64,000 nucleotides of DNA. It comes from an uncultured Bacteroidota bacterium (GTDB taxonomy: Bacteria > Bacteroidota > Bacteroidia > Bacteroidales > WCHB1-69). A program made the position numbers and the translations under genes. The notes under the pieces were generated by a model. It made no database searches, was not told the DNA's origin, and saw only the letters and a list, made by a program, of their open reading frames with translations. Within the stretch, counting starts at the first letter, position 1; each line of letters begins with the position of its first letter. Where the stretch lies: positions 262,202-326,201 of the forward strand of contig CADCNH010000001.1 of NCBI GenBank assembly GCA_902802755.1. The letters are read 5' to 3'. Shown piece after piece: positions 1 through 64,000 of the stretch.

Positions 1-113
1 TTTGTTTAAAGGGAATTTAAAATTGAATTATGAACTTTGAATTCTTTCACTACCCCGGCCTTCGGCCACCCCTTCTAAAAGAAGGGGATTTCAATCTGTC
101 CCCTGTAACCTGC

Positions 114-2576
114 TCACTCTTTAATGTAAATCCTTTGCACCCGCTTGGAAATCGCGGTCATCAGCTCGTAGGGGATGCGGCGGATAGAGGCGGCCACTTT
201 ATCTAACGGGTTGGCGTCGCCATAAACAATCACTTCGTCGCCCTCCTTGACCTCCAAGCCGGTGACATCCACCATGCACATGTCCATGCAGATTTTGCCT
301 ACAATGGGTACCAGTCGGCCAGCGATAGATACCTGTCCAATGCCATTGCCTAATTCTCTCGGATAGCCGTCGGCATAACCGATGGGGATAATGGCTATCT
401 TGCTATCTTTAAGTGTTTTATAGCTTCGATTATAGCCAATGGTTTCGTTGGCGGGGATGGTCTTGACTTGCGTGACCACTGTACGCAGGGTGACGGTATT
501 TTGCAATTGCGCTTGGTCTTGTGGCACGGCCGAGAAGCCATACAAACCAATACCCAAACGCACCATGTCGTATTGTGCTTCGGGAAAACGGCTGATGCCC
601 GCGGAGTTGAGGATGTGCCGCAGAATGGGATAGTCAAACTGGCCAATCAGGTAGGAACTCATGCGGTCGAACAGTGCAATTTGTCTGCGGGTGAAGTCGT
701 CCTCATTGGGGTCTTCGGCAGCCGCCAAATGCGAGAAAATGGAAGCGATCTTCAACTTCGGATGTTGCTGGATGAAAGCTGCCAACTGGGGCAAATCTCC
801 TTCGTCAAAGCCCAAACGGTGCATGCCTGTATCCAACTTAATGTGAATGGGAAAAGATTCAATATCAGAATGTTGTGCCAACAATTCTGTCAATTGTTCC
901 AGATAATGGAAGTTGAAAATCTCGGGTTCCAGCCGATAGGCGATCATGGCTTCGAAACTGTGCGCTTCGGCCCCCAGCACAATAATAGGCTTGGTGATGC
1001 TGCGTCTGCGGAATCTGACACCTTCATCAGTATAGGCCACTGCCAGATAGTCCACATGATGATACACCAGTTCGTTGATCAATTCCACATCGCCAAGTCC
1101 GTACGACTGGGCTTTCACCATGGCCACCATCTTGGTTTCGGGTTTTAGCAGCGAGCGGTAGTAGCTTAGGTTGTGGATGATGGCGGGTAGGTTGACATTG
1201 AGCACCGTTTGGTGGGTTTTGTACTGCAAGGCTGCCACTACCTTTTCGAAGCGGTAGCTACGGGCCGCTTTGAGAAGGATAACTTCTTGATTGAAGGGTT
1301 CTTGGTCTAAGTTGGCCAATAGCTCTTCTGTGGTATGGTAAAAGCTTTGCTCCGGAAATGCAAAGACGGAACGGTGGGCATAAAAACCGGTACCGACCGC
1401 AATAAGTCTTGTTATTCCTTTGTTTATCAGTAATTTATATATGTTCTGATAATCATCAGTGTCCAAATTTCCGGCTTGTTCAAAATCGGAAATGATAACG
1501 GTTTTGCGAATCATCTGGGTTTGGGCATTCATAAAGTCCAAGGCGATACGCAAGGAGCTCATATCCAGACTGTAAGTGTCGTTGATGATGACTGAATTGT
1601 TGATGCCCTCAATCATCTCCATACGCATGGAAACAGCAGACAAACTCTGCAATTTCTGGTTGATTTGTGGGAGCGTGAAATCCAACAACAGCATCAGCAC
1701 AACGGCGTGCATGGCATTTTCGATAGAGCCTGTGTCAGAGAAAGGAATGTCAATCAATTGGCCATTCAGGGAGACCACCGTGTGCACATCGGTAGTGTTG
1801 ACAAAATCAAGATGATAGTCCGCATCCTCGGCATGTCCCCAGGAAATAGTCTTTCCTTGGAAGTCTTTATTCTGCTTGAAATAGTTGTGAATGAGAGGAT
1901 TATCAGTATTGTAGATGACTTTCTGACAATGCTGGAAAAGTTTGGTTTTTTCTATCAGTTTTTCTTCAATATTTTGAAAAAACTCTTTATGTGCGGATCC
2001 GATATTGGTAAGAATACCTATAGTAGGCTGAATAACAGTGGCTAATTTTTCCATTTCACCAGGCTGGGAAATGCCAGCTTCAAAAATAGCCAGATTGTGT
2101 CGTTCGGCCATTTGCCAAACCGAGAGTGGTACACCGATTTGCGAATTGTAGCTGTTGGGGTTTCTCACCACGTGGAATTCAGGGGCCAGCATCTGGCTAA
2201 GCCACTCTTTCACAATGGTTTTGCCATTGCTTCCTGTGATGCCGACCACAGGATAGTCAAATTGCTTCCGATGGGCAGCGGCGATTTTTTGCAAGGCATC
2301 CACCGCATTGGTTACTTGGAGGAAGTTGGTGTCGGAAAAATGAGAAAATACGGCTAAGGGTTGCGTGATTATGAAATTCCGTACCCCTAATTTCCATAAT
2401 TCCTGAATGTAATGATGCCCATCATCTTTGGCAGTGGTGATGGCAAAAAACAGGGTCTTCTGCGGAATCAGAATGTTTCGACTGTCGAACGCAAGAAACT
2501 CTATTTCAGCATTTTCATCAACAATGTGGTGGTTTAATGGGTGACAAACATCCTTGATTTGCGCCAATGTCATCAT
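114..2576 (-). CDS. bifunctional UDP-N-acetylmuramoyl-tripeptide--D-alanyl-D-alanine ligase (MurF) / alanine racemase (Alr) fusion
   Basis: 820-aa ORF. The N-terminal half has the Mur-ligase P-loop VVGITGSNGKT. The C-terminal ~370 aa has the alanine-racemase PLP-lysine motif (AMVKAQSYGLG) and a conserved racemase C-terminus. Confidence 0.9.
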   Translation of the reverse strand: MMTLAQIKDVCHPLNHHIVDENAEIEFLAFDSRNILIPQKTLFFAITTAKDDGHHYIQELWKLGVRNFIITQPLAVFSHFSDTNFLQVTNAVDALQKIAAAHRKQFDYPVVGITGSNGKTIVKEWLSQMLAPEFHVVRNPNSYNSQIGVPLSVWQMAERHNLAIFEAGISQPGEMEKLATVIQPTIGILTNIGSAHKEFFQNIEEKLIEKTKLFQHCQKVIYNTDNPLIHNYFKQNKDFQGKTISWGHAEDADYHLDFVNTTDVHTVVSLNGQLIDIPFSDTGSIENAMHAVVLMLLLDFTLPQINQKLQSLSAVSMRMEMIEGINNSVIINDTYSLDMSSLRIALDFMNAQTQMIRKTVIISDFEQAGNLDTDDYQNIYKLLINKGITRLIAVGTGFYAHRSVFAFPEQSFYHTTEELLANLDQEPFNQEVILLKAARSYRFEKVVAALQYKTHQTVLNVNLPAIIHNLSYYRSLLKPETKMVAMVKAQSYGLGDVELINELVYHHVDYLAVAYTDEGVRFRRRSITKPIIVLGAEAHSFEAMIAYRLEPEIFNFHYLEQLTELLAQHSDIESFPIHIKLDTGMHRLGFDEGDLPQLAAFIQQHPKLKIASIFSHLAAAEDPNEDDFTRRQIALFDRMSSYLIGQFDYPILRHILNSAGISRFPEAQYDMVRLGIGLYGFSAVPQDQAQLQNTVTLRTVVTQVKTIPANETIGYNRSYKTLKDSKIAIIPIGYADGYPRELGNGIGQVSIAGRLVPIVGKICMDMCMVDVTGLEVKEGDEVIVYGDANPLDKVAASIRRIPYELMTAISKRVQRIYIKE

Positions 2577-2595
2577 GCGTGTGAATTTATTTTTG

Positions 2596-2603
2596 CAAAA
2601 ATA
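2596..2603 (-). promoter_or_regulatory. Bacteroidota -7 promoter box (TATTTTTG on minus strand) for murF-alr
   Basis: The reverse complement of caaaaata matches TAnnTTTG, ~20 nt upstream of the ATG at 2576. Confidence 0.5.
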
Positions 2604-2649
2604 CTTTTTTTTATGTTTAACTATGCCATGTTATGTAAAAAGTTTTTTG

Positions 2650-2657
2650 TACATTTG
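2650..2657 (+). promoter_or_regulatory. Bacteroidota -7 promoter box (TACATTTG) for mreB
   Basis: Matches TAnnTTTG, 50 nt upstream of the ATG at 2707. Confidence 0.5.
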
Positions 2658-2706
2658 CAGACTTTATTGTATGATATTGATAAATTAGGTTAAATAGCTG
2701 AATATT

Positions 2707-3729
2707 ATGGGATTATTTTCTATTTTCACGAAAGAAATAGCCATTGACCTTGGCACTGCCAACACGGTCATTTTATATAACGACAAAGTTGTCGTCGATG
2801 AACCTTCCATTATTGCCATAGACAGAGATACCAAAGAATTGCAGGCTGTCGGCAAAAAAGCTTTGATGATGGAGGGTAAGGAACATGAGCGTATCAAAAC
2901 TATCCGTCCCTTGCGCGATGGCGTTATCGCCGACTTCCAGTCCACCGAAAAGATGCTTTACGAGCTGATCAAGATGACGGGTACCAAGCGTTACTTTTTC
3001 CCGCAGGCCCTGAAAATGGTGATTTGCATTCCTTCGGGTATCACCGAAGTGGAGGAACGTGCTGTAAGAGACTCAGCCGAACATGCGGGTGCCAAAGAGG
3101 TACGTATGATTTATGAGCCTATGGCTGCCGCTATCGGTACAGGTATCGATGTGCTGGATGCCAATGGTAACATGATTATTGACATCGGTGGTGGTACCAG
3201 CGAAATCGCTGTGTTGGCCTTGGGTGGTATCGTTTGCAGCAAGTCTGTCAAAACCGCTGGTGTGGAGTTCAATCTCGACATTCAGGATTATATGCGTAAA
3301 AAACACAATATCGCTATCGGTTTCGGTACCGCAGAACAAATCAAAATCAATGTGGGTTCCGCCATCGAGGACTTGGAAAATCCGCCTGAAGATTATGAGG
3401 TTTACGGTCGTGACCTCTTGCAGGGTATTCCTATCTGCGTAAAAGTCAATTACCGTGAGATTGCCCAGGCTTTGGACCGCTCCATTTCGAAAATTGAAGC
3501 CGCTGTCATCAACGCTTTGGAAAATACTCCGGCAGAGCTTTCCGCAGATATTTACAAGACCGGTATTTACATGGCCGGTGGTGGTTCCTTGTTGCGTGGC
3601 TTGGATAAGCGTATCGCCAAGAAGACCAGCTTGAAGGTGCATGTGGCTGAAGACCCATTGAAAGCTGTGGCCCGTGGTACCGCTATCGCCTTGAAGAATT
3701 TCGACAAATTCCCATTCTTAATCCAATAA
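2707..3729 (+). CDS. mreB: rod shape-determining protein MreB
   Basis: 340 aa. Actin-like ATPase motifs IAIDLGTANTVI and DIGGGTSEIAV, with typical MreB length. Confidence 0.95.
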   Translation: MGLFSIFTKEIAIDLGTANTVILYNDKVVVDEPSIIAIDRDTKELQAVGKKALMMEGKEHERIKTIRPLRDGVIADFQSTEKMLYELIKMTGTKRYFFPQALKMVICIPSGITEVEERAVRDSAEHAGAKEVRMIYEPMAAAIGTGIDVLDANGNMIIDIGGGTSEIAVLALGGIVCSKSVKTAGVEFNLDIQDYMRKKHNIAIGFGTAEQIKINVGSAIEDLENPPEDYEVYGRDLLQGIPICVKVNYREIAQALDRSISKIEAAVINALENTPAELSADIYKTGIYMAGGGSLLRGLDKRIAKKTSLKVHVAEDPLKAVARGTAIALKNFDKFPFLIQ

Positions 3730-3737
3730 TTTGGGCT

Positions 3738-4235
3738 ATGAATAATCTTTCTATGATTGCCGCTGTCGGCAATAACTATGAGTTGGGCTATAAGAACCAA
3801 TTGCTTTGCCATTTGCCGGTGGACCTGAAGCGTTTCAAAACGCTGACCTCCGGCCATACCGTATTGATGGGTGACCGCACCTGGGAGTCATTGCCCAAAA
3901 AACCCCTTCCCAATCGCCGGAATATTGTCATTACACTAAATCAAGATGCTGATTATCAGGATTGTGAATTGGCTTTTTCCATAGATGAGGCCATGCGTTT
4001 GGTAGAAAATGACGAACAGCCTTTTATCATGGGCGGGGCTACTATCTACAAGTTGTTTATCGACAAGATTGAAACTTTATACCTTACCCGCATTTTGTCT
4101 GATTTTCAAGCGGATGTTTATTTCCCAGAATTGAATATGGAGGAGTGGACACTGGTGGAGGACGAATTTAAACCCAAGGATGAAATAAATATCTATGATT
4201 TGCGTTTTCAAACCTATAAAAGGAAACAAAAATGA
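3738..4235 (+). CDS. folA: dihydrofolate reductase
   Basis: 165 aa. Contains IAAVGNNYELG, TLTSGHTVLMGDRTWESLP and FIMGGATIYK, typical of DHFR. Confidence 0.9.
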   Translation: MNNLSMIAAVGNNYELGYKNQLLCHLPVDLKRFKTLTSGHTVLMGDRTWESLPKKPLPNRRNIVITLNQDADYQDCELAFSIDEAMRLVENDEQPFIMGGATIYKLFIDKIETLYLTRILSDFQADVYFPELNMEEWTLVEDEFKPKDEINIYDLRFQTYKRKQK

Positions 4236-4792
4236 AAAAGATTATCGTATTTCTCGCTTTTGTAATGGTAGGCCTGATGGCCTTCGCCCAAAACAAAAAG
4301 GGAGTGGAAATCCCATATCCCAATGTTCCTATTGATGAACAGACCAATCTGGTCACATATAAGGAAGTGGTGCAGCAAGCCAATGCCACACCACAGGAAT
4401 TGTTTGACCGTGCCATGCAGTGGGTGAAAAACTATTATAAAAACACGGCAGAGGTCATCAAGAGCAGTGATCGCGACAAGGGTGTTATCCAGTTGCGTTC
4501 CAGTGTGAAAATATATGTGGTGAAAGAAGACGGAAGCAAGTTGTTCAAGAATATTGTGTATTACAATATGAAGATAGAATGCCGTCCAGGCCGTTATCGT
4601 TATACCATTACAGATTTCAATGAGAAGGCTACCGCTGCCGCTCCTGTTGAGGTTTGGCTGAATACCGAGAATCCTAAATGGGAAATTGGACAATATGCAT
4701 GGCTGAATCAGATTGATGAACAGATTCTGGCGTTGATAGAATCCTTGGAAGAAGGTATGAATCCCCCTGTCATTATAGAAGATGAGTGGTAA
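4232..4792 (+). CDS. DUF4468-like secreted protein
   Basis: 186 aa with a signal peptide (MKKIIVFLAFVMVGLMAFAQ). The N-terminal pattern resembles Bacteroidota DUF4468 proteins. Family assignment is from memory. Confidence 0.6.
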   Translation: MKKIIVFLAFVMVGLMAFAQNKKGVEIPYPNVPIDEQTNLVTYKEVVQQANATPQELFDRAMQWVKNYYKNTAEVIKSSDRDKGVIQLRSSVKIYVVKEDGSKLFKNIVYYNMKIECRPGRYRYTITDFNEKATAAAPVEVWLNTENPKWEIGQYAWLNQIDEQILALIESLEEGMNPPVIIEDEW

Positions 4793-5531
4793 AAAAGTTC
4801 TTTTCTTATTAGTTTTGTTGTCGGCTTTGTTTTCTTCCTGCCGTAAAGAGAAAACAGCAGATTTGTCGTTGTCGTTTGCTTTTGAGGTGGATGGGAAGGC
4901 ATTGCAGCAGGATGTACGCCAATATGTCAATGCCGCAGGCAATCAATACGAAGTGAACGAAGTCATGTATTTCATTGATGATGTTAAATTGTATAAAAGT
5001 GATGGCTCCGTGGTTTCAAAAAACCATATTCATTATGTGGATGCCGATATTCCTTCAACTTTGGAATGGGATTTGGGCATGATACCACAGGGTGACTATA
5101 CCGCGATTTCATTTACTTTTGGCTTGACTGACGCACAAAACCTCAACAATCGTTTTGTGAATCCGCCGGAGTGTGACATGAGCTGGCCGGAAGTTATGGG
5201 CGGAGGTTATCATTACATGAAAATCAATGGCAAATGGTTGGCGGAGAATGGGGAAGTGAAACCTTTTAATCTGCATACAGGCAGAGGTCAGATATACGAT
5301 GAAGAAGGAAATGTTGTCGAATTGGTGGACAACTCTTTTACTGTGAGAGTAGAAAGCCCTTTTACGGTGAAGGGAGAATGGAAAAACATGCAACTGGTCA
5401 TGAACATCAACCAATGGTTCAATGCGAATCATGTGTTTGATTTAAATGAATGGGGTGGAAGTATCATGCAGAACCAGGCGGCCCAGGAGATACTGAAACA
5501 GAATGGACCGTACGTGTTTGAATTGAAATAG
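4782..5531 (+). CDS. lipoprotein, MbnP-like (tentative)
   Basis: 249 aa with a lipobox (LFSSC). It overlaps the upstream gene by 11 nt, suggesting an operon. The family call is tentative. Confidence 0.5.
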   Translation: MSGKKVLFLLVLLSALFSSCRKEKTADLSLSFAFEVDGKALQQDVRQYVNAAGNQYEVNEVMYFIDDVKLYKSDGSVVSKNHIHYVDADIPSTLEWDLGMIPQGDYTAISFTFGLTDAQNLNNRFVNPPECDMSWPEVMGGGYHYMKINGKWLAENGEVKPFNLHTGRGQIYDEEGNVVELVDNSFTVRVESPFTVKGEWKNMQLVMNINQWFNANHVFDLNEWGGSIMQNQAAQEILKQNGPYVFELK

Positions 5532-5540
5532 TAATTGTAA

Positions 5541-5642
5541 AGACGGGGCATGCCTTGTCTCATAAAAATAACACATGAAGAGACGCACGGCCGTACGTCT
5601 CTATAAAACGAAATATTGTGAAGACGGGACAACCCCTGTCTC
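5541..5642. repeat. three tandem REP-like hairpins with GAGACG/CGTCTC-type stems
   Basis: agacggggcatgccttgtct (5541-5560), gagacgcacggccgtacgtctc (5579-5602), agacgggacaacccctgtct (5622-5642). Related hairpins occur at 11434-11461 and 46640-46655. Confidence 0.7.
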
Positions 5643-5659
5643 CAAAAACAAAATTTACC

Positions 5660-6223
5660 ATGTCAGGAAAATTAATCATTGTGTCAGCGCCTTCCGGGGC
5701 AGGAAAAACGTCAATCGTGAAGCATCTTCTGAAAGTACAGCCCAATTTGGCATTTTCCATTTCCGCCACCAGCCGTGCCAAACGTGAGGGAGAATGTGAT
5801 GGCAAGGATTATTATTTCCTGTCCGTGGAGGATTTCAAACAAAAGTTAGCCAATGATGAATTTCTGGAATGGCAGGAGGTATATCACAACCAGTTCTATG
5901 GCACGTTGAAATCCGAAATCGACCGTATTTGGGGCGAGGGCAAGCACGTGATTTTCGATGTGGATGTGCTGGGCGGACTGAATCTGAAAAAAATATTCGG
6001 CGATAAGGCATTGGCTGTATTCATCCAACCTCCCACCGTAGAAGCCCTCAAAGAGCGTTTGTGCGGCCGTGGCACCGAAGACGAAGCTTCATTGAAAAAG
6101 CGTCTGGCCAAGGCCGAATACGAATTGTCGTTTGCCGACCAATTCGACACTGTGATTGTCAACGACAAGCTGAAAACCGCCCAGGAGGAGGCAGTGGAGA
6201 AGATTAACGCTTTTCTGAAATAA
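5660..6223 (+). CDS. gmk: guanylate kinase
   Basis: P-loop SAPSGAGKTS and a conserved guanylate kinase core. I chose the start at MSGKLIIV (5660), because the 5618 extension runs through an intergenic hairpin. Confidence 0.9.
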   Translation: MSGKLIIVSAPSGAGKTSIVKHLLKVQPNLAFSISATSRAKREGECDGKDYYFLSVEDFKQKLANDEFLEWQEVYHNQFYGTLKSEIDRIWGEGKHVIFDVDVLGGLNLKKIFGDKALAVFIQPPTVEALKERLCGRGTEDEASLKKRLAKAEYELSFADQFDTVIVNDKLKTAQEEAVEKINAFLK

Positions 6224-7859
6224 GGTATTTCCGCAGCTCTTTTGGCAAATAAAAGGTTTTGTTTTTCTCCATGAAAACCACTACGGAAGACAGTGGTACA
6301 ATCTGTTTGTCGATGGTGACGTAGTTGTCGTAGCTGTTGGCCACCAGTTTGTGTTTTTTGTATTGCACGGTCAGGCGATAGTGGTCTTTGTCGAGGCTGT
6401 CAATGGTGATGTTTTTCGCATCAGGAAACAGGGTGGCATGGCTGGTGAAAATGTCTTCGGTCAGTCTGGAAAGTTGTCCTGTAATGCCTAATTGCCGGCA
6501 CAGGTACTCATTCACTTCTATATTGCTGATAACGCCGTTGGGACGATCGTTTTGCGGATGATAGCATGCCATAAAGACATCTTCACCGGTATGACCGTAG
6601 GTGGTGGTGCCGAAATAGGTGCGGTCATACACAATGCGGGCAAGGGTTTTGGTCAAAGAGGCTTCTTTTCTATCCTCTTTGGCGATAGGGGAGTTCTTGA
6701 AGTCTTTGGAGTGGTATATTTTGTCCAGCTCCTCTTCAGTAAGTGTGATATTATAGTACTTCTTGATCAGTTCAGGGATTTTGTTTATTTCTTCTTTTTT
6801 GATCATCTCGGCCATTGACCAGGTGGAGACGGTGTAATCATCCAGAGGTTTCATGATTTCTTCCAGCGAAAGTTTGCTGTAACCACTGTTGCTCTGACGA
6901 CTGCCGATATTAAAACCGCCGCAACCATGGTCGGGGAGGACGAGCACTACCGTATGGCCATCTTTACGGGCAAAATCCATGGCCACCTGTACTGCGTTGT
7001 TGAATGCCAGAAAGTCCAGAATGGCGGTTTTGGCATCGTTGTCGTGGGCAGCCCAATCTACTTTGCTGCCTTCCACCATGAGGAAGAAACCTTCTTTTTT
7101 CTGCGACAACAGGTCAATGGCTTTATGTGTCATTTCCGCTAAAGAGGGCTCTTCGGCGGGTTTCCGTTCAATCTCGTATTCCATGCAGGTTTTATTGAAC
7201 AAAGCCCACATTTTGCCGCTTTGGGTGGCTTCCATGCCTTTTTTGTCGTTCAGGAACACTTGGTAGTTGTTATGTTTCAAATCGTTGACCAATGCGTCAG
7301 TCAAATACGTTGTACCTCCGCCAATCACCACATCCAGTTGATTGTGAACCATTTGCGGGGCAATGGCACCATAATCGCTGCGGTTGTATGTGTGGGCGGC
7401 ACAGTCAGCGGGGGTGGCATGGGGAAACTCACAGGTGAAGACCAGCCCGGTGGCTTTGTGCTTCAATATGCGAGCCGCTTCCAATACAGTGGCCATGGGC
7501 TGGTAAACACGGGTGGCATCTATTGGATACAGGTCGTGATCGGTTTTGACAGGGTAGGTGGACACAAAACCTTTTTGGGAAGGCTGGCCTGTGACATAGC
7601 ATGAGGTGGTAGGGGCGGAGTCGCCAATCGGTGCGTCTGAGCAATGGGTCATCACCATACCGCAGAAATAGGCGTCGATGGGCAGCGAGGTATAGTTAGC
7701 GTCATGATACTGGGCGTATTGCCGGGTCATGGACAAGAGGGCAGTGCTGCAGCCATCGGGAATCATGAGAATGACATTCTTGATGCTGTCTTGAGTGCAG
7801 AAGACCATCCCTGGCAGCAAAAGGATGGCAATAACAAGGAGGACCTTCAGTTTTTTCAT
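6204..7859 (-). CDS. alkaline phosphatase family protein (secreted, with C-terminal extension)
   Basis: Metal-site DGCSTA, active-site GDSAPT (DSA serine) and PDHGCGG. Signal peptide MKKLKVLLVIAILLL. The ORF could also start at 7883. Confidence 0.85.
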   Translation of the reverse strand: MKKLKVLLVIAILLLPGMVFCTQDSIKNVILMIPDGCSTALLSMTRQYAQYHDANYTSLPIDAYFCGMVMTHCSDAPIGDSAPTTSCYVTGQPSQKGFVSTYPVKTDHDLYPIDATRVYQPMATVLEAARILKHKATGLVFTCEFPHATPADCAAHTYNRSDYGAIAPQMVHNQLDVVIGGGTTYLTDALVNDLKHNNYQVFLNDKKGMEATQSGKMWALFNKTCMEYEIERKPAEEPSLAEMTHKAIDLLSQKKEGFFLMVEGSKVDWAAHDNDAKTAILDFLAFNNAVQVAMDFARKDGHTVVLVLPDHGCGGFNIGSRQSNSGYSKLSLEEIMKPLDDYTVSTWSMAEMIKKEEINKIPELIKKYYNITLTEEELDKIYHSKDFKNSPIAKEDRKEASLTKTLARIVYDRTYFGTTTYGHTGEDVFMACYHPQNDRPNGVISNIEVNEYLCRQLGITGQLSRLTEDIFTSHATLFPDAKNITIDSLDKDHYRLTVQYKKHKLVANSYDNYVTIDKQIVPLSSVVVFMEKNKTFYLPKELRKYLISEKR

Positions 7860-7869
7860 GTTCGGTGTT

Positions 7870-10047
7870 TTATAAGTTTTCAAGGATATAATTGGTCAGT
7901 TTAGTATATAGATGGGTTCTGGTATTGCCACCCATGATAAAATGGTTCTTGTTGGGATAGAAGAACTGGTCGTATTGCTTGCCCGCTTTGTTGAGAGCTG
8001 TAACCAAGTCCATGGCATTTTGGAAATGTACATTGTCATCGGCCGTGCCGTGAATGAGTAAATATTTGGTTTCCAAATCTTTGGCAAATGTAATGGGCGA
8101 GTTTTGGTCGTAGCCGTCCGGATTTTCCTGTGGGGTTTGGAGGAAGCGTTCGGTATAGATGTTGTCGTAATAGCGCCAGTTGGTGACGGGGGCGACGGAA
8201 ATGGCCATTTTGAAGGTTTTGCCACTCTTGAAAGCGGACAAGGCGGAAAGATAGCCACCAAAACTCCAACCCCAGATGCCGATGCGGTTTTTGTCCACAT
8301 AGTAGAGGGTTTTCAGGTAGTTGGCGGTGGAAATCTGGTCGATAGCCTCATAATGTCCCATGTTTTTATACACGCATTTGCGGAATTCGTCGCCACGAGC
8401 GTTAGTGCCGCGACCATCCACACAAACCACGATATAGCCGTGCTGGGCCAGCAGTTGGTACCAGGCGAAATCCATAGCGCGGGAGTATGAGTTATCGACT
8501 TCCTGTGAGCAGGGACCACCATAAACGTACATTAGCACAGGGTATTTTTTAGTGGCATCGAAGTCCAAAGGTTTCAGCATCCAGCCGTTCAGCTGCACAC
8601 CTTGGTCGCTGGTGAAAGTAAACAATTCTTTTTTAGCGAAACCATATTCTTCCATCCGTTTTTTGAGGGCTGCATTGTCTTCCAACACACGCAATTGCTT
8701 GCCGTCGGCTTTATGGATGGTATAGATTGGCGGGGTTTGAATATCAGAATAGGTGCAGCGGTAATATTTCGCATTGGAGCTGAAGGATACATCGTTCCAA
8801 CCGGTGCCTGAGGTGAGCAGTTTCTTCTTTTTGCCATCGAAATTGATAACGTAGAGGTCGCGGTTAAGTGTGTTGGACTCATTGGATAGGTAGTAAACCA
8901 ATTTCGCTTTCTGGTCAACAGCGGCGATAGAGGCCACATCCCATTGGCCTTTGGTGAGTTGTGTCACGGGGCCGCCCAGCTCAACTTTATAAATATGGTT
9001 ATAGCCGTCACGTTCAGAAGTGACTAACATGGTTTTATTGTCATTCAGAAAATGATATTCATCGCTGATTTCTAGCCAGCATTTGTTATCATCGGTAAAA
9101 ACCACATCATATTGCTGAGTCAGTGTGTTGTAACGGATAAAATCAAGATGGTTCTGGTGGCGGTTCAGTTTCAGCGTGATCAGGTCAGTGGAGTTGGGCA
9201 GCCAATAGATGCGGGGGTAATAACCATCAAAGTCCTTACCAAAATCCAGTTTGGTGGTTTTTTGTGTACCGAGATCGTATATCATCACTTCCACAACAGA
9301 ATTGTCCTCGCCAGCTTTCGGGTATTTGTAGCGATATTCCTCGGGATAAAGTTCACCCCACATTGTCATGGAAAATTCTTTGACCTGGCTTTCATCGAAG
9401 CGTAGGAAAGCGATTTTGCTGCCATCGGGTGACCAGCTAAAATATTGAGCTTGACTGAGTTCTTCTTCATATACCCAATCAGCCATGCCGTTCAGCACCT
9501 TGTTGCGTTCTCCGTCGAAAGTGATTTGTGTCTCTTTCATAGTGGCTAAATCAACCATGAAGAGGTTGTTGTCGCGTACAAAAGCCACTTTGCTACCATC
9601 ATTCGAGAAGGTGGCGAAACTTTGTTTCCCTTTACTCTTGTCGCTAATGGAAACTATTTTTTCTTTCTGTTTATCAAAAACATAGTAAAACGCTTTGGAG
9701 GAGCGGCGGTATATGCTTTCTTCTTCTGTAGATAATAAAATTTTGTTTTCGGACTGGTCGAAACTATAATCGCTCAAATCCTCCAATTTTAATTCTTTAT
9801 TGGAAAAACTTGAAATTTTGAGGGAGGGTAATGTTACTTCGGTCATATCTCCAGTCTCGAAACTGTGTTTGACGATGCCGGCTAAACTTACCACACTGTA
9901 TTCATTGCCATTGGGCACAGGGGTATATCCCCGGACACCTTTAGGGTAAAACAGATATTTGGACCAGATGTCCTCAACGGTAATCTGTTTTTGGGCATCT
10001 AACAATAAGGGCAGAAGCAGCAAAAAGAAAGCAAGGATTTTTTTCAT
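7870..10047 (-). CDS. S9B dipeptidyl-peptidase IV
   Basis: N-terminal beta-propeller plus C-terminal hydrolase with GIWGWSFGGY and DDNVHF. The start at MKKILAFFLL (10047) is preferred over 10122. Confidence 0.9.
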   Translation of the reverse strand: MKKILAFFLLLLPLLLDAQKQITVEDIWSKYLFYPKGVRGYTPVPNGNEYSVVSLAGIVKHSFETGDMTEVTLPSLKISSFSNKELKLEDLSDYSFDQSENKILLSTEEESIYRRSSKAFYYVFDKQKEKIVSISDKSKGKQSFATFSNDGSKVAFVRDNNLFMVDLATMKETQITFDGERNKVLNGMADWVYEEELSQAQYFSWSPDGSKIAFLRFDESQVKEFSMTMWGELYPEEYRYKYPKAGEDNSVVEVMIYDLGTQKTTKLDFGKDFDGYYPRIYWLPNSTDLITLKLNRHQNHLDFIRYNTLTQQYDVVFTDDNKCWLEISDEYHFLNDNKTMLVTSERDGYNHIYKVELGGPVTQLTKGQWDVASIAAVDQKAKLVYYLSNESNTLNRDLYVINFDGKKKKLLTSGTGWNDVSFSSNAKYYRCTYSDIQTPPIYTIHKADGKQLRVLEDNAALKKRMEEYGFAKKELFTFTSDQGVQLNGWMLKPLDFDATKKYPVLMYVYGGPCSQEVDNSYSRAMDFAWYQLLAQHGYIVVCVDGRGTNARGDEFRKCVYKNMGHYEAIDQISTANYLKTLYYVDKNRIGIWGWSFGGYLSALSAFKSGKTFKMAISVAPVTNWRYYDNIYTERFLQTPQENPDGYDQNSPITFAKDLETKYLLIHGTADDNVHFQNAMDLVTALNKAGKQYDQFFYPNKNHFIMGGNTRTHLYTKLTNYILENL

Positions 10048-10087
10048 GATATTATTTTTTGAAATTATCGTATTGAGAAATTGTTTG

Positions 10088-10095
10088 CAAAGATA
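10088..10095 (-). promoter_or_regulatory. -7 promoter box (TATCTTTG on minus strand) for the DPP-IV gene
   Basis: The reverse complement of caaagata lies ~41 nt upstream of the ATG at 10047. Confidence 0.55.
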
Positions 10096-10097
10096 AC

Positions 10098-10130
10098 AAA
10101 AAAAGGTGATGCATTGCACCACCTTTTTTT
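10098..10130 (-). terminator. rho-independent-type terminator (A-run, hairpin, T-run)
   Basis: aaaaaaaggtgatgcattgcaccaccttttttt, directly downstream of the 63-aa lipoprotein gene. Confidence 0.7.
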
Positions 10131-10147
10131 GTTAGAATGTGTTGAAA

Positions 10148-10339
10148 TTATTTGCATTCCCAACCTGGAGCTGATAACTCTGCGCAGTTTTTGATTTCAA
10201 TACCGGTCATATCTTTGATTTTTTTCAAATCATAGGTAGCGGTTACACCATTAACTTTGCAAGTACATTTTTTGTTGCAAGAAGTTGTAAAAGCGGCTAC
10301 AATAGCGATAGCTGCCAAAATACACAATACTTTTTTCAT
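10148..10339 (-). CDS. Cys-rich mini-lipoprotein (copy 1)
   Basis: 63 aa with a lipobox (FTTSC). The mature part has a C-x3-C-x-C ... C ... EC-K pattern. It has its own promoter box and terminator. Confidence 0.75.
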   Translation of the reverse strand: MKKVLCILAAIAIVAAFTTSCNKKCTCKVNGVTATYDLKKIKDMTGIEIKNCAELSAPGWECK

Positions 10340-10378
10340 GACTTTTGATTTTATTTGGTTTATAATTTATTTAATTTG

Positions 10379-10386
10379 CAAAAGTA
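10379..10386 (-). promoter_or_regulatory. -7 promoter box (TACTTTTG on minus strand) for mini-lipoprotein copy 1
   Basis: ~40 nt upstream of the ATG at 10339. Confidence 0.5.
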
Positions 10387-10451
10387 CAAAAAAAAAATAC
10401 AGTCGCATATTAATAAATGTTAATAACAACAAGACTTCTGAATTCGGAAAT

Positions 10452-10488
10452 AAAAAAAAGGTGATACCCTTCGTACCACCTTTTTTTT
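10452..10488 (-). terminator. rho-independent-type terminator
   Basis: aaaaaaaaggtgatacccttcgtaccacctttttttt. It has the same AAAGGTGAT...ACCACCTTT frame as the 10098-10130 terminator. Confidence 0.7.
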
Positions 10489-10504
10489 GAAATTTTGCGG
10501 TAAA

Positions 10505-10708
10505 TTATTTGCATTCCATGCCAACTTTACCATCAGGAGTAGTCATAACAGTTGACATATTTGCACATTTGCCATTTTTAGCATCATAAGTTGTGGTAGA
10601 AACAACTTTGCCATTTTCATACATGTCGCAAGTACAAGTTTTTTTGCAAGAAGTTGATACAGCAGCTACCATAGCCACAGCTGCCAAAATACACAATACT
10701 TTTTTCAT
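10505..10708 (-). CDS. Cys-rich mini-lipoprotein (copy 2, paralog of 10148-10339)
   Basis: 67 aa. The signal peptide is nearly identical to copy 1 (MKKVLCILAAVAMVAAVSTSC) and the Cys spacing pattern is the same. Confidence 0.75.
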   Translation of the reverse strand: MKKVLCILAAVAMVAAVSTSCKKTCTCDMYENGKVVSTTTYDAKNGKCANMSTVMTTPDGKVGMECK

Positions 10709-10749
10709 GTTTTTAATTTTTGGTTTGTAAAAGGGTTTAATTGATAGTG

Positions 10750-10757
10750 CAAAGATA
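10750..10757 (-). promoter_or_regulatory. -7 promoter box (TATCTTTG on minus strand) for mini-lipoprotein copy 2
   Basis: ~42 nt upstream of the ATG at 10708. Confidence 0.5.
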
Positions 10758-11001
10758 TATAAAATAATTGAGATAATATGTTAAAAAAACAAAATCCAAA
10801 TGGTGGGGTGTAAAATGTTGATTATCAGTGAATTATTTTTATAAAAAAAGTTCATGCTGAAATTCCACTGTGGTCAGATTGTGGATTCAGAGTAGCTTGA
10901 AGCTAAAAAAATTTTTAGGGTAACTAGGGTAAAAAAATATTTTTTATTTTTGTTGGTGATATTATGGGAAGACTAAAGTATAGATAACAATAATTGAAAA
11001 A

Positions 11002-11424
11002 ATGGAAGAAAAAGTTTGCAAAGAGGGAATTGTAAGAAAGATTGAAGCTGGTAAAGTTTGGGTTGAGATTGTGGTCAGCTCAGCCTGTGGTGGCTGCGTG
11101 GCCAAGAATATGTGCAATATTTCAGAAAAGAAAAACGAAATAATTGAAGCTGAAAATATTACAGGCGAGGAATTTGTTGTTGGAGAGATGGTGCAAATAC
11201 AGATACAGGAGCGTAAGGCGCATCAAGCGGTGGTGTTGGGCTATTTGTTGCCATTTATTGTGCTGATTGTCGGCCTGTTTGTCTGCTATGCTTTGACTCA
11301 TATTGAATGGCTGAGTGCATTGGTGGCCTTGGGTTTAACAGCCATATATTATCTTATTCTGAAAATGTTTGACAAGCGCTTGGCACGGCAGTTCACCCTG
11401 TATGTCAGCAAGAAAACCGAGTAA
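11002..11424 (+). CDS. rseC: RseC/MucC family (SoxR-reducing system) membrane protein
   Basis: 140 aa. N-terminal G-V-E-V-SSACGGC motif followed by two TM helices. Confidence 0.8.
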   Translation: MEEKVCKEGIVRKIEAGKVWVEIVVSSACGGCVAKNMCNISEKKNEIIEAENITGEEFVVGEMVQIQIQERKAHQAVVLGYLLPFIVLIVGLFVCYALTHIEWLSALVALGLTAIYYLILKMFDKRLARQFTLYVSKKTE

Positions 11425-11433
11425 TAAAAAAAA

Positions 11434-11461
11434 GTAGAGACGCAAGGCTTTGCGTCTCTAC
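11434..11461 (+). terminator. hairpin terminator / REP-like element
   Basis: gtagagacgcaaggctttgcgtctctac, a perfect 11-bp stem (6-nt loop) directly after the rseC stop. It belongs to the CGTCTCTAC hairpin family. Confidence 0.6.
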
Positions 11462-11495
11462 AAATTATCAATTATTAATTGTCAATTGTCAATTA
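11461..11495. repeat. short heptamer array (reverse orientation of TTGACAA/TTGATAA)
   Basis: caaattatcaattattaattgtcaattgtcaatt. Same word family as the 20152-20228 array. Confidence 0.7.
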
Positions 11496-12692
11496 GTTCG
11501 TGCGTCCAGGATAAACCTTCAGGGCTTCGCGGAGGCATTCAACGGCTTTCTCGAGGTCGGAAACGTTGAGGCAGTAGCTGATACGCACCTCGTTAACGCC
11601 TTGGCCCTTCTTGGAATAGAATCCCGTGGCAGGAGCGAACATTACTGTTGCACCGTTATAGTTGAATTCTTCGAGCAACCAGCGGCAGAAGCGGTCGGAG
11701 TCGTCGATGGGCAGACGTGCCACACAGTAGAAGGCACCTTTGGGCATCGGTACGAAGCAGCCAGGGATGGCATTTACGCCATTCACGATGGTATTACGGC
11801 GAGCCACATATTCTTTGTTGACAGCCTCAAAATATTCTTTCGGGGTATCCACAGCGGCTTCACCGAGAATCTGACCATAGGAAGGCGGACTCAAACGGGC
11901 CTGAGCCATCTTCATAGCGGTTGCGTAAACTTCTTTGTTGTGTGTGATAAAGGCACCTACACGTACACCGCATGCGCTGTAGCGTTTTGAAACAGAGTCC
12001 AAAAGCACTACATTGTCGGCGATGTCGGTCAGCTCCATGACGGAGAAGTGCTGTGCACCATCGTAACAGAATTCGCGGTAAACCTCGTCAGCGAAGAGGA
12101 AGAGGTCGTGTTTCTTGGCAATCTCACCCAGTTTCAGGATTTCCTCTTTGGAGTACAGGTAACCAGTGGGGTTGTTGGGGTTACAGATCATGATAGCTTT
12201 CGTCTTCGGGGTGATTACCTTCTCGAAATCCTCGATGGAAGGCAGTGCGAAGCCGTTCTCGATGGTGGAAATGATGGGCTTCACGATAACACCGCACATG
12301 GTGGCGAAAGCGTTGTAGTTGGCATAGAAAGGCTCGGGGATGATAATCTCGTCGCCCGGATCCATGCAGCTGTTGAAGGCGAAAAGGAGACCTTCGCTAC
12401 CACCAGTGGTGACGATAATTTCGTCGGTGGTGATTTCGATGCCCACACTGTGGTAGTATTCCACCAATTTCTTGCGGTAGCTGAGGTTACCGGCAGAGTG
12501 GCTGTAAGCGATTACGGGAATGTCGGCGTTGCGCACGGCATCACGGGCACCTTTCGGGGTCTCAATGTCGGGTTGACCGATGTTAAGGTGGTAAACGTGG
12601 ATACCACGACTTTTGGCGGCATCAGAAAATGGCACCAGCTTCCTGATGGGGGAAGACTGCATGCTTGCGCCTTTTTGGGAAATTTTCGGCAT
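11493..12692 (-). CDS. PLP-dependent aminotransferase class I/II (aspartate aminotransferase-like)
   Basis: 399 aa with SPIRKL near the N-terminus, NPNNPTG and DSVSKRYSACGVRVG (PLP lysine). Confidence 0.9.
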   Translation of the reverse strand: MPKISQKGASMQSSPIRKLVPFSDAAKSRGIHVYHLNIGQPDIETPKGARDAVRNADIPVIAYSHSAGNLSYRKKLVEYYHSVGIEITTDEIIVTTGGSEGLLFAFNSCMDPGDEIIIPEPFYANYNAFATMCGVIVKPIISTIENGFALPSIEDFEKVITPKTKAIMICNPNNPTGYLYSKEEILKLGEIAKKHDLFLFADEVYREFCYDGAQHFSVMELTDIADNVVLLDSVSKRYSACGVRVGAFITHNKEVYATAMKMAQARLSPPSYGQILGEAAVDTPKEYFEAVNKEYVARRNTIVNGVNAIPGCFVPMPKGAFYCVARLPIDDSDRFCRWLLEEFNYNGATVMFAPATGFYSKKGQGVNEVRISYCLNVSDLEKAVECLREALKVYPGRTN

Positions 12693-12756
12693 AATTATTA
12701 GGTTTTTTAATGTTTTGTTGTTTTAGAATATAAGCGTGCAAAAATAATAAATATTT

Positions 12757-12795
12757 TAATGTGCTAATGTGCTAATATGCCAATGTGCCAATTAT
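12757..12795. repeat. 8-mer tandem array (GTGCTAAT / GTGCCAAT type)
   Basis: taatgtgctaatgtgctaatatgccaatgtgccaatt. It forms a long inverted repeat with 12888-12922. Confidence 0.8.
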
Positions 12796-12887
12796 TTTGC
12801 TATAAACTATGAGCCATGATTTTTTTTAGTTAAGAATGATGATTTGTTTGTTAAAAAAAAGACTTTGCATTCTGAAAAAATGAATTC

Positions 12888-12922
12888 ATTGGCACATTAG
12901 CACATTGTTAATTAGCACATTA
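12888..12922. repeat. 8-mer tandem array, inverted orientation (ATTGGCAC / ATTAGCAC type)
   Basis: cattggcacattagcacattgttaattagcacatta. Approximately the reverse complement of 12757-12795. Confidence 0.8.
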
Positions 12923-12938
12923 TGTCTCCTGACCCTTG

Positions 12939-15203
12939 TTACTTAATCATCGCATCAATTTGACTGACGAAATTGTAGTAGTATAAGGCGGAGTCGCGTT
13001 GGCCCAAGCGCTGGAACAGGTCGCCTTTTTCGCGGTAACCTTCCAAAAAGTTCTGCTGGTATTTGATACAGTTGTTCATGCAGTCCAAAGCCGCTTTATA
13101 ATCCTGGCGGTGTTTCTCCACAAGGCCTTTATAGTAATAAAGTTCTCCGTTATAAGGGAAAATGGATTGTGCCTTGTCAATCACTTGCTCACCCTCGTCC
13201 CAGCGGTCACTCAAAAGCAACACTTTGGTTTTCAGTATATAGCCTGTCGGCATATAAGGATCCATTTGGATAGCTTTGTCGTAATACAAGATAGCGGAGT
13301 CTGGCTTGCCGGTGTTGAAATAGTTTAGTCCAATAAAAGTGATGGCATCCGTACGTTTGGGATCCAGTTGCAGGGCTTTTTTGTAATAATAGAAAGAAGA
13401 ATCATACATGGCCAACGTACCATAAGTGCTACCTAAGTTGAAATACGCATCCGTCAACAGTGGGTCAAAATAAACCGCAGCCAAATAAAACTGTTTGGCT
13501 TTTTGGATTTCGTTACGCTCGTAATAAATTTTGGCGAGGTTGCTGTTGGCTGTGGCTTTGCTGGGAATATTCCTGAGACACTGTAGATAATAATATTCTG
13601 CTGTGTCTCTGTATGACATATCGTTGATTTTGACGCCGATTTTATCATACAGCAAGCCCAATTGCTCGTAGCAGTCCGCATATTGCGGATAGATTTCAAT
13701 GCCTTTTTTGAATTGTTTGATGGCCTTCCAGGTCCAGTCAAAATACTGTTGGTCATTTTCCAGTCTTTTCACCCAGTTCTGCTCCTTGATGTTGGCTTCC
13801 TCGTATTCACCACCTTTGTCCCTAAGTGCCAGTCCCCAGTATAAACGCATGTGTGCGCTCTTGTCCGACTTTTTGACATCCTTGCCGAAGAGGGTGAACT
13901 GGTCTTTCCAGTCGGCGGCACGGGTAATGGTTCTGCCTGAATAGAGCAGGAAAAACACCGCCAAGGCTCCGGCTACTATTCCGAAACGTGGAGTTTTGAT
14001 TTCCGCCTCTTTTCCATCAATTTTGAAAAGTTTGAAAATAAGAAAAATCAATGCGATACAGAAGCCTAAAGCGGGGATGAATAGAAAACGCTCAGCAAAA
14101 GAGGAACCGATACGGTAAACCAGATTGCTGAAAATACTCATGGTGATGATGTAGAAGAAGATAGCGTAGGCAATGGGATTTTTCTTCTTGATACCGAAAA
14201 TGGCATAAATAACTAATCCTATGTGAATTAGCAGTGAAATCCAAGTGGAGACATCCGTAAAAGAAGTGATTGGGAACTGTTTCATGGAGTAGTCGCAAGC
14301 CAAACTGATGGGTAAAAACAGTTTGATGAGGTATTGTCCTAAAAGCATGATAGCAGTAGCCCATCCTTCAAATAAATCGCTGTCATAGAAGTAATTGTCA
14401 ACAACAGAAACATTGAAATTTTCAGATTCCGGATAATTGGCTAACACCGCATGGCGTGCCATCAGATAGATGGCAGCGGGAATGGCAATCATCAGGAAAG
14501 TGAGGATATAGTCTTTGGCTTTGGCTTCTCTGAAAAAATACAAGGTTACAGGCAGCAAAGCCAATGTGGTGATGGCGCTCTCTTTGGAGAACATGGCCAG
14601 CAAGAAGCTAAGGAAGGCCAAAGGCAGTAGGTAGAATTTCTGTTTATCTACATATAATAATGAAAGGTATAGCGTAAGTACCACAAAAAGGAAACACATG
14701 ATTTCATCACGGCTTTTGATGTTGGCAACTACCTCTGTGTGAATAGGATGTGCTGCAAACAGTAGGGCGATGAAAAATGGAATCCAAAGATTATATTTTT
14801 TCAGCAATCGGCGTAAGAAGAAAAACAGCAGTGTGCAGGCCAAGGCATAGTAAAACACACTGATGGCGTGGTATAAGCCGGGACTGTCGGGGAAAAGCTG
14901 CCATTCGGTGGCGAACATGAGCTGGGAGAAGGGACGGTAGAGATTATCAGTGTAAAAACCAGAACCGTGACGGTAGGTTTTAGTAAGAATATCGTGGTAA
15001 CCGTTTGTGCCAGCAGTAACGTATATGTTGAGCTTGAAGCTGCCATAATCATCCAACACCCAACCATGGTGGAAAGTGTTGGCATACAAAGCAGCGGCCA
15101 CGATGAAGATAATCAGTCCTAAACCTCTGTATTTCTTTTCCTTGACAATTTGTACCGGGGCTTGTGCCGGTATGTTGGCTTTCTTTTTAGGCTGTGGCTT
15201 CAT
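12939..15203 (-). CDS. polytopic membrane protein with C-terminal TPR repeats (PMT_2/TMTC-like glycosyltransferase family, tentative)
   Basis: 754 aa. About 10 N-terminal TM helices followed by ~8 TPR-like repeats (recurrent A..YY..AL..DP pattern). Confidence 0.7.
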   Translation of the reverse strand: MKPQPKKKANIPAQAPVQIVKEKKYRGLGLIIFIVAAALYANTFHHGWVLDDYGSFKLNIYVTAGTNGYHDILTKTYRHGSGFYTDNLYRPFSQLMFATEWQLFPDSPGLYHAISVFYYALACTLLFFFLRRLLKKYNLWIPFFIALLFAAHPIHTEVVANIKSRDEIMCFLFVVLTLYLSLLYVDKQKFYLLPLAFLSFLLAMFSKESAITTLALLPVTLYFFREAKAKDYILTFLMIAIPAAIYLMARHAVLANYPESENFNVSVVDNYFYDSDLFEGWATAIMLLGQYLIKLFLPISLACDYSMKQFPITSFTDVSTWISLLIHIGLVIYAIFGIKKKNPIAYAIFFYIITMSIFSNLVYRIGSSFAERFLFIPALGFCIALIFLIFKLFKIDGKEAEIKTPRFGIVAGALAVFFLLYSGRTITRAADWKDQFTLFGKDVKKSDKSAHMRLYWGLALRDKGGEYEEANIKEQNWVKRLENDQQYFDWTWKAIKQFKKGIEIYPQYADCYEQLGLLYDKIGVKINDMSYRDTAEYYYLQCLRNIPSKATANSNLAKIYYERNEIQKAKQFYLAAVYFDPLLTDAYFNLGSTYGTLAMYDSSFYYYKKALQLDPKRTDAITFIGLNYFNTGKPDSAILYYDKAIQMDPYMPTGYILKTKVLLLSDRWDEGEQVIDKAQSIFPYNGELYYYKGLVEKHRQDYKAALDCMNNCIKYQQNFLEGYREKGDLFQRLGQRDSALYYYNFVSQIDAMIK

Positions 15204-15224
15204 GAAAAAAGTCGAATAGTAAGA

Positions 15225-16466
15225 TTAAAAAATGTTCAGTCCACGATAAACAGCCTCGTGAACAGTGAGACGTATTTTGCTTTTAACTAATTTGTTAGGT
15301 TCGCTATAGGGGTAAACACGGTTGGAGATGAACACATAAACCAACTGTCTATCAGGGTCACACCATACCACATTGCCGGTAAATCCTTGATGTCCGTATG
15401 TTTTGTTGGATGCCATAGAAGGCAATACGCCATTGGGTTTTGCGAAGCAGGGTGTGTCGAAGCCCAGAGCTCTTCTGTTACAACCATGAATAGAATAGGT
15501 CTTGGTGAAAAGACGGACTGTTTTTTCAGATAAATATCTCTGTCCCTGATAGATACCTCCATCCATCAGCATCTGGAAAATGGCTGCGATTTCGTAAGCG
15601 GTGGAGAACAAGCCGGCATTGCCTGCGTCACCATCGAAAAGGGCTGCTGTCTGGTCATGAACATAGCCTTCCACCACTTGATGGCGGAACAGTGTGTCAA
15701 GTTCCGTAGGTGCTATGTTGTTCTTGCTGAATCCATTACGCAAAGGGTTGAAACAGGTGAATCTCAGTCCCATAGGCTGATAGAAGTTTTCTTGCAGGTA
15801 TTGGTCCATAGGCATGCCTGTGATTTGTTCCACCATTTCTTTCAGGAAAAAGAAATTCAAATCGCTGTAAACATATTTTTTCGCGCCTAATTTGCAATGG
15901 GCGATTTTGTAGCGGACACTGTCCTGATAATCGTTACGCAGGTAGCAGCTGTCGGCAATCTGCACGGAGAACTGGTCGGAAGGGCAGGGGACGATATACT
16001 GGCAATTATTACAAATCTTCTTGTAGAAAGGAATAAAAGCCGGCATACCGGAGGTATGAGTCAGTAATTCGATAAGTGGAATGCGGCTCTTGTCGGTGCC
16101 TCGCAAGTAGGGCAGATAAGTTCCGATGGTGTCGTAGAGCTTGATTTTTCCTTCGTCGTACAGCTTCATTACAGCCAAAGTGGTGGCTGCCGCTTTGGTC
16201 ACGGAGGCCATGTCATAGAGGGTGCTGTCGGTCACAGGGAGTTGCTTTTTGTAGGTCTGATAGCCGTAGCATTTGTCGAAAACAAGTTCGCCTTTATGCA
16301 ACACCACAACCTGACAACCTGGAAAAACTTCTGTCCGAATGCCTCTATTGACCAGGGAGTCAATCGTTTTTACTGCTTTTTGTGGCAGTTTATAAACATT
16401 ATTATCGGTGTTGGCCATGACCAGCACCGATAATAATACTAATCCGATAAGGAATATTTTTTTCAA
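15225..16466 (-). CDS. serine hydrolase, beta-lactamase/PBP4* family
   Basis: 413 aa with a signal peptide and SxxK motif (ASVTKAA). Confidence 0.85.
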   Translation of the reverse strand: MKKIFLIGLVLLSVLVMANTDNNVYKLPQKAVKTIDSLVNRGIRTEVFPGCQVVVLHKGELVFDKCYGYQTYKKQLPVTDSTLYDMASVTKAAATTLAVMKLYDEGKIKLYDTIGTYLPYLRGTDKSRIPLIELLTHTSGMPAFIPFYKKICNNCQYIVPCPSDQFSVQIADSCYLRNDYQDSVRYKIAHCKLGAKKYVYSDLNFFFLKEMVEQITGMPMDQYLQENFYQPMGLRFTCFNPLRNGFSKNNIAPTELDTLFRHQVVEGYVHDQTAALFDGDAGNAGLFSTAYEIAAIFQMLMDGGIYQGQRYLSEKTVRLFTKTYSIHGCNRRALGFDTPCFAKPNGVLPSMASNKTYGHQGFTGNVVWCDPDRQLVYVFISNRVYPYSEPNKLVKSKIRLTVHEAVYRGLNIF

Positions 16467-16475
16467 GGTAAATGC

Positions 16476-18620
16476 TTATTTTCTGATATCCATTTCGTTC
16501 AGCAGGTAGCCTGCACCACCGAACTTGTCGATAACGAATAAAACATAGCGTGAGTCAACGTTAATACAACGCTGCAGTTCGGTGTTGAACACGATATCAC
16601 TGCTCAGAGCTTCCCAGTTGCCGTCGAAGGCCAGACCGATAAGCTCGCCGTTGCCGTTCATGATGGGGCTGCCGGAGTTACCACCGGTGATGTCGTTGTT
16701 GGACAGGAAGCAAACGTGCAATGAGCCATCCTTGTCAGCATATTGGCCGAAATCTTTAGCCAAAATCAGCTGTTTCAGCTTGGCAGGTACATCAAATTCG
16801 AAGTCACCAGGGATTTCTTTCTCCAAAATACCTTGGGTAGTGGTGAAATAGTTGTAGTGAACACCGTCAGCGGGGTAGTAGTCGCATACGGTACCGTAAG
16901 TGGTACGCATGGTGCTGTTGGCATCGGGATAAACGGGAGTGTCGGCTTTCATTTCTTTAATAGCGGCAATGAATTGGCGGCGAGGCACAGTCAGCTTATC
17001 ATTGTCAGCCAATGCGCTCTGGTTGGAAAGAATGACTGTGAATATGCTGTTCAGATACTGGTAAACAGGATCTTTTTCCAATACCTTAGTAGAAGGTTTG
17101 CGCATGTATTTTTCAAGGTTTTCTTTGGAAACGAAAATAGAGTTGGCAATAGCGGCCTCGAAAGCGGCACGGTTGCCTTTGTAATATTTGTCAACGATTC
17201 CTTGAATGTCGGGCTGTTTGTCAGCAGGCAGTCTTTCCCATGTCTTCAGGGTTGCCAAAATAACTTTTACTTCGGTATTTACATCTTTATCGTTAACACC
17301 TTTTTCATATTGTTCCAGCACTTTGGCGATTTTTTCCTCGCTGAAGCTCTTCTGTTTTTCTTCCAGCTTAACGGAATTTCTCAGTCTCCAAGCAGTCAAA
17401 AGAGTAGGAGAAGACATCAAGCAGATATTGGCGTTCATAAAGGTTTTGGTAGCAGCGGCGTCAACACCCTTGCAGATTTTCTCGATTTTGTCTAAGCATT
17501 TGCCGTACTTTTCCTGACGTTCACTGTTGGCGTTGATCCAGGTGCGGAGTTCTTGTTCTTGGGCAGCTTTCTTTTCAGCCACGTGTAACGCTTTCAAACT
17601 GTTGACCTCGCCATGTTTGTTTTTCCACATGTTGGCCAAGCTGGCATGGTCATCAGCATATTTCAATTCAACAGCTTTGTCGGCTTCCATGGCTTCCTTA
17701 ATTACAGGAAGAATGATATCGAGGGGTTCGTACAGAGCCGGGTCGTCAATGTTGATAGTGTTTTCTACTTCGTAGGAAGTCATAAAACGCTCGGTTGTGC
17801 CAGGATAACCCCAGATCATAGTGTAATCACCAGGTTGATAACCTTTTAAGCTGATGGGTAAGAAATGTTTCGGATGGAAGGGTACATTCTCTTTGGCATA
17901 TTCAGCAGGAGAACCATCGGGAGCAGTGTAGATACGGAACACGGTGAAGTCGCCGGTGTGACGGGGCCACATCCAGTTGTCTGTGTCGCCACCGAATTTG
18001 CCGATACTGGCGGGGGGAGCAACTACCAAACGAACATCTTTATAGGTGGTGTAAATGAACATATAGTATTCGTTGCCTTCGTAGAATGGTTTTACCACAA
18101 CTTTGTGTTTGCCATTGTCAGAGTTTTCTTCCTGCAGTTTCTTGATAGCGGCTTTCACCAATTCCTCTCTCTTGGATTCTTTGGTGTCGCTGGTCACCTC
18201 GGCCAACACAATCTTGGTCACATCTTCCATGCGTTCAAGGAAGTTGACGCTGAAGTTGGCTTGCAGCTCTTCTTCTTTGCTCATGGCGAAGAAACCGTTG
18301 TTGAGGTAGTCGTGTTCAACAGTTGACAGTTCAACCACTGAAGAATAGCCGCAGTGGTGGTTGGTGAACATCAGACCATCTCGGGAAACCATCTCACCGG
18401 TGCAGAAACCGTCGCCCAGCTGGACGATAGCGTCTTTCAAAGAGGAGTGGTTGATGTCGTACAGCTGCTCGGGGGTCAGTTTCAGACCAAGCTTCTGCAT
18501 TTCGGCATAGTTGTAATTTTTGATAAACATAGGCAGCCACATACCCTCATCTGGTGGGTTGGTGGCGAACATTCTTACGGATAAGAATGCCAAAACAATC
18601 AATAAAAGAGTTTTTTTCAT
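16476..18620 (-). CDS. S46 family dipeptidyl-peptidase (DPP7/DPP11-like)
   Basis: 714 aa with a signal peptide. Catalytic His region FTNHHCG and Ser region TGGNSGSP. Confidence 0.9.
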   Translation of the reverse strand: MKKTLLLIVLAFLSVRMFATNPPDEGMWLPMFIKNYNYAEMQKLGLKLTPEQLYDINHSSLKDAIVQLGDGFCTGEMVSRDGLMFTNHHCGYSSVVELSTVEHDYLNNGFFAMSKEEELQANFSVNFLERMEDVTKIVLAEVTSDTKESKREELVKAAIKKLQEENSDNGKHKVVVKPFYEGNEYYMFIYTTYKDVRLVVAPPASIGKFGGDTDNWMWPRHTGDFTVFRIYTAPDGSPAEYAKENVPFHPKHFLPISLKGYQPGDYTMIWGYPGTTERFMTSYEVENTINIDDPALYEPLDIILPVIKEAMEADKAVELKYADDHASLANMWKNKHGEVNSLKALHVAEKKAAQEQELRTWINANSERQEKYGKCLDKIEKICKGVDAAATKTFMNANICLMSSPTLLTAWRLRNSVKLEEKQKSFSEEKIAKVLEQYEKGVNDKDVNTEVKVILATLKTWERLPADKQPDIQGIVDKYYKGNRAAFEAAIANSIFVSKENLEKYMRKPSTKVLEKDPVYQYLNSIFTVILSNQSALADNDKLTVPRRQFIAAIKEMKADTPVYPDANSTMRTTYGTVCDYYPADGVHYNYFTTTQGILEKEIPGDFEFDVPAKLKQLILAKDFGQYADKDGSLHVCFLSNNDITGGNSGSPIMNGNGELIGLAFDGNWEALSSDIVFNTELQRCINVDSRYVLFVIDKFGGAGYLLNEMDIRK

Positions 18621-18661
18621 AAAAGTATTTTTTTAATGATAAAATTCGTCAAAACAACTTG

Positions 18662-18669
18662 CAAAGATA
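18662..18669 (-). promoter_or_regulatory. -7 promoter box (TATCTTTG on minus strand) for the S46 peptidase gene
   Basis: ~42 nt upstream of the ATG at 18620. Confidence 0.55.
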
Positions 18670-18680
18670 CAAAAAAAATA

Positions 18681-18736
18681 ATTAGCAAATTAGCAAATTA
18701 GTTAATGTGCTAATTATCAATGTGCTAATGTGCTAA
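18681..18736. repeat. 8-mer tandem array (ATTAGCAA x2 then TGTGCTAA-type in opposite orientation)
   Basis: attagcaaattagcaaattagttaatgtgctaattatcaatgtgctaatgtgctaa. Confidence 0.8.
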
Positions 18737-18977
18737 TTTTCAGTGATCAGGGGTCAGGGGTCAGTGAATAGGGGATGTTAATGTAGGCAACAGCGTCTCG
18801 CAGTTGCGGGAAATGGAGTAAAGGGAGATGTTTGCAGGAGTCAGGGATCAAGGGTCAATTAAGTTGACAGTTTTTTAATGTGCTACTGTGCTAATGGATT
18901 AAAAAGGGGAGTTTCGCACTGCGTGCTCAAGAGGAGTGATGCTTCGCATCAGAGGAGTCTCGCTACGCTTGAGGGGA

Positions 18978-19010
18978 GAATTTTTGAATTCTGAATTTTG
19001 AATTCATGAT
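18978..19010. repeat. TGAATTYT word array
   Basis: gaatttttgaattctgaattttgaattcatgat. A related copy lies at 23-45. Confidence 0.7.
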
Positions 19011-19016
19011 TGCTAA

Positions 19017-19598
19017 CTAGCACACCCCATAAACAATGCCCCCCACCACACCGCTCAGCAGTATCAGCAAAATGGGGCTGACTTTCTTTTTCAGACTAAG
19101 CAGGAAAACAATGGCGAAAATGGCAAGGCTGAGGTAAAACTGGAGGGGGGATTGGGACAGAGAACCAAAGTTGGCGGGAGTGGCCAAAAGCAATGCGGCG
19201 GCGGCAATCAGACCGAGAACCGTGATACGCAGACTGGAGAATACGTTTTTTATGTCCTTGTTGTCCTTGTGTTTCAGCAGATAGTGAGCCAGCAATAGCA
19301 TGAGGATGAAAGGCAGCAAAATTACTGAGAAGGAAGCCAAGAACGCACCTGCCACACCGAGCCATGGGTCGTAGCCGGCGTTGACTACCGCAGTATAACC
19401 TGCATAGGTGGCCACATTAATACCTATGGGTCCGGGGGTCATTTGGCTCACCGCCACAATGTCGGTGCACTCTTGGGCGGTCATCCAGGCCTGTTTTTCC
19501 ACCACTTCGTTCTGGATGAGGGCGATCATGGCGTAGCCGCCTCCGAAGTTGAAGATGCCGATTTTGCAGAAAGTGTAGAAAAGTTTCCAGAAAATCAT
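19017..19598 (-). CDS. chrA: chromate transporter family protein (short-chain CHR, second half of pair)
   Basis: 193 aa with FNFGGGYAMI and QMTPGPIGIN. Confidence 0.85.
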   Translation of the reverse strand: MIFWKLFYTFCKIGIFNFGGGYAMIALIQNEVVEKQAWMTAQECTDIVAVSQMTPGPIGINVATYAGYTAVVNAGYDPWLGVAGAFLASFSVILLPFILMLLLAHYLLKHKDNKDIKNVFSSLRITVLGLIAAAALLLATPANFGSLSQSPLQFYLSLAIFAIVFLLSLKKKVSPILLILLSGVVGGIVYGVC

Positions 19599-20146
19599 GC
19601 GGAAGCCTCCTTTCTGTCTTTAATCCGGCCATACAAGAAGCCGCCGACTCCTGCAATAATGATGATTAGGACGGGGGAAACGCCTAACAGCCATATCAGG
19701 GCTGCTGCCACCAATGGAATCCAGCAGTTTTGCCATGTGAGTCCTGCGTTTTTGGCCATGGTGAACACGGGGGCGGCAATGAGTGCTACCACGCAGGGAC
19801 GGATGCCCTTGAAGATGCTTTCTACCACAGCGTTATCACGAAAATAACGGATAAATATGGCTAAGAATAATATGGTCAGGATGGGCATCAGAATATTGCC
19901 TAATACAGACATAACGGCACCTCGTTTGCCTCGCAGGCGATAGCCGATGCTGGTGGCCATGTTCACGGCAAAAACGCCCGGCATGGCTTGGCTGACGGAT
20001 AGTAAATCCAGAAATTCCTCTTTGCTGAGCCATTGCTTACGCAAAACCAGCTCTTTCTCCATCAGCGGAATCATGGCAAAGCCTCCGCCAAGGGTGAAAC
20101 TGCCGATTTTGAAAAAAGACCAGAAAAGCTCGAGATAGCCAGCCAT
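19595..20146 (-). CDS. chrA: chromate transporter family protein (short-chain CHR, first half of pair)
   Basis: FTLGGGFAMIP and QAMPGVFAVN. It overlaps its partner by 4 nt. The start at MAGYLELF (20146) is preferred, because the longer ORF reads into the heptamer array. Confidence 0.85.
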   Translation of the reverse strand: MAGYLELFWSFFKIGSFTLGGGFAMIPLMEKELVLRKQWLSKEEFLDLLSVSQAMPGVFAVNMATSIGYRLRGKRGAVMSVLGNILMPILTILFLAIFIRYFRDNAVVESIFKGIRPCVVALIAAPVFTMAKNAGLTWQNCWIPLVAAALIWLLGVSPVLIIIIAGVGGFLYGRIKDRKEASA

Positions 20147-20151
20147 TACAG

Positions 20152-20228
20152 TTGATAGTTGACAGTTGATAGTTGACAATTGACAGTTGACAATTGACAG
20201 TTGACAATTGACAATTGGTGATTGATAT
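20152..20228. repeat. 11 tandem heptamers TTGA(C/T)A(G/A)
   Basis: ttgatag ttgacag ttgatag ttgacaa ttgacag ttgacaa ttgacag ttgacaa ttgacaa ttggtga ttgatat. It begins 6 nt upstream of the chrA start. Confidence 0.9.
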
Positions 20229-20269
20229 TTATAGGGCTGTCATATTATGGCAGCCGCCTTTTACACAAT

Positions 20270-20902
20270 TTACAAACGACTATCGATCACCTTCCAATCC
20301 ACAATCTGCCACAGGGCTGTGAGATGGTCGGCGCGGCGGTTCTGGAAATCTAAGTAGTAGGCGTGTTCCCACACGTCGAAGGTGAGCAGGGGTTGCAGGC
20401 CGCTGCGAACAGGATTGCCAGCATTGACTTCCTGGGTGATGACCAGTTTGCCGTCAGCGTTCAATGACAGCCATACCCAACCTGAACCGAAGAGGGATAC
20501 ACCCTTCTGCTCAAATTCTTTTTTGAAAGCGTCAACAGAACCGAAATCTCTGCTAATCAAATCTTTGATTTTGCCTTCGGGTTCGTGGTTGGCAGTGCCG
20601 AACTGCTCAAAATACATCGTGTGATTCAGTACCTGGCCGGCATTGTTGAACAGGCCGCCTTCGGATTTCTTCACCACCTCGGTCAAGGGCAGGTTTTCCA
20701 AGCCGCTGCCAGGTAATAATTTGTTCAGGTTGTCCACGTAGGCTTTCAGGTGTTTTCCATAGTGGAAACCAAAGGTGTTACCGCTGATAACGCCCAGTGT
20801 TTCAGGGTTGTATGGCAGAGTCATCATCTCGAAACTGCCGTTGTTGGGGAGGATTTCTTTCATTGTTGATGTATTTATTTGTTGAATTGTTGAATTTTTC
20901 AT
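20270..20902 (-). CDS. sod: Fe/Mn superoxide dismutase
   Basis: HYGKHLKAYVDNLN, NNAGQVLNHTMYF and DVWEHAYYLDFQNRR. The true start may be an internal Met (20863 or 20827). Confidence 0.9.
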   Translation of the reverse strand: MKNSTIQQINTSTMKEILPNNGSFEMMTLPYNPETLGVISGNTFGFHYGKHLKAYVDNLNKLLPGSGLENLPLTEVVKKSEGGLFNNAGQVLNHTMYFEQFGTANHEPEGKIKDLISRDFGSVDAFKKEFEQKGVSLFGSGWVWLSLNADGKLVITQEVNAGNPVRSGLQPLLTFDVWEHAYYLDFQNRRADHLTALWQIVDWKVIDSRL

Positions 20903-21067
20903 CCGTTTATACGTTAAGGCGTTAAGACATGCACTATGTGCTTTCGTGGAGACGAAACATGTTTTTCGTCTTCACGCCTCCGCGTCTATATGTCTCCACG
21001 ATTTTCACAGGACAAAAATACATATAATTTTTGAAATGCAAAACGTAAACAATTCAACAAAAAATTG

Positions 21068-21075
21068 TATCTTTG
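21068..21075 (+). promoter_or_regulatory. -7 promoter box (TATCTTTG) for pruA
   Basis: ~54 nt upstream of the ATG at 21129. Confidence 0.55.
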
Positions 21076-21128
21076 CACCCTCATAATCGAAACGTATTAT
21101 AAATCATTTTATTATAAACCCAATAATT

Positions 21129-22766
21129 ATGAATAACGCTTCATTTATTTTCAGAGAACCGAAGAACGAACCCGTTTTCGCTTACGCTCCGGGTTCACCC
21201 GAACGCAAACTGCTCAAGGAAGAGTTGGAAAGACAATTCAACCAAGTTGTGGAAATTCCCCTTATCATCGGTGGTAAGGAAGTGAAAACCGGCAACATGG
21301 GCACCGTGGTGATGCCAACCAACCACAAACATGTACTGGCCAAATACCACAAGGTGGGTGAAAAAGAAGTGAAAATGGCTATCGAAGCCGCTTTGGCCGC
21401 CAAAAAGCAGTGGGAAGATACTCCTTGGATTGAGAGAGCTTCCATCATGATGCGTATTGGCGAATTGCTGGCTAAGAAATACAGATATCTCATCAACGCC
21501 GCTACCATGCTGGGCCAGGGTAAGAACCCGATGCAGGCTGAAATCGACAGCGCATGCGAAACCATCGACTTCCTGCGCTTCAACACTTATTTCGCCTCCA
21601 AAATTTATACCCAGCAGCCTATCTCTGACAACACTACCTTGAACCGCAACGAGTTCAGAGCTATGGAAGGTTTTGTGTATGCGATTACTCCGTTCAACTT
21701 CACCTCTATCGCTCTTAACCTGAATATTTCACCTGTATTGATGGGTAATGTAACCATCTGGAAACCAGCTACTACAGCTATTTTGTCCAACTATTACCTG
21801 ATGAAGATTTTCAAAGAAGCAGGTCTTCCCGACGGCGTTATCAACTTCCTCCCGGGCAGCGGTTCCGTTATCAGCAAGGTGGCTTTCGCTTCTCCGCATT
21901 TGGCAGGTATCCATTTCACTGGCAGCACCAGCACTTTCAAGGCTTTCTGGAAAGAAATCGGCAAGAATATCGACAGTTACAGAACCTATCCGAAGATTGT
22001 CGGCGAAACCGGTGGTAAGGACTTTATCTTTGCTCACAAGTCAGCTGATCCTCGCGAATTGGCCGTGGCTATCGTTCGTGGCGCTTTCGAGTTCCAAGGT
22101 CAGAAGTGCTCCGCCGCTTCTCGTGCTTATATCCCGAAATCATTGTGGGATGAGACTTTGGCTCATGTGAAAGACATGATGAAGACCGTGAAGGTGGGTG
22201 ATGTGTTCGATTTCACCAACTTCGTGAATGCTGTTATTGACGAAAAATCCTTCGACAACATCGCTGGTTATATCGACAGAGCCAAGAAATCCAGAAAGGC
22301 TAAAATCGTGTTGGGTGGCAAGTATGACAAGAAAGTGGGTTATTTCATTGATCCAACTATCATCGTTACCACCGATCCTCATTACGAAGCCATTCAGGAA
22401 GAAATGTTTGGTCCCGTTATCACCGTTTATGTATATGATGACGAGAAATACATTGAAACCCTGCACCTCTGCGACGAGACTTCACCTTACGCATTGACAG
22501 GTTCTATCTTCGCTAAATGCAGATACGCTATCCTCGAAGCCGAGAATATCTTGCGTCATGCCGCCGGCAACTTCTACATTAACGACAAGCCGACAGGCGC
22601 AGTAGTGGGCAACCAGCCCTTCGGTGGTGCCAGAGCTTCCGGTACCAACGACAAGGCCGGTAGCGAGCTGAACCTCTACAGATGGATCAGTACCCGCTCC
22701 ATCAAGGAAACCTTCTGTCCTCCTACAGAATATGGTTATCCTTTCCTGCTTCCTGACAATAAATAA
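21129..22766 (+). CDS. pruA: L-glutamate gamma-semialdehyde (1-pyrroline-5-carboxylate) dehydrogenase
   Basis: 545 aa of the aldehyde dehydrogenase family, with VGETGGKDF and FEFQGQKCSAASR (catalytic Cys). Confidence 0.9.
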   Translation: MNNASFIFREPKNEPVFAYAPGSPERKLLKEELERQFNQVVEIPLIIGGKEVKTGNMGTVVMPTNHKHVLAKYHKVGEKEVKMAIEAALAAKKQWEDTPWIERASIMMRIGELLAKKYRYLINAATMLGQGKNPMQAEIDSACETIDFLRFNTYFASKIYTQQPISDNTTLNRNEFRAMEGFVYAITPFNFTSIALNLNISPVLMGNVTIWKPATTAILSNYYLMKIFKEAGLPDGVINFLPGSGSVISKVAFASPHLAGIHFTGSTSTFKAFWKEIGKNIDSYRTYPKIVGETGGKDFIFAHKSADPRELAVAIVRGAFEFQGQKCSAASRAYIPKSLWDETLAHVKDMMKTVKVGDVFDFTNFVNAVIDEKSFDNIAGYIDRAKKSRKAKIVLGGKYDKKVGYFIDPTIIVTTDPHYEAIQEEMFGPVITVYVYDDEKYIETLHLCDETSPYALTGSIFAKCRYAILEAENILRHAAGNFYINDKPTGAVVGNQPFGGARASGTNDKAGSELNLYRWISTRSIKETFCPPTEYGYPFLLPDNK

Positions 22767-22775
22767 TATGGGGTA

Positions 22776-23534
22776 ATGAATCAGTTAACCGCTGTTATTA
22801 TTACCTTTAATGAAGAGCGGAATATCGCTCGATGTTTGCAATCAATCCACACCATCGCCGACGAGGTGGTGGTTGTGGATTCTTTGTCAACAGACCGCAC
22901 CCAGGAGATCTGCGAGCAGTTCGGGGTGCGTTTCGTGTCACATCCATGGGAGGGCTATGCCATGCAGAAAAATTATGCCCATACCATAGCTTCCCACGAT
23001 TTGATTCTGTCAATGGATGCCGATGAGGCTCTGTCGGAGGAACTGATAGCCTCTATCGCTGAGGTGAAAAAACAAAATGTGGAGCATAAAGTTTTTTCGA
23101 TGAACCGGCTGATGAATTACTGTGGCACATGGATTCATCACGGGGGCTGGTATCCGGAGACCAAAATCAGGATTTTTGACCGCCGCTATGCGGAGTGGGA
23201 GAATCTCAAAGTTCATGAGGTGCTTAAATATCCTGCCGATTTCGAGGTGGTTCATCTGAAAGGAGACATTCTGCACTACTCCTATTACACTGTGGAAGAG
23301 CATCAGCGGCAGTTCGACAAGTTCGCTACTTTATGGGCGGAAGGCGCTTACGAGCGCGGCAAAAAAGTAACAATGGCGGGCGCTTACCTGCACGCTTTCT
23401 GGCGTTTTGTGCGTGATTACATTCTCAAAGCCGGCTTCCTCGACGGTCGCTACGGCTGGATTATCGCCAAAATCAACGCCGACAATGTGCTTAAAAAGTA
23501 CAAACAGACCATCGCGTTGTACAAGCAAGCGTAA
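22776..23534 (+). CDS. glycosyltransferase family 2
   Basis: 252 aa with AVIITFNEERNI, VVVDSLSTDRT and MDADE (DxD). Confidence 0.85.
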   Translation: MNQLTAVIITFNEERNIARCLQSIHTIADEVVVVDSLSTDRTQEICEQFGVRFVSHPWEGYAMQKNYAHTIASHDLILSMDADEALSEELIASIAEVKKQNVEHKVFSMNRLMNYCGTWIHHGGWYPETKIRIFDRRYAEWENLKVHEVLKYPADFEVVHLKGDILHYSYYTVEEHQRQFDKFATLWAEGAYERGKKVTMAGAYLHAFWRFVRDYILKAGFLDGRYGWIIAKINADNVLKKYKQTIALYKQA

Positions 23535-23571
23535 GCTAACAGCAACACGCAAAATCTTATTCTGTATTACA

Positions 23572-23641
23572 TTAACTAATTTGCTAATTTACTAATTTGC
23601 TAATTTGCTAATTTACTAATTAATTGGCACATTAGCACATT
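23572..23641. repeat. 8-mer tandem array (TTGCTAAT/TTACTAAT x6, then ATTGGCAC/ATTAGCAC inverted)
   Basis: ttaactaatttgctaatttactaatttgctaatttgctaatttactaattaattggcacattagcacatt, between convergent genes. Confidence 0.85.
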
Positions 23642-23644
23642 TTA

Positions 23645-25531
23645 TTAATGTATGTAATAGTCGTATATTTCCTGCAGCCTTCCGGCGGATTCTTCCAAGC
23701 CCCCCTCACGGTTGCGGACAATCCATAGTTTTTTGTGACGTTCGATGAGCGGTTTCAGTTCTTTGGCTAATTCCTGACGTTTGGCTATGGGAATGCTTTT
23801 GGTGTCGTTGCCCTTGACGCTGAGTCGCGCGATGCCAAGGTGGATACCATGTTTGGCCAAGTGAGAGGCTTGTTCCAATTCCTCGATGACAATCTTGGCA
23901 TCGTGGCATTGAGGTTTGGCATGATGCAGCATTACGACTGCCGAATCAATGATTTTCTCGGCATTCCGCAAGGGAGTGATTTTCATCTCGCGGGTTTGGT
24001 AATTGCCCTTCATGGTCCATTTGTAGCGATGTAGCATCAGGTGAAAGGCATTGGCCACGCCTTCGGGAATATTGGTCACATCGCAGGCTGTGCCCAGTTT
24101 CAGCACGGCTTTGCCAGTCAATCCCGTTTTGTCTTTAAAAATATAGTGATTTAACTGAAATTCAAGTGATTTCAGTGCTGTGGTGTCCAAATTCCAGGCG
24201 TAGCTGCAGCCGATAAGCATGCCGGCATGACATACCGACAGAGGCTGCCAGTGGCCGTAATCGCCCCAATTGGTGGTGAGCATACCTTTGGCACCATACT
24301 GACGGCCATAATAAGCGGCATTGTAAATGTTGGCGAAGGCAATGCTGTTGCGGCCAATCAGCGAACGCCAGGTGGAGGTGCCAGGGCAGACATAAAAGTC
24401 CAAACCAGCGTTTTGGAAGTCGGGCAATACCTTGTTGAAGTCGTAATCTCGGTCGTAACCCCACACGAGGGCAATCATATTTTTAGGTAATTGGGGGATC
24501 AGCTCCGGATGGTTAATGACAATATCACCCCAGAACATGGTGGTGTGACCTAATTCATTCACTTCGTTGTTCAGTTTGCACAAATATTCGAGATACACAT
24601 TGCCAATACCTTTTGCATCGCAAACGGCTTTGGAATTGCCCAAACCCAGCTCCACGGTTTCGTCGCAGCCGATATTGAAATACTGGCTGCTGAAATTGGG
24701 CAAAAGTTCAGCATAGAGTTCCTGCATCAGCTTGAAAGACTTGGGATTGGTGGGGTCGAGGCTGGTGAGACTGCGCTTGCCCCATTTGGTGGCGCAGTCG
24801 GTGGGGCACTCGGCCAGCTCTTTGTAACGATCGTGTCGCAGCCAGTTTTCCATGTGCCCGAATGAGTTCTGATTAGGCACTAAATCGATGAAACGTTCAC
24901 GGCAGTAATTGTCCAAATCGCGGATTTCTTCCGCAGTCATCGGAGAGCAGCCTTCCCAAGCGTCTTGATGATTCTTGTAAGCAAAGGTATGTTCGATGTA
25001 CAATTGAAATTCGTTGATTTTCCATGCTGCCAGCAAATCGACAATCTGGTACAGCGTTTCCATCTTAGGCACCTTGTTGCGGCTGATGTCCAGCATGTAG
25101 CCGCGTCGCTCGAAATCGGGAACGTCATGGATGACGAGACAGGGCAGGGTAGTGTTTTCTGTGAGGGCGTATTCTATGAGTTGCAGCAGGGTGCGGGTGC
25201 CGAAAAATACCGCGGCCGGGTCGCCACCAAAGATTTCGATTTTGTCGATATGGATGCTCAAACCGTATTCCTGAGGATGGAGTTTTGGAGTAACCGTCAT
25301 GCTCAGATAGGGTAATTGTTTGGATTCGTTGGGATTTAACAAGTTGTGCTGACGGAGAGACAACAGGAAATGTTGGCAGTGTCTCAGCTGCTCTTCCGAC
25401 AGGTTGTTTTTCTCCCGAAGCCGTGTCAGTTCTTTCGGAATAGGGGTTAAATAATCTTCTATAAGTCTATTTTGTGCTGCTGCGGTCAGCACAGTGCAAC
25501 AGCAAATCAGAAGTATCAATAATCGTTTCAT
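23645..25531 (-). CDS. GH20 beta-N-acetylhexosaminidase
   Basis: 628 aa with a signal peptide, DVPDFERRGYMLDISRN and FNIGCDE (catalytic D-E). Confidence 0.85.
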   Translation of the reverse strand: MKRLLILLICCCTVLTAAAQNRLIEDYLTPIPKELTRLREKNNLSEEQLRHCQHFLLSLRQHNLLNPNESKQLPYLSMTVTPKLHPQEYGLSIHIDKIEIFGGDPAAVFFGTRTLLQLIEYALTENTTLPCLVIHDVPDFERRGYMLDISRNKVPKMETLYQIVDLLAAWKINEFQLYIEHTFAYKNHQDAWEGCSPMTAEEIRDLDNYCRERFIDLVPNQNSFGHMENWLRHDRYKELAECPTDCATKWGKRSLTSLDPTNPKSFKLMQELYAELLPNFSSQYFNIGCDETVELGLGNSKAVCDAKGIGNVYLEYLCKLNNEVNELGHTTMFWGDIVINHPELIPQLPKNMIALVWGYDRDYDFNKVLPDFQNAGLDFYVCPGTSTWRSLIGRNSIAFANIYNAAYYGRQYGAKGMLTTNWGDYGHWQPLSVCHAGMLIGCSYAWNLDTTALKSLEFQLNHYIFKDKTGLTGKAVLKLGTACDVTNIPEGVANAFHLMLHRYKWTMKGNYQTREMKITPLRNAEKIIDSAVVMLHHAKPQCHDAKIVIEELEQASHLAKHGIHLGIARLSVKGNDTKSIPIAKRQELAKELKPLIERHKKLWIVRNREGGLEESAGRLQEIYDYYIH

Positions 25532-25629
25532 TGTTGTTCAAAAAAATACAAAATAACAAAAAGATTTCAGAAGAAAATAATGTTGAAGAAAAAAGTTATC
25601 CATACTTGATATTCAATAAAAGAAATTGC

Positions 25630-25637
25630 TATTTTTG
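25630..25637 (+). promoter_or_regulatory. -7 promoter box (TATTTTTG) for the hydrogenase-associated regulatory genes
   Basis: ~48 nt upstream of the ATG at 25685. Confidence 0.5.
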
Positions 25638-25684
25638 CAAATTGAATTGAAAAAATCTATCGTTAAACAAAATATTGAACCGAC

Positions 25685-26032
25685 ATGAAAATAGGTGAGA
25701 TTGTCCATCTGATTGATGGACAAATAATAGAAGGTGAACAATACAAGGATCGTGAGATAACAAAAATATTCGCTTCCGACCTGATGAGCGATGTGCTGAC
25801 TATTGACACAGACGAACAACTGCTGTTGCTTACGGGCTTGTGCAACAACCAGTCGATGCGAACTTGTGAGATGTCTGACATCAAAAACGTGATTTTTGTA
25901 CGCGACAAGAAGGCGACCGAGGAAATGTTGGAAATTGCCCGCGACAACGAAATGATATTGATCCAGACTCCGTATTCCATGTACCGTACGGCAGGCATCT
26001 TATACAGCAAAGAACTACCGCCTGTTTATTAA
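25685..26032 (+). CDS. DRTGG domain protein
   Basis: 115 aa with ASDLMSDVLT, LLLTGL and EMSDIKNVIFVR. This type is commonly found next to [FeFe]-hydrogenase operons. Confidence 0.75.
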   Translation: MKIGEIVHLIDGQIIEGEQYKDREITKIFASDLMSDVLTIDTDEQLLLLTGLCNNQSMRTCEMSDIKNVIFVRDKKATEEMLEIARDNEMILIQTPYSMYRTAGILYSKELPPVY

Positions 26033-26044
26033 AAAGACTAAAAA

Positions 26045-26461
26045 ATGAATTTTGAATATAAAGTTGAAGGAGGTGACTTCACCAATGCCGGTTCCACCTC
26101 CAGTATCGTAAAAAAAATGATGAAGCAATTGGGTGTGCACCCTGACATCGTAAAGCGCACTGTCGTTGCGTTGTACGAGGCAGAGGTGAATATCGTGGCC
26201 CATGCGAATCGTGGGGTGATTTATGTGGATTTGGATGAAAATAAGGTCTATATCAAGTTGGAAGACGAAGGTAAAGGTATCCCCGATATCGACCAGGCCA
26301 TGCAGAAGGGCTATTCCACCGCTTCACCTGAAGTGCGCGAAATGGGCTTCGGCGCCGGTATGGGTCTGCCCAACATTAAATCCAATACCGATGAACTTAA
26401 AATCAGCTCGGTTGTGGGCAAAGGAACTACGGTAGAAATCACCAACTACTTCAATAAATAA
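26045..26461 (+). CDS. GHKL/HATPase_c ATP-binding protein (anti-sigma-factor-kinase-like)
   Basis: 138 aa. N box EAEVNIVAHA, G1 DEGKGIPD, G2 GFGAGMGLPN. Confidence 0.8.
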   Translation: MNFEYKVEGGDFTNAGSTSSIVKKMMKQLGVHPDIVKRTVVALYEAEVNIVAHANRGVIYVDLDENKVYIKLEDEGKGIPDIDQAMQKGYSTASPEVREMGFGAGMGLPNIKSNTDELKISSVVGKGTTVEITNYFNK

Positions 26462-26467
26462 CAGACT

Positions 26468-27838
26468 ATGGAATCTTTTCACCATGCACTGAATTTCAAG
26501 TACGATCTCTGTATCGGCTGCTCGCATTGCACAAGTGTCTGTCCCACAGGAGCTATCCATATCGAGAACGGCTCTCCTGTGCTGGACACGAACCGCTGCG
26601 TTGACTGTGGGCGTTGCTATTTGGCTTGCCCAGTGAACGCCATCTATATTGAGCAGGATGACTTCCAGACTATCTATAATTACAAGTGCCCCGTGGTGTT
26701 GATTCCTTCCATTTTCAGTGCGCAGTTTCCTGAAAAAATCAGTCAGTGTGCCATACTTTCCGCCATCTATCACTTGGGGTTCAAGTATGTGTATGAGGTA
26801 GAGAAAAGCGTGGATTTCATTAGGGAGGTGATTAAAGAACAGATAGAAAGCGGAGAAAGGGAAAAGCCTATCATTTCTTCTTTCTGTCCTGCTGTCGTGC
26901 GTCTGATTCAGGTGAAGTACCCCTCTTTGGTGCCCAATATCTTGCCTGTGCGCACGCCCTTGGATTTGACCACCTTGTACATCCGCAAGCGACTCACCGA
27001 CCAAGGTATTCCCGCTGAGGACATCGGCATTTTCTATGTGACTCCTTGTGCCGCAAAAATTGCCGCCGTGAAGAGTCCTGTGGGTGAAGAAAAAATGCCC
27101 GTGGAAGGCGTTATTAATATGAACTACCTGTATAACAAGGTTTTCCGTGTGATAAAAGAAGGTGTTTACAAGTTGCGGGAAGATGAATTTGACTTCCATC
27201 CGATTTCACAAAACAGTCTGTATTTTACCTTGACGGGTGGAGAAATTAAAGATATGGAAGTGGGACGAAATTTGGCGATAGACGAGATTCACAATGTATC
27301 TGAATTCTTGGAGAAACTTGAGGATGAGGACATCGACAATATCGACTATCTGGAACTGCGCGCCTGTGATGAAAGCTGCGCGGGCGGTATTCTATGTGCC
27401 GGTAACCGTTTTCTTATAGAAGACCGCCAAAAGAAACGTGCCCAGGGCAAACCCAAGACGGTTACACCCGAGGAGAACAAATTACTGAATTATTTCCCAT
27501 ATTTGCGTGAGAATCTGAAGGTTGGCAAAGTGGCCCCACGTTCAATGGATAAATTGGACGATAATATTGCCATTGCTATGAGGAAGATGAAACGCTCGTT
27601 CGAAATCAATGAGGATTTGCCGCAAGTGGATTGCCGTATCTGCGGTTACCAGACCTGCAAGGCCTTCTCGGAAGCTATTGTCAACAACGAGGCCGATGTG
27701 CGCCAATGTATTTTCGTTCAGCGCATTCTGGAACAAACCGACAAGCTCACCACCCCCGAAGCGTTAAAGCTAATGCGCAAAGTATGGGGTGAGAAAAAGA
27801 TCGAAAAACACAGCATCAAACACCTGGATTTGGAGTAA
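26468..27838 (+). CDS. [FeFe]-hydrogenase-like sensory/regulatory protein (2x[4Fe-4S] + H-domain-like + C-terminal Fe-S motif)
   Basis: CIGCSHCTSVCP and CVDCGRCYLACP ferredoxin motifs. H-cluster-like motifs SSFCP (26882-26890; the first Cys of TSCCP is replaced by Phe), TPCAAK and ELRACDESCAGG. C-terminal CRICGYQTC...C. Confidence 0.75.
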   Translation: MESFHHALNFKYDLCIGCSHCTSVCPTGAIHIENGSPVLDTNRCVDCGRCYLACPVNAIYIEQDDFQTIYNYKCPVVLIPSIFSAQFPEKISQCAILSAIYHLGFKYVYEVEKSVDFIREVIKEQIESGEREKPIISSFCPAVVRLIQVKYPSLVPNILPVRTPLDLTTLYIRKRLTDQGIPAEDIGIFYVTPCAAKIAAVKSPVGEEKMPVEGVINMNYLYNKVFRVIKEGVYKLREDEFDFHPISQNSLYFTLTGGEIKDMEVGRNLAIDEIHNVSEFLEKLEDEDIDNIDYLELRACDESCAGGILCAGNRFLIEDRQKKRAQGKPKTVTPEENKLLNYFPYLRENLKVGKVAPRSMDKLDDNIAIAMRKMKRSFEINEDLPQVDCRICGYQTCKAFSEAIVNNEADVRQCIFVQRILEQTDKLTTPEALKLMRKVWGEKKIEKHSIKHLDLE

Positions 27839-27893
27839 TTTTTTTATTCCAAAAAATCCCTGTTATTATTTGTATTATTCGGAAAAAATTTTG

Positions 27894-27901
27894 TACCTTT
27901 G
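27894..27901 (+). promoter_or_regulatory. -7 promoter box (TACCTTTG) for the hydrogenase structural operon
   Basis: 88 nt upstream of the ATG at 27989. It lies inside the over-long ORF-track start (27899). Confidence 0.5.
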
Positions 27902-27988
27902 CACCCTGATTTAAGGAGGCATTATCGGACTTCGTGTCTTCTTGAAAATACAGGCAAAAAGGAGTCCCCTACTAACAAAAAAATTAAC

Positions 27989-28384
27989 ATGGATAAAATT
28001 AAATCGTTAGCAGATTTGAAAAAGAAGAGAGAAGAACTCCAATCTAACCTCAAGCTGCGCGAAAGCGGTGACAACGTGGAGAACATGATCCAGATCAAAG
28101 TCGCCATGGCTACTTGCGGTATTGCTTCAGGAGCAAAACAAGTGATGGAAACTCTCATCGAAGAATGCAACAAGAAAAATGTTCAGGCTGTTGTCACACA
28201 GACCGGTTGCATGGGTTATTGCTATGCAGAACCTACCGTTGAAGTTAAAAAACCAGGTGCTGATCCCATTGTGTTTGGTTATGTAAATCAGGCCAAAGCC
28301 GTTGACTTGGTAGATAAATACATCCTCAACAATGAGTTGCTGGAAGGTATCATTCCTGTTAATTACGAAAAAATAGATAAATAA
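27989..28384 (+). CDS. thioredoxin-like [2Fe-2S] ferredoxin domain protein
   Basis: VAMATCGIASGA and GCMGYCYAEPTVEV. Start chosen at MDKIKSL. Confidence 0.8.
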   Translation: MDKIKSLADLKKKREELQSNLKLRESGDNVENMIQIKVAMATCGIASGAKQVMETLIEECNKKNVQAVVTQTGCMGYCYAEPTVEVKKPGADPIVFGYVNQAKAVDLVDKYILNNELLEGIIPVNYEKIDK

Positions 28385-28403
28385 ACAATAAGGAGGTTTT
28401 TCA

Positions 28404-30197
28404 ATGTCAAATTACAAGTATCACATATTGATTTGTGGCGGTACAGGATGCCATGCGTCTGAAAGTGCCAAAATCAAAACGAATTTTGAAACTATTTTAG
28501 CAGAAAAGAACCTGGCTAATGACGTGCAAGTGATTGGTACCGGTTGCTTCGGCTTCTGCGAGAAAGGCCCTATCGTTAAGATTCTGCCCGACAACACTTT
28601 CTATGTTCAGGTAAAACCTGAAAACGTGGAAGAAATTATCAACGAGCACATCATCAAGGGTCGTAAAGTGGAACGCTTGCTGTATGTTGACCCCAAAACC
28701 CAGCAGCACAAGGAAGACTCCAAACACATGGGCTTCTACAAGAAACAGATGCGTATCGCTTTGCGTAACTGCGGTTTCATCAATCCTGAAAACATCGACG
28801 AGTACATCGCTCGCGACGGTTACAAAGCTTTGGCCAGCGTGTTGGAAAGAAACGATCCTGAAGCTACTATCGAAGATATCAAGAAATCAGGCCTCCGCGG
28901 TCGTGGTGGCGCTGGCTTCCCCACAGGTATGAAATGGAGCCTCTGCCGTCAGAACAGCGCTGACCAGAAATACATGATCTGCAACGCTGACGAAGGTGAC
29001 CCGGGTGCATTTATGGATCGTTCCATCCTGGAAGGTGACCCGCACACTGTCATCGAAGCTATGGCTATCGGTGGTTTCTGTATCGGTGCCACCAAGGGTT
29101 TGATTTATATCCGTGCCGAATATCCGCTGGCTATCCACCGTTTGCAGGTGGCTATCTCCCAGGCTCGCGAAATCGGTCTGCTCGGTCCCGACATCCTCGG
29201 TTCAGGCTTCGATTTCGACATCGAATTGAGATACGGTGCTGGCGCATTCGTATGCGGTGAGGAAACCGCTCTGATCCACTCCATGGAAGGTATGCGTGGT
29301 GAACCTACTTTCAAACCGCCATTCCCCGCCGTTCAGGGTTACTTGAAGAAACCCTCTAACGTGAACAACGTTGAGACATTCGCTAACATTCCCGTTATCA
29401 TCAACAAGGGTTGGGAATGGTTCAGCTCAATCGGAACAGAAAAATCAAAAGGTACGAAGGTGTTCGCTTTGGCCGGTCAGATCAACAACGTCGGTTTGAT
29501 CGAGGTGCCTATGGGTATCACCCTTCGTGAAATCATTTATGAAATCGGTGGCGGTATCAAGGGCGGCAAGAAATTCAAAGCCGTTCAGACCGGTGGTCCT
29601 TCAGGCGGTTGCTTGACCGAGAAGTTCCTCGATACTCCTATTGATTATGAAAACCTCGTGGCAGCAGGCTCTATGATGGGTTCTGGCGGTATGATTGTTA
29701 TGGACGAGACTTCCTGTATGGTTTCAGTGGCCAAGTTCTATTTGGACTTCACTGTTGAAGAGTCTTGCGGTAAGTGCTCTCCCTGCCGTATCGGTAACAA
29801 GAGAATGTGCGAAATTCTCGACAAGATTACCAAAGGTCATGGTACCATGGAAGACCTGGACGAACTGCGTAACCTCGCCCACGTTATCAAAGACACAGCT
29901 CTCTGCGGCTTAGGACAGACTTCTCCCAACCCCGTATTGTCAACCATCGACAACTTCTGGGATGAGTATGTTGCCCACGTTGTGGATAAGAAATGCCCCG
30001 CCGGTCAGTGCAAGGCTCTGAAACAGTATGTTATCGATCCTGACAAGTGTAAGGGATGTACCGCTTGCGCAAGAAATTGCCCGGTTAACGCCATCTCCGG
30101 CACAGTGAAGAATCCGCACGAAATCGACCAGAAGGCTTGTATCAAATGCGGCACTTGCTATGAAAAATGTAAGTTTAACGCAATTAGTATAATATAA
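28404..30197 (+). CDS. hydB: NuoF-like NAD(H)/FMN subunit of bifurcating [FeFe] hydrogenase (HydB)
   Basis: 597 aa. N-terminal ILICGGTGCHAS 2Fe-2S domain, GLRGRGGAGFPTG FMN site, ESCGKCSPCR N3 cluster, and a C-terminal 2x[4Fe-4S]. Confidence 0.9.
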   Translation: MSNYKYHILICGGTGCHASESAKIKTNFETILAEKNLANDVQVIGTGCFGFCEKGPIVKILPDNTFYVQVKPENVEEIINEHIIKGRKVERLLYVDPKTQQHKEDSKHMGFYKKQMRIALRNCGFINPENIDEYIARDGYKALASVLERNDPEATIEDIKKSGLRGRGGAGFPTGMKWSLCRQNSADQKYMICNADEGDPGAFMDRSILEGDPHTVIEAMAIGGFCIGATKGLIYIRAEYPLAIHRLQVAISQAREIGLLGPDILGSGFDFDIELRYGAGAFVCGEETALIHSMEGMRGEPTFKPPFPAVQGYLKKPSNVNNVETFANIPVIINKGWEWFSSIGTEKSKGTKVFALAGQINNVGLIEVPMGITLREIIYEIGGGIKGGKKFKAVQTGGPSGGCLTEKFLDTPIDYENLVAAGSMMGSGGMIVMDETSCMVSVAKFYLDFTVEESCGKCSPCRIGNKRMCEILDKITKGHGTMEDLDELRNLAHVIKDTALCGLGQTSPNPVLSTIDNFWDEYVAHVVDKKCPAGQCKALKQYVIDPDKCKGCTACARNCPVNAISGTVKNPHEIDQKACIKCGTCYEKCKFNAISII

Positions 30198-30211
30198 AAA
30201 GCACATAATCA

Positions 30212-32002
30212 ATGGATACAGTAAAATTAACAATAGATAATAGAGAAGTTGAAGTGCCGAAAGGTACAACTATTCTGAAAGCCGCTCAGAAACTGGGTAT
30301 CGATATTCCTACCCTCTGTCATTTTGAGCTGGAAAATCTGCATGTTCACAACAGACCAGGCGGATGCCGTATTTGCGTGGTTGAGGTGGAAAAACGTAGA
30401 AACCTCGCTCCTGCCTGCGTTACCGAATGTATGGAAGGCATGGTAGTGAAAACCAACTCCATCCGTGTAATCAATGCCCGTAAAACCGTGTTGGAACTGA
30501 TCCTCAGCGACCACCCGGCAGATTGTTTGCAGTGCGCCAAGAGCGGCAGATGCGAATTGCAAGACCTTGCTGTCCGCTTCGGTATCCGCGAAAATCCTTA
30601 TATCGGAAGCAATCACGAAATGTCAAGCTATCAGGTGGAAGTTTCTCCTTCCATCATCCGCGATATGAACAAGTGCGTTATGTGCCGTCGTTGCGAAATG
30701 ATGTGTAACGAAATGCAGACCGTGGGTGCCCTGTCAGCTATCGAACGTGGTTTCCCGGCAGTGGTCTCCACCGCTTTCAACCAGCATCTGGATCACTCAC
30801 CCTGTACCTTCTGCGGTCAGTGTGTGGCAGTATGCCCCGTTGGTGCTTTGACCGAGGTTGACCATACCTCCAAAATCATCCGCGCTATCGCTGATCCTAC
30901 CAAGAAGACCGTTGTACAGGTGGCTCCCGCTGTGCGTGTGGCCCTCGGTGAAGAATTCGGTATGGAACCCGGTTCTATCGTTACTGGCAAGCTGACCGCC
31001 GCTCTGAAAGCTCTCGGTTTCGACTATGTATTCGATACTGACTGGAGCGCCGACTTGACCATCATGGAAGAAGGTACCGAGCTCATCGGCCGTCTGACCA
31101 AATATTTGGCTGGCGACAAGAGTGTTCCGCTTCCCATCCTCACTTCATGCTGCCCCGCTTGGGTGAAATTCTTCGAACACCAGTTCCCCGATATGTTGGA
31201 TCTTCCTTCAACCGCTAAATCACCGCAGCAGATGTTTGGCGCTATCGCCAAATCATATTTCGCAGAGAAGATCGGTTGCAAGCGCGAGGACATGATCAGT
31301 GTATCTGTGATGCCCTGCTTGGCCAAGAAATACGAAGTTGGCCGTGATGAGTTCAAGGTGAACGGTAATCCTGATGTGGATTATTCAATCTCTACTCGTG
31401 AGTTGGCTCGCTTGATTAAGTTGGCTAATATCGACTTCACCGCTCTTCCGGATGAGAAATTCGACAGTCCTCTTGGCGAATCAACCGGTGCCGCTGTTAT
31501 CTTCGGTACCACTGGTGGTGTAATCGAAGCCGCCGTTCGTACCGCTTACGAAGTGATTACTAAGAAACCTCTCCCGAAGATCGACTTCGAAGAACTCCGT
31601 GGTCTGGAAGGTGTTCGTTCGGCTACCGTTGATGTTGACGGCCTGAAACTGAACATCGGTATCGCTCACGGTCTGGGCAACGCCCGTAAGTTGTTGGAAG
31701 ACATCAAGGCAGGTAGGAGCCAGTTCCATGCTATCGAAATCATGGCATGTCCTGGTGGTTGTATCGACGGTGCCGGTCAGCCTCAGCACCATGGTAATAG
31801 TGATATTATCAAGGCTCGTTGGGAAGCTATCTACCGTGCCGATAGAGAAATGCCTATCCGTAAATCTCACGAGAACCCGTCCATCCAGGCTATCTACAAA
31901 GAATATCTGGGCGAACCTTGCGGTCACAAGTCACACGAATTGTTGCACACGCATTACTTCGACAGACAGACCACCGTGGAAGTGGATGTGGACAAAAAGT
32001 AA
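30212..32002 (+). CDS. hydA: [FeFe] hydrogenase catalytic subunit, group A (HydA)
   Basis: 596 aa. N-terminal 2Fe-2S and 4Fe-4S domains. H-cluster motifs TSCCPAW, MPCLAKKYE and EIMACPGGCIDGAGQP. Confidence 0.95.
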   Translation: MDTVKLTIDNREVEVPKGTTILKAAQKLGIDIPTLCHFELENLHVHNRPGGCRICVVEVEKRRNLAPACVTECMEGMVVKTNSIRVINARKTVLELILSDHPADCLQCAKSGRCELQDLAVRFGIRENPYIGSNHEMSSYQVEVSPSIIRDMNKCVMCRRCEMMCNEMQTVGALSAIERGFPAVVSTAFNQHLDHSPCTFCGQCVAVCPVGALTEVDHTSKIIRAIADPTKKTVVQVAPAVRVALGEEFGMEPGSIVTGKLTAALKALGFDYVFDTDWSADLTIMEEGTELIGRLTKYLAGDKSVPLPILTSCCPAWVKFFEHQFPDMLDLPSTAKSPQQMFGAIAKSYFAEKIGCKREDMISVSVMPCLAKKYEVGRDEFKVNGNPDVDYSISTRELARLIKLANIDFTALPDEKFDSPLGESTGAAVIFGTTGGVIEAAVRTAYEVITKKPLPKIDFEELRGLEGVRSATVDVDGLKLNIGIAHGLGNARKLLEDIKAGRSQFHAIEIMACPGGCIDGAGQPQHHGNSDIIKARWEAIYRADREMPIRKSHENPSIQAIYKEYLGEPCGHKSHELLHTHYFDRQTTVEVDVDKK

Positions 32003-32028
32003 TTAGTAATCAAGAAAAATTCAGAACA

Positions 32029-32535
32029 ATGGATAAGAAGATAATTGTAAAAATGAAAAAAGAAGTTCGGGAGAAAATTGTTGAAATTTGCAACCGCTTC
32101 AATAACAATCCCGGCGAATTGATCAATGTTTTGCACCAAACGCAGGACTATTTAGGCTATCTGCCCGCTGAAGCTCAGGAACTGATTGCCGAATGTCTGC
32201 ACATCCCGACTGCCAAGGTTTATGGTGTGGTTTCTTTCTACGCATTCTTCACCATGACCCCCAAAGGAAAATATCCTATTTCCGTATGTTTGGGTACTGC
32301 ATGCTATGTTCGTGGCGCAGAGAAAATCCTCGACGCATTCAAGAAGGAATTGGACCTCGAAGTGGGCCAAACCACTTCCGACGGCATGTTCTCGTTGACT
32401 TGCTTGCGTTGCGTGGGTGCTTGCGGTCTGGCTCCCGTTGCCATGGTTGGTAACAAGGTTTATGGCCGTTTGGCTCCCGCTGATGTGAAAAACATCGTGA
32501 AGGAGTTCAAGGACTTGGAAGCAGCCAACGCCTAA
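32029..32535 (+). CDS. hydC: NuoE-like [2Fe-2S] subunit (HydC)
   Basis: CLGTACYVRGA and CLRCVGACGLAPV. Start at MDKKIIV (32029) rather than 31918, which overlaps hydA. Confidence 0.9.
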   Translation: MDKKIIVKMKKEVREKIVEICNRFNNNPGELINVLHQTQDYLGYLPAEAQELIAECLHIPTAKVYGVVSFYAFFTMTPKGKYPISVCLGTACYVRGAEKILDAFKKELDLEVGQTTSDGMFSLTCLRCVGACGLAPVAMVGNKVYGRLAPADVKNIVKEFKDLEAANA

Positions 32536-32557
32536 TTGCCTGTATGAATCAAAAGGA

Positions 32558-32592
32558 ATCGGGCGGGTCGTAAGACCTGCCCGATTTTTGTT
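32558..32592 (+). terminator. rho-independent terminator of the hyd operon
   Basis: atcgggcgggtcgtaagacctgcccgat followed by a T-run. Confidence 0.8.
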
Positions 32593-32605
32593 TATTATTT
32601 GCGGA

Positions 32606-33001
32606 TTATTTTACGACGGGTTTGCCTGCTTGTTTCCATGCGGTAAGGCCTCCGTCTAAGTTATAGACTGTGCATCCTTGGGCTGCGAGTGTGTTGGCGG
32701 CGTTGAGACTGCGAACACCCCGGGCACAATAAACCGCTACGTTTCCTTTTACATTTTTGATTTTTTCGCTAAAATCGGCCGCTTTCACGTCAATGTTTTC
32801 CGCTCCTTTTATATGTCCTTCCGCATACTCTTTCGGAGTGCGGACATCGATGAGTCGTACGTTTTTCTTCGTAATTACCTTGGCAAATTCTTCTACTCCA
32901 ATGGTTGTAACTGTTCCTTTTGCGGTTTGTACGGAACTTTTGCCGGCGCCACATCCGCCCATCATTAAAGCGACCAGCACAATCATCAGTATATGTTTCA
33001 T
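32606..33001 (-). CDS. rhodanese-like sulfurtransferase lipoprotein
   Basis: 131 aa with lipobox MMGGC and active-site loop YCARGVRS. Confidence 0.85.
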   Translation of the reverse strand: MKHILMIVLVALMMGGCGAGKSSVQTAKGTVTTIGVEEFAKVITKKNVRLIDVRTPKEYAEGHIKGAENIDVKAADFSEKIKNVKGNVAVYCARGVRSLNAANTLAAQGCTVYNLDGGLTAWKQAGKPVVK

Positions 33002-33128
33002 CGTTTATTGGTTTTGGTAAGATTGATGCTGCAAAAATATTTTTTTTTCAATAAGACAGAAGTAATATGGAAAAATATTATTTTTGTAGTCTAAAAAAAT
33101 TGATTTTCAGCATATTTTTTGGGATACC

Positions 33129-35444
33129 ATGCAAGTTGCGAAAAAAATACTGGTATTACTGGTGATCTTGTGTGTCACAGGCCTGGCCTTGGGACAGCAG
33201 GTTGTCGATGGTGTCCATATAGGTTCGCCCCAAAGTTTTATGTATTTGACTCCCCAGACGGGAGGTGCTTCCAGCAACTGGGATGATTCATGGGTGAAAC
33301 CAATTTGTATTTTGTTTACTCAATCACACATAGGTATAGATACAGGCGCTTATCCAAGTCATCAATTCAGGGTATATGATTCTCAAAATCCTCAATCCCT
33401 TAACAACGATACTTGCTTCCGCAGTTGTGATGGGGAGGCTTTTAATAGACCAGTTTTGGCGGAAGCATGGGATTCGGACCTATACCCGGGAACTTTCGTG
33501 GATACTGTGATTCAATTAGGTACACCAGGAACTAGCGGTTCTGCTTCGGGGAAAAAAAGGCAACAGATTTTGTATTCTTTTGTGCCCGATACCAATAACC
33601 CAGTGCTGTTGGTGAACTTTGCTTTTGTGACAGAAGATGCCAGACACTTCTATGCGGGTGATCCTGGTTTTGAGTTGGCCGTGTTGCAACATGGTACTGA
33701 TAATTATTTGTCTTTGGGAAATTATGATGCTACCCATCCTTATTCCCGTTTCTGGTATAGAACACCAGGTGAAGCGGGAGACGAGGATCCCGACAATACA
33801 CCAGTGTTGCGACCCACGCAAAGTTGTCCCGTTGAACCGGGATGCCCATGCCAATATAATGTCGATAGTATTTTCACCTATCCCTATACTATTGTGGCTT
33901 TCGATTTGTCGGAGCAGGCTCGTGCCGGCCAAGCAGTGGATTTTCGTCTTGATGTATGGGGTTGTTATGGTAATTTTCATTGGTCTTATTGTTATTTTAC
34001 GGCCAAGATGGTTTCCGCCCAGTTAAAAGCGAAATATTGTGGCGGGGATTCGTTGAAATTGAGTGTTCCTTGGGGCTTTGACGAAGATACTTATGCTTGG
34101 TATAATGGACCGGATTCGGCTTCCACCACCACATCCAATTGGTTTGATCCGGATGATTCAAGTAGCCCCGTTGTGTTTCAGGGAAGCACCAAATATAATC
34201 CTATACTGCGTCCGAATCCCGCCAAGCCATACTACCGATGTGTGGTTCAGTCTTATACAGGTGTCCCCTTTGTTTATCAGGCTACGGTCAAATATTATGA
34301 TTTGAAGCCTTCTTTCTCTATTGAACCTAAAGCACTGACCAATGAGAAAAACTGCGACTATGGCGTGGTGCTGCATAATACCAGCAGTATAGGTGTTATT
34401 CAACCGAATGGCAACGGCGGGGTGGATACCATTTGGCAGGATCTGGAGATGCATCCCGATCAGTGTACATGGGATTTTGGTGATGGTACTCCTGCAGTGC
34501 ATGGTTTTGAGCCTGAACACATCTATGAGCAGCCAGGTACTTATACGGTGTCGCTATATATTGAGGATTACGAGAGAGAATGCAAATCAGTAACCATCGA
34601 TACCACCGTCACCATACTGCCAGAGTACATGGAAAAACAATATGCGGCAGATACGGTGAGTATCTGCGAGGGCAAGTTGCCGTATTATTACAAACCCGAA
34701 CTTTTTGGTTATGATAATGTGATTACCCGTTGGGACTTGAATGCTGTGGGCGATCGTCAGGTGAATTACACAAACGCATTACCTCAGTTTAATATCAGAG
34801 CCTGGAACGGTTGCGACAGTATTGTAAAGGTGCGCTTTGATGTGCAGAATCTGGCGGTAACCATCCAGCAGTTGGGCGATTTTTGTGACAGTGCCCAGAC
34901 TACGCTGGTGGCTCATGTGAGCAATATGCAGCAGAATGAGGTGGAATATACTTGGATTTATATGGACTCGGTGATGAGCACCACCGATGAGTTGTTGGCA
35001 CTGAGCGATGGAAGCTACTTAGTGAGCATCGTTGACCGCTCGACAGAATGTGAGGTGAAGGCTACATACAGGATAGAACCCTGTATGCCGGAAGTTTTTT
35101 TGCCGAACTGCATTACACCGACCCATAGTCCGAACGATGGCCCGGTGCAGAACGACTATTTCTATCTCGACCAGTTTGTGCTTCGGTTTATCTCTGAGGT
35201 GAAGTTTGTGGTATATTCGCGTTATGGCGAGGAAGTATTCTATTACGAAGGGAAGAAAAATACGGCTGGCGAGTTTGTTCCATCCACTCCATTTGCCAAC
35301 CTGCCCGCTGAAATGGATGGTCGTTTAGTGTTGTGGGATGGGAAAGTAAGGGGTAATGTGATCAGAGGTACCTACGTATATATGCTGTGGGTTGTCAGTG
35401 GCGGAAAACCATGTCTATACAAAGGAAAACTGACGGTGATATAG
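33129..35444 (+). CDS. secreted PKD-domain protein with T9SS type-B (gliding-motility-associated) C-terminal sorting domain
   Basis: 771 aa with a signal peptide, a PKD motif (WDFGDGTPAVHGFEPEHIYEQPGTYTVSLYI) and a C-terminal PNCITP...NDYF...GTYVYML tail. Confidence 0.8.
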   Translation: MQVAKKILVLLVILCVTGLALGQQVVDGVHIGSPQSFMYLTPQTGGASSNWDDSWVKPICILFTQSHIGIDTGAYPSHQFRVYDSQNPQSLNNDTCFRSCDGEAFNRPVLAEAWDSDLYPGTFVDTVIQLGTPGTSGSASGKKRQQILYSFVPDTNNPVLLVNFAFVTEDARHFYAGDPGFELAVLQHGTDNYLSLGNYDATHPYSRFWYRTPGEAGDEDPDNTPVLRPTQSCPVEPGCPCQYNVDSIFTYPYTIVAFDLSEQARAGQAVDFRLDVWGCYGNFHWSYCYFTAKMVSAQLKAKYCGGDSLKLSVPWGFDEDTYAWYNGPDSASTTTSNWFDPDDSSSPVVFQGSTKYNPILRPNPAKPYYRCVVQSYTGVPFVYQATVKYYDLKPSFSIEPKALTNEKNCDYGVVLHNTSSIGVIQPNGNGGVDTIWQDLEMHPDQCTWDFGDGTPAVHGFEPEHIYEQPGTYTVSLYIEDYERECKSVTIDTTVTILPEYMEKQYAADTVSICEGKLPYYYKPELFGYDNVITRWDLNAVGDRQVNYTNALPQFNIRAWNGCDSIVKVRFDVQNLAVTIQQLGDFCDSAQTTLVAHVSNMQQNEVEYTWIYMDSVMSTTDELLALSDGSYLVSIVDRSTECEVKATYRIEPCMPEVFLPNCITPTHSPNDGPVQNDYFYLDQFVLRFISEVKFVVYSRYGEEVFYYEGKKNTAGEFVPSTPFANLPAEMDGRLVLWDGKVRGNVIRGTYVYMLWVVSGGKPCLYKGKLTVI

Positions 35445-35517
35445 TAATCAGCCGGAGTAAACCTTCTACCTAATTTCTGCGAAGTCTGCATGAGGTTAGT
35501 AAAGGAATTGGAACAGT

Positions 35518-35757
35518 CGGGGGGCATTCATGTTGGCGAAGGGAAAAATCCTCGACGCTTTCAAGAAAGAATTGAACCTCGAGGTGGGTCAAACCACTCC
35601 CGACGGTCTGTTTTCATTGACTTGTCTGCGTTGCGTGGGTGCTTGCGGTCTGGCTCCTGTTGCCATGGTTGGCGACAAGGTTTATGGCCGTCTGGCTCCC
35701 GCCGATGTGAAAAACATCGTGAAAGAGTTCAAGGATCTGGAAGCAGCCAACGCTTAA
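35518..35757 (+). pseudogene. orphan 3' fragment of a hydC/nuoE-like gene (last ~72 codons)
   Basis: Translation KILDAFKKELNLEVGQTTPDGLFSLTCLRCVGACGLAPVAMVGDKVYGRLAPADVKNIVKEFKDLEAANA differs from the C-terminus of 32029-32535 at 4 residues. There is no 5' part of the gene. Confidence 0.85.
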
Positions 35758-35782
35758 TTGCCTGTATGAATCAAAATGAAAA

Positions 35783-35812
35783 GGGCGGGTCGCAAGACCC
35801 GCCCTTTTTTCT
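35783..35812 (+). terminator. rho-independent terminator copy following the hydC fragment
   Basis: gggcgggtcgcaagacccgccc plus a T-run. It is homologous to 32558-32592, including the shared ttgcctgtatgaatcaaaa leader. Confidence 0.8.
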
Positions 35813-36090
35813 TTTCCAAAGATTTTTTCTGTTCCTTTACCCTTGATGGAAAAGGAACCAAAAGATCAAGCCAATTTTTTTCTCAACTTTCTTTTACTGC
35901 CATAAAAGAAAGTTGCAAAGAAAAGTGGCTTTGCCGCAAGCCATTCGCAAAAGCGGTATTAAGGTAAAAATTTCCATGCGGAAATTTATGATGTAAATAT
36001 ATGGAGATATGTAGGGACGCATCGCATGCGTCCGAGATTGAGAAGAATGCTTCTGTTTATCGAACCGGTCAAAATTTTTGACCAGTTCAA

Positions 36091-36151
36091 TTTTGAAAAA
36101 AATTCCTCCCTGATGCCGCATGTGTTGGTTATATCGACTTCCTATCCCCTT
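36091..36151. repeat. direct repeat copy A (~55 bp)
   Basis: ttttgaaaaaaattcctccctgatgccgcatgtgttggttatatcgacttcctatcccctt. Matches 36704-36762. Confidence 0.85.
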
Positions 36152-36193
36152 CAGCTCACCGGGTGAATTACCTCGTACGATTTGTTAGTTCAA

Positions 36194-36490
36194 TCACATT
36201 CTCGAACTACAAATCCTATTTTTGTATTCTAAATATTTGCTGTGTTGTCCCCGACCATTTTTTAAGGTGAAAAAATTGCACCTTAAAAAATCATATTCTT
36301 CTTTTGTTAGCTCAAACATAAAATCTGTAGGAAATCGCACTATATTCATTCTTACTGCTCGCTTCAGATTTTTAGTCTCAATTCCATAAAGGGCGGCAAG
36401 GTCACTGTCAATCATTACATTTCTTCCACGTACATCATAGATAAATGGTTTTATACTGTCTGGACTAACTAGGTCAATTTTATTTTCCAT
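36194..36490 (-). pseudogene. truncated ORF6N (KilA-N-like DNA-binding) domain gene
   Basis: 98 aa. Aligns to the N-terminus of the 202-aa paralog at 60676-61284 up to GRGQHSKYL, then diverges and stops. Confidence 0.6.
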
Positions 36491-36703
36491 AAATATGAAT
36501 TTAAAACGTTTTATGCCCGCAAAGTTACAATATCCAAATCATAAAATCAATAGTAATAATACAGTTAATTTGCTTAAAATCAATACTTTGATAAATTGTA
36601 TTTTTTGTTCCAAAGGTGGACAAAACTGATGGAAAAGATGCATAAAAGCAGGGATAAATGTTTTGGGATTTTTCAAGAGTTGCAAGAAGGGAGGTGATGA
36701 ATT

Positions 36704-36762
36704 TTGGAAAAAAAAACATCCCTGATGCCGCATGTGTTGGTTATACCGACTTTCTTCCCCCT
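36704..36762. repeat. direct repeat copy B (~55 bp)
   Basis: ttttggaaaaaaaaacatccctgatgccgcatgtgttggttataccgactttcttccccctt. Confidence 0.85.
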
Positions 36763-37065
36763 TGGTAGAAATGTCTCCATGGTGTAGATTTTTCTCAGGC
36801 CGGAGGTTTGCGGGTATTGTGGATTTTACGGCAGAGCCCCAACCACCGCATTGGCGCGAACATAACCTACATACTACCCTCGTAGAGGGTTCAATATCAA
36901 TAGACGTTGGCGTTATCCCGTTATTTCCCTGCGGTGCGGGTGTTGTGTGCGCCGAAGCACGGAACAAGGCCACCGCGGAAGGGGTAAATTAGAGCTGATG
37001 CGGTAAATATCATGCTATTGCTGTGTCATAATTTTCCGAATGATTTTTCATTCACATTATTTTGT

Positions 37066-37073
37066 TATTTTTG
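37066..37073 (+). promoter_or_regulatory. -7 promoter box (TATTTTTG) for the T5orf172-WYL operon
   Basis: 29 nt upstream of the ATG at 37102. A TTTG lies upstream at 37061-37064. Confidence 0.55.
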
Positions 37074-37101
37074 CAAATCAAATACGTAATACAAATAAAA
37101 T

Positions 37102-37785
37102 ATGACTAATGAGCCACATGAAGGGTATGTGTATATCCTTACAAATCAGAGTTTCAAAGAAGATTGGGTGAAAATAGGAAAGAGCTCTCGTCCTGTAGAT
37201 GTGCGCTCTAAGGAATTGGATAATACAGCAGTCCCGCTTCCTTTTGAGATTTACGCCACAATGAAAACCTGCAAATATAACGAGGTTGAGAAATTGGTAC
37301 ATAAAACAATTGACCGACTCACAGATTTGCGAATCCGACAGAATCGGGAGTTTTTCAATGTTGCGCCACAAGTAGCATTAGATATTTTCAGAGATATAGC
37401 TATTACGATAGATGATGCGGAAGTGACATTGTATGAGAATAACCAACCGATAAAAGAGTCAAAATCAAAAAACAAAGAAGAATCGGTACTAAAGCTGCAT
37501 AGTAAACATAATCCTCGTCCAAGGTTCAAATTCAGTATGGTGGATATCCCAATTGGTTCTACGCTGATTTTTATTCCTACTGGATTGCAAGTGAAAGTTG
37601 CCAGTGATGATCAAGTGGAATATGAAGGACGCATTTATAAGCTTTCACCATTTGTGGGAACATTTATGCCCGAAGAAAAGCGTAATACTTCCGGCTCATA
37701 TCAAGGTGCAAAGTTTTTTACATACCATGGCCGAGTATTGGATGATTTGAGAACGGAGAAGGAAAAAGAAATTGGAGAGGAATAA
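37102..37785 (+). CDS. GIY-YIG-like T5orf172 (MUG113) domain protein with DUF4357-like C-terminal domain
   Basis: 227 aa with GYVYILTN...VKIGKS...RSKEL...PFEI...REFF. The C-terminal FKFSMVDIPIGSTLIF...VEYEGRIYKLSPF resembles DUF4357 (from memory). Confidence 0.7.
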   Translation: MTNEPHEGYVYILTNQSFKEDWVKIGKSSRPVDVRSKELDNTAVPLPFEIYATMKTCKYNEVEKLVHKTIDRLTDLRIRQNREFFNVAPQVALDIFRDIAITIDDAEVTLYENNQPIKESKSKNKEESVLKLHSKHNPRPRFKFSMVDIPIGSTLIFIPTGLQVKVASDDQVEYEGRIYKLSPFVGTFMPEEKRNTSGSYQGAKFFTYHGRVLDDLRTEKEKEIGEE

Positions 37786-37819
37786 GCAGGAATCTTTTCG
37801 ATAATGAATAAAACACGCT

Positions 37820-38818
37820 ATGGCAACAAACAAGAATGCACTGATTAGATACCAGGCTTTGGATAGATGTTTTAGCAATTATCGGAAGTGTTATTACATA
37901 GAAGATCTTATCGAGGCATGTAATAATGCCTTGTCCGAATATAACAGTAGCACATCGGGAGTTCAACGAAGACAGATTTTCGATGATATAAACTTTATGA
38001 AAGACCCTTTGGGTTATGATGCGCCTATTGAATCCATTAAAGACGGTAAGCGTGTTTATTACAGGTATTCTGATAAAGAATATACTATTAATAAACAGCC
38101 TTTAAACCCAGCTGAGGCTCAAGCATTAACAGATACTATTGCTATGTTGGGTAGGTTCAAAGGTTTGCCCAATTTTGAGTGGATGGAAGAAGTGACTGGA
38201 AAGTTGGAAACTGCTTTCAGTCTAAATGATTCTCCTGATAATATTGTTGGTTTTGATCAAAATATTGACTTAAAAGGTCTAAGATTCTTTGCTCCTTTGT
38301 TTGAATATATTGTTGCAAAGAAAACAATTCGAGTGAAATATACTCCCTTTAATAAGGATACCACAGAGATTGTTATTTCACCATATTATTTGAAGCAGTA
38401 CAATAATCGATGGTTTCTATTTGGGAAATGTCAAGGTTTCGATAATCTTACAAACATTGCGTTAGACAGAATAGACAACATTAAGGAGGGGAAAGAGCCT
38501 TTTGTTGAGAATACCACCTTTGACTTCAATGAGTATTTTGAAGATATTGTCGGGGTAACTCATCCTAAAGAAGGAAAAGAACAAAAAGTTGTTTTGAAAG
38601 TTGCAGATGATTTTTTAGGCTATTTTCTAACAAAACCCGTCCATGGTTCTCTAAAGAAACGGTCAACTAATATCTTTGAACTGAAACTTATCCCTAATTA
38701 CGAATTGGAAATATATTTGTTTAGTCATTCTGATAAAATAAAAGTACTCGAACCTGAATCTCTCAAAATTGCTATTCTCAACAGGATAGAAGAGGCTTTG
38801 GAATGTCAGGAAAAATAA
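37820..38818 (+). CDS. WYL-domain transcriptional regulator (BrxR/CapW-like)
   Basis: 332 aa. The N-terminal region looks wHTH-like. The central WYL core is ISPYYLKQYNNRWFLFGK, followed by a C-terminal WCX-like region. Confidence 0.8.
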   Translation: MATNKNALIRYQALDRCFSNYRKCYYIEDLIEACNNALSEYNSSTSGVQRRQIFDDINFMKDPLGYDAPIESIKDGKRVYYRYSDKEYTINKQPLNPAEAQALTDTIAMLGRFKGLPNFEWMEEVTGKLETAFSLNDSPDNIVGFDQNIDLKGLRFFAPLFEYIVAKKTIRVKYTPFNKDTTEIVISPYYLKQYNNRWFLFGKCQGFDNLTNIALDRIDNIKEGKEPFVENTTFDFNEYFEDIVGVTHPKEGKEQKVVLKVADDFLGYFLTKPVHGSLKKRSTNIFELKLIPNYELEIYLFSHSDKIKVLEPESLKIAILNRIEEALECQEK

Positions 38819-38825
38819 TTTTTAT

Positions 38826-38846
38826 CTGTGCATAATGACTGCACAG
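38826..38846. promoter_or_regulatory. perfect palindrome CTGTGCA-N7-TGCACAG (candidate operator or attenuator)
   Basis: Lies in the 80-nt gap between the WYL gene and the 1472-aa gene, just upstream of a weak TAttTTG-like box. Confidence 0.35.
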
Positions 38847-38898
38847 GTGTTTCGTTATTTTGCATCGTCAAATGATGTTGAATTTAATTTTTTGAGTC

Positions 38899-41800
38899 AT
38901 GAAAAATATTTCTTGGTCTGAAGATAAAGTTGTTTCAGTTATTAATGAGTTTAATGATGCTATTGAAAACTTGCGTGAAAAAACATCAGATTTCAAGCAT
39001 TTTGATTTTGTAAAGAGCTGTCTCTTATATATGAAACAGGCCAAGATGACGGATGCATGGGAAATCGAAGACAATATTATTGGATCTTCCATGTTGGATT
39101 ATTTCAATAAAATAACAAAATCGAAGAAAATCTCGATAAAAACAGATGATAGGCAAAAAACTGTTTTATTGCGGGATGAAATCCGCAATATATTTGATGC
39201 AACATTGGGCAAGATTCCACAAAATAAAATTAATATAGATTATTATAGGCGTCGATATATAATGAATCTGGCTATCTATTGTATCCTTAATTATGATAAT
39301 ATTGACATTTCCTCAAAACAAGATTTTTTAAAACTTGTGGATCTGTTAACTGAAACGAAAGATGCGGATAATAATTCAAAAAAAACATCTTCTCCTCATA
39401 AAATTTGGTATTTTAGTCAAGATTGTCATTTCTTTATAAAGGGGTTGGAATCCTTGATGGATTTTGTTTTCCTAAAAGAAGAAATATCATTGGAAAGTAA
39501 AATCACCTGTGAATTTAACAATCTTGAAGAAGCTTACCTGTTTTATCTTGCTTTTAGTGATGAAAAAGTAAATTTAACCTTGAAAAATTATACTGTTCTC
39601 ATAAATCAATCATCTGCTAGAGATTGTGAGAAGTTTGATGTTTATATCGACAACAATATTGATTATAGTCAAATTGATAATATAATGCGGAAACTAAAGC
39701 CTTCTGGTATTGTTGTTGCGGGATTGTCAAAGCCTATTATTAAAGGCGAGAATAATGATGTGAGAAAATTATTTGACAATCAAATGGTTAGATGTGTTAA
39801 GACTAATGGAGTTGATAGAGGTTGGTTAAAAATAAACATCAACGATAAAAAATATTATTCCGTAGATTTTTATTCATTGGAGGGTGAATATTATCGGTAT
39901 ATTATGTATGATGACATAGTTAAATTAAACTATTCTTTGGATATTGACAAATACCGTGTTCTCGAAAAAATTGATGAATTTATAGAAATTACAGATGCCC
40001 TTCCTATTGGTGAGCGACTCACCAGTGGAATACAATTTATTATTCCTTATTTCAAGAAAAATTACAAAGATTTGCTTGAAAGATGGTTGGATGGTATAAA
40101 TGATTGGGATGTCATTAAAGAGCAATGTAAGAATTATAAAGATTGTTCGGCAAGAATCCAAGTAATAGAAGCTTTCTTATATTTTCATGATTGTATTTGT
40201 GATGAGGAATATCTCAATGATGCCAAATATCAGCAGTTTCTTAATGCTATAAGAATTATTGACTCAATTGATAATGATACTTTCCAGAGATACTACCTTG
40301 ACATTATCGAACGGTTATGTAAGAACAATATCAGTGATTTTTACATGTCTCAATATCAATTTATTGAATCCCAATTAAAGGATGTCGAGAAGTCGAAAGT
40401 TGTCATTAGAAAGGATCAATTTGCTAAATTTCTTTATCCAGGAGAAATGTCTTCCAGACAAATAATATCAACAGGGGAATATGTTCTCGAATGGAGCAAT
40501 ATTCTTAATCCTCGGGCTTTAAAAGCTCAGAACATAGAAGTTGGAATGTTCGTTGATAATGATCAGCTAGAAAGTTCTATTTGTACTGCTACACAATATA
40601 TTATTTTCAATGCATATAATAATAAGTTTTATGAAATTGACCACAATGATGATTGGATGACGGATGTAATTATTGACATTCATAATGATATTCGTGGTAT
40701 AAGTTACCATTTTGATTCCTATGAAAACGATGATACTTCTATATTAGTGGAACTTAATCCAGGCGGAACATTAGTGAACTTTGTGATGAAAAAAGATTTG
40801 GAAGAATGTCAAGACATAATTGAATATTACATCACAAACAACCTCATTGAAAAAGTTATTAGCCTTAACAATCGCTATCTGCTTTTTATTTCGAAAGATA
40901 AGAAAGATGACAAAGTTATTTTAGCGAAGTTCAACCATATAGACGATGAAAGATGGATGGAATCCTATCCAGCAATGATAGAAGAGTTGGCTTTGCAAAA
41001 AGACACCCAACATGTGAGAATCTTGTCGAATGAGGATTTTGCAAAAAATAACTATTCACTTTCCACTGAACATTACTTTACAACTGAGGTGTCCACCGGT
41101 GTAGAGACCATTCTTCACTCCATAGTGTCACGACATCGTGGAAAATATGCCTTGATAGACATTCTTCTGAATGTGTTAGTGAGAATCGGCACACTATACC
41201 ATCAAGGGGATGAGGATTCCTTCATCAATTCTCTTGATGTAAAGAAGTTAAGTGAGGTGTATGACAGTTTGCAGGAATATGAAGAATATTTGATGGATCA
41301 TTACAGAGAATGTGTTGATGCCATTATCAATATCTTTGGTTCAGAAGATGCTTCGTACGAATTTTTTCAACCTGAGGTGGCGAAATTAATGGTGGCACTC
41401 CAAGGTTCCAACAAAATTCAGAAGTTGTATAATCCATTTGCTGGCCCAGCCACTTTCTCGTGTTTTTTGCCAGAGTCCATTTATTGTGGTAATGAAATCA
41501 ATAAGTCCATTCATACATTAGGTTTATTCAGGTTAGATGCCCACGGATTGGATCAGCAAGGATTTCATTGTGAGGACTCGGTAGATTTTGTACAATTACT
41601 TCCTAATAAGGAAAAGTATGATACGATTCTTTCTATTCCGCCTTTTATACCCAAAGAGGAGCAATCTCTGTATAGTTTTCTGTTTGATGAATGTATGTCA
41701 CATCTGAAGAAAACCGGCAAAATGACCATTGCTGTTCCTGCAGGTTTCACATTCAATAGCTCACCCAAAATGCAGGCTATTCGTCAAAAACTCGTTGAGA

Positions 41801-43317
41801 ACAATTGGGTAGAAAAAGTGATAGCTTTACCCAAAGGCAGTTTCCGAGGAACTAATGTGGGCACATGCTTGATTCAGTTTTCAAAGAAGTCTAATCGTGA
41901 AGTGCTATTCTGTGATGCGACTCAAATGGTTAAGCACAATAGAAATAAAGTAGAAATTCAAACTGACGATATTGTTGCTGCAGTCAAAAATATAGATACC
42001 GACTATTGTTATAGTATTTCTTATTCAGAGATTATCAACAACAACTATTCTATTAATCCCATCGTGTATAAACCATCCCCAACACAAGAAGGATTGACTA
42101 CATTCAAATTGGGTGACTTAATGACAAGTGTTCAACCTGAGAAATTTTCTGATGATACAGGATTGATTTTCTCTCCAGACTTGCTTTCATCTGATGTGGT
42201 GGATTACCATAGAACATTATCGGATTTAAAAATGGATTTTCTCAACGATTTGATGGTAAAAGTGCAGGGTGAGGCATTATTACTTTCGTCCATTCAAGGT
42301 TCCTTAAAGCCCACATACTTGGAGGTTAGTCCGGATGTTTGTTATTATGTTAATCGCAACATTCTGGCCTTCAAAGTAGATACAAATAAGGTATTGCCCG
42401 CTTATTTATGCTATGCATTAACTCAGCCAGAAGTATTACACCATATTGACTTTTTTAGAACTGGTGTTATTGCCAATATTATTTCTGATGATTTATTAAA
42501 CATCCATATCAATTTGCCAAAATTATCTGCACAAAGAAGCATGGTTTATGAAGTTTCTCGCCAGCGATATGCGGAGAAAAAACAGGAACTTGCCATGATG
42601 TATGGGACCGCTTATACGGAGAAAGAGGAAGAGTTTAAGTCCTTGAGGCATGCCATGCGTCCTTCTGTGACAGGTATTAGCTCCGCTGTAGATAATCTAT
42701 ACAACTATTTTGAAAAAACGGGGCAGTTATCCACAGTTGTCCATGGGCGCAGAGGATCAACTATTGCGGATAAACTTGCTGTGATTAAGAATGAAATTCA
42801 TCATATATCTGTTCTTATTAAACAAGGTGCCGATTTTTTGGATATTTCAAAATATCCATTGACTTCAGTAACTGTTGGAGACATCTGGAATCATGTGAAT
42901 TATGAGACAGAAAAATTTACTATCAGTAAATCAAAGTCTTTGGTTGATACCATAGCAGATTTTACTGTCAGGATGAATCTTGATTTGTTTAAGATGTTAA
43001 TTAATCTCATTATGTCAAACGCAGAGGTGCATGCTTTCTCAAATAATGATTCTGCAAATAATGTTCGAGTAGAAGCCACTTGTGATAACGAATCGCTTAC
43101 AATGTATATATCCAATAATGGAAAACCATTTCCCAAAGATGTGGATATCAAAAATTTCACCAAGAGATATTGGTCTGCAGGAGAACATGGGGGCAGTGGA
43201 GTAGGTGGAAATGATATTCTGAAAATCATGATGGCTTTTCAAGGCAAGTTTGAGCTTAAAACCGCTTACAAGGATTCATACCCAACATGCTATGTGTTAA
43301 AATTCCCTATTGAATAG
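38899..43317 (+). CDS. giant multidomain protein: 2 degenerate MTase-like modules + N6-adenine-MTase-like module + HsdS-type TRD + histidine-kinase transmitter (HisKA-like + HATPase_c)
   Basis: 1472 aa. Motif I LYNPFAGPATF (41431-41457). Motif IV-like SIPPF (41632-41646). TRD hallmarks FKLGDL, NRNILAFKV and INLPKLSAQRSMV. H-box SLRHAMRPSVTGI (His at 42649-42651). N box LIMSNAEVHAF. G boxes SNNGKPF and GGSGVGG. Confidence 0.75.
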   Translation: MKNISWSEDKVVSVINEFNDAIENLREKTSDFKHFDFVKSCLLYMKQAKMTDAWEIEDNIIGSSMLDYFNKITKSKKISIKTDDRQKTVLLRDEIRNIFDATLGKIPQNKINIDYYRRRYIMNLAIYCILNYDNIDISSKQDFLKLVDLLTETKDADNNSKKTSSPHKIWYFSQDCHFFIKGLESLMDFVFLKEEISLESKITCEFNNLEEAYLFYLAFSDEKVNLTLKNYTVLINQSSARDCEKFDVYIDNNIDYSQIDNIMRKLKPSGIVVAGLSKPIIKGENNDVRKLFDNQMVRCVKTNGVDRGWLKININDKKYYSVDFYSLEGEYYRYIMYDDIVKLNYSLDIDKYRVLEKIDEFIEITDALPIGERLTSGIQFIIPYFKKNYKDLLERWLDGINDWDVIKEQCKNYKDCSARIQVIEAFLYFHDCICDEEYLNDAKYQQFLNAIRIIDSIDNDTFQRYYLDIIERLCKNNISDFYMSQYQFIESQLKDVEKSKVVIRKDQFAKFLYPGEMSSRQIISTGEYVLEWSNILNPRALKAQNIEVGMFVDNDQLESSICTATQYIIFNAYNNKFYEIDHNDDWMTDVIIDIHNDIRGISYHFDSYENDDTSILVELNPGGTLVNFVMKKDLEECQDIIEYYITNNLIEKVISLNNRYLLFISKDKKDDKVILAKFNHIDDERWMESYPAMIEELALQKDTQHVRILSNEDFAKNNYSLSTEHYFTTEVSTGVETILHSIVSRHRGKYALIDILLNVLVRIGTLYHQGDEDSFINSLDVKKLSEVYDSLQEYEEYLMDHYRECVDAIINIFGSEDASYEFFQPEVAKLMVALQGSNKIQKLYNPFAGPATFSCFLPESIYCGNEINKSIHTLGLFRLDAHGLDQQGFHCEDSVDFVQLLPNKEKYDTILSIPPFIPKEEQSLYSFLFDECMSHLKKTGKMTIAVPAGFTFNSSPKMQAIRQKLVENNWVEKVIALPKGSFRGTNVGTCLIQFSKKSNREVLFCDATQMVKHNRNKVEIQTDDIVAAVKNIDTDYCYSISYSEIINNNYSINPIVYKPSPTQEGLTTFKLGDLMTSVQPEKFSDDTGLIFSPDLLSSDVVDYHRTLSDLKMDFLNDLMVKVQGEALLLSSIQGSLKPTYLEVSPDVCYYVNRNILAFKVDTNKVLPAYLCYALTQPEVLHHIDFFRTGVIANIISDDLLNIHINLPKLSAQRSMVYEVSRQRYAEKKQELAMMYGTAYTEKEEEFKSLRHAMRPSVTGISSAVDNLYNYFEKTGQLSTVVHGRRGSTIADKLAVIKNEIHHISVLIKQGADFLDISKYPLTSVTVGDIWNHVNYETEKFTISKSKSLVDTIADFTVRMNLDLFKMLINLIMSNAEVHAFSNNDSANNVRVEATCDNESLTMYISNNGKPFPKDVDIKNFTKRYWSAGEHGGSGVGGNDILKIMMAFQGKFELKTAYKDSYPTCYVLKFPIE

Positions 43318-43356
43318 CAATGGAGTAACAAAAGTTAGTAATATAAAACAGTTATT

Positions 43357-44532
43357 ATGTCATATAAAGTATTATGGGTGGACGATGAATATGACACCCC
43401 GGCTTTACAAGAAGTTGCTGATTTAGCCTATGATAGAGGCATTAATATGGAAACCGGATGCAAATCAGCGGAAGAAGCATTGGCTCACTTGGAACATCCA
43501 AATGATTTTGACGCAGTAATTTTAGATGCACGATTCTTCAAATCAAAAAATGATACTATTGAAAGTCTTGGGAGGATGAAAGGACTACGGGAAGTAACAA
43601 AACGAATAGAACAATTAAAATCAGGCGGTTGTTATTTGCCTACATTTATCTATTCAGGTCAACCTGAGATATACAAGACAGAAGATTATTCTGACAATTA
43701 TGGGGAATATCCGTTGTTTCCTAAAGATGACGAAGGCACATATAAACTTTTCGATGCTATCATTAAAACGGTAAATGAAAGGGTTGAAACACAAATAAAA
43801 CTGAAATATGCCCCACTCTTTGATGTATGTGTTCCACGATATATGTTCAATTCTAATCTGACAGAACGACTATTGAATTATGCGGGACAACTTGAGCATA
43901 ATGATACGAAAAAAGTTGAGTATCTGAATGATATGAGGAAGCTAATAGAAGAGTTTTTTGGAAAATGTGAAGACGTTAGGCTTTTACCTTCCGGTTTAAC
44001 ATCGTGGACTGACAAAAGTAAGTTTCTGTGTGAAATTAAGATGCAAAAATTTATTCCAGCGTATGTCCAAGAATCCATCCGATTCATCCTCCGATGCACC
44101 CAAGAAGGATCCCATTATAGTGTTGCAGATTCTGATATGCGTAATGGAGTATCTCCTTTTTTGTTTCGCTCTTTGTTCTTCTCACTTTCTAATGTATTAG
44201 TTTGGTGGAAACAGTTTATTGACAGTAATCCAGATAAAGAGGAAATCAGTAAAGTTGTTATGGAGGATGGTCAGAACCAACAAGAAGTAAAATATTCAAA
44301 AGTAGAATTAAAGGGAGAAAAGGTCAAAGAATTTCAACCACAATCTAATAGTTATTTGGTTGAAAAGGATGATGAGGGATATTACCACTGTGGACCATAT
44401 CTGATGTCTCAAAAACATGGGAGCATCGTTGTAGGCAAAAAAGTTGTTATTGTTGAAGAAGAGGACAACACAAATTCAAATAGTCAAATATATCCCAAAT
44501 TTGCAAAACAGGTAAAAGTGGTGGGTAAGTGA
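43357..44532 (+). CDS. receiver (REC) domain protein with uncharacterised effector-like C-terminal region
   Basis: 391 aa. VLWVDDE acidic pair, AVILDARF (D57, nt 43525-43527), FIYSGQ and LFPKD. Middle region has RCTQEGSH (44092-44115). The C-terminal ~75 aa has a cold-shock/OB-like pattern. Confidence 0.7.
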   Translation: MSYKVLWVDDEYDTPALQEVADLAYDRGINMETGCKSAEEALAHLEHPNDFDAVILDARFFKSKNDTIESLGRMKGLREVTKRIEQLKSGGCYLPTFIYSGQPEIYKTEDYSDNYGEYPLFPKDDEGTYKLFDAIIKTVNERVETQIKLKYAPLFDVCVPRYMFNSNLTERLLNYAGQLEHNDTKKVEYLNDMRKLIEEFFGKCEDVRLLPSGLTSWTDKSKFLCEIKMQKFIPAYVQESIRFILRCTQEGSHYSVADSDMRNGVSPFLFRSLFFSLSNVLVWWKQFIDSNPDKEEISKVVMEDGQNQQEVKYSKVELKGEKVKEFQPQSNSYLVEKDDEGYYHCGPYLMSQKHGSIVVGKKVVIVEEEDNTNSNSQIYPKFAKQVKVVGK

Positions 44533-44619
44533 GATTCTTGAAACAGGGTCTTTGCATTTAACTTAGCTCACACAGTACGAGAGGATTGTCACATTAAACA
44601 AGTTAAAAATCAAAAAATT

Positions 44620-44700
44620 ATGATTACTTTTATTGTGGTTTTAGTTTGGGGATTTTTCCTTTTCCTCGGAATTATTACTGGAAAAAACAAGGATTTATAA
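44620..44700 (+). CDS. possible 26-aa hydrophobic mini-protein (MITFIVVLVWGFFLFLGIITGKNKDL)
   Basis: ATG-to-TAA ORF below the ORF-track cutoff. It has a single predicted TM helix with a basic tail. No other support. Confidence 0.2.
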   Translation: MITFIVVLVWGFFLFLGIITGKNKDL

Positions 44701-44757
44701 AGTATAAGGAGGAGTATAGCGTCAACAATGTTACTATAACAAAACATCGAAAAAAAC

Positions 44758-45780
44758 ATGGCAAAATCATCTTCAATTGATAGAAACGACTTGATGTTTT
44801 TCGAAATATGCGGAAGACAATACAAACTGACAGAATATGACGATGCAATTAAAGAAAATGAGGAATCACTAGCAAATTACTATTCTTTCCTCCAAGAGTT
44901 TCCTTATACAATCAGAAAATTATCTAGAGAATCGTTAGCATCGATTAAGGATGCTCCTGTTTTTTTGTTATATCGTAACAAAAGGATAAGTGTGTATGAA
45001 TTTCTTATAAGTAGCCGACTCTTTGAATCTCAACTTTCTCTTATTAAAGAAATCAACGGTCTAGAAATAAAATATGGATTGGCTAATAAGTTGATTGATA
45101 TACAGCAAAAAAAAGAAAATTATGCTATAAAAATAGAAACATATAGAGTCTTTCAGGATTTACATTATACAATGGCAACGGCCCGATGGGCATTAATACA
45201 GGCACATCGTATATTACATTTCAGTAGTAGTTTAAAATGGATAACAGGTTGGGAACAACTTTGGACACGTGCCACATGGTTAAACAATGCAATTCTTTTA
45301 TACAACTCCTGCTTTGACAAGTTGATATTATCAATATGGATTGGTTGTAAGGTTTTTGTTGGTTATTTAAAGAAAAATAGTAAGCCAGAAAAGGCACTCA
45401 ATATACAAAACTTAAATTCACAGGAAGGATTAAATCTGGTATATGAATGGTGTGATTATAATAAAATTAAAAATCGCTTGCCAGAAAAAATAAAAAACGA
45501 TATTAACTTAAAATATACAAACGAGCTAAAAAGAGTGAGAAATTATGCCAATAGAATTAAACACAGGGGTGGTATGAGATATAAAGACTTGTTTCCTTAT
45601 GACAATACTTACGATATTATTGAAGACACATTCTATGCTTCTACAAGAACACAAATATCTGATGATATAGATGATATTGTGGAAGAAGTGAAGAATTATC
45701 ATATTGTCTTATATGATTTGATACAAAAAGTTTATGAATACATTATAGGAGAAGTGTTTGATCAGGAGATTCATGAATAG
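44758..45780 (+). CDS. hypothetical protein (all-helical; possible HEPN-like C-terminal half)
   Basis: 340 aa, AT-rich. It has an LKRVRNYANRIKHRG helix, but the R-to-H spacing is outside the canonical Rx4-6H. Confidence 0.55.
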   Translation: MAKSSSIDRNDLMFFEICGRQYKLTEYDDAIKENEESLANYYSFLQEFPYTIRKLSRESLASIKDAPVFLLYRNKRISVYEFLISSRLFESQLSLIKEINGLEIKYGLANKLIDIQQKKENYAIKIETYRVFQDLHYTMATARWALIQAHRILHFSSSLKWITGWEQLWTRATWLNNAILLYNSCFDKLILSIWIGCKVFVGYLKKNSKPEKALNIQNLNSQEGLNLVYEWCDYNKIKNRLPEKIKNDINLKYTNELKRVRNYANRIKHRGGMRYKDLFPYDNTYDIIEDTFYASTRTQISDDIDDIVEEVKNYHIVLYDLIQKVYEYIIGEVFDQEIHE

Positions 45781-45814
45781 AATGCTCTCATTGATAAAGT
45801 TGTATACTATAGGA

Positions 45815-46474
45815 TTATATTGACATATTCTTCCACTTCTCGGGGATTCTGAAAGATTTATCACCGGCAGTAACTACATCATCCATAATGGATTTCAGGA
45901 ATCGGGGTAGGTTGTTTTTCATCAAGACAGGCTTGCTACGGTGCTGCAATAGCTTGTCTTTTATGTCATAACTATAATTTGTTGGGGGAAAATATACCTT
46001 GATGTTTTTCTGAGGAAATAATCTCTGTATATAGTCCAAAGGAGGGATAAGGTCGCTATCGGCACTCACTAAAGCTACTGTGTCTGTTTTGTCTTCCATG
46101 CAATCAGCTAACATTCGTACCGAAATGTTCACATCTGTTCTTTTCTCTTCTGGCTTTGAAATCGTCGCATTGCAGAAAGGGCAAGGGAAATATTTTTCCA
46201 TGTATTGTCCTCTAACAATCTCAAATTTTTCTCCGTTAATTAGTTTGTTTGCGTTAAGAAAAGAACTTTGACGACTGTTTTTTGACGGATTCATCGGACT
46301 AGCGGTAAAATAGACAACTTTTTCAAGTGTTTGATTTTCCCCAAGGAAACTCTCGCACAGTTTTACAACATCAATCCAATAACATTTTCCCCAATTTCTG
46401 TCTATGCTACGGGCTCGTTTAATTCCAAAATAGAAATTAAAACCATCAATATAGAAGGTAACTCTCTTTGTCAT
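45815..46474 (-). CDS. NYN (LabA-like PIN-fold) domain protein
   Basis: 219 aa with FYIDGFNFY, EKRTDVNISV and LVSADSDLIPP, plus a CPFC insert. Confidence 0.8.
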   Translation of the reverse strand: MTKRVTFYIDGFNFYFGIKRARSIDRNWGKCYWIDVVKLCESFLGENQTLEKVVYFTASPMNPSKNSRQSSFLNANKLINGEKFEIVRGQYMEKYFPCPFCNATISKPEEKRTDVNISVRMLADCMEDKTDTVALVSADSDLIPPLDYIQRLFPQKNIKVYFPPTNYSYDIKDKLLQHRSKPVLMKNNLPRFLKSIMDDVVTAGDKSFRIPEKWKNMSI

Positions 46475-46703
46475 AATAAGAAATAATTAAAAAAAGCCAC
46501 TAAAAAGTGGCCCGTGTCCTTACAAGAAAGTAAGGCGTTGCTTTTGTGCTGCAAAAATACAAAAATTTTGTTTCAGTATTCATACAAATGAAAAAAATTA
46601 TCGCCAGTAGTAGCTACGCAAATTTTTGAATAGGATGAAACGGGGCACGCCCCGTCTCTACAAAAGAAAACCCCCTCTTGAAAAATCAGGAAGAAAAAAT
46701 GTG

Positions 46704-46711
46704 TATCTTTG
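46704..46711 (+). promoter_or_regulatory. -7 promoter box (TATCTTTG) for nhaC
   Basis: 14-29 nt upstream of the candidate starts at 46725 and 46740. Confidence 0.5.
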
Positions 46712-46724
46712 CATCAAGAATTGA

Positions 46725-48197
46725 ATGGATGGTAACCCTATGAAAGACGATACTCCCCGAATCCCTTGGCTCATCGCATTGGTGCCTTTTGCGGTGCTGG
46801 TGCTATTGCAGGTACTTGTGATCAAGCATTTTGGCTCCGACGCTATCGACGGGGCCAGCCAGACGGCATTGCTCTTTTCCGCCGCGGTGGCCATCGCTAT
46901 CGCCATGGTGGGCTACAAGGTGAGCTGGAAGACCATCAATGGGGCGATTGGCGACAACATCAAAACCATCGGCCCCGCCGTGCTGATTCTGTTTTTGATC
47001 GGTGCCATTTCAGGCAGCTGGATGATGAGCGGGGTGGTGCCTACCATGATATACTACGGCATGAAGGTCATCACGCCTTCACTCTTCCTTTTCATGGCTT
47101 GCCTAATTTGCGCCCTGGTGTCGTTGATAACGGGCAGCTCGTGGACGACTGTGGCTACCGTTGGTATTGCCTTGATTGGTATTGGCACAGCACACGGCTT
47201 TTCGGCGGGGTGGACAGCAGGCGCTATCATCTCGGGCGCATACTTCGGCGACAAGATTTCCCCGCTTTCTGACACAACGGTATTAGCTTCTTCGGTGGGC
47301 GAAGTGCCCCTGTTCAAGCATATTCACTATATGCTCATCACTACCGTGCCTTCTTTCACGATTGCACTGATTATTTTCTTGGTGGTGAGCCTGAACCATT
47401 CGGCTGCAAGTGGTGCCCAGGCGGCTTCTTTTGCCGAAGGACTGCAAAACAGCTTTGTCATCAGTCCCTGGTTGCTGTTAGTTCCGCTCTTTACCGCTAT
47501 CCTCATTGCTTTGCGCCTGCCAGCGGCTGTTATCCTGTTTTTGTCGGCTCTGGTGGCGGGAATGGTCATGCTGGTGGCCCAACCCCACATCGTGACACAA
47601 ATAGGGGAGGGCAACAATTTTCGTGGTTTGATGCTCACTTACTATAGCAGCACTTCCATCGATACGGGCAATGAAACGCTTACAAATCTGGTGCAAACCC
47701 GTGGTATGAAAGGCATGCTCAGCACAGTATTCCTCATTTTCTGTGCTTCCGCTTTCGGCGGCGCTCTCACCGGAGGCGGCATGATGAAGAGTCTCACCGG
47801 AGCATTAGCACGTGGCATTAGCGGCCGCCGCTCGTTGGTGACTACCACAGTGGGTACAGGTCTTTTTGCCAACATGGCCACAGGTGACCAATATCTCAGC
47901 ATTGTGCTCACAGGTAATATCTACAAGCAGCTATACAAAGATATGGGCTTTGAGGGGCGTTTGTTGAGCCGTTCCACAGAAGACTCTGCCACGGTTACCT
48001 CTGTGCTCGTTCCCTGGAACACCTGCGGTATGACGCAATCCATGGTGCTGAAAGTTCCCACATTAGAGTTCTTGCCTTACTGCTTCTTCAATCTCATCTC
48101 CCCGCTAATGTCCATCACTGTCGCTTTCATTGGCTATAAGATTTTCCGTCGTACTGATGATGAAGAAACAGAGGAATCAACAACGACAATCGATTAG
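46725..48197 (+). CDS. nhaC: Na+/H+ antiporter NhaC family
   Basis: 490 aa, ~11 TM helices, NhaC-like conserved blocks. The start may be at 46740. Confidence 0.85.
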   Translation: MDGNPMKDDTPRIPWLIALVPFAVLVLLQVLVIKHFGSDAIDGASQTALLFSAAVAIAIAMVGYKVSWKTINGAIGDNIKTIGPAVLILFLIGAISGSWMMSGVVPTMIYYGMKVITPSLFLFMACLICALVSLITGSSWTTVATVGIALIGIGTAHGFSAGWTAGAIISGAYFGDKISPLSDTTVLASSVGEVPLFKHIHYMLITTVPSFTIALIIFLVVSLNHSAASGAQAASFAEGLQNSFVISPWLLLVPLFTAILIALRLPAAVILFLSALVAGMVMLVAQPHIVTQIGEGNNFRGLMLTYYSSTSIDTGNETLTNLVQTRGMKGMLSTVFLIFCASAFGGALTGGGMMKSLTGALARGISGRRSLVTTTVGTGLFANMATGDQYLSIVLTGNIYKQLYKDMGFEGRLLSRSTEDSATVTSVLVPWNTCGMTQSMVLKVPTLEFLPYCFFNLISPLMSITVAFIGYKIFRRTDDEETEESTTTID

Positions 48198-48234
48198 TAC
48201 GGAAAGTCTGTCCTGACGTATCGCATAACAAGGA

Positions 48235-48266
48235 TGAAAAAAAAGGCGACCATCAGGCCGCCTTTT
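48235..48266. terminator. bidirectional terminator between nhaC and gatD
   Basis: aaaaaaaaggcgaccatcaggccgccttttt: A-run, GC hairpin, T-run. Confidence 0.65.
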
Positions 48267-48281
48267 TCTGTCTCTACAAGG

Positions 48282-49757
48282 TTATTTTCTAACCTTCTTC
48301 ACAAACTCTTCTACTTCGGGAACACCGCCTTGATAGACGAGGTAGCCGTCGTAGGGCTCGCGTTTGGTGATTTCGTCGTTGATGGGGGTGAGCATCAGCT
48401 TCTTCACATCCTCGCGCTTCTGGCCGCTGTCCTTGGTCAAACCTAATGCCCAGCCGAGCTTGATGTAAGAGCTTTCCGCTAACATGTTGTCTGCGGGGAT
48501 GATACCGCGTGCCATCATGTCACGGCCGGTGTCATACACAAACATGTGAGTGTAACCCCAGATGGTCTGTACACTCATGTATTGGTGAACACCAGCGTCA
48601 GTAGCTTTCTGGATGGCATCGTACATGACCTTATTGACATGACCGAGGCCGGTGCCGTCCCAAACAATGCCTTTGTAGCCATTGTCGATGAGGGCTTCCA
48701 GCACATCGGGTTTCATACCTGGATAGTAGTACAGAATGGCTACACGGTCGTCGAAAGTCGGCACAATACGGGTGACATTCGGGTCGTTGATGGCAAGGCT
48801 ACGCTTGTAATCCTCGTAGTTGGTGATAACTTCCACTTGGCGGTGCTGTCCTTTGCGGCGGTGGTTGTACACTTCCTTGATGGGCTGTACGCCATCGCGG
48901 CGATTCACGGTAGCCAGCGGTGTGTCGCCAATGGTACGGAAAGTGGAGCGGTAAGAGCTGTGCATCTTACGTACACGCGTGCCACGATGCAGGAAACCGT
49001 AGTCGTCGCTGGTGGGACCGAACATGCAGACCATCACCTCGGCGATGTCACCGTGACCAGCAGCGGTCATGGCGTGCATCAGGTTCAAAGCGGCATCGGA
49101 GCTGGGACGGTCAGAAGAACGTTGTGAACCCACCAATACCACTGGCATGGGCATATTCTGGCACATGTAAGTCAAAGCGGCAGCAGTGTGAGCCAAAGTA
49201 TCGGTACCGTGACCAATTACAATACCCTCGATACCAGCCTTGATTTCATCACCAATTTTGTTGGCCAAAGCCATATATTCTTTCGGGGACATGTTCTCGG
49301 AGAATACAGCGAAAACTTTCTCGGTCTCCAAGTTGCAGATGTCGGCCAGTTCGGGCACAGCACCATACAATTCGCCGGGAGAGAATGCGGGAATTACCGC
49401 ACCCGTACGGTAGTCCAAACGGGAAGCGATGGTACCACCAGTACCTAACAGTTTTACGTGGGGCAGACCGGGAGTGTAGGGGAATTCCTTCTCCGGAATC
49501 TTGAAAACGGGCTGCGGGTCGCGCTCGCCTTTCATGTCGGTGATGGTGTCAATGTCAATACCGATATTGTAACCGGTGCTGACTTTCATCACAATGTGGA
49601 TGTCGTCGGTGTTTTCCGCACGGGGCAGAATCTTTCCCGAGAAATGTCCGCGGGTGGTTTCCACTTCGGCTTTGTCCCACACGTGAACGTCGTATTTTTT
49701 GAGCGTTTCTAATGCGCGTCCCTTATATCCTTGGAATGTTTTTTTATCGTCGTCCAT
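48282..49757 (-). CDS. gatD: archaeal-type Glu-tRNA(Gln) amidotransferase subunit D (GatD)-like; asparaginase-family
   Basis: 491 aa. GatD-type N-terminal domain (GKILPRAENTDDIHIVMKVSTGYNIGI). Asparaginase motifs LGTGGTIAS and GHGTDTL. Confidence 0.75.
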   Translation of the reverse strand: MDDDKKTFQGYKGRALETLKKYDVHVWDKAEVETTRGHFSGKILPRAENTDDIHIVMKVSTGYNIGIDIDTITDMKGERDPQPVFKIPEKEFPYTPGLPHVKLLGTGGTIASRLDYRTGAVIPAFSPGELYGAVPELADICNLETEKVFAVFSENMSPKEYMALANKIGDEIKAGIEGIVIGHGTDTLAHTAAALTYMCQNMPMPVVLVGSQRSSDRPSSDAALNLMHAMTAAGHGDIAEVMVCMFGPTSDDYGFLHRGTRVRKMHSSYRSTFRTIGDTPLATVNRRDGVQPIKEVYNHRRKGQHRQVEVITNYEDYKRSLAINDPNVTRIVPTFDDRVAILYYYPGMKPDVLEALIDNGYKGIVWDGTGLGHVNKVMYDAIQKATDAGVHQYMSVQTIWGYTHMFVYDTGRDMMARGIIPADNMLAESSYIKLGWALGLTKDSGQKREDVKKLMLTPINDEITKREPYDGYLVYQGGVPEVEEFVKKVRK

Positions 49758-49783
49758 ATCAGTTTACAATTAACATTTTACAA

Positions 49784-51745
49784 TTAACAATTAATAATTT
49801 CCTTGGCCAATGTAGTCATGGAGAGGTTGCCCAGTGCTTGTGCTCGCACTTGGCCGAGGAGGCTGTTTTTCTTGTCCTCTGCGGTGGTACGGGAGCGCAT
49901 GGGTTTGAAATTACTGCTCAGATTGCTGAGGTTTTTCAAAATTTCTTCTTTGGAAACTTTACGGTAGCCTGCAAGTTTCAGCAGTTCGGAGAAGTCAGCC
50001 TTCGGCTGCTCGAACATCAGCTTCAGCATATCGGCTGCGATGGCCTTGTCCAGACCTTCTTGTTTCAGGAAGGCGAAGAGGTCGAAGATTCTGCAGGTGC
50101 AGAAAGGAATCTGGCCATATTGTCCGTGCAGATGTTTGAGTCTGTGACCAAAGAAAGTGCCGATAAATTTCGGACACATATCCAGTTCAGTGACGATTTT
50201 CTTGATCCGCGGGAAGAAATTATGGGTGAAAATGTAGTTGAAGCAGTCTTGCGGTACACCCCAGGCAACCATTTGTGCGTAGCGGTCAGCAACAGCATCG
50301 GGGATATTCTTGCTCAACTCATCGATATAGTCGGCATGCAATGGAATGGGAGCCGAGTCGGTGTCGGGATACATACGGTCGGCACCGGGCAGCACACGCT
50401 CGAAAATGGTGGTGCCGTCGGGCAGGGCCTTACGGGTCTCGAAGGGAACACCGTCAAAGGTCATCAGGGCACGCTCTTCTATCACTTCCAAAGCGGTTTT
50501 TACATCGTCTTCGGGAGCCCAGAAAATGATTTGGGCATCGTTTTCGCCAGCGTTCAACGCCTTGGCGGCTTTCTCGAAAACGCTACGGCTTACCACATCC
50601 TCAAGGTCTTCGCTGGAAGCCATATTGGGACGCTCAATACAAGCGATAACTTTCAGTCTATCTGCAAACTCGCAGTAGAAAGGATGACCTGGCTGAGTGA
50701 AGTGTGACAACAAACCAGCAAATTGCGGCAGGTTAACCGCATATACTTTCTCGCCACGCTTTATGGCGTCGGTAATCGGGTCAAAATAGAAATGGAACTG
50801 CTTGGGATCCAGTTCGGTGAAAGCCATCTTCCAATCTTCTTTTTTAATACGGGCTTTCAGTTGGTCACGGATGGCGAGCAAAGCCCACTGGCGGAAGCAT
50901 TCCACATGAGTGACCTCAGGAATCCATTTGGTGTGGGCAACACCCTTCACCTCGATACGAGTACCGCCTTTGCAGCTCACGTTCACATCCTGGCGGCCAG
51001 CGCCGATGCCAGTACGCACACGGCCGGTGCTACGGTTGAGGAAGCGGATATAGTTGCCAGCTTCTTCCACCTCATCTGGATTAACCATTTCAGGATAGGT
51101 TACCGTTTCAATCAAAGGCATACCCAGACGGTCGGTGCGGTAGATACGGGTATGGCCGATATCGGATACCTCGCGGCAGGCGTCTTCCTCTACGCTGAGC
51201 TGGATAAGGCGCACCTTCTTGTTTTTCAGCTGGATCTCACCATCAATACCTAAAATGGCGGTTCTTTGGAATCCTGTCGGGATGGAACCGTCGAGGTATT
51301 GCTTACGGGTGATATGCACCTCGCCCACAATTTTCAGTTTGGAAGCCAAAGCGATTTCCAAGGCATATTGCAATGCTTCCGGGTTGATGGGAAATGGCGG
51401 GGTGTCATCTACCTCGTAGGTACATGCGGTCTTGTGAGCAATGCGGTAGATGATGTTCTTTCGGGTTTTGAACTCCATAAGTGCGGTGCCGTCATACTCT
51501 CCCATTTCGGAAAGAGTGGGACGCATGTGACGCAACAGCTCGGCATCGTACTCGTCGGCTTTCTGGAATATGCCGGCGGGACAGCGGCAGAACAATTTTT
51601 CTTTGGTAGCCAGTTGCTGGTGAACTTCCAAGCCCGACATGAACCCGATGCGGTCGTAGTCGGCCTGCTTGGCTTGCTTACGGTCAACATAGCCGATGGC
51701 TTTTTTGCTGGCTTCGTAATTTTCTTGAGGGTTGATAGTTTGCAT
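49784..51745 (-). CDS. gatE: archaeal-type Glu-tRNA(Gln) amidotransferase subunit E (GatE)-like
   Basis: 653 aa. GatB/E catalytic core with GLEVHQQL...KLFCRCP (the HQQL form typical of GatE), an inserted domain, and a C-terminal YqeY-like tail. Confidence 0.75.
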   Translation of the reverse strand: MQTINPQENYEASKKAIGYVDRKQAKQADYDRIGFMSGLEVHQQLATKEKLFCRCPAGIFQKADEYDAELLRHMRPTLSEMGEYDGTALMEFKTRKNIIYRIAHKTACTYEVDDTPPFPINPEALQYALEIALASKLKIVGEVHITRKQYLDGSIPTGFQRTAILGIDGEIQLKNKKVRLIQLSVEEDACREVSDIGHTRIYRTDRLGMPLIETVTYPEMVNPDEVEEAGNYIRFLNRSTGRVRTGIGAGRQDVNVSCKGGTRIEVKGVAHTKWIPEVTHVECFRQWALLAIRDQLKARIKKEDWKMAFTELDPKQFHFYFDPITDAIKRGEKVYAVNLPQFAGLLSHFTQPGHPFYCEFADRLKVIACIERPNMASSEDLEDVVSRSVFEKAAKALNAGENDAQIIFWAPEDDVKTALEVIEERALMTFDGVPFETRKALPDGTTIFERVLPGADRMYPDTDSAPIPLHADYIDELSKNIPDAVADRYAQMVAWGVPQDCFNYIFTHNFFPRIKKIVTELDMCPKFIGTFFGHRLKHLHGQYGQIPFCTCRIFDLFAFLKQEGLDKAIAADMLKLMFEQPKADFSELLKLAGYRKVSKEEILKNLSNLSSNFKPMRSRTTAEDKKNSLLGQVRAQALGNLSMTTLAKEIINC

Positions 51746-51798
51746 ATATTTTGATTTTAGTTATTTGACAATAGAATGTCCTAAAATTTTTTAAGGCA

Positions 51799-51806
51799 CA
51801 AAGATA
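51799..51806 (-). promoter_or_regulatory. -7 promoter box (TATCTTTG on minus strand) for gatE-gatD
   Basis: ~54 nt upstream of the ATG at 51745. Confidence 0.5.
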
Positions 51807-51883
51807 ATAAAATTATGGAATGCCACCGCAAAAAAAAAACTCTCCTTGTTATCTGTTCCCTGAAACCTGTAACCTGTCCCCTG

Positions 51884-51977
51884 ATAATTAGCCTATTAAC
51901 TAATTTACTAATTGATAATTAGCACATTAGCACATTGTCTCATTAGCACATTAACTAATTTACTAATTTGCTAATTG
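51884..51977. repeat. 8-mer tandem array, mixed orientations (ATTAGCAC / TTTACTAA / TTTGCTAA)
   Basis: ataattagcctattaactaatttactaattgataattagcacattagcacattgtctcattagcacattaactaatttactaatttgctaattga. Confidence 0.85.
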
Positions 51978-51980
51978 ATC

Positions 51981-52871
51981 CTATTTTCTCGGATGGTATT
52001 GCTCAATAATGCTTTTAATGTATGTACGGTCGAGGTGAGTGTAGATTTCTGTGGTGGTGATACTTTCGTGGCCGAGCATTTCTTGTACTGCGCGCAGGTC
52101 GGCACCACCTTCCACCAAGTGGGTGGCGAAGGAGTGTCGGAAGGTATGTGGACTGATGGTCTTGGTAATTCCAGCTGTTTCGGCTGCCTGCTTGATCATC
52201 ATGAAAATCATCTCACGTGTGAGTCTTGCACCCCTGCGATTAAGAAATACAAAGTCTTCTTCCCCTTTTTTGATTTTAATATGCTCACGAACACCTTCCA
52301 TGTATAGAAGTATGGCATTTTGGGCGGTGTGTCCAATGGGTACCAGGCGTTCCTTATCGCCTTTGCCGATAATGCGAATGTAGTTTTCCTGAAAATGAAG
52401 GTTGGAGATACGCAGGTTTACCACTTCGCTGACCCGTAATCCGCAGCCATACATCACCTCAATAATGGCCTTGTTGCGGTGCCCTTCGGGCTTGCTCAAA
52501 TCAATACCGTTCAAGATGGCTTCAATCTCCGGAATAGAAAGCACTTCGGGCAAGTGGCGGCCAATCTTGGGAGCATCTAATAATTCGGTGGGGTCGTGCG
52601 TGATTTTATGGTCGAAAAGCATGAACTTGTAGAAGGATTTCAGCCCAGAGATGATGCGGGCCTGGCTTCTGGCTGAAATCTTGTCATCATATAAGGAGGC
52701 TAAAAAATCCTGCAAATCTTCTAATTTGACATCTTCCAATTTTTTTCTTCCGCCTAAAAAATCATTCAGTTTTTCAATGTCATGGAGATAGGCTTCCACT
52801 GTCTTGGGCGACAGGGAGCGTTCCAGTTTAAGATATTGCTTATACAACTGAATGCTAAGTTCCATCATCAA
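51981..52871 (-). CDS. xerD: site-specific tyrosine recombinase XerD
   Basis: 296 aa with an N-terminal SAM-like domain, GLRVSE, HTFRHSFATHL and LGHESITTTEIYTH. Confidence 0.9.
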   Translation of the reverse strand: MMMELSIQLYKQYLKLERSLSPKTVEAYLHDIEKLNDFLGGRKKLEDVKLEDLQDFLASLYDDKISARSQARIISGLKSFYKFMLFDHKITHDPTELLDAPKIGRHLPEVLSIPEIEAILNGIDLSKPEGHRNKAIIEVMYGCGLRVSEVVNLRISNLHFQENYIRIIGKGDKERLVPIGHTAQNAILLYMEGVREHIKIKKGEEDFVFLNRRGARLTREMIFMMIKQAAETAGITKTISPHTFRHSFATHLVEGGADLRAVQEMLGHESITTTEIYTHLDRTYIKSIIEQYHPRK

Positions 52872-52901
52872 AATAATGGTAAAAAAAAGATAATCAATTA
52901 A

Positions 52902-53423
52902 TTACCAAATACAGGCATCTTTTTCGAACCAGCGGCCCTGGGCTTTCAAAGTTTGCTCGATAATGTCGCGGGCAGCTCCGTCTCCACCTTTTTTCACGGA
53001 AACGTAGTCGGCAATGGCTTTGATTTCCTCGGCGGCGTCGGCGGGACAGCATTTGAGGCCGCTGAGCTGCATGATCTCGTAGTCGGGAATATCATCACCC
53101 ATCATCATTACCTCCTCACGGCTGAGACCATATTTGTTGAGGTATTCGTTATAGACCTTAACCTTATTGCGCACCTGCAGGAAGATTTCCATGCCTGGAA
53201 AATTCTTGTAACGCAGGCGCATGGATTCGGAATAGCCTCCAGAGATGACCGCCACCCTGTAGCCCTTGCGCAGGGCGTACTGCAAGGCATAACCGTCTTT
53301 CACGCCTGTAGCGCGAAGCTGGTCGCCATCAGGCAGTACCCAAATTTTACCATCGGAAAGCACCCCGTCAAAATCAAAAATGAAGGTGGTGATGTTTTTC
53401 AGTTTGTCTTTATAATCGTGCAT
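52902..53423 (-). CDS. kdsC: 3-deoxy-D-manno-octulosonate 8-phosphate phosphatase (KdsC, HAD family)
   Basis: 173 aa with FDFDGVLSDG and MGDDIPD. Confidence 0.85.
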   Translation of the reverse strand: MHDYKDKLKNITTFIFDFDGVLSDGKIWVLPDGDQLRATGVKDGYALQYALRKGYRVAVISGGYSESMRLRYKNFPGMEIFLQVRNKVKVYNEYLNKYGLSREEVMMMGDDIPDYEIMQLSGLKCCPADAAEEIKAIADYVSVKKGGDGAARDIIEQTLKAQGRWFEKDACIW

Positions 53424-53939
53424 GTGAAATGTGATTCGTTGATATTAGTTGGCAAAAATAATGATTTTTCTGATACTACTTCCGTAACTATCAAAATTTG
53501 TATAGATAAGGAAGTAGTATAACGCAAATCTAATGATAATGGGATATTGCACGCTACCCCATTTCGCAGCGGGTTTATTCAGTTCTTCGGTGCATATTAC
53601 ATTCGCGCTGCGAAGAGATACACAGCATTTTCCATACCCCACACTGCGCTACCGCTTATGTGGGGTTAATAGAATTTGACCTCTTCGAGGTCTTGACAAT
53701 TGTTGTAAATGATTACATCATAGGTATATGTCCCGGAGGGACATCCTCTTATTAACCCCATATAAGGCCGTAGGCCGCAGTATGGGGTAGGTGACAGACA
53801 TATATGCTTGCCGCGGTGCGTTATACACTTGCTTCGAAGCACTGAACCCAAACACCGCGGAATTGACACACCATTAATAGATGACAAAAACTTACAGTGA
53901 CTATGATTACTTATATCGAACTCACGTTAAATTAACTAA

Positions 53940-54467
53940 TTACTTTGACGGCGATTCTGGTATATATGGCATTAAATGATAACGTTTCCCTTTTATCAAA
54001 TCCATTAAGAAACGATTGTCAATAGGTGCTGATGGATATACTATGTGATAATTGACAATCTCATCCATTATTTCCTGAAAATCTTTCGAGTACTCCATAA
54101 TTTTACCATTCAACTCTAAACAACCGACATCCAAAGTTTTATCTATCATGGAATGTGTCATGTTGACAACATCATAGTTATAGTCATCATATACTATAAC
54201 GACCTGAATCATTCCATACCATACCTTAGATTTACAACAAGATGATTCACATTTTGAAAAACCTCCAACCATGTTTGCCACATAACTGAAAAAGACAGAA
54301 TCATTGATACTAATCTTGTTCGTAGAGGGCATTATTCTTTGAGCAATATAGGTAGGTGAAACCACAACATAATTTGTAGGGTCATCCCAAAAAATCTCTA
54401 TTTTTTGTGCATTAGAGTATGAAGCTGCTGCAACCAATAAAAATACCACAAAAAGAAATTTTTTCAT
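53940..54467 (-). CDS. hypothetical secreted protein
   Basis: 175 aa with a signal peptide (MKKFLFVVFLLVAAASYSNAQ). AT-rich. No recognisable domain. Confidence 0.65.
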   Translation of the reverse strand: MKKFLFVVFLLVAAASYSNAQKIEIFWDDPTNYVVVSPTYIAQRIMPSTNKISINDSVFFSYVANMVGGFSKCESSCCKSKVWYGMIQVVIVYDDYNYDVVNMTHSMIDKTLDVGCLELNGKIMEYSKDFQEIMDEIVNYHIVYPSAPIDNRFLMDLIKGKRYHLMPYIPESPSK

Positions 54468-54474
54468 AATCTCA

Positions 54475-54741
54475 TTATTCTCTTTCCATATCTAATAATT
54501 CACTACAAATTCGCTCGATTTCATCTTCTAACACCTCACTTGGTTCCAATTCCATTTCTTCATAAGCAATTCTATTCAAGCAGTATATTAAATCCTTTTT
54601 GCTTCTTAGATTCGATTTGATTAATGGCACATAACCATCATATTCATGAATACTTATGGAAAAAGGAACATCCAATGGGTTCCACTGTACTAGAATTCTG
54701 TTAATTTTTTCGTCAAGGTTATTCATTGATACCATTATCAA
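54475..54741 (-). CDS. hypothetical small protein (DUF1871-like, tentative)
   Basis: 88 aa. It overlaps the ctp stop by 4 nt. AT-rich. Confidence 0.55.
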   Translation of the reverse strand: MIMVSMNNLDEKINRILVQWNPLDVPFSISIHEYDGYVPLIKSNLRSKKDLIYCLNRIAYEEMELEPSEVLEDEIERICSELLDMERE

Positions 54742-56360
54742 TTCTCATTAGTCAGTTCCACCGCCTTCAGGAAGGTCTTGTCGCTGCTATTGATGACAGG
54801 GTAGAAGGCTTCGTCTTGATAGATATCACGACCAATGAGAGCTTTGAGCCAGACTTTCAGTTCTTTGATGGATTCGTTGTTGAGGTCCTTCACCTTCAGT
54901 CCTGTCTTTTGCGTGTAGAAGTTCAGCAGTTGCTTCAGCAAGTCGTTGCTGACAGTCATTCCTTTCACATAACTTGCGGCGGTGGGATATTGCTTCAGCA
55001 CCTTCTCCTTGTTATCCGTAGCATAGTTGAAGGCAAACTGGATAATGGCCGATGAATTCAGCACTTGGTAATAGGCATTCAGCGTGCTGTCGTCATCCAA
55101 AGGGATAAAGTAATCGGGCATAATGCCACCGCCGCCATAAACCGTCCTACCATTCTTAGTTTTGAATTTCTGATTTTCATCGAATTTGATACTGTCCGAA
55201 TGGTTCATCTCGCCCCTATAATAACGGTCGATGAAATCCTCGTAATAGGCTTCGGTGCCGTTACCATATTCACGCTGGATACAACGGCCGCTGGGGGTGT
55301 GGTAACGGGCAACTGTCAATCTTATACTGGATTTGTCGGACAAATCTATCTGTCTTTGTACCAATCCTTTACCGAAAGAACGACGACCCACGACAACACC
55401 TCTGTCATTATCCTGGATGGCACCCGCCACAATCTCGCTGGCGGAAGCGCTGAAATCATCAATCAATACAACCACTTCGCCTTTTTCAAAGTTACCATAA
55501 CGGGTGGCATATATTTTGTCCGTTGGCACATGTAAACCTTCAGTATAGACAATCATTTCCCCTTTGGGCAAGAACTCGTCGCAAATCTGGATGGCGGCAT
55601 CTAAAAAACCTCCGGAATTGCTGCGCAAATCCAAAATCATTTTGCTCATGCCCTTCTTTTTCAGCTGGTCGATCGCATCGCTGAATTCGCGGGCAGTGGT
55701 GGCTCCAAACTGATTGATTTTGATGTAACCTGTCTGTGGATCAACCATATAAGCAATGTCAACAGTATAAGTGGGAATGACATCTCGAGTGACGATGTAA
55801 TCGGTAATCTGTGGGAATCCCTGACGCATGATGCCTATGGTGACATCCGTTTTCTTTTTGCCACGCAGCAGTTTCATCACCTCATCATTTTGTATGCCGA
55901 TGCCGGCCACATTCTTTCCATCTACCGTCACAATGCGGTCGCCGGCACGAATACCCTGCTTTTCGGAAGGGCCTCCGCTTACAGTTGAGATTACCATAAT
56001 GGTGTCGTTCATGATGCTGAACTGAATGCCCACCCCTTCAAATGCTCCCTCCAGTGACTCCATCATGGCCTTGTTATCCACTGCATTGGCGTAGGTAGAG
56101 TGGGGGTCCAACTCTTGCAGCATGGAAGTGATGGCTGTTTCAAACAATTGGTTAGTGTTTACAGTATCAACATAATAGCTGTTGATATATTTTACCACTT
56201 CATCCAACTTGTTGCTTTGCATGCTGCTCAAACCTTGCTTGCGACCTGGCACAAAATACAAGGCCACGGTCATTCCTACTAAAAAAGAAATGGCAATGGT
56301 GAAAAAATTCTTGATGCGGTTGCTTCCCGAAGTGCGTTCGTCTGTATAATTGTTTTCCAT
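54738..56360 (-). CDS. ctp: S41 C-terminal processing (tail-specific) peptidase
   Basis: 540 aa with a PDZ region (GDRIVTVDGK) and catalytic region DDFSASASEIVAGA. Confidence 0.9.
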   Translation of the reverse strand: MENNYTDERTSGSNRIKNFFTIAISFLVGMTVALYFVPGRKQGLSSMQSNKLDEVVKYINSYYVDTVNTNQLFETAITSMLQELDPHSTYANAVDNKAMMESLEGAFEGVGIQFSIMNDTIMVISTVSGGPSEKQGIRAGDRIVTVDGKNVAGIGIQNDEVMKLLRGKKKTDVTIGIMRQGFPQITDYIVTRDVIPTYTVDIAYMVDPQTGYIKINQFGATTAREFSDAIDQLKKKGMSKMILDLRSNSGGFLDAAIQICDEFLPKGEMIVYTEGLHVPTDKIYATRYGNFEKGEVVVLIDDFSASASEIVAGAIQDNDRGVVVGRRSFGKGLVQRQIDLSDKSSIRLTVARYHTPSGRCIQREYGNGTEAYYEDFIDRYYRGEMNHSDSIKFDENQKFKTKNGRTVYGGGGIMPDYFIPLDDDSTLNAYYQVLNSSAIIQFAFNYATDNKEKVLKQYPTAASYVKGMTVSNDLLKQLLNFYTQKTGLKVKDLNNESIKELKVWLKALIGRDIYQDEAFYPVINSSDKTFLKAVELTNEN

Positions 56361-56362
56361 GC

Positions 56363-57400
56363 TTATTTTCTTTGTCTTTTGATGGAGGATTGATGGAGAA
56401 GTTCTAAGAAGTTTTCAATAAAATTTTGATAATCAATATCTTGTAAAGAGTTCTGCTGATATGTTTGTACTACTTTGTTCCATTGTTCGGGTTGTACCAC
56501 CGGCAGGTTGTGCTCAGCTTTGATTTTGGCAATGGAATCCACAATCTCCATGCGTTTGCCCAATAAAACGCTGAGTTGGGTGTCGATATTATGAATTATT
56601 GTTCTTTGTTTTCGCAATTCATGTTCGGCGGGAGAAGTTATAGTATCCTTAAACTGAAGTTTGGACAGCATTTCCGTTAGGTCCGCTGGGGTTAACTGCT
56701 GTTCCGCATCGCTGAGTGCGGCGGAAGGCTGGTAGTGAGCCTCAATCATCAGGCCATCAAAACCATAGTCCAGCGCAAGCTGCGAAAGTTGTGCAATATA
56801 TTGGCGTTGACCGGCGATATGGGAGGGGTCGCAAAGCAGTGGAATCTGCGGGTAGCGCACTTTAAGGTCGATGGCCATTTCCCACGAGGGATTGTTGCGA
56901 TATACACTCTCGTTGCTGTCGGCACAACCCCGATGAACCGCCATCAGTTTGGTGATGCCGGCATTGAGAAATCTCTCGATATTGCCTATCCAGAGTTTCA
57001 GGTCGGCAACCATAGGGTTCTTGACCATGACAGTAAAATCACGATTTTTTGCGGCATCGGCAATGGCTTGCACATCGAAAGGATTTACCGAGGTGCGGGC
57101 TCCTATCCAACAGGCTTTAATATCGTATCTTTCACATAAATCCAATTGGTCTGGGGTGCCGACCTCAACACAAACAGGAATCCCGAATTGTTGCTGTAGT
57201 TCTTGTAGCCATGGCAAAGCCTCGGTGCCTATGCCCGAAAAATCGCCTGGTTTGCTGCGGGGTTTCCAAACTCCGGCACGGAAGAAATCGAGCGCAAGTC
57301 CTTTTGCCGACAAGGATTCCGTTAATCCTCGGGCAGTTTGAAACAATTGCTCTTTGCTTTCGGCAGCACAGGGGCCTGCTATGATAATGGCTTTCTGCAT
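56363..57400 (-). CDS. bifunctional DAHP synthase (type I-beta) / chorismate mutase (AroQ)
   Basis: 345 aa with N-terminal IIAGPCAAES and CDPSH. The C-terminal ~90 aa carries a chorismate mutase II pattern (LRKQRTIIHNIDTQLSVLLGKR). Confidence 0.85.
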   Translation of the reverse strand: MQKAIIIAGPCAAESKEQLFQTARGLTESLSAKGLALDFFRAGVWKPRSKPGDFSGIGTEALPWLQELQQQFGIPVCVEVGTPDQLDLCERYDIKACWIGARTSVNPFDVQAIADAAKNRDFTVMVKNPMVADLKLWIGNIERFLNAGITKLMAVHRGCADSNESVYRNNPSWEMAIDLKVRYPQIPLLCDPSHIAGQRQYIAQLSQLALDYGFDGLMIEAHYQPSAALSDAEQQLTPADLTEMLSKLQFKDTITSPAEHELRKQRTIIHNIDTQLSVLLGKRMEIVDSIAKIKAEHNLPVVQPEQWNKVVQTYQQNSLQDIDYQNFIENFLELLHQSSIKRQRK

Positions 57401-57406
57401 GGCTGG

Positions 57407-58360
57407 TTATTCAATAAAAGTCAGTGTGTTAAAAGCTAAAGGCAACATCTCTATCTCATATCTGCCTTGTGAAAGCAGTTCACCTTCGAGTTCACCCAAA
57501 ATGGAGGGTTCCGCACTAATGCTGAGCTTGTTGGTTCTATAGCACTGCACACCTTTGATTTTTTGGATGTGCTTCCCCGTGAATATATGTTTGATTTTGA
57601 GTAGCACCGTCAGTATGCCGACTTGTGGCAGGATAATCACGTCAAAAACCCCATCGTCAAAACTGGCGTCGGGAGCTTGTTTCATGCCGTCACCGTGATA
57701 CTTGCAGTTGGCGACCGCAAAAAGGAAAGGCTTTCCTTGATAGTGAAAATCTTTGGAATTGATAATGACAGGAATGGGTTTATGCTTGAACAGGGCAAGG
57801 AACACTCCCAGCATATACACGGAAATGTTGAGGAATTTAGGTTTAGTATAAATAGTTTCGTATATCACTTCGGCGGAAAAGCCGAAACTGTTGATATTGA
57901 TAAAATAACGCTGTTCGATTTCATTTTCTCCTTGAAAAACCTTGGTCAGCCCCACATCATGCTCAATAAAACGCCCTTTCAGAAACCCCTCTACTGCTTC
58001 CAGATAATCTGTAGGATAGTGGTGTGTGCGCGCCCAATCGTTGCCACGGCCGTGCGGGATCACCGCCAAAAACACTTCGTGCGTGTCAATACCCGAAGTG
58101 AAGATGCCATTGACAATTTCATTGATGGTACCGTCACCGCCAATCACCATCAGGTGTCGTTGTCCTTCCTGACACAATTTGCGGGCAAGGTCTATGCCGG
58201 AGTGGCTACCATTGGCCTGATGCAGTTCATAGCGTACATGATGCTCATCGAGTTTAGCCGCGATTTCGTTCCAATGCTCCAAACCCTTATGGTCTTGGGC
58301 ATTGGGGTTGAGGATGATTTGCCAGTTAAAATCAGCTACATTTATTGTATTCAGAGACAT
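57407..58360 (-). CDS. diacylglycerol/lipid kinase family protein (YegS/BmrU-like)
   Basis: 317 aa with VIGGDGTINE. Confidence 0.85.
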   Translation of the reverse strand: MSLNTINVADFNWQIILNPNAQDHKGLEHWNEIAAKLDEHHVRYELHQANGSHSGIDLARKLCQEGQRHLMVIGGDGTINEIVNGIFTSGIDTHEVFLAVIPHGRGNDWARTHHYPTDYLEAVEGFLKGRFIEHDVGLTKVFQGENEIEQRYFININSFGFSAEVIYETIYTKPKFLNISVYMLGVFLALFKHKPIPVIINSKDFHYQGKPFLFAVANCKYHGDGMKQAPDASFDDGVFDVIILPQVGILTVLLKIKHIFTGKHIQKIKGVQCYRTNKLSISAEPSILGELEGELLSQGRYEIEMLPLAFNTLTFIE

Positions 58361-58485
58361 AATCCAAAAATAATAACGGCAAAAATAAGAAAATTTCCGT
58401 GATTTGGGATAAAAATTTTTTTTGCCACACGGCTAAAGCAAGATTATTTCCGTGACTATTGGAATATGTTCTAAACTATATAGGA

Positions 58486-59313
58486 TTACCGTACTACAAA
58501 CTTCTTTGACACACCATTGTAAGTATAGATGTATGTTCCCTTCGCATAATCACTTACATTCAACTCAATTTTGTCAAAATCACTACCTACATTAAATGTC
58601 TCCAACAGTTGGCCACTCATGTTGAATACTCGCAGTTGCGTAGTTTCGCCTGATTGCAATGTATAAGGTAATGTAATAGTATTCCGGGAAGGATTGGGAT
58701 AAGGATTCAAAGAGCTACTTGGTTGAGTATATGTCACCATAGTGCTGGGATTGTAATTTCCGCCAAGGGAATAAATACAATAACCTTGAGTCCATGCTGC
58801 CATTCTTAATTGATTGCCAGCCTTATGAATATTCAAATAGTTAACATAATGTTGAAAATCAAATATCAACTCGCCATCTTCATTGATAATTATATAATCC
58901 GTACAATGGTGATAATAACCATATTCGTCTACTTCTTCAGCCCAAATACTTAATAGCATTTCTATTTTTTCATCAGGATTAATAATGTGACGACCCAAAA
59001 CAGCTTGAACCTGAAAATAAAACGATGTTGGAGTAAAAGTATTGTCTGCACAATTAAATAGTGGCGATAAAACAGATACTGGTATTATCTTCAAAAGGGA
59101 AAAATTGTTATCATATATTTTGATGCCATCTTCAAAAAGAACAACATAAGAATCCACAGGTTCATATATAGATTGGTGATCAGGAAAGGGATCTAACATA
59201 ATTCCATCCCCATAAAGACTTGGTTCACCATCAAATGTATGTAACAATTGAACCTGGGCTTGAGATGTCACACTCAAAATAAATACGAAAAAAGTAAAAG
59301 CAATTTTTTTCAT
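58486..59313 (-). CDS. T9SS type-A sorting-domain protein
   Basis: 275 aa with a signal peptide and a C-terminal Por-tail pattern (YPNPSRNTITLPY...GTYIYTYNG). Confidence 0.75.
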   Translation of the reverse strand: MKKIAFTFFVFILSVTSQAQVQLLHTFDGEPSLYGDGIMLDPFPDHQSIYEPVDSYVVLFEDGIKIYDNNFSLLKIIPVSVLSPLFNCADNTFTPTSFYFQVQAVLGRHIINPDEKIEMLLSIWAEEVDEYGYYHHCTDYIIINEDGELIFDFQHYVNYLNIHKAGNQLRMAAWTQGYCIYSLGGNYNPSTMVTYTQPSSSLNPYPNPSRNTITLPYTLQSGETTQLRVFNMSGQLLETFNVGSDFDKIELNVSDYAKGTYIYTYNGVSKKFVVR

Positions 59314-59729
59314 TGTTAAATCTAAATTATCGTGGTTAAATTACGTTTTATAGCTTGTTATTATTATCTTTAACACCTGAGTTTATCGTTCCCTCTTCTC
59401 AATCTGAGTTGTAATCCCAAGATTCTTCAACCTTGCAAAATTACAAAATAATCCAATATCTGCCATCATCCTTCTTTTACAATATAATATTGTTCGAACT
59501 ATAGGTAACTATGTGTCTCGCTGATTTTAGTTGTCACTTTTGTAACTTGCGACTGATTCTGGTTGACACTTGCACTAATGCCGCGTGCGAAAGCCATGCC
59601 GACGGGTTCTTCCATAGAAAGTCTGTATAAGGCGCTTCTCGCACATCACATGGGGGCACATCAGGTAGCATCTTGTAGGGCTGTCGTGTCACGGCAGCCT
59701 CAACAGATTCAACACACGGCAGCCTCGCT

Positions 59730-60605
59730 TTAAGAGTTTGCCCTACGATAAAGGATAAAGACATCCAAGTTGAACGCAATATCGCAAAAGGCCGAAACAT
59801 AGCCAAAATAATTCACCTGCTCATAAAAGGCATCGTTGGGCGTGAAACACTTGGACATGATGTTTGGTAAATAATGCGATAAGAAAAAGTGTATGGTGAT
59901 GATTATAATAATCGCTGTGATGGAGAGCTCCATCGTTTGTCTTTTATTCAGCATTAAGACAGCTCCTATAGTGATAAGCACAATCAGCAGACAGGTAATC
60001 ACCTCAACCAATATAGGAAAGTGGGCAAATTTCCAATATTCGCTGCCGAGCACATTAACCACGGAAAGGATGTACCCAAAGGTGATGGTAAACAGCATCC
60101 CCGCATAAAAGCTTCGTGAGTCGCTCGAAGAGATTTCAGGGTCAGTAGCTGCGTTATCCGAATCGTAGCGCCACCAAATGAAACCGACGGTAAGAAGCGT
60201 TGTGACCAGATTTACCCACATCCGTACGTTTTTCATCGTGTAGTTGGGGATATCCCATTTCATCTGACTGGCTGAGAAAGTGCTAAGGTCAATGAAACGA
60301 TAAAAGGTAAAAGAGGTCAAGAAATTTATCAGAACAATTGCCCCCACAAAGATTGCGAAATGTCCCCATTTGACATTGAACATCCTCGGCTTTCGGAACA
60401 GGAAGTAGAAGACCAGCAGGTACGCTACGGATTTCCCCACAACCACGGCTATCGGATGCAGCACAGCATCCAAAGCGAAGAATAAGGTGGGGGCAAATGA
60501 CGCCCAAGCGACATCAAACATCCAATAAAGGATAATTCCAAGCAGAAAATATTTGTAATCCAACGGTTTATCCATAGAAATATTCATCATTATAAGTATT
60601 TTCAA
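59730..60605 (-). CDS. hypothetical polytopic membrane protein
   Basis: 291 aa, ~8 hydrophobic segments, no recognised family. Confidence 0.6.
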   Translation of the reverse strand: MKILIMMNISMDKPLDYKYFLLGIILYWMFDVAWASFAPTLFFALDAVLHPIAVVVGKSVAYLLVFYFLFRKPRMFNVKWGHFAIFVGAIVLINFLTSFTFYRFIDLSTFSASQMKWDIPNYTMKNVRMWVNLVTTLLTVGFIWWRYDSDNAATDPEISSSDSRSFYAGMLFTITFGYILSVVNVLGSEYWKFAHFPILVEVITCLLIVLITIGAVLMLNKRQTMELSITAIIIIITIHFFLSHYLPNIMSKCFTPNDAFYEQVNYFGYVSAFCDIAFNLDVFILYRRANS

Positions 60606-60675
60606 CCCTACAAAAGTACAAAATATTCCAATACAAATACAGAAGCATTAATCCTATCTCCTGGCGTCATCTCCT

Positions 60676-61284
60676 TTATATTTTAAATCCAATCGGATTA
60701 CTTGGCATGTTTTTCTTCTCGCGCAATTGGTCCAGTGCATCATTGATGACCTCGATTTGCAAGGCAAATTCATTGTTAAATTGTTCCTGATGCTCGTTGA
60801 TGTCATTCTGATCATGGAGGATGTCTTCGACGTAAGCGTTCAGTTGGTCAAGCTTATGGGAGAGTTGCTCATAACGTAGTTCTGATGATTGCATAGCAGC
60901 AACAGCTTGTCTCACGGCGACAAATGCTCGCATGATGTTGATGTTAACCTGTATGGCGATTTTGCTTCGAAGTAGTCCTGATAGCATGGCAACTCCTTCC
61001 TCGGTGAATGCAAAGGGCAAGTATTTGCTATGTTGACCACGTCCTGTCTTTAAGATGCCATTTTGGCACCTTAAAGCGGTAAGTTCTTCAGTTGTCAGCT
61101 CAAACATGAAATCTTTTGGGAAATGGTCTAAATTGCGACGAACCTGACGTTTTAATTGAGCCACTTCTACCTCATACATTGTTGCCAAGTCGTAGTCCAG
61201 CATCACTTTAACACCCCTAATGTCGTAGATTATATTTTGGATTGAATAAAAAAAGGCCACCTTGCGGCAGCCTTTTTTCAACAT
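60676..61284 (-). CDS. ORF6N (KilA-N-like) domain protein, full length
   Basis: 202 aa with IIYDIRGVKVMLDYDLA, FPKDFMFELT and GRGQHSKYLPFAFTEEGVAMLS, plus a coiled-coil tail. Confidence 0.8.
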   Translation of the reverse strand: MLKKGCRKVAFFYSIQNIIYDIRGVKVMLDYDLATMYEVEVAQLKRQVRRNLDHFPKDFMFELTTEELTALRCQNGILKTGRGQHSKYLPFAFTEEGVAMLSGLLRSKIAIQVNINIMRAFVAVRQAVAAMQSSELRYEQLSHKLDQLNAYVEDILHDQNDINEHQEQFNNEFALQIEVINDALDQLREKKNMPSNPIGFKI

Positions 61285-61297
61285 ATTGGGGTTGATG

Positions 61298-62944
61298 TTA
61301 TTTAGCGACTCTTTCCAGCCATTTCACCATACCGAGCATCACACCCATGGAGATCAAGCAAACTCCCATGAATACTGCCCAGCATTGCCAGATAGGCCAT
61401 TTGTTGTACATCAAAGGTCCAATCCACAACAAACCGTTACCAACAGCGGTGGCGCCTAACCACAGACCTTGGCAGAGACCGAGGAGGTGCTTCGGAGCGA
61501 CCTTGGAAACGAAAGAAAGTCCCAGCGGGGAAATGAACAATTCGGCTACAGTCATGAAGAAATAATAGATAATCAGGATCCACCAGCCGGCTTTTTCAGC
61601 TTCGGTACCGGTAGTTCTGAATTCTTCAGCTGAAGGATATCCGCATGATGCGCTGAAGATGGTCATAATCAGATAAGCGGTGGCGGCAATTCCCATACCC
61701 ATGGCAATTTTACGCGGAGTGGAAATGTCTTTGCCTCTGCGGGCCAATGCGCCGAATGCTATCAGGATGAGAGGTGTCAGCACAATCACAAAGAACGGGT
61801 TGACAGCCTGCCAGATTTCGGGAGCGATAGCGGAAGTATCCACAAAGTCACGGGCGAACAACGACATGGAGGTACCATTCTGGTGGAAGGAGAACCAGAA
61901 GAATACGGCGATACCTAACACTGCGAACAAAGCATAAAGTCTCTGCTTGATTTCGGTAGCCATAGCTCTCTTTTCTTCTTCAGTATAGTCAACAGAAGTA
62001 ACAGCGGCTTTCTTTTCAGGATTGGGTAATTTGTTTTTCTTCACCAAGAATATAGTCAGAGAAATCAACATGGCAATAACAGAGGCGATGAAGGAGAAGT
62101 GAACACCCGAGTTGAACACGTTGAGGTAATCCTGGCAGAAGGTAGTGAGGTTATCAACACCGACGGTGGAGGCAGTGGCGATCATATCGTTCATCTTGGC
62201 CAAAGCGTCAGCACCCATGGCTTCGCCTTGCTCGATGTACTGGTGGCACAATGCGGGAAGATTGGCGTTGAAGTTCATGTTGTGGATGTTCAACCACCAT
62301 TGTCTGATCAATGGGGCAACGAAAGGAGCAACCAAACCACCCACGTTGATGAATACGTAGAAAATCTGGAAACCAGGATCACGTTTGCTCTTGGCGATAC
62401 GGAGTTCTTCCTCGCCCTTCTTGGCGGCTTCAGCTTCGAAATTGTCGTACAGCTGACCTACCAAAGCTTGCAGGTTCCCTTTGAAAAGACCGTTACCGAA
62501 GGCGATGAGCAACAAGGCAAAGCAGGTCAGAGGCAGCAACCAGGTGATGGTGCTGGCGGTTGACATGATGGGAATAGCCAGAATGACATAACCCATAGCC
62601 ATCACGAACAAACCAGTCATGATGGTGCCTTTGTAGTTTTGTTTTCTGTCGGCAATGATACCACCTACCAGACTCAAAATGTAAATACCCATGTAGAAAA
62701 CGGAGTAAATCAGTGTGGCTTGGGTGTCTTTCAAACCGAATTTGGAGCAGAGGAACAACACCAGAACAGCGTTCATGATGTAGTAGCCGAAACGTTCACC
62801 CATGTTGCTGAGAGCGGCGGCAATCAGCCCTTTCGGGTGTTCCCTCTTAGCTGTGATGACATAGTAAATCACAAAAGGTGTGATTACTATCAAGCTGAGT
62901 ATCAAGAGAGATACAGTCAGATGACTTTTGATAAATTCAAACAT
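61298..62944 (-). CDS. POT/PTR2 family proton-dependent oligopeptide transporter
   Basis: 548 aa with GERFGYYIMNAVLVLF and an MFS topology. Confidence 0.9.
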   Translation of the reverse strand: MFEFIKSHLTVSLLILSLIVITPFVIYYVITAKREHPKGLIAAALSNMGERFGYYIMNAVLVLFLCSKFGLKDTQATLIYSVFYMGIYILSLVGGIIADRKQNYKGTIMTGLFVMAMGYVILAIPIMSTASTITWLLPLTCFALLLIAFGNGLFKGNLQALVGQLYDNFEAEAAKKGEEELRIAKSKRDPGFQIFYVFINVGGLVAPFVAPLIRQWWLNIHNMNFNANLPALCHQYIEQGEAMGADALAKMNDMIATASTVGVDNLTTFCQDYLNVFNSGVHFSFIASVIAMLISLTIFLVKKNKLPNPEKKAAVTSVDYTEEEKRAMATEIKQRLYALFAVLGIAVFFWFSFHQNGTSMSLFARDFVDTSAIAPEIWQAVNPFFVIVLTPLILIAFGALARRGKDISTPRKIAMGMGIAATAYLIMTIFSASCGYPSAEEFRTTGTEAEKAGWWILIIYYFFMTVAELFISPLGLSFVSKVAPKHLLGLCQGLWLGATAVGNGLLWIGPLMYNKWPIWQCWAVFMGVCLISMGVMLGMVKWLERVAK

Positions 62945-62984
62945 AGTTTTATGATTTTAGTGAATAATAAATTTGTCTCGATGA

Positions 62985-63299
62985 TTAGAGCAGAGAATCG
63001 ATTTTGGCGGTGAGCTCGCTCTTCTTGATGGTGCCCACATGCACATCTTTTACTTCGCCGTTCTTGAGGAACACGAGCATGGGGATGTTGCGCACGCCGA
63101 ACTGCATGGCGAGCTCGCCTTCTGCGTCGGTGTCGCATTTGCCGATAACGGCCTTGCCTTCATATTCGGCAGCCACCTCTTCGATGGTCGGACCCAAAGC
63201 TCTGCACGGACCGCACCAGGGTGCCCAGAAATCAATAACCACTAACTTGTCGCCCTTGGCGATAGTTTCAAAATTTTCGGATGTAATTGCTAATGCCAT
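62985..63299 (-). CDS. trxA: thioredoxin
   Basis: 104 aa with WAPWCGPC. Confidence 0.95.
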   Translation of the reverse strand: MALAITSENFETIAKGDKLVVIDFWAPWCGPCRALGPTIEEVAAEYEGKAVIGKCDTDAEGELAMQFGVRNIPMLVFLKNGEVKDVHVGTIKKSELTAKIDSLL

Positions 63300-63348
63300 A
63301 CTTATAAAATTTAATGTTATGTATTATTTGAATGGGTTAGAATCAATT

Positions 63349-64000
63349 TTAGATCTCCACTGCCTCTTTCAGTCTCTCGGCGTTTTCGGCCACCTGCAAC
63401 GCCTCAATGGTCTCCTGGATGTCACCGTCCATAAAGCCCGTAAGGTTATACATGGTAAGGTTGATACGATGGTCAGTCACACGGTTCTGCGGGTAGTTGT
63501 AAGTACGGATTTTGGCGGAACGGTCACCCGTTGACACCATGGTCTTACGTTTGGAGGCTACCTCATCGAGGTATTTCTTGTACTCGCGCTCAAACAGACG
63601 GGTTCTCAGCACGCTCATGGCCTTGTCAAGGTTCTTCAGCTGTGATTTCTCGTCCTGGATGGCCACCACAATACCCGTGGGAATGTGGGTCAGACGAACA
63701 GCCGAATAGGTCGTGTTCACCGACTGGCCGCCAGGTCCTGAAGAGCAGTAGGTATCTTTGCGGATATCGCTCATCTTCAGTTCCACATCAAACTCATCGG
63801 CTTCGGGTAGCACCACCACTGAAGCGGCGGAAGTATGCACACGGCCCTGGGCCTCGGTTTGCGGCACACGCTGCACACGGTGCACACCCGACTCGTATTT
63901 CATCAGGCCATAGACGCCCTCACCGCTGATGGTGAACACGATTTCCTTGAAACCGCCTACGGTACCTTCGGTCATGGACACCACATCGTATTTCCAGCCT
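63349..64000 (-). CDS. prfA: peptide chain release factor 1 (N-terminus beyond window end)
   Basis: GGQ motif [11 protein letters not shown] and an RF1-type PxT region ([14 protein letters not shown]). The reading frame is open to the window edge. Confidence 0.9.

Follow-up and report, generated by a model that had tools for sequence, protein, structure and literature searches.

Three co-directional open reading frames lie on the + strand at positions 37820-38818, 38899-43317 and 43357-44532 of the 64-kb stretch of DNA that was analysed as a whole (hereafter the window), separated by intergenic gaps of 80 nt (genes 1 and 2) and 39 nt (genes 2 and 3). They were recovered exactly as called in the initial annotation, and all the motifs named there were located at the codons given. 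The AT-rich island in which the genes had been placed was likewise confirmed, as a GC trough of 0.30-0.37 at about 36-46.5 kb spans the cassette, compared to 0.45-0.50 in the flanks. This low-GC variable island sits between conserved housekeeping genes and is a rumen Bacteroidales defence island; the PADLOC candidate defence genes PDC-S57, PDC-S05 and HEC-09 are neighbours of the cassette in the window, and the gene directly downstream of it encodes a 340-aa protein. No HsdM, HsdS or HsdR was found elsewhere in the 64-kb window, and no REC-only gene was found in the cassette. A cytoplasmic location is indicated by the lack of any hydrophobic segment (maximum KD 1.29).

The first gene of the cassette (37820..38818, +) encodes a WYL-domain transcriptional regulator of 332 aa, as previously proposed, with matches to the Pfam WYL model (E 4e-11) and to PADLOC WYL models (E 6.5e-24) and with the RWFLFG string. 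Its WCX match is weak (19.8 bits) and under the cutoff, which several orthologs exceed, and no HTH was detected by Pfam. The description of this protein as BrxR-like is at most a likeness of architecture; among solved proteins PafBC is its closest relative (E 1.2e-4), and the comparison with CapW was not significant (E 0.63). As in BrxR/CapW-type loci, a WYL (+WCX) protein heads a defence-type operon, and a conserved inverted repeat is found between the WYL gene and the gene it may regulate. BrxR homologs have been reported beside BREX, type IV and type I R-M systems, and BrxR binds inverted repeats.

The inverted repeat of the cassette forms a conserved hairpin just past the WYL stop codon (38827..38847, +), within a terminator-like match spanning 38823-38849. 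Over 10 loci, 95.7% of the cells pair, compared to at most 43% in slid controls, and 4 of the 7 pairs are changed on both sides. The hairpin could be a terminator, an attenuator or an operator. It is followed by a conserved intergenic motif, GTTATTTTGCATCGTCAAA (38854..38872, +), about 27 nt 5' of the sensor ATG, in which TTATTTTGCAxCGTCAAA is (near-)invariant among loci whose proteins share only 29-62% identity; the mean column identity of the whole WYL-sensor spacer is 77%. This motif is a candidate promoter or operator, and the WYL protein would probably hold the operon repressed via the conserved spacer 5' of the sensor gene.

Gene 2 encodes a sensor of 1472 aa. Its N-terminal ~790 aa (38899..41265, +) can be divided into N1 (aa 1-380), N2 (aa 380-760) and a short helical lead-in to residue 790, and matched no known family in Pfam, PHROG or the PDB sequences. 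N1 is the most variable region of the sensor (mean identity 0.37), and the N-terminal region is missing from short-form sensors of ~830 aa. Two degenerate methyltransferase-like modules had been suggested in this region. The motif matches between it and the MTase module downstream are collinear, and one pairwise BLAST match (E 8e-4) links module 2 of the L009 homolog to the MTase module, but the hhalign values remain all below 5% (P about 0.01-0.02). The sensor N-terminus may hold two decayed MTase-like half-modules.

The next part of the sensor (41266..42081, +) is an HsdM-type, gamma-class N6-adenine MTase-like module with a degenerate motif IV. Residues 863-1058 match Pfam N6_Mtase (E 4e-19), Eco57I-type models match too, and alignment with HsdM of EcoR124 (E 4e-15) places I913 opposite the Asn of NPPY. 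The cofactor-binding motifs are retained, i.e. motif I NPFAG (in NPFAGPATF, starting at codon 845) and Glu866 of motif II, whereas motif IV reads SIPPF (codons 912-916, nt 41632-41646). Of the 22 kinase-fused homologs, 21 have a non-canonical (I/T/A/V/degenerate) motif IV, with the Asn/Asp gone in 12/12 giants and 9/10 short forms; the one homolog retaining NPPF is the L012 short form. Canonical NPPF is found in all four neighbouring stand-alone HsdM proteins. Since NPPF is lost in 21/22 members, the module is predicted to be a catalytically dead pseudo-enzyme acting as a sensor. The fold and motifs I and II are thus present but the catalytic residue of motif IV is not, and a module in which the catalytic Asn/Asp is so generally replaced cannot mark self. 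A variant of the family (L009/L010) has no HsdM-like module.

A single HsdS-type target-recognition domain (TRD) follows (42082..42543, +), as the initial annotation had stated. PADLOC Type I MTase and Type I Specificity models match the sensor at aa ~1077-1232 (E 9e-7 to 3e-3 for the specificity models), the AF2 model shows a confident, beta-rich fold, and a profile search with the TRD and kinase parts recovers PF01420 HsdS proteins. The mean identity of the TRD among giants (0.56) is the same as that of the MTase module, so that no hypervariability was seen relative to the rest of the sensor, and comparison with the TRDs of neighbouring HsdS proteins showed no resemblance and no specificity-level similarity. 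Both observations argue against a role as a diversified self/non-self sequence reader.

The C-terminal part of the sensor (42544..43317, +) has the features of a histidine-kinase transmitter with DHp and CA/Bergerat domains. Nearly all of the top 50 Foldseek matches of the model of aa 1060-1472 are histidine-kinase DHp+CA cores, the best being WalK/YycG (4zki, E 1.7e-10, TMt 0.67), with HK853 and CpxA also among them. The match extends over ~250 columns of class I kinase DHp+CA, and not to MORC, GyrB or MutL. The best PDB matches of the sensor profile are to HK853 (E 0.06), with the phospho-acceptor His1251 (nt 42649-42651) opposite His260. HATPase_c scored 20.5-24.4 bits on aa 1368-1470, under the cutoff of 26.4, and clears the gathering score in the L009, L010 and L012 homologs. 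The N box (LIMSNAEVHAF) and G boxes (SNNGKPF and GGSGVGG) were found as described before; the N-box Asn, NNGxP and GxGxG are invariant across sensors, and the His is invariant in every sensor, including relatives of 19-32% identity. Two positions are unusual: the G1 box reads N-N-G-x-P, so that where GHKL ATPases have an Asp in contact with adenine all members have Asn, and the phospho-His is followed by A/S/T instead of Glu/Asp. In the AF2 model, one helix of ~65 residues spans the TRD through the H-box, with low pLDDT there, and a DHp helix-loop-helix (pLDDT <50) precedes the CA domain. On the basis of these models, the C-terminus is taken to be a class I DHp+CA transmitter of an atypical kinase, for which autophosphorylation is predicted. 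The initial annotation had named structure comparison as a way to refute the transmitter, and the fold comparison supports it.

Gene 3 begins with a CheY-like receiver domain (43357..43776, +), although the Pfam Response_reg model did not match it. The AF2 model of the protein (pLDDT 80.6) shows an N-terminal (beta-alpha)5 fold, and its Foldseek matches in pdb are mostly receiver domains (PorX, RssB, DesR and PhoP, TMt 0.6-0.72). The strings VLWVDDE and AVILDARF were found, the latter with the phospho-acceptor D57 (nt 43525-43527). Among 117 regulator representatives, D57 and K123 are conserved in all 117, D10 in 115 and D9 in 111, and position 100 is S/T. The receiver fold claimed for gene 3 is therefore upheld, and the models together with this conserved pocket indicate a receiver with a full phospho-acceptor pocket, to which phosphotransfer is predicted.

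The output part of the regulator (43783..44532, +) consists of a helical domain (aa ~143-315), a disordered linker and a small C-terminal beta-barrel (aa ~332-388). R194 (in NxxRK) and H253 (in (Q/N)xGSH) are invariant in the family, which in an exhaustive profile search comprised 640 representative clusters, with nearly all members 360-410 aa long and sharing one layout. The output domains matched nothing in Pfam, PHROG, PADLOC, NCBIfam or the PDB sequences, and no Foldseek match in pdb or BFVD was attributable to them. No HTH or known nucleic-acid-binding signature was detected even at E 10, in agreement with the earlier remark that this C-terminus does not look like a standard HTH output. 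The same annotation called gene 3 an effector; as neither a catalytic nor a DNA-binding fold, nor any known family, can be recognised in the output, and as its pI is near neutral (about 7-8), that name is unproven.

The three genes travel together. The order WYL-sensor-regulator was found in 14/14 giant-type loci with both flanks, which bears out the synteny expected for the giant homologs, and in every locus with flank the sensor gene is immediately 5' of the regulator gene and co-oriented with it. Sensors of ~830 aa are the common form in the family, giants being less so. Homologs of 46-98% and 31-88% identity show no change in His1251, the N-, G1- and G2-box residues, D9, D10, D57 or K123; with the modelled folds, this conservation of the phosphorelay residues makes the observation more than chance. 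RefSeq/NCBI label homologs 'N-6 DNA methylase'.

The wider family is usually located directly 5' of complete type I operons, or alone in defence islands or mobile elements. Among the 22 loci with enough flank to be counted, about 15 have downstream of the cassette a co-oriented, complete type I R-M operon that encodes HsdM, HsdS and HsdR of its own. The gap between the regulator gene and this operon is -4 to 69 nt in L012, L028, L040 and L011, with an overlap of 4 nt in L012 and gaps of 2-7 nt in L040 and L028. The statement that the unit has no HsdR partner is therefore true of the window but not of the family, which is best described as a module associated with type I R-M; the copy in the window is a stand-alone case. 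The initial annotation had counted routine pairing of homologs with HsdR-like nucleases against its own reading, and the R-M operons that follow about two thirds of the related cassettes speak partly against it. In the loci without R-M the downstream gene differs each time (HTH+HEPN in L001, RhuM in L005, RmuC-like in L006). Related loci carry AbiJ, patatin, HEPN, RhuM, Schlafen, GmrSD and CBASS-like genes, and the distribution is patchy, on plasmids and integrase-flanked elements: the cassette of L008 is flanked by an integrase and a resolvase, and a relative is found on a mobilizable Myroides plasmid.

No description of the cassette as such was found in PADLOC, Pfam, NCBIfam or the searched literature, and it is apparently a signalling unit not described before. 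PADLOC models matched gene 2 to R-M components only and gene 3 not at all, as had been anticipated. The view that the cassette does not amount to an ordinary R-M enzyme is supported. The sensor shares with the type I HsdM2-HsdS1 core, including half-HsdS dimers, the alignment of its MTase-like module with HsdM of EcoR124 and further HsdM proteins and the TRD matched by HsdS models, and the long helix after its TRD is like the HsdS conserved region; it differs by the loss of NPPF, by one TRD per chain and by the kinase fusion. A type I R-M methyltransferase was rejected on its S-I-P-P-F motif IV, its single fused TRD and the lack of HsdR in the window. A type IIG, type ISP or BREX PglX-type enzyme was also rejected, as Pfam, PADLOC and sequence searches of the gene 2 protein and the island gave no nuclease, helicase or PglZ/BrxC match. 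Pgl is an earlier example of defence in which protein-kinase signalling works together with an adenine MTase, and PrrC/EcoprrI one in which a type I R-M locus has an abortive or back-up module attached; PglW is a Ser/Thr kinase, PglX an active MTase and PrrC an anticodon nuclease without a kinase.

The nearest described systems are Ambrosia and Detocs. Ambrosia is an experimentally anti-phage system composed of AbrR-AbrA-AbrB-AbrC-AbrD and found in Gammaproteobacteria, mainly Pseudomonadales, in which a two-component pair controls RM-like gene expression and the REC mutation D60A abolishes defence (bioRxiv 10.1101/2025.09.30.679545). Both combine an R-M-type part, an N6-adenine MTase in Ambrosia and an MTase-like module in the cassette, with a histidine kinase/HATPase, a REC regulator and a dedicated transcriptional regulator. 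Ambrosia, however, consists of five separate genes (XRE, stand-alone MTase, kinase, REC-wHTH and type IV HNH nuclease), whereas the cassette has a WYL instead of an XRE regulator, a fused MTase-kinase, no wHTH and no HNH, and its sensor has a TRD, which is not reported in Ambrosia. Membership in Ambrosia was rejected on this difference in gene content. Among the described systems found in the literature, only Ambrosia brings RM parts and a two-component pair together in a single cluster. The claim of a new combination stands for the fused cassette, present in no searched library or paper, but the joining of RM with two-component modules as such has a validated precedent in Ambrosia.

In Detocs (DtcA/DtcB/DtcC), a two-component phosphorelay serves directly as defence: a cytoplasmic kinase phosphorylates a ~390-aa REC-effector, and His/Asp mutants lose defence (bioRxiv 10.1101/2023.01.24.525353). 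The cassette likewise pairs a kinase with a REC protein, but DtcA senses by TPR repeats and the cassette sensor would do so by an R-M-derived module, the REC-only buffer DtcB required by Detocs is absent, and the Detocs effector is a PNP-type ATP nucleosidase whereas the cassette output matches no family. None of the three proteins had a Detocs match in PADLOC, whose models cover the systems known up to 2023, and membership was rejected on this and on the lack of a REC-only gene. The Response_reg_2/HEF_HK pairs are divergent kinase-like and receiver-like genes (PF19192, and PF19191 with HATPase_c_3 of the paraMORC type) that are linked and enriched beside R-M systems, mainly type II and C5-cytosine MTases (Bellieny-Rabelo et al. 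2021, PMC8011034). They resemble the cassette as tightly linked kinase/receiver pairs near R-M but have no MTase or TRD fusion, and were rejected because PF19192 and PF19191 are absent at E 0.01 for the whole proteins and at E 10 for their parts.

We consider the cassette to be a cytoplasmic WYL-regulated two-component system whose sensor kinase derives from the core with which a type I R-M methyltransferase recognises DNA (probability about 0.5); Detocs and Ambrosia are its precedents. The DHp bundle would dimerise the kinase, so that two HsdM-like modules and two TRDs form an M2S1-like clamp, the occupancy of which would be relayed along the continuous TRD-to-DHp helix and would switch autophosphorylation of His1251. 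The most likely ligand of such a clamp would be DNA in a state absent from host DNA, one candidate being a modified adenine fitting the now-hydrophobic pocket. The phosphoryl group would then move from His1251 to D57, and the phosphorylated regulator would shift its oligomeric state and thereby activate the helical and beta-barrel output, which might hit the cell or phage directly or turn on neighbouring defence genes. More tentatively, and as a version we think rather less than even odds would favour, the pseudo-MTase might flip an adenine of a fixed sequence into the hydrophobic pocket, detect a foreign modification or its absence and gate, via the TRD-DHp helix, a phosphorelay to a new class of effector. 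If true, DNA sensing in immunity would be shown for a histidine kinase for the first time, and the cassette would form a widespread signalling layer over type I restriction in Bacteroidota. Against the two-component reading speak the Asp-to-Asn change in the G1 box, the non-acidic residue past the phospho-His, the HATPase_c score under threshold and the low DHp pLDDT; against DNA as the ligand speak the dead MTase, a TRD whose variability does not exceed that of the other parts and which is unrelated to the TRDs of neighbouring HsdS, and the dispensability of the MTase module in L009/L010.

Several other explanations were weighed. The cassette might be a regulatory accessory, similar to the two-component arm of Ambrosia or to restriction alleviation, with a response regulator of a new kind, acting on transcription or at the RNA level or else modulating HsdR, which would turn up or down the type I R-M operon or other cargo downstream of it. 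We regard this as a possible reading, if not a probable one. The co-oriented type I operon downstream in about 15/22 loci, sometimes translationally coupled to the regulator gene, is in its favour, as is the control of RM-like genes by the Ambrosia pair, and the differing downstream gene of each R-M-free locus suits a regulator with swappable cargo. On the other hand, the output has neither an HTH nor a nucleic-acid-binding signature at E 10, its pI is about 7-8, and its invariant Arg and His resemble a catalytic or ligand site; the cassette also persists alone in defence islands and already has a dedicated WYL repressor. An accessory of this kind would explain just as well why type I R-M genes lie so close, at -4 to 69 nt. 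Alternatively, the dead HsdM+TRD clamp might be a guard or decoy that mimics M2S1, so that binding by mimics of the Ocr/ArdA type, or perturbation by other anti-R-M factors, would switch the kinase, and the output would be a back-up response once type I restriction is being disabled. Ocr and ArdA are phage DNA-mimic inhibitors, and PrrC backs up EcoprrI in a comparable way. Retention of the fold while catalysis is lost, a TRD that is not hypervariable and would thus fit a constant ligand, its lack of specificity-level similarity to neighbouring HsdS and the strong physical linkage to complete type I operons would suit such a role, and the variable N1 could be an arms-race surface. We find it fairly unlikely, given the stand-alone copies, such as that in the window, with no type I system within 64 kb, and the L009/L010 variant without the HsdM-like module, which would be the main contact for such mimics.

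Two further possibilities are far less probable. A signalling role in housekeeping or epigenetics unrelated to defence, or a decaying remnant, might be considered, as the output matches no family. The location in a low-GC variable island beside PADLOC candidate defence genes, the patchy distribution on plasmids and integrase-flanked elements, and the long intact ORFs with catalytic-type residues strongly conserved over 29-98% identity make it very unlikely. The least probable of all is a functional R-M enzyme or orphan MTase of a type IIG-like kind, with the GHKL part as a MORC-like ATPase motor or clamp and gene 3 as an unrelated neighbour. The N6_Mtase and Eco57I-type matches, the 'N-6 DNA methylase' name of the homologs and the NPPF of the L012 short form are what it can draw on, but none of the 12 giants and only one of the 10 short forms retains the motif IV Asn/Asp, no nuclease domain was detected, the C-terminus aligns with kinase DHp+CA and not with MORC, GyrB or MutL, and neither the His nor the receiver pocket encoded by the gene that always lies next to it varies. 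The two-component reading with a sensor derived from type I R-M is preferred.

The regulatory gene at the head of the cassette is exchangeable in at least one relative: in L040, a single gene with HTH_3 and peptidase_M78 domains is found in place of the WYL gene. A similar combination is known from CapH+CapP, regulators of neighbouring immune operons as CapW is.

Three co-directional genes were found in the ORF list on the + strand of the window, coding for a WYL regulator (gene 1, 37820-38818, 332 aa), a sensor (gene 2, 38899-43317, 1472 aa) and a response regulator (gene 3, 43357-44532, 391 aa), and separated by gaps of 80 nt (genes 1-2) and 39 nt (genes 2-3). They lie inside a GC trough of roughly 36-46.5 kb (0.30-0.37 vs 0.45-0.50 outside). 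The ORF list and the GC profile thus agree with the exact coordinates and the AT-rich island of the initial annotation, and the motifs quoted there were all found in the translations at the codons it had named, i.e. RWFLFG in gene 1, NPFAGPATF (from codon 845), SIPPF (codons 912-916), His1251 (nt 42649-42651), LIMSNAEVHAF, SNNGKPF and GGSGVGG in gene 2, and VLWVDDE and AVILDARF in gene 3. The cassette is real and conserved, and we consider it, with a probability of about 0.8, to be a phosphorelay whose sensor derives from restriction-modification (R-M) enzymes. The analysis shows the folds, conserved phosphorelay residues, a dead methyltransferase (MTase) motif, synteny, linkage to R-M and a defence-island context. 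Hydrophobic segments are absent from all three proteins, and the sensed signal is therefore expected to be intracellular.

The histidine-kinase transmitter proposed at the C-terminus of the sensor had been named as a claim on which the initial annotation could fall. Sequence evidence alone is marginal, as HATPase_c scored 20.5-24.4 bits, below the cutoff of 26.4, and the best PDB matches of the family profile were to HK853 at E 0.06, although collinear over 180 residues and with His1251 on the phospho-His. The AlphaFold2 model of aa 1060-1472 (mean pLDDT 67.7; TRD confident, DHp poor, CA moderate) shows, besides a beta-rich TRD and an alpha/beta sandwich, two helices, the first of which has ~65 residues and extends continuously from the TRD across the H-box. 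Foldseek identified the DHp+CA fold in this model: the top 50 PDB matches were almost all histidine-kinase DHp+CA cores, the best being WalK/YycG (4zki, E 1.7e-10, TMt 0.67), followed among others by HK853, CpxA, an EnvZ chimera and CusS, with a total of 333 matches at E <= 1e-3. Judged by its motifs, the kinase is atypical. Its G1 box reads N-N-G-x-P in every sensor member, with Asn at the adenine-contacting Asp position of GHKL ATPases, and the phospho-His is followed in most members by A/S/T, not by Glu/Asp. Kinase activity is predicted as likely, chiefly because the His and the receiver pocket are jointly invariant. A word-indexed search with the TRD+HK profile returned fragments, HsdS proteins and one ordinary GAF-HisKA kinase, and was uninformative on the size of the sensor family.

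Gene 3 had no match in Pfam, PADLOC, NCBIfam or PHROGs, and NCBI labels two of its homologs 'response regulator'. Its model (pLDDT 80.6) has a (beta-alpha)5 N-terminus, for which Foldseek returned receivers such as PorX, RssB, DesR and PhoP, with TMt of 0.6-0.72 for isolated REC domains. The receiver signature is full and conserved (D9, D10, D57, S/T100, K123); among the 50%-identity representatives of the regulator family, D57 and K123 were each present in 117/117 and D10 in 115/117. The receiver fold claimed for this protein is thus borne out by both the model and the acceptor residues.

The regulators are nearly all 360-410 aa long, and their output domain begins near residue 140. It carries two family-invariant residues, R194 and H253, in NxxRK and (Q/N)xGSH motifs. 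PDB sequence profiles, Pfam at E 10, PHROGs, PADLOC and NCBIfam gave no match to this domain, Pfam matches in it were found in 0/10 family members checked, and Foldseek against pdb and BFVD gave no identification, REC-like matches dominating both lists; neither the sequence nor the Foldseek searches recognised a catalytic or DNA-binding fold. A HEPN reading (R246-x6-H253, resembling Rx4-6H) was rejected, as R246 occurs in 9/117 representatives and the invariant Arg is R194, 59 residues off. An exhaustive profile search with the output domain alone retrieved 640 representative clusters, 325 of them at E <= 1e-10, so that the partner regulator stands for a family of ~640 clusters whose output domain is uncharacterised. 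No homolog was present in the phage collection searched. Two metagenome contigs, Ga0265299_10012108 and LXOW01234672.1 (loci L013 and L014), carry genes identical or 99% identical to that of the window.

Upstream of its kinase, the sensor carries the core with which a type I restriction MTase recognises DNA. Pfam N6_Mtase matched aa 863-1058 (E 4e-19), the PADLOC Type I MTase and Type I Specificity models matched aa ~1077-1232, and HsdM structures, e.g. EcoR124, were matched at E 5e-13 with the single sequence and 1e-18 with the profile. In the alignment to EcoR124 HsdM, motif I reads NPFAGPA in place of DPAAGSG, the motif II Glu is retained, and I913 aligns to the catalytic Asn of NPPY. Among the sensors collected, motif IV is IPPF, ILPF or TPPF in 12 of the giant type, i.e. 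those resembling the 1472-aa protein. In 10 short forms it is TPPF (twice), NAPF, NPPL, VLPF, DLPF, APPF, AVPA, NPPF (L012) or, in one, fully degenerate. Neighbouring stand-alone HsdM proteins have NPPF in 4/4. These substitutions mark the module of the sensor as a pseudo-enzyme. A hypervariable TRD, as in R-M and BREX, was not found, since TRD identity among giants (mean 0.56) matches that of the MTase module (0.58). The most variable region is instead N1 (aa 1-380, window 38899-40038; mean identity 0.37, with indels), which could be a second, fast-evolving input surface, and the most conserved is the kinase (0.73-0.74).

Relatives of the N-terminal ~790 aa were not found in Pfam, PHROGs or the PDB profile search. 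The initial annotation had placed two degenerate MTase-like modules there. N1, N2 (aa 380-760) and the MTase module share collinear motif blocks (D-V-x-I-D; L-x-P-x-G then V-E/D-K-V-I-S/A-L; N-Y-S-L-x-x-x-Y), and in one homolog the N2-like segment is similar to N2 (E 1e-7) as well as to the MTase module (E 8e-4). However, an hhalign test for internal repeats gave weak collinear matches with weak profile-profile scores, so that two decayed modules are plausible from these motifs but not established.

Full-length giant homologs formed 12 clusters of 46-98% identity in the indexed protein collection. A pattern scan of the genome collection, which undercounts, placed the giant in at least 2 GTDB species among the matches listed, both rumen Bacteroidales MAGs; a genome of this kind is the probable origin of the window. 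Context look-ups, the metagenome scan and local profile annotation gave the order WYL-giant-regulator in 14/14 giant-type loci with both flanks, and the expected synteny with REC and WYL genes therefore holds. The order is kept in L008, where a 29%-identical sensor version of 1569 aa has an integrase and a resolvase on its flanks. Divergent regulators (31-33% identity) in L009 and L010 are paired with kinases of ~1000 aa in the order sensor-RR-WYL; these sensors (L009 1398-4412, L010 250-3249) keep the N2-like module, the TRD and the HK and have no N6_Mtase module, the HsdM-like module being thus dispensable in at least one branch. More remote regulators (L011, L012, L029, L039, L040, L041, L042 on metagenome and assembly contigs, and the RefSeq plasmids Myroides pFM-G13 and Fulvitalea pFA12) have a protein of ~820-900 aa with N6_Mtase, TRD and HATPase_c directly upstream in each locus examined, and a WYL gene usually adjoins these pairs too. 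This short form is the common sensor architecture, and the giant of the window belongs to a rumen-Bacteroidales subfamily with an N-terminal extension of ~760 aa. According to the sources, the taxa represented are Bacteroidales, Rikenellaceae, Flavobacteriales, Myroides, Fulvitalea and one Tissierellia MAG. Public annotations call the sensor homologs 'N-6 DNA methylase' (Myroides, Bacteroidales) or 'type I restriction-modification system subunit M' (Fulvitalea); regulator homologs on the plasmids are entered as 'hypothetical protein'.

In many loci the regulator gene is closely followed by a complete type I operon (NPPF HsdM, HsdS, HsdR) in the same orientation. This holds for 7/13 giant-type loci with enough flank (L003/4, L016, L017, L019, L020, L022, L023) and for the short-form loci L011, L012, L029, L037, L039, L040 and L042; the operon is partial in L028, and in L038 the neighbouring type I system is convergent. 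No such operon is found there in the window, L001, L005, L006, L008, L021 or L041. In L012, hsdM overlaps the RR gene (gap of -4 nt), and it follows that gene after 2 nt in L040 and 7 nt in L028. Cargo is often embedded between hsdM/hsdS and hsdR (DUF1016/YhcG, GmrSD, a PLD-like nuclease, unknown ORFs), as observed in L011, L012, L016, L019, L029, L037, L039, L040 and L042. Routine pairing with HsdR-like nucleases, which had been expected of an ordinary R-M variant, was thus partly encountered. Yet the cassette is not an ordinary R-M unit, because the R-M operon of the relatives is separate and complete by itself, the module fused to the kinase is dead as a catalyst, and the cassette also persists where R-M is absent. 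The TRD of the sensor showed no preferential similarity to those of the HsdS encoded in cis, and a recognition site shared with the neighbouring type I system is not supported.

By analogy with class I kinases, we infer that the sensor dimerises through its DHp. Such a dimer would bring a pair of HsdM-like modules together with a pair of TRDs, as in an M2S1 methyltransferase, with the DHp bundle replacing the HsdS coiled coil. Ligand binding in this clamp would be transmitted through the continuous TRD-DHp helix to His1251, the phosphoryl group would pass from His1251 to D57, and D57 phosphorylation would activate the output of the regulator (R194, H253). We give this succession of steps as a whole about even odds. 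A DNA state as the signal is a tentative proposal, which we hold to be less likely than not. The initial annotation had cited MTase-plus-TRD modules as the self/non-self readers of R-M and BREX. A sensor of unmethylated 'non-self' sites is disfavoured, since there is no mark of self, and the TRD has not diversified and does not correspond to that of the neighbouring HsdS. The sensor may rather read a foreign DNA modification, because a hydrophobic residue stands for the Asn that normally hydrogen-bonds N6, or it may be a decoy for anti-restriction DNA mimics. As to the output of the phosphorelay, a role of the response regulator as a regulator rather than as a direct effector is in play, in agreement with the variation of downstream genes between loci and the tight coupling to hsdM.

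The closest described system is Ambrosia, which is experimentally anti-phage (bioRxiv 10.1101/2025.09.30.679545) and, like the cassette, combines RM-type genes with a kinase and a REC regulator; it differs in that its genes are separate and encode an XRE regulator, a regulator of the REC-wHTH type and an HNH nuclease. Detocs illustrates that a phosphorelay can by itself be a defence system (bioRxiv 10.1101/2023.01.24.525353), but its sensor is of the TPR type, a REC protein serves as its buffer and its effector is a PNP; PADLOC found none of these in the cassette. The Response_reg_2/HEF_HK elements near type II R-M systems (PMC8011034) belong to other Pfam families, unmatched by the cassette. 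Full-text searches, which covered literature largely outside subscription journals, turned up neither an HsdM/TRD-kinase fusion nor the regulator family. The cassette thus appears to be undescribed, its apparent novelty being a recognisable R-M-derived pseudo-enzyme sensor together with a new response-regulator family. Detocs and Ambrosia were the two described examples found of two-component signalling in phage defence, and the kinase signal is unknown in both. The input domain of the cassette is recognisable, a DNA-recognition core with its chemistry off, and leads to a concrete signal hypothesis, a DNA state or an anti-restriction protein; the cassette is also a tractable case for how an enzyme turns into a receptor. 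Since the cassette so often stands directly upstream of type I R-M operons, it may provide a control or back-up layer, so far unrecognised, to a very common bacterial defence, particularly in gut and rumen Bacteroidota.

Gene 1 codes for a WYL regulator, as judged by its matches to Pfam WYL (E 4e-11), weakly to WCX, and to PADLOC WYL models (E 6.5e-24). The label 'BrxR-like' is supported as to the WYL assignment but not as to the BrxR/CapW family proper, as PafBC is the closest solved relative (E 1.2e-4) and the CapW match was not significant. In L040 (4720-5745), a gene with HTH_3 and peptidase_M78 domains, a pair resembling CapH+CapP, occupies the place of the WYL gene; upon DNA damage, CapH+CapP regulate neighbouring immune operons, as CapW does.

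The 80-nt spacer between the WYL and sensor genes (38819-38898) is conserved above the flanking proteins (column identity 77%) when compared with its equivalents in L001, L003, L005, L006, L008, L021, L023, L024 and L027. It contains a hairpin or inverted repeat (38827-38847) and an almost invariant TTATTTTGCAxCGTCAAA box (38855-38872). Over the 10 loci, 95.7% of the hairpin cells are paired, against <=43% in slid controls, and both sides are altered in 4/7 pairs, indicative of compensatory changes. These features fit a terminator/attenuator, or a WYL operator beside the sensor-regulator promoter; inverted repeats are bound by BrxR. A sigma-70 promoter scan, with a model unsuited to Bacteroidota, showed no enrichment (47 vs 43.6 in shuffles). 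The spacer between the sensor and RR genes is also conserved (six loci).

A defence-island setting is supported by the neighbours of the cassette, i.e. a T5orf172/MUG113 gene matching the PADLOC candidate PDC-S57 (37102-37785, +, E 1.6e-69), an ORF6N gene matching PDC-S05 (36194-36490, -) and an NYN-domain gene matching HEC-09 (45815-46474, -, E 3e-50). An ORF at 36539-36973 (-) and gene 4 (44758-45780, +, 340 aa) have no family match. Gene 4 was rejected as a fourth component, as the downstream genes of six loci have no mutual similarity and differ at every locus. The island is flanked on one side (window 28404-35444) by NADH-dependent [FeFe] hydrogenase genes, a rhodanese and a PKD/CHU_C (T9SS) protein, and on the other (46725-52871) by NhaC, GatD, a GatE-like gene and a tyrosine recombinase (51981-52871). 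The same housekeeping flanks enclose other defence cargo in related MAGs, and the site is therefore a variable chromosomal defence hotspot. The PDC-S57-matching gene stops 34 nt ahead of the WYL gene, and its product shares 96% identity with the L001 counterpart (6206-6889), whereas the neighbouring sensors are just 62% identical, which suggests recombination within the island.

Follow-up and report, generated by a model that had tools for sequence, protein, structure and literature searches.

The window analyzed here, the whole stretch of 64,000 nucleotides from an uncultured Bacteroidota bacterium, carries an intact open reading frame for a rare Bacteroidales protein of 1472 amino acids, flanked by the genes of a WYL/WCX regulator and of a response regulator (Table 1). 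From the N- to the C-terminus, the protein comprises three HsdM-like modules, one HsdS-like recognition domain (TRD), a DHp helix, and a GHKL ATPase domain. Its PADLOC matches come from the MTase_I and Specificity_I models alone; no model beyond these two matches the kinase, none matches the regulator, and no PADLOC system model fits the cassette in the window.

Our family set contains 14 sequences: the window protein, 12 full-length homologues, and P0017, the most distant member (29% identity). Conservation climbs from the N-terminus to the kinase, from 35% to 74% mean pairwise identity, and mosaic recombination was detected between members; we take both as signs of an arms-race sensor.

Table 1. 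Positions of the genes, domains, and motif remnants in the window.
Feature	Residues	Position	Strand	Evidence
WYL/WCX regulator gene		37820..38818	+	Pfam WYL E 4e-11, WCX weak
Putative sensor histidine kinase with pseudo-methylase input region (whole ORF)	1-1472	38899..43317	+	Domain searches, family alignment
Module 1: helical domain (~8-151), degenerate Rossmann domain (~177-313)	1-352	38899..39954	+	AF2, Foldseek
Lobe A, repeat copy 1, from beta4 to the C-terminal NYSLDxxKY	243-352	39625..39954	+	hhalign against lobe B; shuffle controls
Module 2: helical domain (353-492), middle part (493-637), degenerate C-lobe	353-727	39955..41079	+	AF2, poor model
Lobe B, repeat copy 2	585-726	40651..41076	+	hhalign against A and C; sister lobe bridges to C
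Module 3: HsdM-like N6_Mtase domain, eroded motifs	728-1058	41080..42072	+	Pfam, PADLOC, 7bst_D
Motif I remnant N845-P-F-A-G-P-A-T-F853 (canonical DPAAGSGS)	845-853	41431..41457	+	Alignment to 7bst_D
Motif IV remnant S912-I913-P-P-F916	912-916	41632..41646	+	Alignment to SNPPY of 7bst_D
Lobe C, repeat copy 3	935-1057	41701..42069	+	hhalign
Single HsdS-like TRD, C-terminal INLPxLSxQ	1059-1208	42073..42522	+	PADLOC Specificity_I
Long helix into DHp-like domain	1209-1330	42523..42888	+	Profile against PDB
GHKL/HATPase_c catalytic domain	1331-1472	42889..43314	+	Pfam, invariant boxes
Response regulator, 391 aa: receiver (~2-135), C-terminal output domain		43357..44532	+	hhalign, homologue names

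All seven homologous or sister loci that we examined, including the sister system L008, have the WYL regulator, with 63-78% identity; the gene right after the kinase is in each case that of the response regulator, and the three genes are linked in seven loci. The receiver is CheY-like, with residues D9, D10, the phospho-acceptor D57 (codon 43525-43527), S100, and K123, and matches five canonical receivers by hhalign (96.2%, E 2.7e-9); two homologues of this gene carry the NCBI label “response regulator”. Its output domain, which has no family match, contains an invariant TQxGSH. Defence-related genes in the window are T5orf172/PDC-S57 and NYN/HEC-09, according to PADLOC, while the homologous loci hold AbiE, AbiJ, type I RM, and AAA_15 genes. 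By this association, the cassette would be a defence-island module.

Internal repeats in the methylase-like region

The first-pass annotation had proposed, by eye, that the protein contains three tandem copies of one methylase-like unit. Plain BLAST is blind to this repeat: self-BLASTP of the protein returned the identity match alone, and the repeat fragments compared with each other reached E ~0.01 in a tiny search space. In a profile-profile comparison based on the 14 sequences, module 1 aligned to module 2 with a probability of 69% (E 4.5e-5) over 109 colinear columns, residues 243-352 pairing with 585-726. Once two sister proteins had been included in the lobe B profile, the A-B probability was 95.3% (E 2.4e-8). 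The B-C comparison reached 93.8% (E 1.7e-7; 618-726 against 935-1057) when the lobe C profile also included three canonical HsdM, and either enrichment alone also raised it, to 88.8% and 79.3%. Both alignments are colinear and share the terminal NYSLxxxxY motif. Lobes A and C are weakly related when compared directly (12%, E 2.4e-3).

As controls, each hhalign score was set against the maximum obtained with column shuffles, the maximum with 8-column-block shuffles, and the reversed profile. The scores were 51.4 versus 20.9, 22.9, and 14.0 for A-B, 48.9 versus 17.5, 28.1, and 15.6 for B-C, and 24.1 versus 16.3, 27.4, and 10.7 for A-C, which alone does not rise above the block shuffles. As an independent link, pairwise BLASTP connects the lobe of the L008 sister kinase (residues 396-492) with both B (E 1e-7) and C (E 8e-4). 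At the level of sequence profiles, the three tandem copies are thus confirmed. The peptides quoted for them earlier all lie where they had been placed; copy B, however, starts at ~585 and not at 612, since TDVIIDIHND pairs with FDVYIDNNID, and copy C, given before as 905-1057, is aligned here over a shorter segment. Lobe B is strongly conserved in the family (67% mean pairwise identity).

Compared directly with canonical HsdM, lobes A and B show no detectable relation (0.6-1.7%); what ties them to HsdM is module 3 and the lobes of the sister proteins. Structure prediction, one of the checks proposed for the repeat, agrees with it for module 1. The AF2 model of residues 1-370 (pLDDT ~70-90) is ordered beta-alpha-beta like a class I methyltransferase, and class I MTase-fold proteins make up essentially all of the best 50 Foldseek matches listed from the PDB, among them SAM methyltransferases, spermidine synthases, and the type I methylases 7vs4, 7eew, and 7bst_D. 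The scores are modest (TM 0.4-0.5), the best match being 2f8l (E 1.2e-4, 370 columns, TM 0.42). Module 1 has no SAM motifs and is the fastest-evolving segment, with 35-36% mean pairwise identity. The poor model of module 2, with residues 493-637 unmodelled, gave no Foldseek match; sequence profiles suggest a methyltransferase fold for it, and lobe B is predicted to have its helices and strands in the order of a methylase C-lobe. Judged by their sequences, modules 1 and 2 are stripped of every cofactor and catalytic motif.

The non-significant self-BLAST, initial hhalign runs in which B-C and A-C reached 2-10% probability, the A-C value within the block-shuffle range, the missing direct match of A and B to canonical HsdM, and the unusable module 2 model would all fit a convergent or artefactual resemblance to a methylase lobe, with modules 1 and 2 being unrelated alpha/beta domains. 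We consider this very improbable, given that A-B stays at 92-95% and B-C at 79-94% under three independent profile enrichments, that the colinear alignments have a common end and real scores two to three times the maximum of 80 shuffles, and that the sister lobe bridge, the module 1 fold matches, and the element order of lobe B all speak for common descent.

Eroded motifs of module 3

Pfam N6_Mtase is found in module 3 only (863-1058, E 4e-19). This module also matches PADLOC MTase_I and EcoR124I HsdM (7bst_D, E 4.6e-15), and its family profile matches the three canonical HsdM at 98.9%. Its motif I had been called atypical with respect to FxGxG. The erosion is real, but the proper canonical form is (D/N)PxxGxG, and the changes are therefore GxG to GxA and D to N. 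Residues N845, P846, A848, G849, A851, and F853 are invariant, and the family form is NPFAGxA; the FAGxA core is thus conserved among the homologues.

As reported before, motif IV reads IPPF, and I913 aligns to the catalytic Asn of NPPY in EcoR124I HsdM. This Ile is invariant across 13 members that are 46-98% identical to the window protein, while P0017 has a Thr (STPPF), and two members have lost the first Pro (ILPF for IPPF). None of the homologues restores NPPF or DPPY, which speaks against the Ile being a peculiarity of one lineage. Motif II is kept as GNEI with an invariant E866, and F916 and F982 are invariant too. Owing to these retained residues, module 3 could still bind a cofactor or base, and its pocket might conceivably support residual or unusual chemistry; all three methylase copies are, nevertheless, apparently catalytically dead.

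Recognition domain, kinase core, and sister kinase

PADLOC Specificity_I matches extend across residues 1077-1232, with E down to 9e-7, and the TRD of P0017 gives a weak Methylase_S match. With 56% mean identity, the TRD is not hypervariable, unlike the specificity domains that follow varied DNA motifs. Its HsdS-type C-terminal helix continues straight into the DHp helix, which carries H1251 (codon 42649-42651), an invariant residue within EEEFKSLxHAM that is also conserved in the sister kinases. When the profile was compared with the PDB, HK853-type kinases (2c2a, 3dge, and others) were the best four matches; the alignment is colinear across DHp and CA, at a marginal E of 0.11, and places the HK853 phospho-His on H1251. 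The ATPase boxes are SNAExHAF (N), NNGxPFP (G1), and GSGxGG (G2), and the H, N, G1, and G2 boxes are invariant. HATPase_c was found in seven of seven members (best E 6e-7), under the Pfam gathering score on the full protein.

In the sister kinase, the TRD, DHp, and CA domains are retained (30% identity, E 5e-54). Of the lobes it has a single one, fully degenerate and not matched by N6_Mtase; as far as the sequence tells, this kinase can dispense with the methylase part. This sister, the HK853-colinear C-terminus, and the neighboring D57 receiver lend comparative support to the earlier suggestion of a methylase portion that feeds the kinase without being catalytic. We infer that the protein has lost catalysis, senses DNA or a flipped base, and signals through its kinase.

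Alternatively, module 3 could be an active adenine or other methyltransferase of an unusual type IIG or orphan kind, with a MORC-like GHKL ATPase and structural N-terminal modules. Its clear N6_Mtase homology, the conserved motif II, PPF, and motif VIII Phe, the type IIG-style fusion of a recognition domain, and the Thr of P0017, which bears a hydroxyl like the Ser of SPPY enzymes, are in line with such an activity. GHKL ATPases are also reportedly companions of RM systems, as Iyer, Abhiman and Aravind are said to have noted in 2008. We nonetheless regard an active enzyme as improbable, because in 13 members an aliphatic Ile stands where the target amino group is hydrogen-bonded, PP becomes LP in two, and motif I is altered at two positions. 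Moreover, the chain stops just past the ATP-binding domain and lacks a MORC S5-like domain, an invariant His lies on the HK853 phospho-His, a D57 receiver protein is always encoded next, and methylase motifs are wholly absent from the sister kinase.

Related systems and proposed mechanism

Among the closest known systems are the type I RM methylases (HsdM2-HsdS1; EcoR124I, EcoKI), which share with the protein the HsdM homology of module 3, a TRD ending in the HsdS-like LPxLxxQ helix, and an assembly of multiple methylase modules with a TRD that echoes M2S1. Unlike them, the protein has all parts on one chain, with three methylase-like modules and one TRD, an Ile for the catalytic Asn, a degenerate motif I, no HsdR, and an HsdS helix that runs into a histidine kinase core. 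METTL14 (EPPL), which lies beside METTL3 (DPPW), is a pseudo-methyltransferase acting as a binding scaffold. There too, a domain that keeps the class I fold but has lost the catalytic (D/N)PP(Y/F/W) motif has been put to use in binding a substrate, as may be the case here; METTL14, in contrast, is eukaryotic and RNA-binding and has an active partner subunit, whereas our protein has no active copy and a kinase output.

Detocs (DtcA-DtcB-DtcC), reportedly described by Rousset et al. in 2023, is said to be an anti-phage His-Asp phosphorelay in which a large sensor kinase of the cytoplasm works with a receiver-effector protein. The cassette has similar parts and presumably a similar phosphorelay, but its sensor is RM-derived instead of TPR-like, we see no buffer protein, and its effector domain either is unrelated or has no family match. 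BREX PglX is often preceded by the WYL regulator BrxR, and PglX/BrxX resembles our protein in being a large N6_Mtase that begins with a helical domain and has a TRD embedded in it. PglX, however, is catalytically active and partners with BrxC, PglZ, and BrxL, whose genes are absent here and in the five homologous loci examined; PADLOC BREX models gave no match. In one account of BREX, SAM-dependent DNA binding by PglX/BrxX is required for defence and methylation (PMC11842806).

Ambrosia, an experimentally validated anti-phage cluster of Pseudomonas, combines an N6-adenine methylase, an HATPase-type sensor kinase, and a receiver protein with a dedicated transcriptional regulator. Its genes are five and separate; the response regulator is of the wHTH type, and there are an HNH nuclease and an XRE regulator. 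Its methylase is predicted to be active, and mutations of conserved residues abolished defence (bioRxiv 10.1101/2025.09.30.679545). The likeness to our cassette is one of gene content. Our cassette has a triplicated, motif-dead methylase in one chain with the kinase, a regulator of the WYL type, no conserved nuclease gene, and a response regulator whose output domain has no family match.

We think it probable that the product is a non-catalytic, methylase-derived sensor kinase of the cytoplasm, with an input built from type I restriction-modification parts, and that it belongs to a new two-component module for defence. The kinase would dimerize via DHp, bringing together two TRDs as in an HsdS subunit, and the pseudo-methylase and TRD assembly would bind some feature of a nucleic acid, or an anti-restriction protein that mimics DNA, without methylating it. 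Binding would move the helix and switch autophosphorylation of H1251, the phosphate would pass to D57 of the adjacent regulator and activate its own output domain, and the WYL protein would control expression of the cassette.

With the same signaling chain and only another ligand, the pseudo-HsdM/HsdS part could be a guard or decoy: by resembling a type I methylase, it would attract the anti-restriction proteins of phages (Ocr/ArdA-type DNA mimics or Stp-like peptides), and these, not DNA, would switch the kinase. There are precedents in PrrC, which guards the EcoprrI type I system, and in PARIS, which senses Ocr. The absence of a restriction partner, noted in the first-pass annotation, holds for the immediate neighborhood in the window but not for the family: in three of the five homologous loci, an ordinary HsdM/HsdS pair of type I follows directly downstream, as a decoy might lead one to expect. 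The conserved TRD and the fast-evolving, recombining N-terminal modules point the same way, and the module 1 fold matches include the methylase-Ocr complexes 7eew and 7bst, although these reflect the methylase fold and are no evidence of Ocr binding. Still, we judge a decoy unlikely: no type I system adjoins the cassette in the window or in two other loci, and the retained aromatic residues F916 and F982 of the base pocket, together with motif II, suit nucleic-acid or cofactor binding at least equally well. On the best reading, that of a methylase-derived sensor kinase, three tandem methylase copies and a DNA-recognition domain from a restriction system now serve a histidine kinase as its input.

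Eroded methylase motifs in a rare family of putative kinases

The putative sensor histidine kinase is encoded by a single intact ORF of 1472 aa, in which Pfam recognizes one N6_Mtase domain (residues 863-1058, E 4.4e-19) that covers profile positions 81-303 only. In a collection of 5.8 billion proteins, 12 full-length homologues were found with 46-98% identity, and the sole source name among them is "N-6 DNA methylase [Bacteroidales bacterium]"; all the named sources of the family are Bacteroidales bacteria. When a profile of the N-terminal 740 residues was run exhaustively with HMMER against 1.84 billion representatives, it recovered only six proteins, comprising fragments of the family and P0017, a distant full-length relative of 1569 aa with 29% identity and the same architecture as the window protein. 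This search gave no link to ordinary methylases, and hmmsearch with the same profile gave no match to PDB sequences. Scanned with a pattern, about 186,000 species genomes yielded two loci, both in rumen-derived Bacteroidales MAGs. The kinase family is real but very rare, and its importance is therefore conceptual, not ecological.

We divided the region preceding the recognition domain into modules 1, 2 and 3 (residues 1-352, 353-727 and 728-1058). Module 3 belongs to the N6_Mtase family by homology (Pfam PF02384 with a score over the cut-off, E 4.4e-19) and matches 7bst_D, the HsdM of EcoR124I, with an E of 4.6e-15 and three canonical HsdM sequences with an hhalign probability of 98.9%. Modules 1 and 2 are tied to this family only indirectly, via fold matches and lobe profiles.

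The alignment of module 3 with the EcoR124I HsdM defines the state of its motifs. In motif I, KLYNPFAGPAT lies on KIYDPAAGSGS, with D changed to N and GxG to GxA; the canonical SAM-binding form (D/E)PxxGxG is absent from module 3, which has NPFAGPAT instead. Motif II is retained, with CGNEIN aligned to FGQEIN. In motif IV, YDTILSIPPF lies on FDAIVSNPPY, which places I913 at the position of the catalytic Asn, and module 3 reads S-I-P-P-F rather than the catalytic (D/N/S)PP(Y/F/W). In enzymes with this tetrad, the exocyclic amino group to be methylated receives a hydrogen bond from the residue at this position, a bond that the aliphatic side chain of Ile is incapable of forming. Thirteen members all have this Ile, two of them reading ILPF, while P0017 reads STPPF, with Thr at the catalytic position, and NPFAGAE. 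The family alignment also keeps N845, P846, A848, G849, A851, F853, E866, D908, I910, L911, P915 and F916 invariant. The Ile singled out in the first-pass annotation is shared by all family members but P0017, which has Thr, and the canonical NPPF occurs in none of them. Judging from the alignment, the erosion of the motifs is therefore old and maintained by selection, and is no peculiarity of one lineage. That motif II, F916 and F982 persist hints that binding may still make use of a cofactor or base pocket.

Internal repeat of the methylase lobes

The first-pass annotation had described, by eye, three tandem copies of the lobe that follows motif IV, which we call lobes A, B and C (residues 243-352, 585-726 and 935-1057). 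Plain self-BLASTP of the window protein gives the identity match alone, with no repeat, and BLASTP of fragment pairs, for which the search space is tiny, reaches at best an E of about 0.01, which is not significant. At the profile level the repeat is borne out, and it becomes detectable only once P0017, the lobes of the sister proteins and canonical HsdM are added to the profiles. A first hhalign comparison, with 13 sequences in the alignment, gave repeat probabilities of just 0.5-10%. With 14 sequences, module 1 matches module 2 (243-352 against 585-726, 109 colinear columns) with an E of 4.5e-5 and a probability of 69%; the matches of module 3 to modules 1 and 2 are weak and colinear, both finishing on the shared C-terminal motif. 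When the B profile was enriched with the single lobe of the sister proteins, and the C profile with three ordinary HsdM sequences from neighbouring loci, the A-B match rose to 95.3% (E 2.4e-8) and the B-C match to 93.8% (E 1.7e-7, 618-726 against 935-1057); either enrichment alone gives 88.8% and 79.3% for B-C.

These scores were compared with those of 40 column shuffles, 40 shuffles of 8-column blocks and reversed profiles. The A-B score of 51.4 exceeds the respective maxima of 20.9, 22.9 and 14.0, and the B-C score of 48.9 exceeds 17.5, 28.1 and 15.6. The A-C comparison alone fails to convince (12%; its score, 24.1, is below the block-shuffle maximum of 27.4), and neither lobe A nor lobe B matches the three canonical HsdM sequences significantly in direct hhalign comparisons. 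The chain of evidence therefore runs from A to B to C, and then from C to HsdM. One lobe of a sister protein adds weight to this chain, since ordinary BLASTP aligns it with B (E 1e-7) as well as with C (E 8e-4). All three lobes close with the motif (N)YSLxxxxY, which P0017 also has in its three modules. In the HsdM structures aligned, the counterpart of this motif closes the catalytic domain and reads NDYNLS (EcoR124I) or NDYNLN (3lkd).

The structure models bear on how far the repeat extends. Modelled with AF2, residues 1-740 reach confident values (pLDDT mostly 70-90) over about 1-370 only, where module 1 shows a helical domain (8-151) followed by the strand and helix order expected for a class I methyltransferase (177-313). 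Essentially all of the best 50 Foldseek matches listed for module 1 in the PDB are proteins of the class I MTase fold, namely SAM methyltransferases and spermidine synthases, with scores that are modest but uniform. The best among the matches listed is 2f8l (370 columns, E 1.2e-4, TM 0.42), and the type I methylases among them are PacII (7vs4), a V. vulnificus MTase (7eew) and the EcoR124I HsdM (7bst_D). For module 2, two attempts (within 1-740, and alone with P0017 added) left residues 493-637 with a pLDDT below 40, the helical part (353-492) and the C-lobe (638-760, pLDDT 50-80) being predicted; Foldseek on this model found nothing below an E of 1. The predicted order of the C-lobe, helix-strand-hairpin-strand-helix-strand, is that of the methylase C-lobe.

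The repeat detectable in the sequence is thus that of the lobe following motif IV, in agreement with the first-pass annotation. Profile comparison of the helical N-domains of the three modules found no significant mutual similarity. Triplication of entire HsdM-like modules (about 330-375 aa each), and not of their C-lobes only, is nevertheless likely, though not proven, because the modules end at 352, 727 and 1058, a helical domain precedes each lobe and the model of module 1 agrees; the argument is one of spacing, that model and secondary structure.

Recognition domain, kinase and receiver partner

Downstream of the modules, PADLOC matches a type I specificity subunit over about residues 1077-1232. 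This target recognition domain (TRD) is conserved and not hypervariable, with a mean identity of 56%, and its C-terminal end, INLPxLSxQ, is an HsdS-like signature. One long predicted helix joins it to the segment EKEEEFKSLxHAM, which contains the invariant H1251. Searched against the PDB as a profile, the last 250 residues find HK853-type sensor kinases as their top matches, with an E of just 0.11; this weak alignment is colinear over the His helix domain (DHp) and the ATP-binding domain and places H1251 on the phospho-His. HisKA has no Pfam match in the family members scanned. HATPase_c is detected in seven of seven members, with a best E of 6e-7, and in the full-length window protein it lies at 1368-1470 with a score of 20.5, below the Pfam cut-off of 26.4. 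The N, G1 and G2 boxes of this GHKL domain are invariant. A GHKL ATPase of the MORC/paraMORC type was considered and rejected, as the protein stops at the end of the GHKL domain, without an S5-fold transducer domain, and both the His box upstream and the receiver partner speak against it.

The next gene encodes the putative cognate partner, a receiver-domain protein whose place after the kinase is kept in all loci. It has no Pfam match at default thresholds (Response_reg is weak, E 0.16). Its N-terminus follows the pattern KVLWVDDE...DAVILD...IYSGQ...FxK, and hhalign aligns it with five canonical receivers (CheY, Spo0F, PhoB, OmpR and NtrC) with 96.2% probability and an E of 2.7e-9, D57 lying on D57 of CheY. 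D9/D10, D57, S100 and K123 are invariant among six close orthologues; in a wider set of 32 sequences D9, D10, D57 and K123 remain so, and S100 is conservatively replaced by Thr in two of them (P0048 and P0049). Two of the homologues are labelled "response regulator" by NCBI.

The output domain, the C-terminal 250 residues, has no match in Pfam, PHROGs, PADLOC or the PDB and no detectable relatives beyond its own family. The motifs TQxGSH, N..P.L and L.WW..FID are invariant in it, and a small C-terminal domain carries YHCGPY. The stretch RCTQEGSH of the close members resembles the Rx4-6H motif of HEPN RNases; this identity was rejected because the Arg is not conserved, being Gln in the homologue P0047, and TQxGSH alone is invariant in the Rx6H-like stretch.

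Cassette, defence island and possible immune role

A WYL regulator, the kinase and the response regulator lie side by side on the same strand, both in the window and in five homologous loci, that of P0017 included. Distant regulator homologues (31-33% identity) sit behind HATPase_c proteins of about 1000 aa, which we call sister kinases. These have the TRD, DHp and ATPase domain in common with the window kinase, with one degenerate methylase lobe only. In the sister kinase of locus L008 the shared part has 30% identity over 420 aa (E 5e-54) and N6_Mtase finds no match, and methylase chemistry is thus dispensable to the chassis of TRD, kinase and regulator. In L008, the one sister contig long enough to show it (that of L010 is too short), a WYL gene with 63% identity lies just downstream. 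Together they suggest a wider TRD-kinase chassis with dead methylase modules varying in number. The earlier proposal that a non-catalytic methylase portion would feed the kinase gains support from this comparative evidence, namely the conserved erosion, the sister kinase and the receiver partner.

Positions of the kinase cassette, its neighbours and related genes in homologous (L001, L004, L006, L007) and sister (L008, L010) loci
Feature	Location	Position	Strand	Remarks
ORF6N/Bro-N gene	window	36194-36490	-	typical of phages/mobile elements
T5orf172 / MUG113 (GIY-YIG-like) protein	window	37102-37785	+	PADLOC candidate defence family PDC-S57, E 1.6e-69
Kinase	window	38899-43317	+	
Response regulator, 391 aa	window	43357-44532	+	40 bp 3' of kinase; receiver by hhalign
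340-aa ORF	window	44758-45780	+	no family match
NYN-domain protein	window	45815-46474	-	PADLOC candidate system HEC-09, E 3e-50
ORF6N/Bro-N gene	L001	6761-7606		typical of phages/mobile elements
ORF6N/Bro-N gene	L004	3398-4342		typical of phages/mobile elements
Type I HsdM + HsdS genes	L004	14847-19093		downstream of cassette
Type I HsdM + HsdS genes	L006	13976-17036		downstream of cassette
Type I HsdM + HsdS genes	L007	10364-13346		downstream of cassette
Sister kinase, ~1000 aa	L008	1398-4412		TRD + His helix + ATPase domain, then regulator
Sister kinase, ~1000 aa	L010	250-3249		TRD + His helix + ATPase domain, then regulator

The 340-aa ORF that follows the regulator, which carries VRNYANRIKHRGG near its C-terminus, was rejected as a fourth component because it is not conserved between loci; its position in L004 and L007 is occupied by an unrelated pair of about 337 aa. 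The NYN-domain protein is likely a further defence gene of the same island. The T5orf172 gene is also found upstream of WYL in L001-L003, the other loci being without it, and the upstream edge of the island, in the window as in homologous loci, carries genes of the ORF6N and Bro-N families. The cargo of the homologous loci includes AbiEii, AbiJ, AAA_15/21 ATPases and type I HsdM/HsdS; in three of five, an ordinary HsdM/HsdS pair with canonical NPPF lies directly 3' of the cassette. The kinase itself is not part of a type I restriction-modification system with separate HsdM, two-TRD HsdS and HsdR, as it is a single chain with one TRD, and no HsdR, ResIII or nuclease genes are present among the neighbours scanned at 33-48 kb of the window.

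The island appears to occupy a recurrent hotspot (window 28404-32535 (+) and 46725-48197 (+); L001-L003 and L005). At the locus of the homologue P0004 (L001-L003), the upstream ORFs, annotated as an operon resembling Fe-hydrogenase/NADH-dehydrogenase, match window ORFs in length (597 and 596 aa), and from these equal lengths the P0004 cassette appears to sit at the same chromosomal spot; its cargo after the regulator, HTH_3 and patatin, differs from that of the window. A Na+/H+ antiporter flanks the locus of the homologue P0008 too.

Recombination is also visible within the kinase. P0010 is a clean recombinant of P0009 (residues 1 to ~680) and P0012 (from ~680 to the end), and P0012 shares with P0009 the first 260 residues, with only 31-54% identity over 262-650. 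The breakpoints of this mosaic lie at window residues ~260 and ~680, the latter within the near-invariant NHIDDERW stretch of lobe B. Conservation climbs from module 1 (35%) to the kinase (74%). This gradient, the recombination, the variable cargo and the defence neighbours are habits of defence genes, and a defence role is indicated by association only.

By sequence comparison, the parts have their nearest homologues in type I HsdM, type I HsdS and class I histidine kinases. Three known systems resemble the whole in one respect each: Detocs in its phosphorelay logic, METTL14 in the idea of a dead methylase as scaffold, and BREX in PglX, a large methylase preceded, as in our cassette, by a WYL regulator. 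Among the catalogued defence systems of PADLOC-DB (Detocs, BREX and others), the kinase matches the MTase_I and Specificity_I models only, and the regulator matches nothing. Among described systems Ambrosia comes closest, a Pseudomonas cluster with validated defence activity, made up of an N6 methylase, a HATPase kinase, a REC-wHTH regulator, an HNH nuclease and an XRE regulator (10.1101/2025.09.30.679545), which was compared by description and in which the methylase is separate from the kinase. The cassette lacks the defining features of each of these four. No description of a methylase-TRD-histidine kinase fusion was found in the literature searched, where Ambrosia alone came close.

We propose that the kinase would dimerise via its DHp, bringing two TRDs together as in HsdS, and that the assembly of pseudo-methylase and TRD would bind a ligand and leave it unmodified. 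The HsdS-type helix would pass the change on to the DHp, H1251 would be phosphorylated, and the phosphate would move to D57 of the regulator, whose output domain would then act. Candidate ligands are foreign DNA or its modification state. Alternatively, the ligand may be an anti-restriction DNA mimic, the kinase serving as decoy or guard, because the TRD is conserved (56%) rather than hypervariable and type I systems are frequent neighbours; the HsdM/HsdS neighbours bear on such a relationship. Tentatively, and with somewhat less than even confidence, we read the cassette as the founding member of an undescribed kind of immune two-component system, in which a fossilised restriction-modification methylase reader would signal through a histidine kinase to a new effector domain. 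The reader would consist of three dead HsdM modules and the recognition domain, non-catalytic and binding one of the candidate ligands above, and the signal would travel mechanically, via the HsdS helix into the kinase, and then by His-Asp relay.

If this is true, an enzyme complex of innate immunity has been recycled, by a clear route, into a pure sensor: a type I methylase would have shed its chemistry, retained recognition and been wired to a phosphorelay. A module sensing DNA or its mimics would join the short list of cytoplasmic inputs of histidine kinases, and the cassette would link restriction-modification parts to two-component signalling in a second way, besides that of the recently reported Ambrosia. 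The HsdS helix fused to the kinase helix offers a directly testable model of signal transmission, and the output domain of the regulator, without known relatives, would be a new effector.

Follow-up and report, generated by a model that had tools for sequence, protein, structure and literature searches.

A receiver protein with a helical output, encoded beside a methylase-like histidine kinase, as a probable phosphorylation-triggered anti-phage switch

What does a response regulator do when the region behind its receiver resembles no recognised DNA-binding output? The question is raised by a 391-residue protein encoded in a 64,000-nucleotide stretch of DNA from an uncultured Bacteroidota bacterium, hereafter called the window. 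An earlier note had described the protein as a receiver fused to an effector region of unassigned type, with a ribonuclease-like motif and a tail resembling a cold-shock or OB domain. We confirmed the open reading frame and its 391-aa translation, and all residues quoted in that description, the motif R246-CTQEGS-H253 and the C-terminal sequence among them, are in place (Table 1). Our answer is that the protein probably acts as an anti-phage suicide switch set off by phosphorylation. We know of no defensive two-component system besides Detocs, and literature searches on REC-HEPN proteins, fusions of methylase and kinase, and WYL/two-component defence turned up no account of the arrangement reported here.

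Table 1. Features of the response regulator (RR) gene, its partner genes and their domains, in window coordinates
Feature	Position (nt)	Strand	Basis or remark
WYL-WCX transcriptional regulator, BrxR/CapW-like, first gene of the module	37820..38818	+	Pfam, PADLOC
Sensor histidine kinase, 1472 aa	38899..43317	+	Pfam, PADLOC, alignment A5
Degenerate methylase motif IV of the kinase, S912-I-P-P-F916 (versus NPPF/Y)	41632..41646	+	Sequence comparison
Predicted phospho-accepting H1251 of the kinase (SLRH-AMRPS)	42649..42651	+	Invariant in 6/6 aligned partner kinases
HATPase_c of the kinase, aa 1368-1470	43000..43308	+	Pfam E 5.5e-5 on C-terminal fragment
Response regulator gene (subject of the analysis)	43357..44532	+	391 aa, output not DNA-binding
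Receiver (REC) domain, aa 1-141	43357..43779	+	AF2 fold, Foldseek, PDB profile match, conservation
Phospho-acceptor D57	43525-43527	+	Residue conservation
All-helical output domain, aa 143-313, probable divergent DUF4145-type HEPN	43783..44295	+	Sub-threshold matches
Helix-2 motif N191-x-x-R194-K-x-x-E198	43927..43950	+	R194 invariant
R246-CTQEGS-H253	44092..44115	+	H253 invariant, R246 lineage-specific
Small beta domain 'type A', aa 331-391	44347..44529	+	AF2 pLDDT 84-90, full-length model

The protein belongs to a large family whose output region is covered by no curated model. Scans of the 391-aa sequence against Pfam, NCBIfam and PADLOC gave no above-threshold match, the receiver domain included. 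A word-indexed search returned 32 close relatives, mostly metagenomic; the few with a named source are Bacteroidales MAGs in which NCBI annotates the protein as 'response regulator'. An exhaustive profile search (E <= 1e-3) enlarged the family to 1159 clusters at 50% identity, 708 of them at E <= 1e-10. Most of these matches span positions 2 to about 300, which is the receiver plus the helical domain, and a subset additionally match the C-terminal domain. The family is seen mainly in Bacteroidota, in rumen and marine samples, and on one plasmid of a clinical Myroides species. Conservation is counted below in 173 non-redundant relatives, except that R246 and N191 were counted in 70 diverse relatives.

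The receiver domain is intact. The hallmarks that the earlier note had picked out (D9-D10, D57, S100 and K123) are borne out by the family far beyond chance, being kept as D9/D10, D57, S/T100 and K123 in 166-172 of the 173 relatives; D10, D57, S/T100 and K123 are each kept in 172. In the AF2 model the N-terminal domain adopts a (beta/alpha)5 fold at a pLDDT of about 90 (81 for the whole model). Foldseek matched the full-length model to StyR, PorX, RssB, FixJ, PhoP and DesR through the REC part only, with superpositions on REC domains at TM 0.6-0.73 relative to the target, and a 70-member profile matched the PorX receiver in the PDB (E 4e-5). The Pfam model Response_reg stayed below threshold for the 391-aa protein and gave weak matches in 6 of 100 relatives.

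The gene immediately upstream encodes a histidine kinase of composite architecture. An N-terminal extension is followed by an N6-adenine-methylase-like domain (Pfam N6_Mtase on aa 863-1058, E 4e-19), an HsdS-like TRD, a DHp domain with an H-box and a HATPase_c domain, and the PADLOC models MTase_I and Specificity_I both match the protein. The N box reads SNAEVHAF and the G2 box GSGVGG, and columns N540, H544 and G598-G603 of alignment A5 are invariant. An H-box histidine equivalent to H1251 is present in the kinases of loci L014 and L024 too. Because the H-box histidine and the N and G boxes are invariant across the partner proteins, we take the product to be a real histidine kinase.

The methylase-like domain of this kinase is probably catalytically inactive, as judged from its altered motifs IV and I. 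For HsdM we used as catalytic signature a motif IV of the form (N/D)PP(F/Y/W) together with a glycine-rich SAM loop. True HsdM proteins encoded nearby keep NPPF in 4/4 cases and a motif I of the form DPxCG(S/T)(G/A)GF, whereas the copies fused to kinases read SIPPF, STPPF, SSPPF or NPPL at motif IV and NPFAGxxxF at motif I. An active methyltransferase as the kinase's sensor was accordingly rejected, motif IV being degenerate in the fused copies, although the N6_Mtase match shows that similarity persists at the level of the fold. The methylase part is missing altogether from the kinases of L005, L010 and L012.

Together with a WYL regulator, the methylase-like/TRD kinase and the REC-effector form a real, conserved and horizontally mobile module. 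The kinase gene lies directly upstream of the response regulator at 14 loci, that is, at every locus with upstream sequence (the window, L001, L004, L005, L006, L008, L010, L012, L014, L016, L018, L019, L021 and L024). The order WYL-kinase-RR is found in the window, L001-3, L004, L006, L008, L010, L012, L014, L016, L018, L021 and L024; a WYL homolog precedes the kinase/RR pair where the flank suffices, with the exception of L005, in which it follows the RR. In the window the regulator is matched by Pfam WYL (E 4e-11) and WCX (E 1e-3) and by PADLOC WYL (E 6.5e-24). The architecture of this first gene, WYL-WCX, commonly heads defence operons, as in the WYL regulators BrxR and CapW (cited in PMC12839542). 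No second receiver gene that could serve as a stand-alone buffer was found in the module, in the window or at the other loci inspected.

The surroundings of the module are those of a mobile defence element. In the window, a low-GC island at about 36.5-46.5 kb has a GC content of 29-41%, compared with roughly 42-53% in the flanks. Integrase or resolvase genes lie near some copies, and L024 is a mobilizable plasmid, pFM-G13 of the cultured Myroides odoratimimus, whose three module proteins are WP_131541125, WP_131541126 and WP_131541127. Type I restriction-modification (R-M) genes stand directly downstream of the RR in L001, L006, L008 and L024, and methylase-like ORFs in L016 and L019. A HEC-09 candidate defence gene adjoins the module, and PADLOC matches at the window locus are limited to generic MTase, specificity-subunit, WYL, HEC-09 and NYN models. 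Island, plasmid and R-M neighbours make the setting defence-like, and we judge a defence role for the module fairly likely. Three further candidates from a scan with alignment A2 (L020, L022 and L023) are unrelated PorX-type REC-PglZ regulators and were discarded. By hhalign the output domain has no relationship to a neighbouring 340-aa family, and the neighbouring 340-aa product is not homologous to the 336-aa gene at the same position in L001. A scan for sigma-70 promoters was uninformative, with counts equal to those in shuffles; promoters of Bacteroidota are not known to follow the sigma-70 consensus.

What, then, is the helical output? The earlier note had singled out R246 and H253 as a pair with HEPN-like Rx6H spacing and had made the pair's conservation a test of the idea. 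The pair failed it, since position 246 is an arginine in 6 of the 70 diverse relatives. R246 is a feature of one lineage only, because the family as a whole lacks the canonical arginine, and an Rx4-6H pattern alone carries no weight, because at least one occurs in 48% of composition-preserving shuffles of the 391-aa protein. The histidine chosen there held up: H253 is invariant (173/173) and is placed where the HEPN motif sits. R194 is equally invariant (173/173), E/D198 is kept in 162, Q/N249 in 150 and S252 in 150 of the 173, and N191 in 52 of the 70. The conserved set of the output therefore comprises [QN]249-x-[GA]-S252-H253 and, from helix 2, R194 and E198; the canonical HEPN Rx4-6H is not kept across the family, with only H253 and Q/N249 retained from it.

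The predicted fold places these residues in a recognisable frame. AF2 helices of the output run over residues 168-180, 188-206, [217-231], 235-248 and 267-289, the bracketed segment being two short helices that separate the second and third long ones. Helix 188-206 carries N-x-x-R194-K-x-x-E198, and helix 235-248 ends in [TSC]-[QN]-x-[GA]-S-H, so that H253 falls just where helix 3 passes into the loop, four residues behind the polar Q/N. The published account of the HEPN superfamily locates its motif where core helix 3 gives way to the next loop and has a polar residue directly following the arginine. Helices 2 and 3 are separated by inserted sequence, and helix 2 bears another conserved charged motif; families with the histidine and without the arginine, c2405 and PaREP1/8, are on record (PMC3710099). 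In the model, the helix layout, the insert, the position of the histidine and the polar residue fit this description.

Weak profile matches to the output domain converge on one family. When 70 diverse members were scanned singly against Pfam, DUF4145 was the most frequent family (4 members, best E 6.7e-4), and a second, non-overlapping set of 100 members gave DUF4145 again (2 members, E 0.08). The consensus of the family likewise had DUF4145 as its top Pfam match, scoring 14 bits (E 0.052) over profile positions 37-75 of 88. The gathering threshold of this model (PF13643), 23.1 bits, was reached neither by the 391-aa protein, which had no match, nor by the consensus at its 14 bits. In a member-by-member vote over PADLOC models, PD-T7-4 came first (2 members, E 1e-3); the 391-aa protein itself left PD-T7-4 unmatched in the PADLOC scan. 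DUF4145 is a member of the HEPN superfamily (PMC3710099), and PD-T7-4 is RAZR, a DUF4145 protein experimentally shown to be a HEPN RNase (PMC13017515). A DUF4145-type HEPN domain is thus the best assignment that the sequences offer. Of the earlier note's HEPN idea, the family survives as the top weak match; all matches lie below curated thresholds, and the Rx6H spacing is not beyond chance. On balance the odds favour homology of the helical domain to HEPN, by a fair margin.

A structural search of the output region had been proposed in the earlier note. The output-only AF2 model (pLDDT 78.6) gave nothing significant in Foldseek against the PDB and BFVD (best E 0.37). HEPN structures nevertheless recur among its weak matches (E 0.7-4), namely Csm6 6tug, HepT 6m6u, 6m6w, 7bxo and 5yep, and 1wwp. 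They are mixed with generic helical bundles (FAT domains, vinculin tails and designed bundles), and one HPt protein, 1yvi, is listed as well (E 2.1). PDB profile searches with alignments A2, A4 and A6 left the output domain unmatched, and no RAZR entry came up in the PDB searches.

These results leave room for a new output fold outside HEPN, serving as an HPt-like histidine carrier, a small-molecule-binding domain or an interaction domain that recruits an effector. Every HEPN similarity is sub-threshold, the Foldseek list is shared with unrelated bundles and the HPt protein, and the invariant H253 sits in a low-confidence, solvent-side loop of the predicted model. We nonetheless hold a non-HEPN fold to be unlikely, given that two HMM libraries, Pfam and PADLOC, independently place one and the same HEPN family at the top. 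An HxxKG pattern is characteristic of HPt domains; in the output domain G-S precedes H253 and no K-G follows it, and the module has no second receiver. The pattern [small]-[QN]-x-[GA]-S-H, for its part, may parallel the motif of DUF4145.

Behind the helical domain, a disordered linker (aa 305-330) leads to a small beta domain that we call type A. Its predicted element order, b1-b2-(b3)-helix-b4-b5 with b3 probable, would be that of an OB fold, and D338, N371 and Y379 are invariant within the type. Tails vary across the 173 members: 94 have type A, 35 have a second form, type B, and 44 have none or another. Type B, whose profile matches Csp structures (E 4e-9 to 1e-5), is by this comparison a true cold-shock domain, present in 35/173 (20%) of members at the same position as type A. 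Tails of paralogs match Pfam CSD, OB_RNB, S1CSD-TOTE-2 and Rho_RNA_bind. Type A itself was unmatched in Pfam and PDB profile searches, the cold-shock domain (PF00313) included, and hhalign gave a probability of 3% between type A and type B tails. The cold-shock domain of the earlier note is thus undetectable in the 391-aa protein, but the label is right for the position, as the 35 members show. Cold-shock tails at the equivalent place in the family suggest that the substrate or ligand is single-stranded nucleic acid, most likely RNA.

An alternative is an RNA-binding regulator without nuclease activity. The protein could be a phospho-controlled antiterminator or RNA chaperone that activates downstream type I R-M or other defence genes, on the model of REC-ANTAR regulators or of CspA and CspE. 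This alternative draws on the HsdM/HsdS genes of L001, L006, L008 and L024, which follow the RR co-directionally (the two reading frames overlap in L024, RR stop with HsdM start), on the methylase-like ORFs after the RR in L016 and L019, on the cold-shock or Rho-type RNA-binding tails of paralogs, and on the absence of the canonical HEPN arginine. We consider it improbable. Elsewhere the module stands alone: R-M genes are absent behind the RR in the window, L004, L012 and L014, the downstream gene in the window is unrelated and not co-conserved, and those in L004 and L012 lie on the opposite strand. About a quarter of the family, moreover, has no tail, and an invariant arginine with an S-H loop and its Q/N resembles a catalytic set more than an RNA-binding surface.

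An ordinary transcription factor with a DNA-binding domain too divergent to recognise, a reading encouraged by the NCBI name 'response regulator' of the relatives and by full-length StyR and FixJ among the top Foldseek matches of the whole model, is very improbable, since Pfam assigned none of 170 members to an HTH, winged-helix or AAA+ family, the StyR and FixJ alignments fit the REC domain only (rmsd 13 A and a query-based TM of 0.25), and the output-only model finds no DNA-binding fold in Foldseek. A classical DNA-binding output was rejected on this lack of HMM and Foldseek support, as the earlier note had anticipated in describing a receiver fused to an output of no recognised DNA-binding type.

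We therefore return to the suicide switch and propose how it might work. RNase L, Ire1 and Csm6 are HEPN enzymes activated by dimerisation or a change of state. Here, the methylase-like and TRD domains of the kinase, having lost the canonical catalytic motif, would sense DNA that is foreign, unmodified or modified; alternatively, the input may be phage proteins directed against type I R-M enzymes. After autophosphorylation on H1251, the kinase would pass the phosphoryl group to D57, whereupon receiver domains would dimerise. Two divergent DUF4145-type HEPN domains would thereby meet and form a composite RNase site that needs no metal. There H253 would act as general base or acid, assisted by Q249 and S252, and R194 and E198 of helix 2 would stand in for the missing motif arginine, while the C-terminal beta domain would hold single-stranded RNA. 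RNA cleavage would stop translation and abort the infection, and the WYL protein would set transcription of the operon. An RNase site assembled by dimerisation is the most economical mechanism, because HEPN enzymes are generally activated in this way (PMC13017515).

Our confidence differs among the parts of this proposal. That the module serves defence as a two-component system whose RNA-targeting effector is turned on when D57 is phosphorylated seems to us an even bet, and RNase activity together with its gating by phosphorylation stands at about the same level. A more specific version is tentative and rather doubtful: an R-M-derived sensor that has given up catalysis is wired to a kinase, and either reads the methylation that incoming DNA carries or serves as a decoy for phage anti-restriction proteins such as DNA mimics, with a HEPN RNase as output in which a different helix now supplies the catalytic arginine. 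This version would be the first receiver-gated HEPN nuclease and the first two-component system to sense DNA modification or anti-restriction attack.

Several known systems share parts of this design. PrrC-EcoprrI and RloC, anticodon nucleases of the HEPN kind, are coupled to type I R-M proteins, and PrrC responds to direct protein contact and to nucleotides. Both have been assigned to HEPN (PMC3710099), and both resemble the module in placing a latent HEPN RNase under the control of a methylase/specificity unit of type I R-M kind; here, by contrast, the M/S-like unit forms one protein with a histidine kinase, and His-Asp phosphotransfer would exert the control. In RNase L and Ire1, kinase-driven dimerisation acts on KEN HEPN domains, and Csm6 and Csx1 are CARF-HEPN proteins. 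All four share with our proposal an N-terminal regulatory domain whose dimerisation or change of state assembles a composite HEPN site, but in the present protein a phospho-aspartate receiver takes the regulatory role, and there is no relationship beyond the putative HEPN fold. Regulators with a REC-ANTAR architecture, such as AmiR, EutV and NasT, likewise combine a receiver with an all-helical, RNA-directed output; ANTAR is not among the Pfam families listed for our proteins, and both the conserved residues and the genomic context differ.

RAZR (PD-T7-4), a helical HEPN RNase of abortive infection, is the best though weak profile match to the output, and its family, DUF4145, is often linked to R-M genes (PMC3710099; PMC13017515). 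RAZR defence requires R146 and H154, an Rx7H arrangement (PMC13017515), whereas the present family keeps the histidine and the polar residue and has its invariant arginine on another helix. RAZR is activated by assembly on phage protein rings, in place of the phosphorylation proposed here, and its N-terminal partner domain is a zinc finger instead of a REC domain.

Detocs, according to its preprint the only validated defensive two-component system, comprises the sensor kinase DtcA, the buffer receiver DtcB and the REC-effector DtcC (10.1101/2023.01.24.525353). The two share two-component phosphotransfer as an immune switch, a response regulator in which a damaging enzymatic domain replaces the DNA-binding one, and swappable effectors. 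They differ in the sensor (TPR in Detocs, methylase-like/TRD here), in the buffer receiver DtcB, which has no counterpart in a module that has a WYL regulator instead, and in the effector (PNP, REase, TOPRIM or TM in Detocs, HEPN-like plus OB-like here). Membership in Detocs was rejected on the missing buffer receiver, the different sensor and effector and the restriction of PADLOC matches at the locus to generic models. The module is an undescribed variant of the defensive two-component theme.

If our reading is right, it adds a second defensive two-component system, unrelated to Detocs and widespread (at least 1159 clusters at 50% identity), and brings together R-M-type DNA recognition, His-Asp signalling and HEPN RNases, three subjects so far treated apart. 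The HEPN superfamily would gain a form without the motif arginine, and response regulators an RNase among their outputs. The activation idea, in which receiver dimerisation assembles the HEPN site, is simple and testable. Its gut and rumen Bacteroidales hosts are poorly covered by current catalogues of defence systems.

The swapping of effectors between such modules, which the earlier note had suggested looking for, is seen in one clear case: L021 has the same gene architecture, and its response regulator joins the family's receiver to an unrelated output of 320 aa.

The module of WYL regulator, methylase-like/TRD/histidine kinase and response regulator recurs at other loci, and its parts vary between them. 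In Bacteroidales UBA3743 (locus L021), the three genes keep the same arrangement. Its 447-aa response regulator has only the family-specific receiver in common, and its output of ~320 aa is unrelated to the family output and has no Pfam match. This protein is an example of output-domain swapping. A further copy (L024) lies on pFM-G13, a 43-kb mobilizable plasmid of Myroides odoratimimus, where the response regulator gene is followed by an HsdM-HsdS-PLD gene set, its stop overlapping the start of that set. The host species is cultured and clinically relevant, making the plasmid copy a handy entry point for experiments. A DUF2130 gene sits within or beside the module in two settings, a marine locus and a JGI metagenome locus, and its product may be an accessory component.

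Features of the module, its neighbours and related loci
Feature	Location	Strand	Remark
ORF6N-domain ORF, short	window 36194-36490	-	
61-nt direct repeat	window 36091-36151, 36703-36763		copies 87% identical
T5orf172/MUG113-domain protein	window 37102-37785		
Hairpin	window 38823-38849		10-bp stem, T-rich tail
Kinase, degenerate methylase motif I	window 41431-41457		NPFAGPATF
Kinase, degenerate methylase motif IV	window 41632-41646		SIPPF
340-aa protein	window 44758-45780	+	
219-aa NYN-domain protein	window 45815-46474	-	PADLOC HEC-09, E 3e-50
GatD and GatE-like genes, neighbouring	window 48282-51745	-	
WYL, histidine kinase, response regulator	L021 1952-9341		Bacteroidales UBA3743
Module on pFM-G13	L024, NZ_CP037428.1 26821-31498		Myroides odoratimimus
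L024 WYL product	WP_131541125		
L024 kinase-position product	WP_131541126		annotated 'N-6 DNA methylase'
L024 regulator-position product	WP_131541127		annotated 'hypothetical'
DUF2130 gene	L012/L013 1756-2910; L008 9041-10318		

The methylase-like domain of the kinase carries degenerate motifs. At motif IV, every kinase-fused copy examined departs from NPPF/Y, whereas true HsdM neighbours keep this consensus, which suggests that the domain is a pseudo-enzyme serving as a sensor. The hairpin lies 5 nt past the WYL stop and 50 nt ahead of the kinase start. Regulator and effector transcription could be separated here by attenuation or termination; alternatively, the inverted repeat may be operator-like.

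Downstream of the response regulator, the 340-aa protein has no match in Pfam, PADLOC or NCBIfam. Its homologs fall into 47 clusters, of which the few with a named source are Bacteroidales, and it carries an invariant motif, K268-H-R-G-G...R274-Y (VRNYANRIKHRGGMRY). Because its R-x7-H, with a central A-N, has the same spacing as the catalytic R146/H154 pair of the DUF4145 HEPN RNase RAZR (PMC13017515), this may be a separate HEPN-like gene. It is not co-conserved with the response regulator, and the 336-aa gene in the same position of a related locus (L001) bears no relationship to it.

The NYN protein matches a PADLOC candidate defence family, which supports the view that a defence island lies here. 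On the left border of the island, the direct repeat flanks the ORF6N ORF; along with the T5orf172/MUG113 gene (36091-37785 overall), they may be left over from another mobile element. The window also holds a GatD with GatD_N and asparaginase domains and a 653-aa GatE-like protein with GatB_N and a GAD insert. This architecture is that of the archaeal-type Glu-tRNA(Gln) amidotransferase, unexpected for an apparent Bacteroidales genome.
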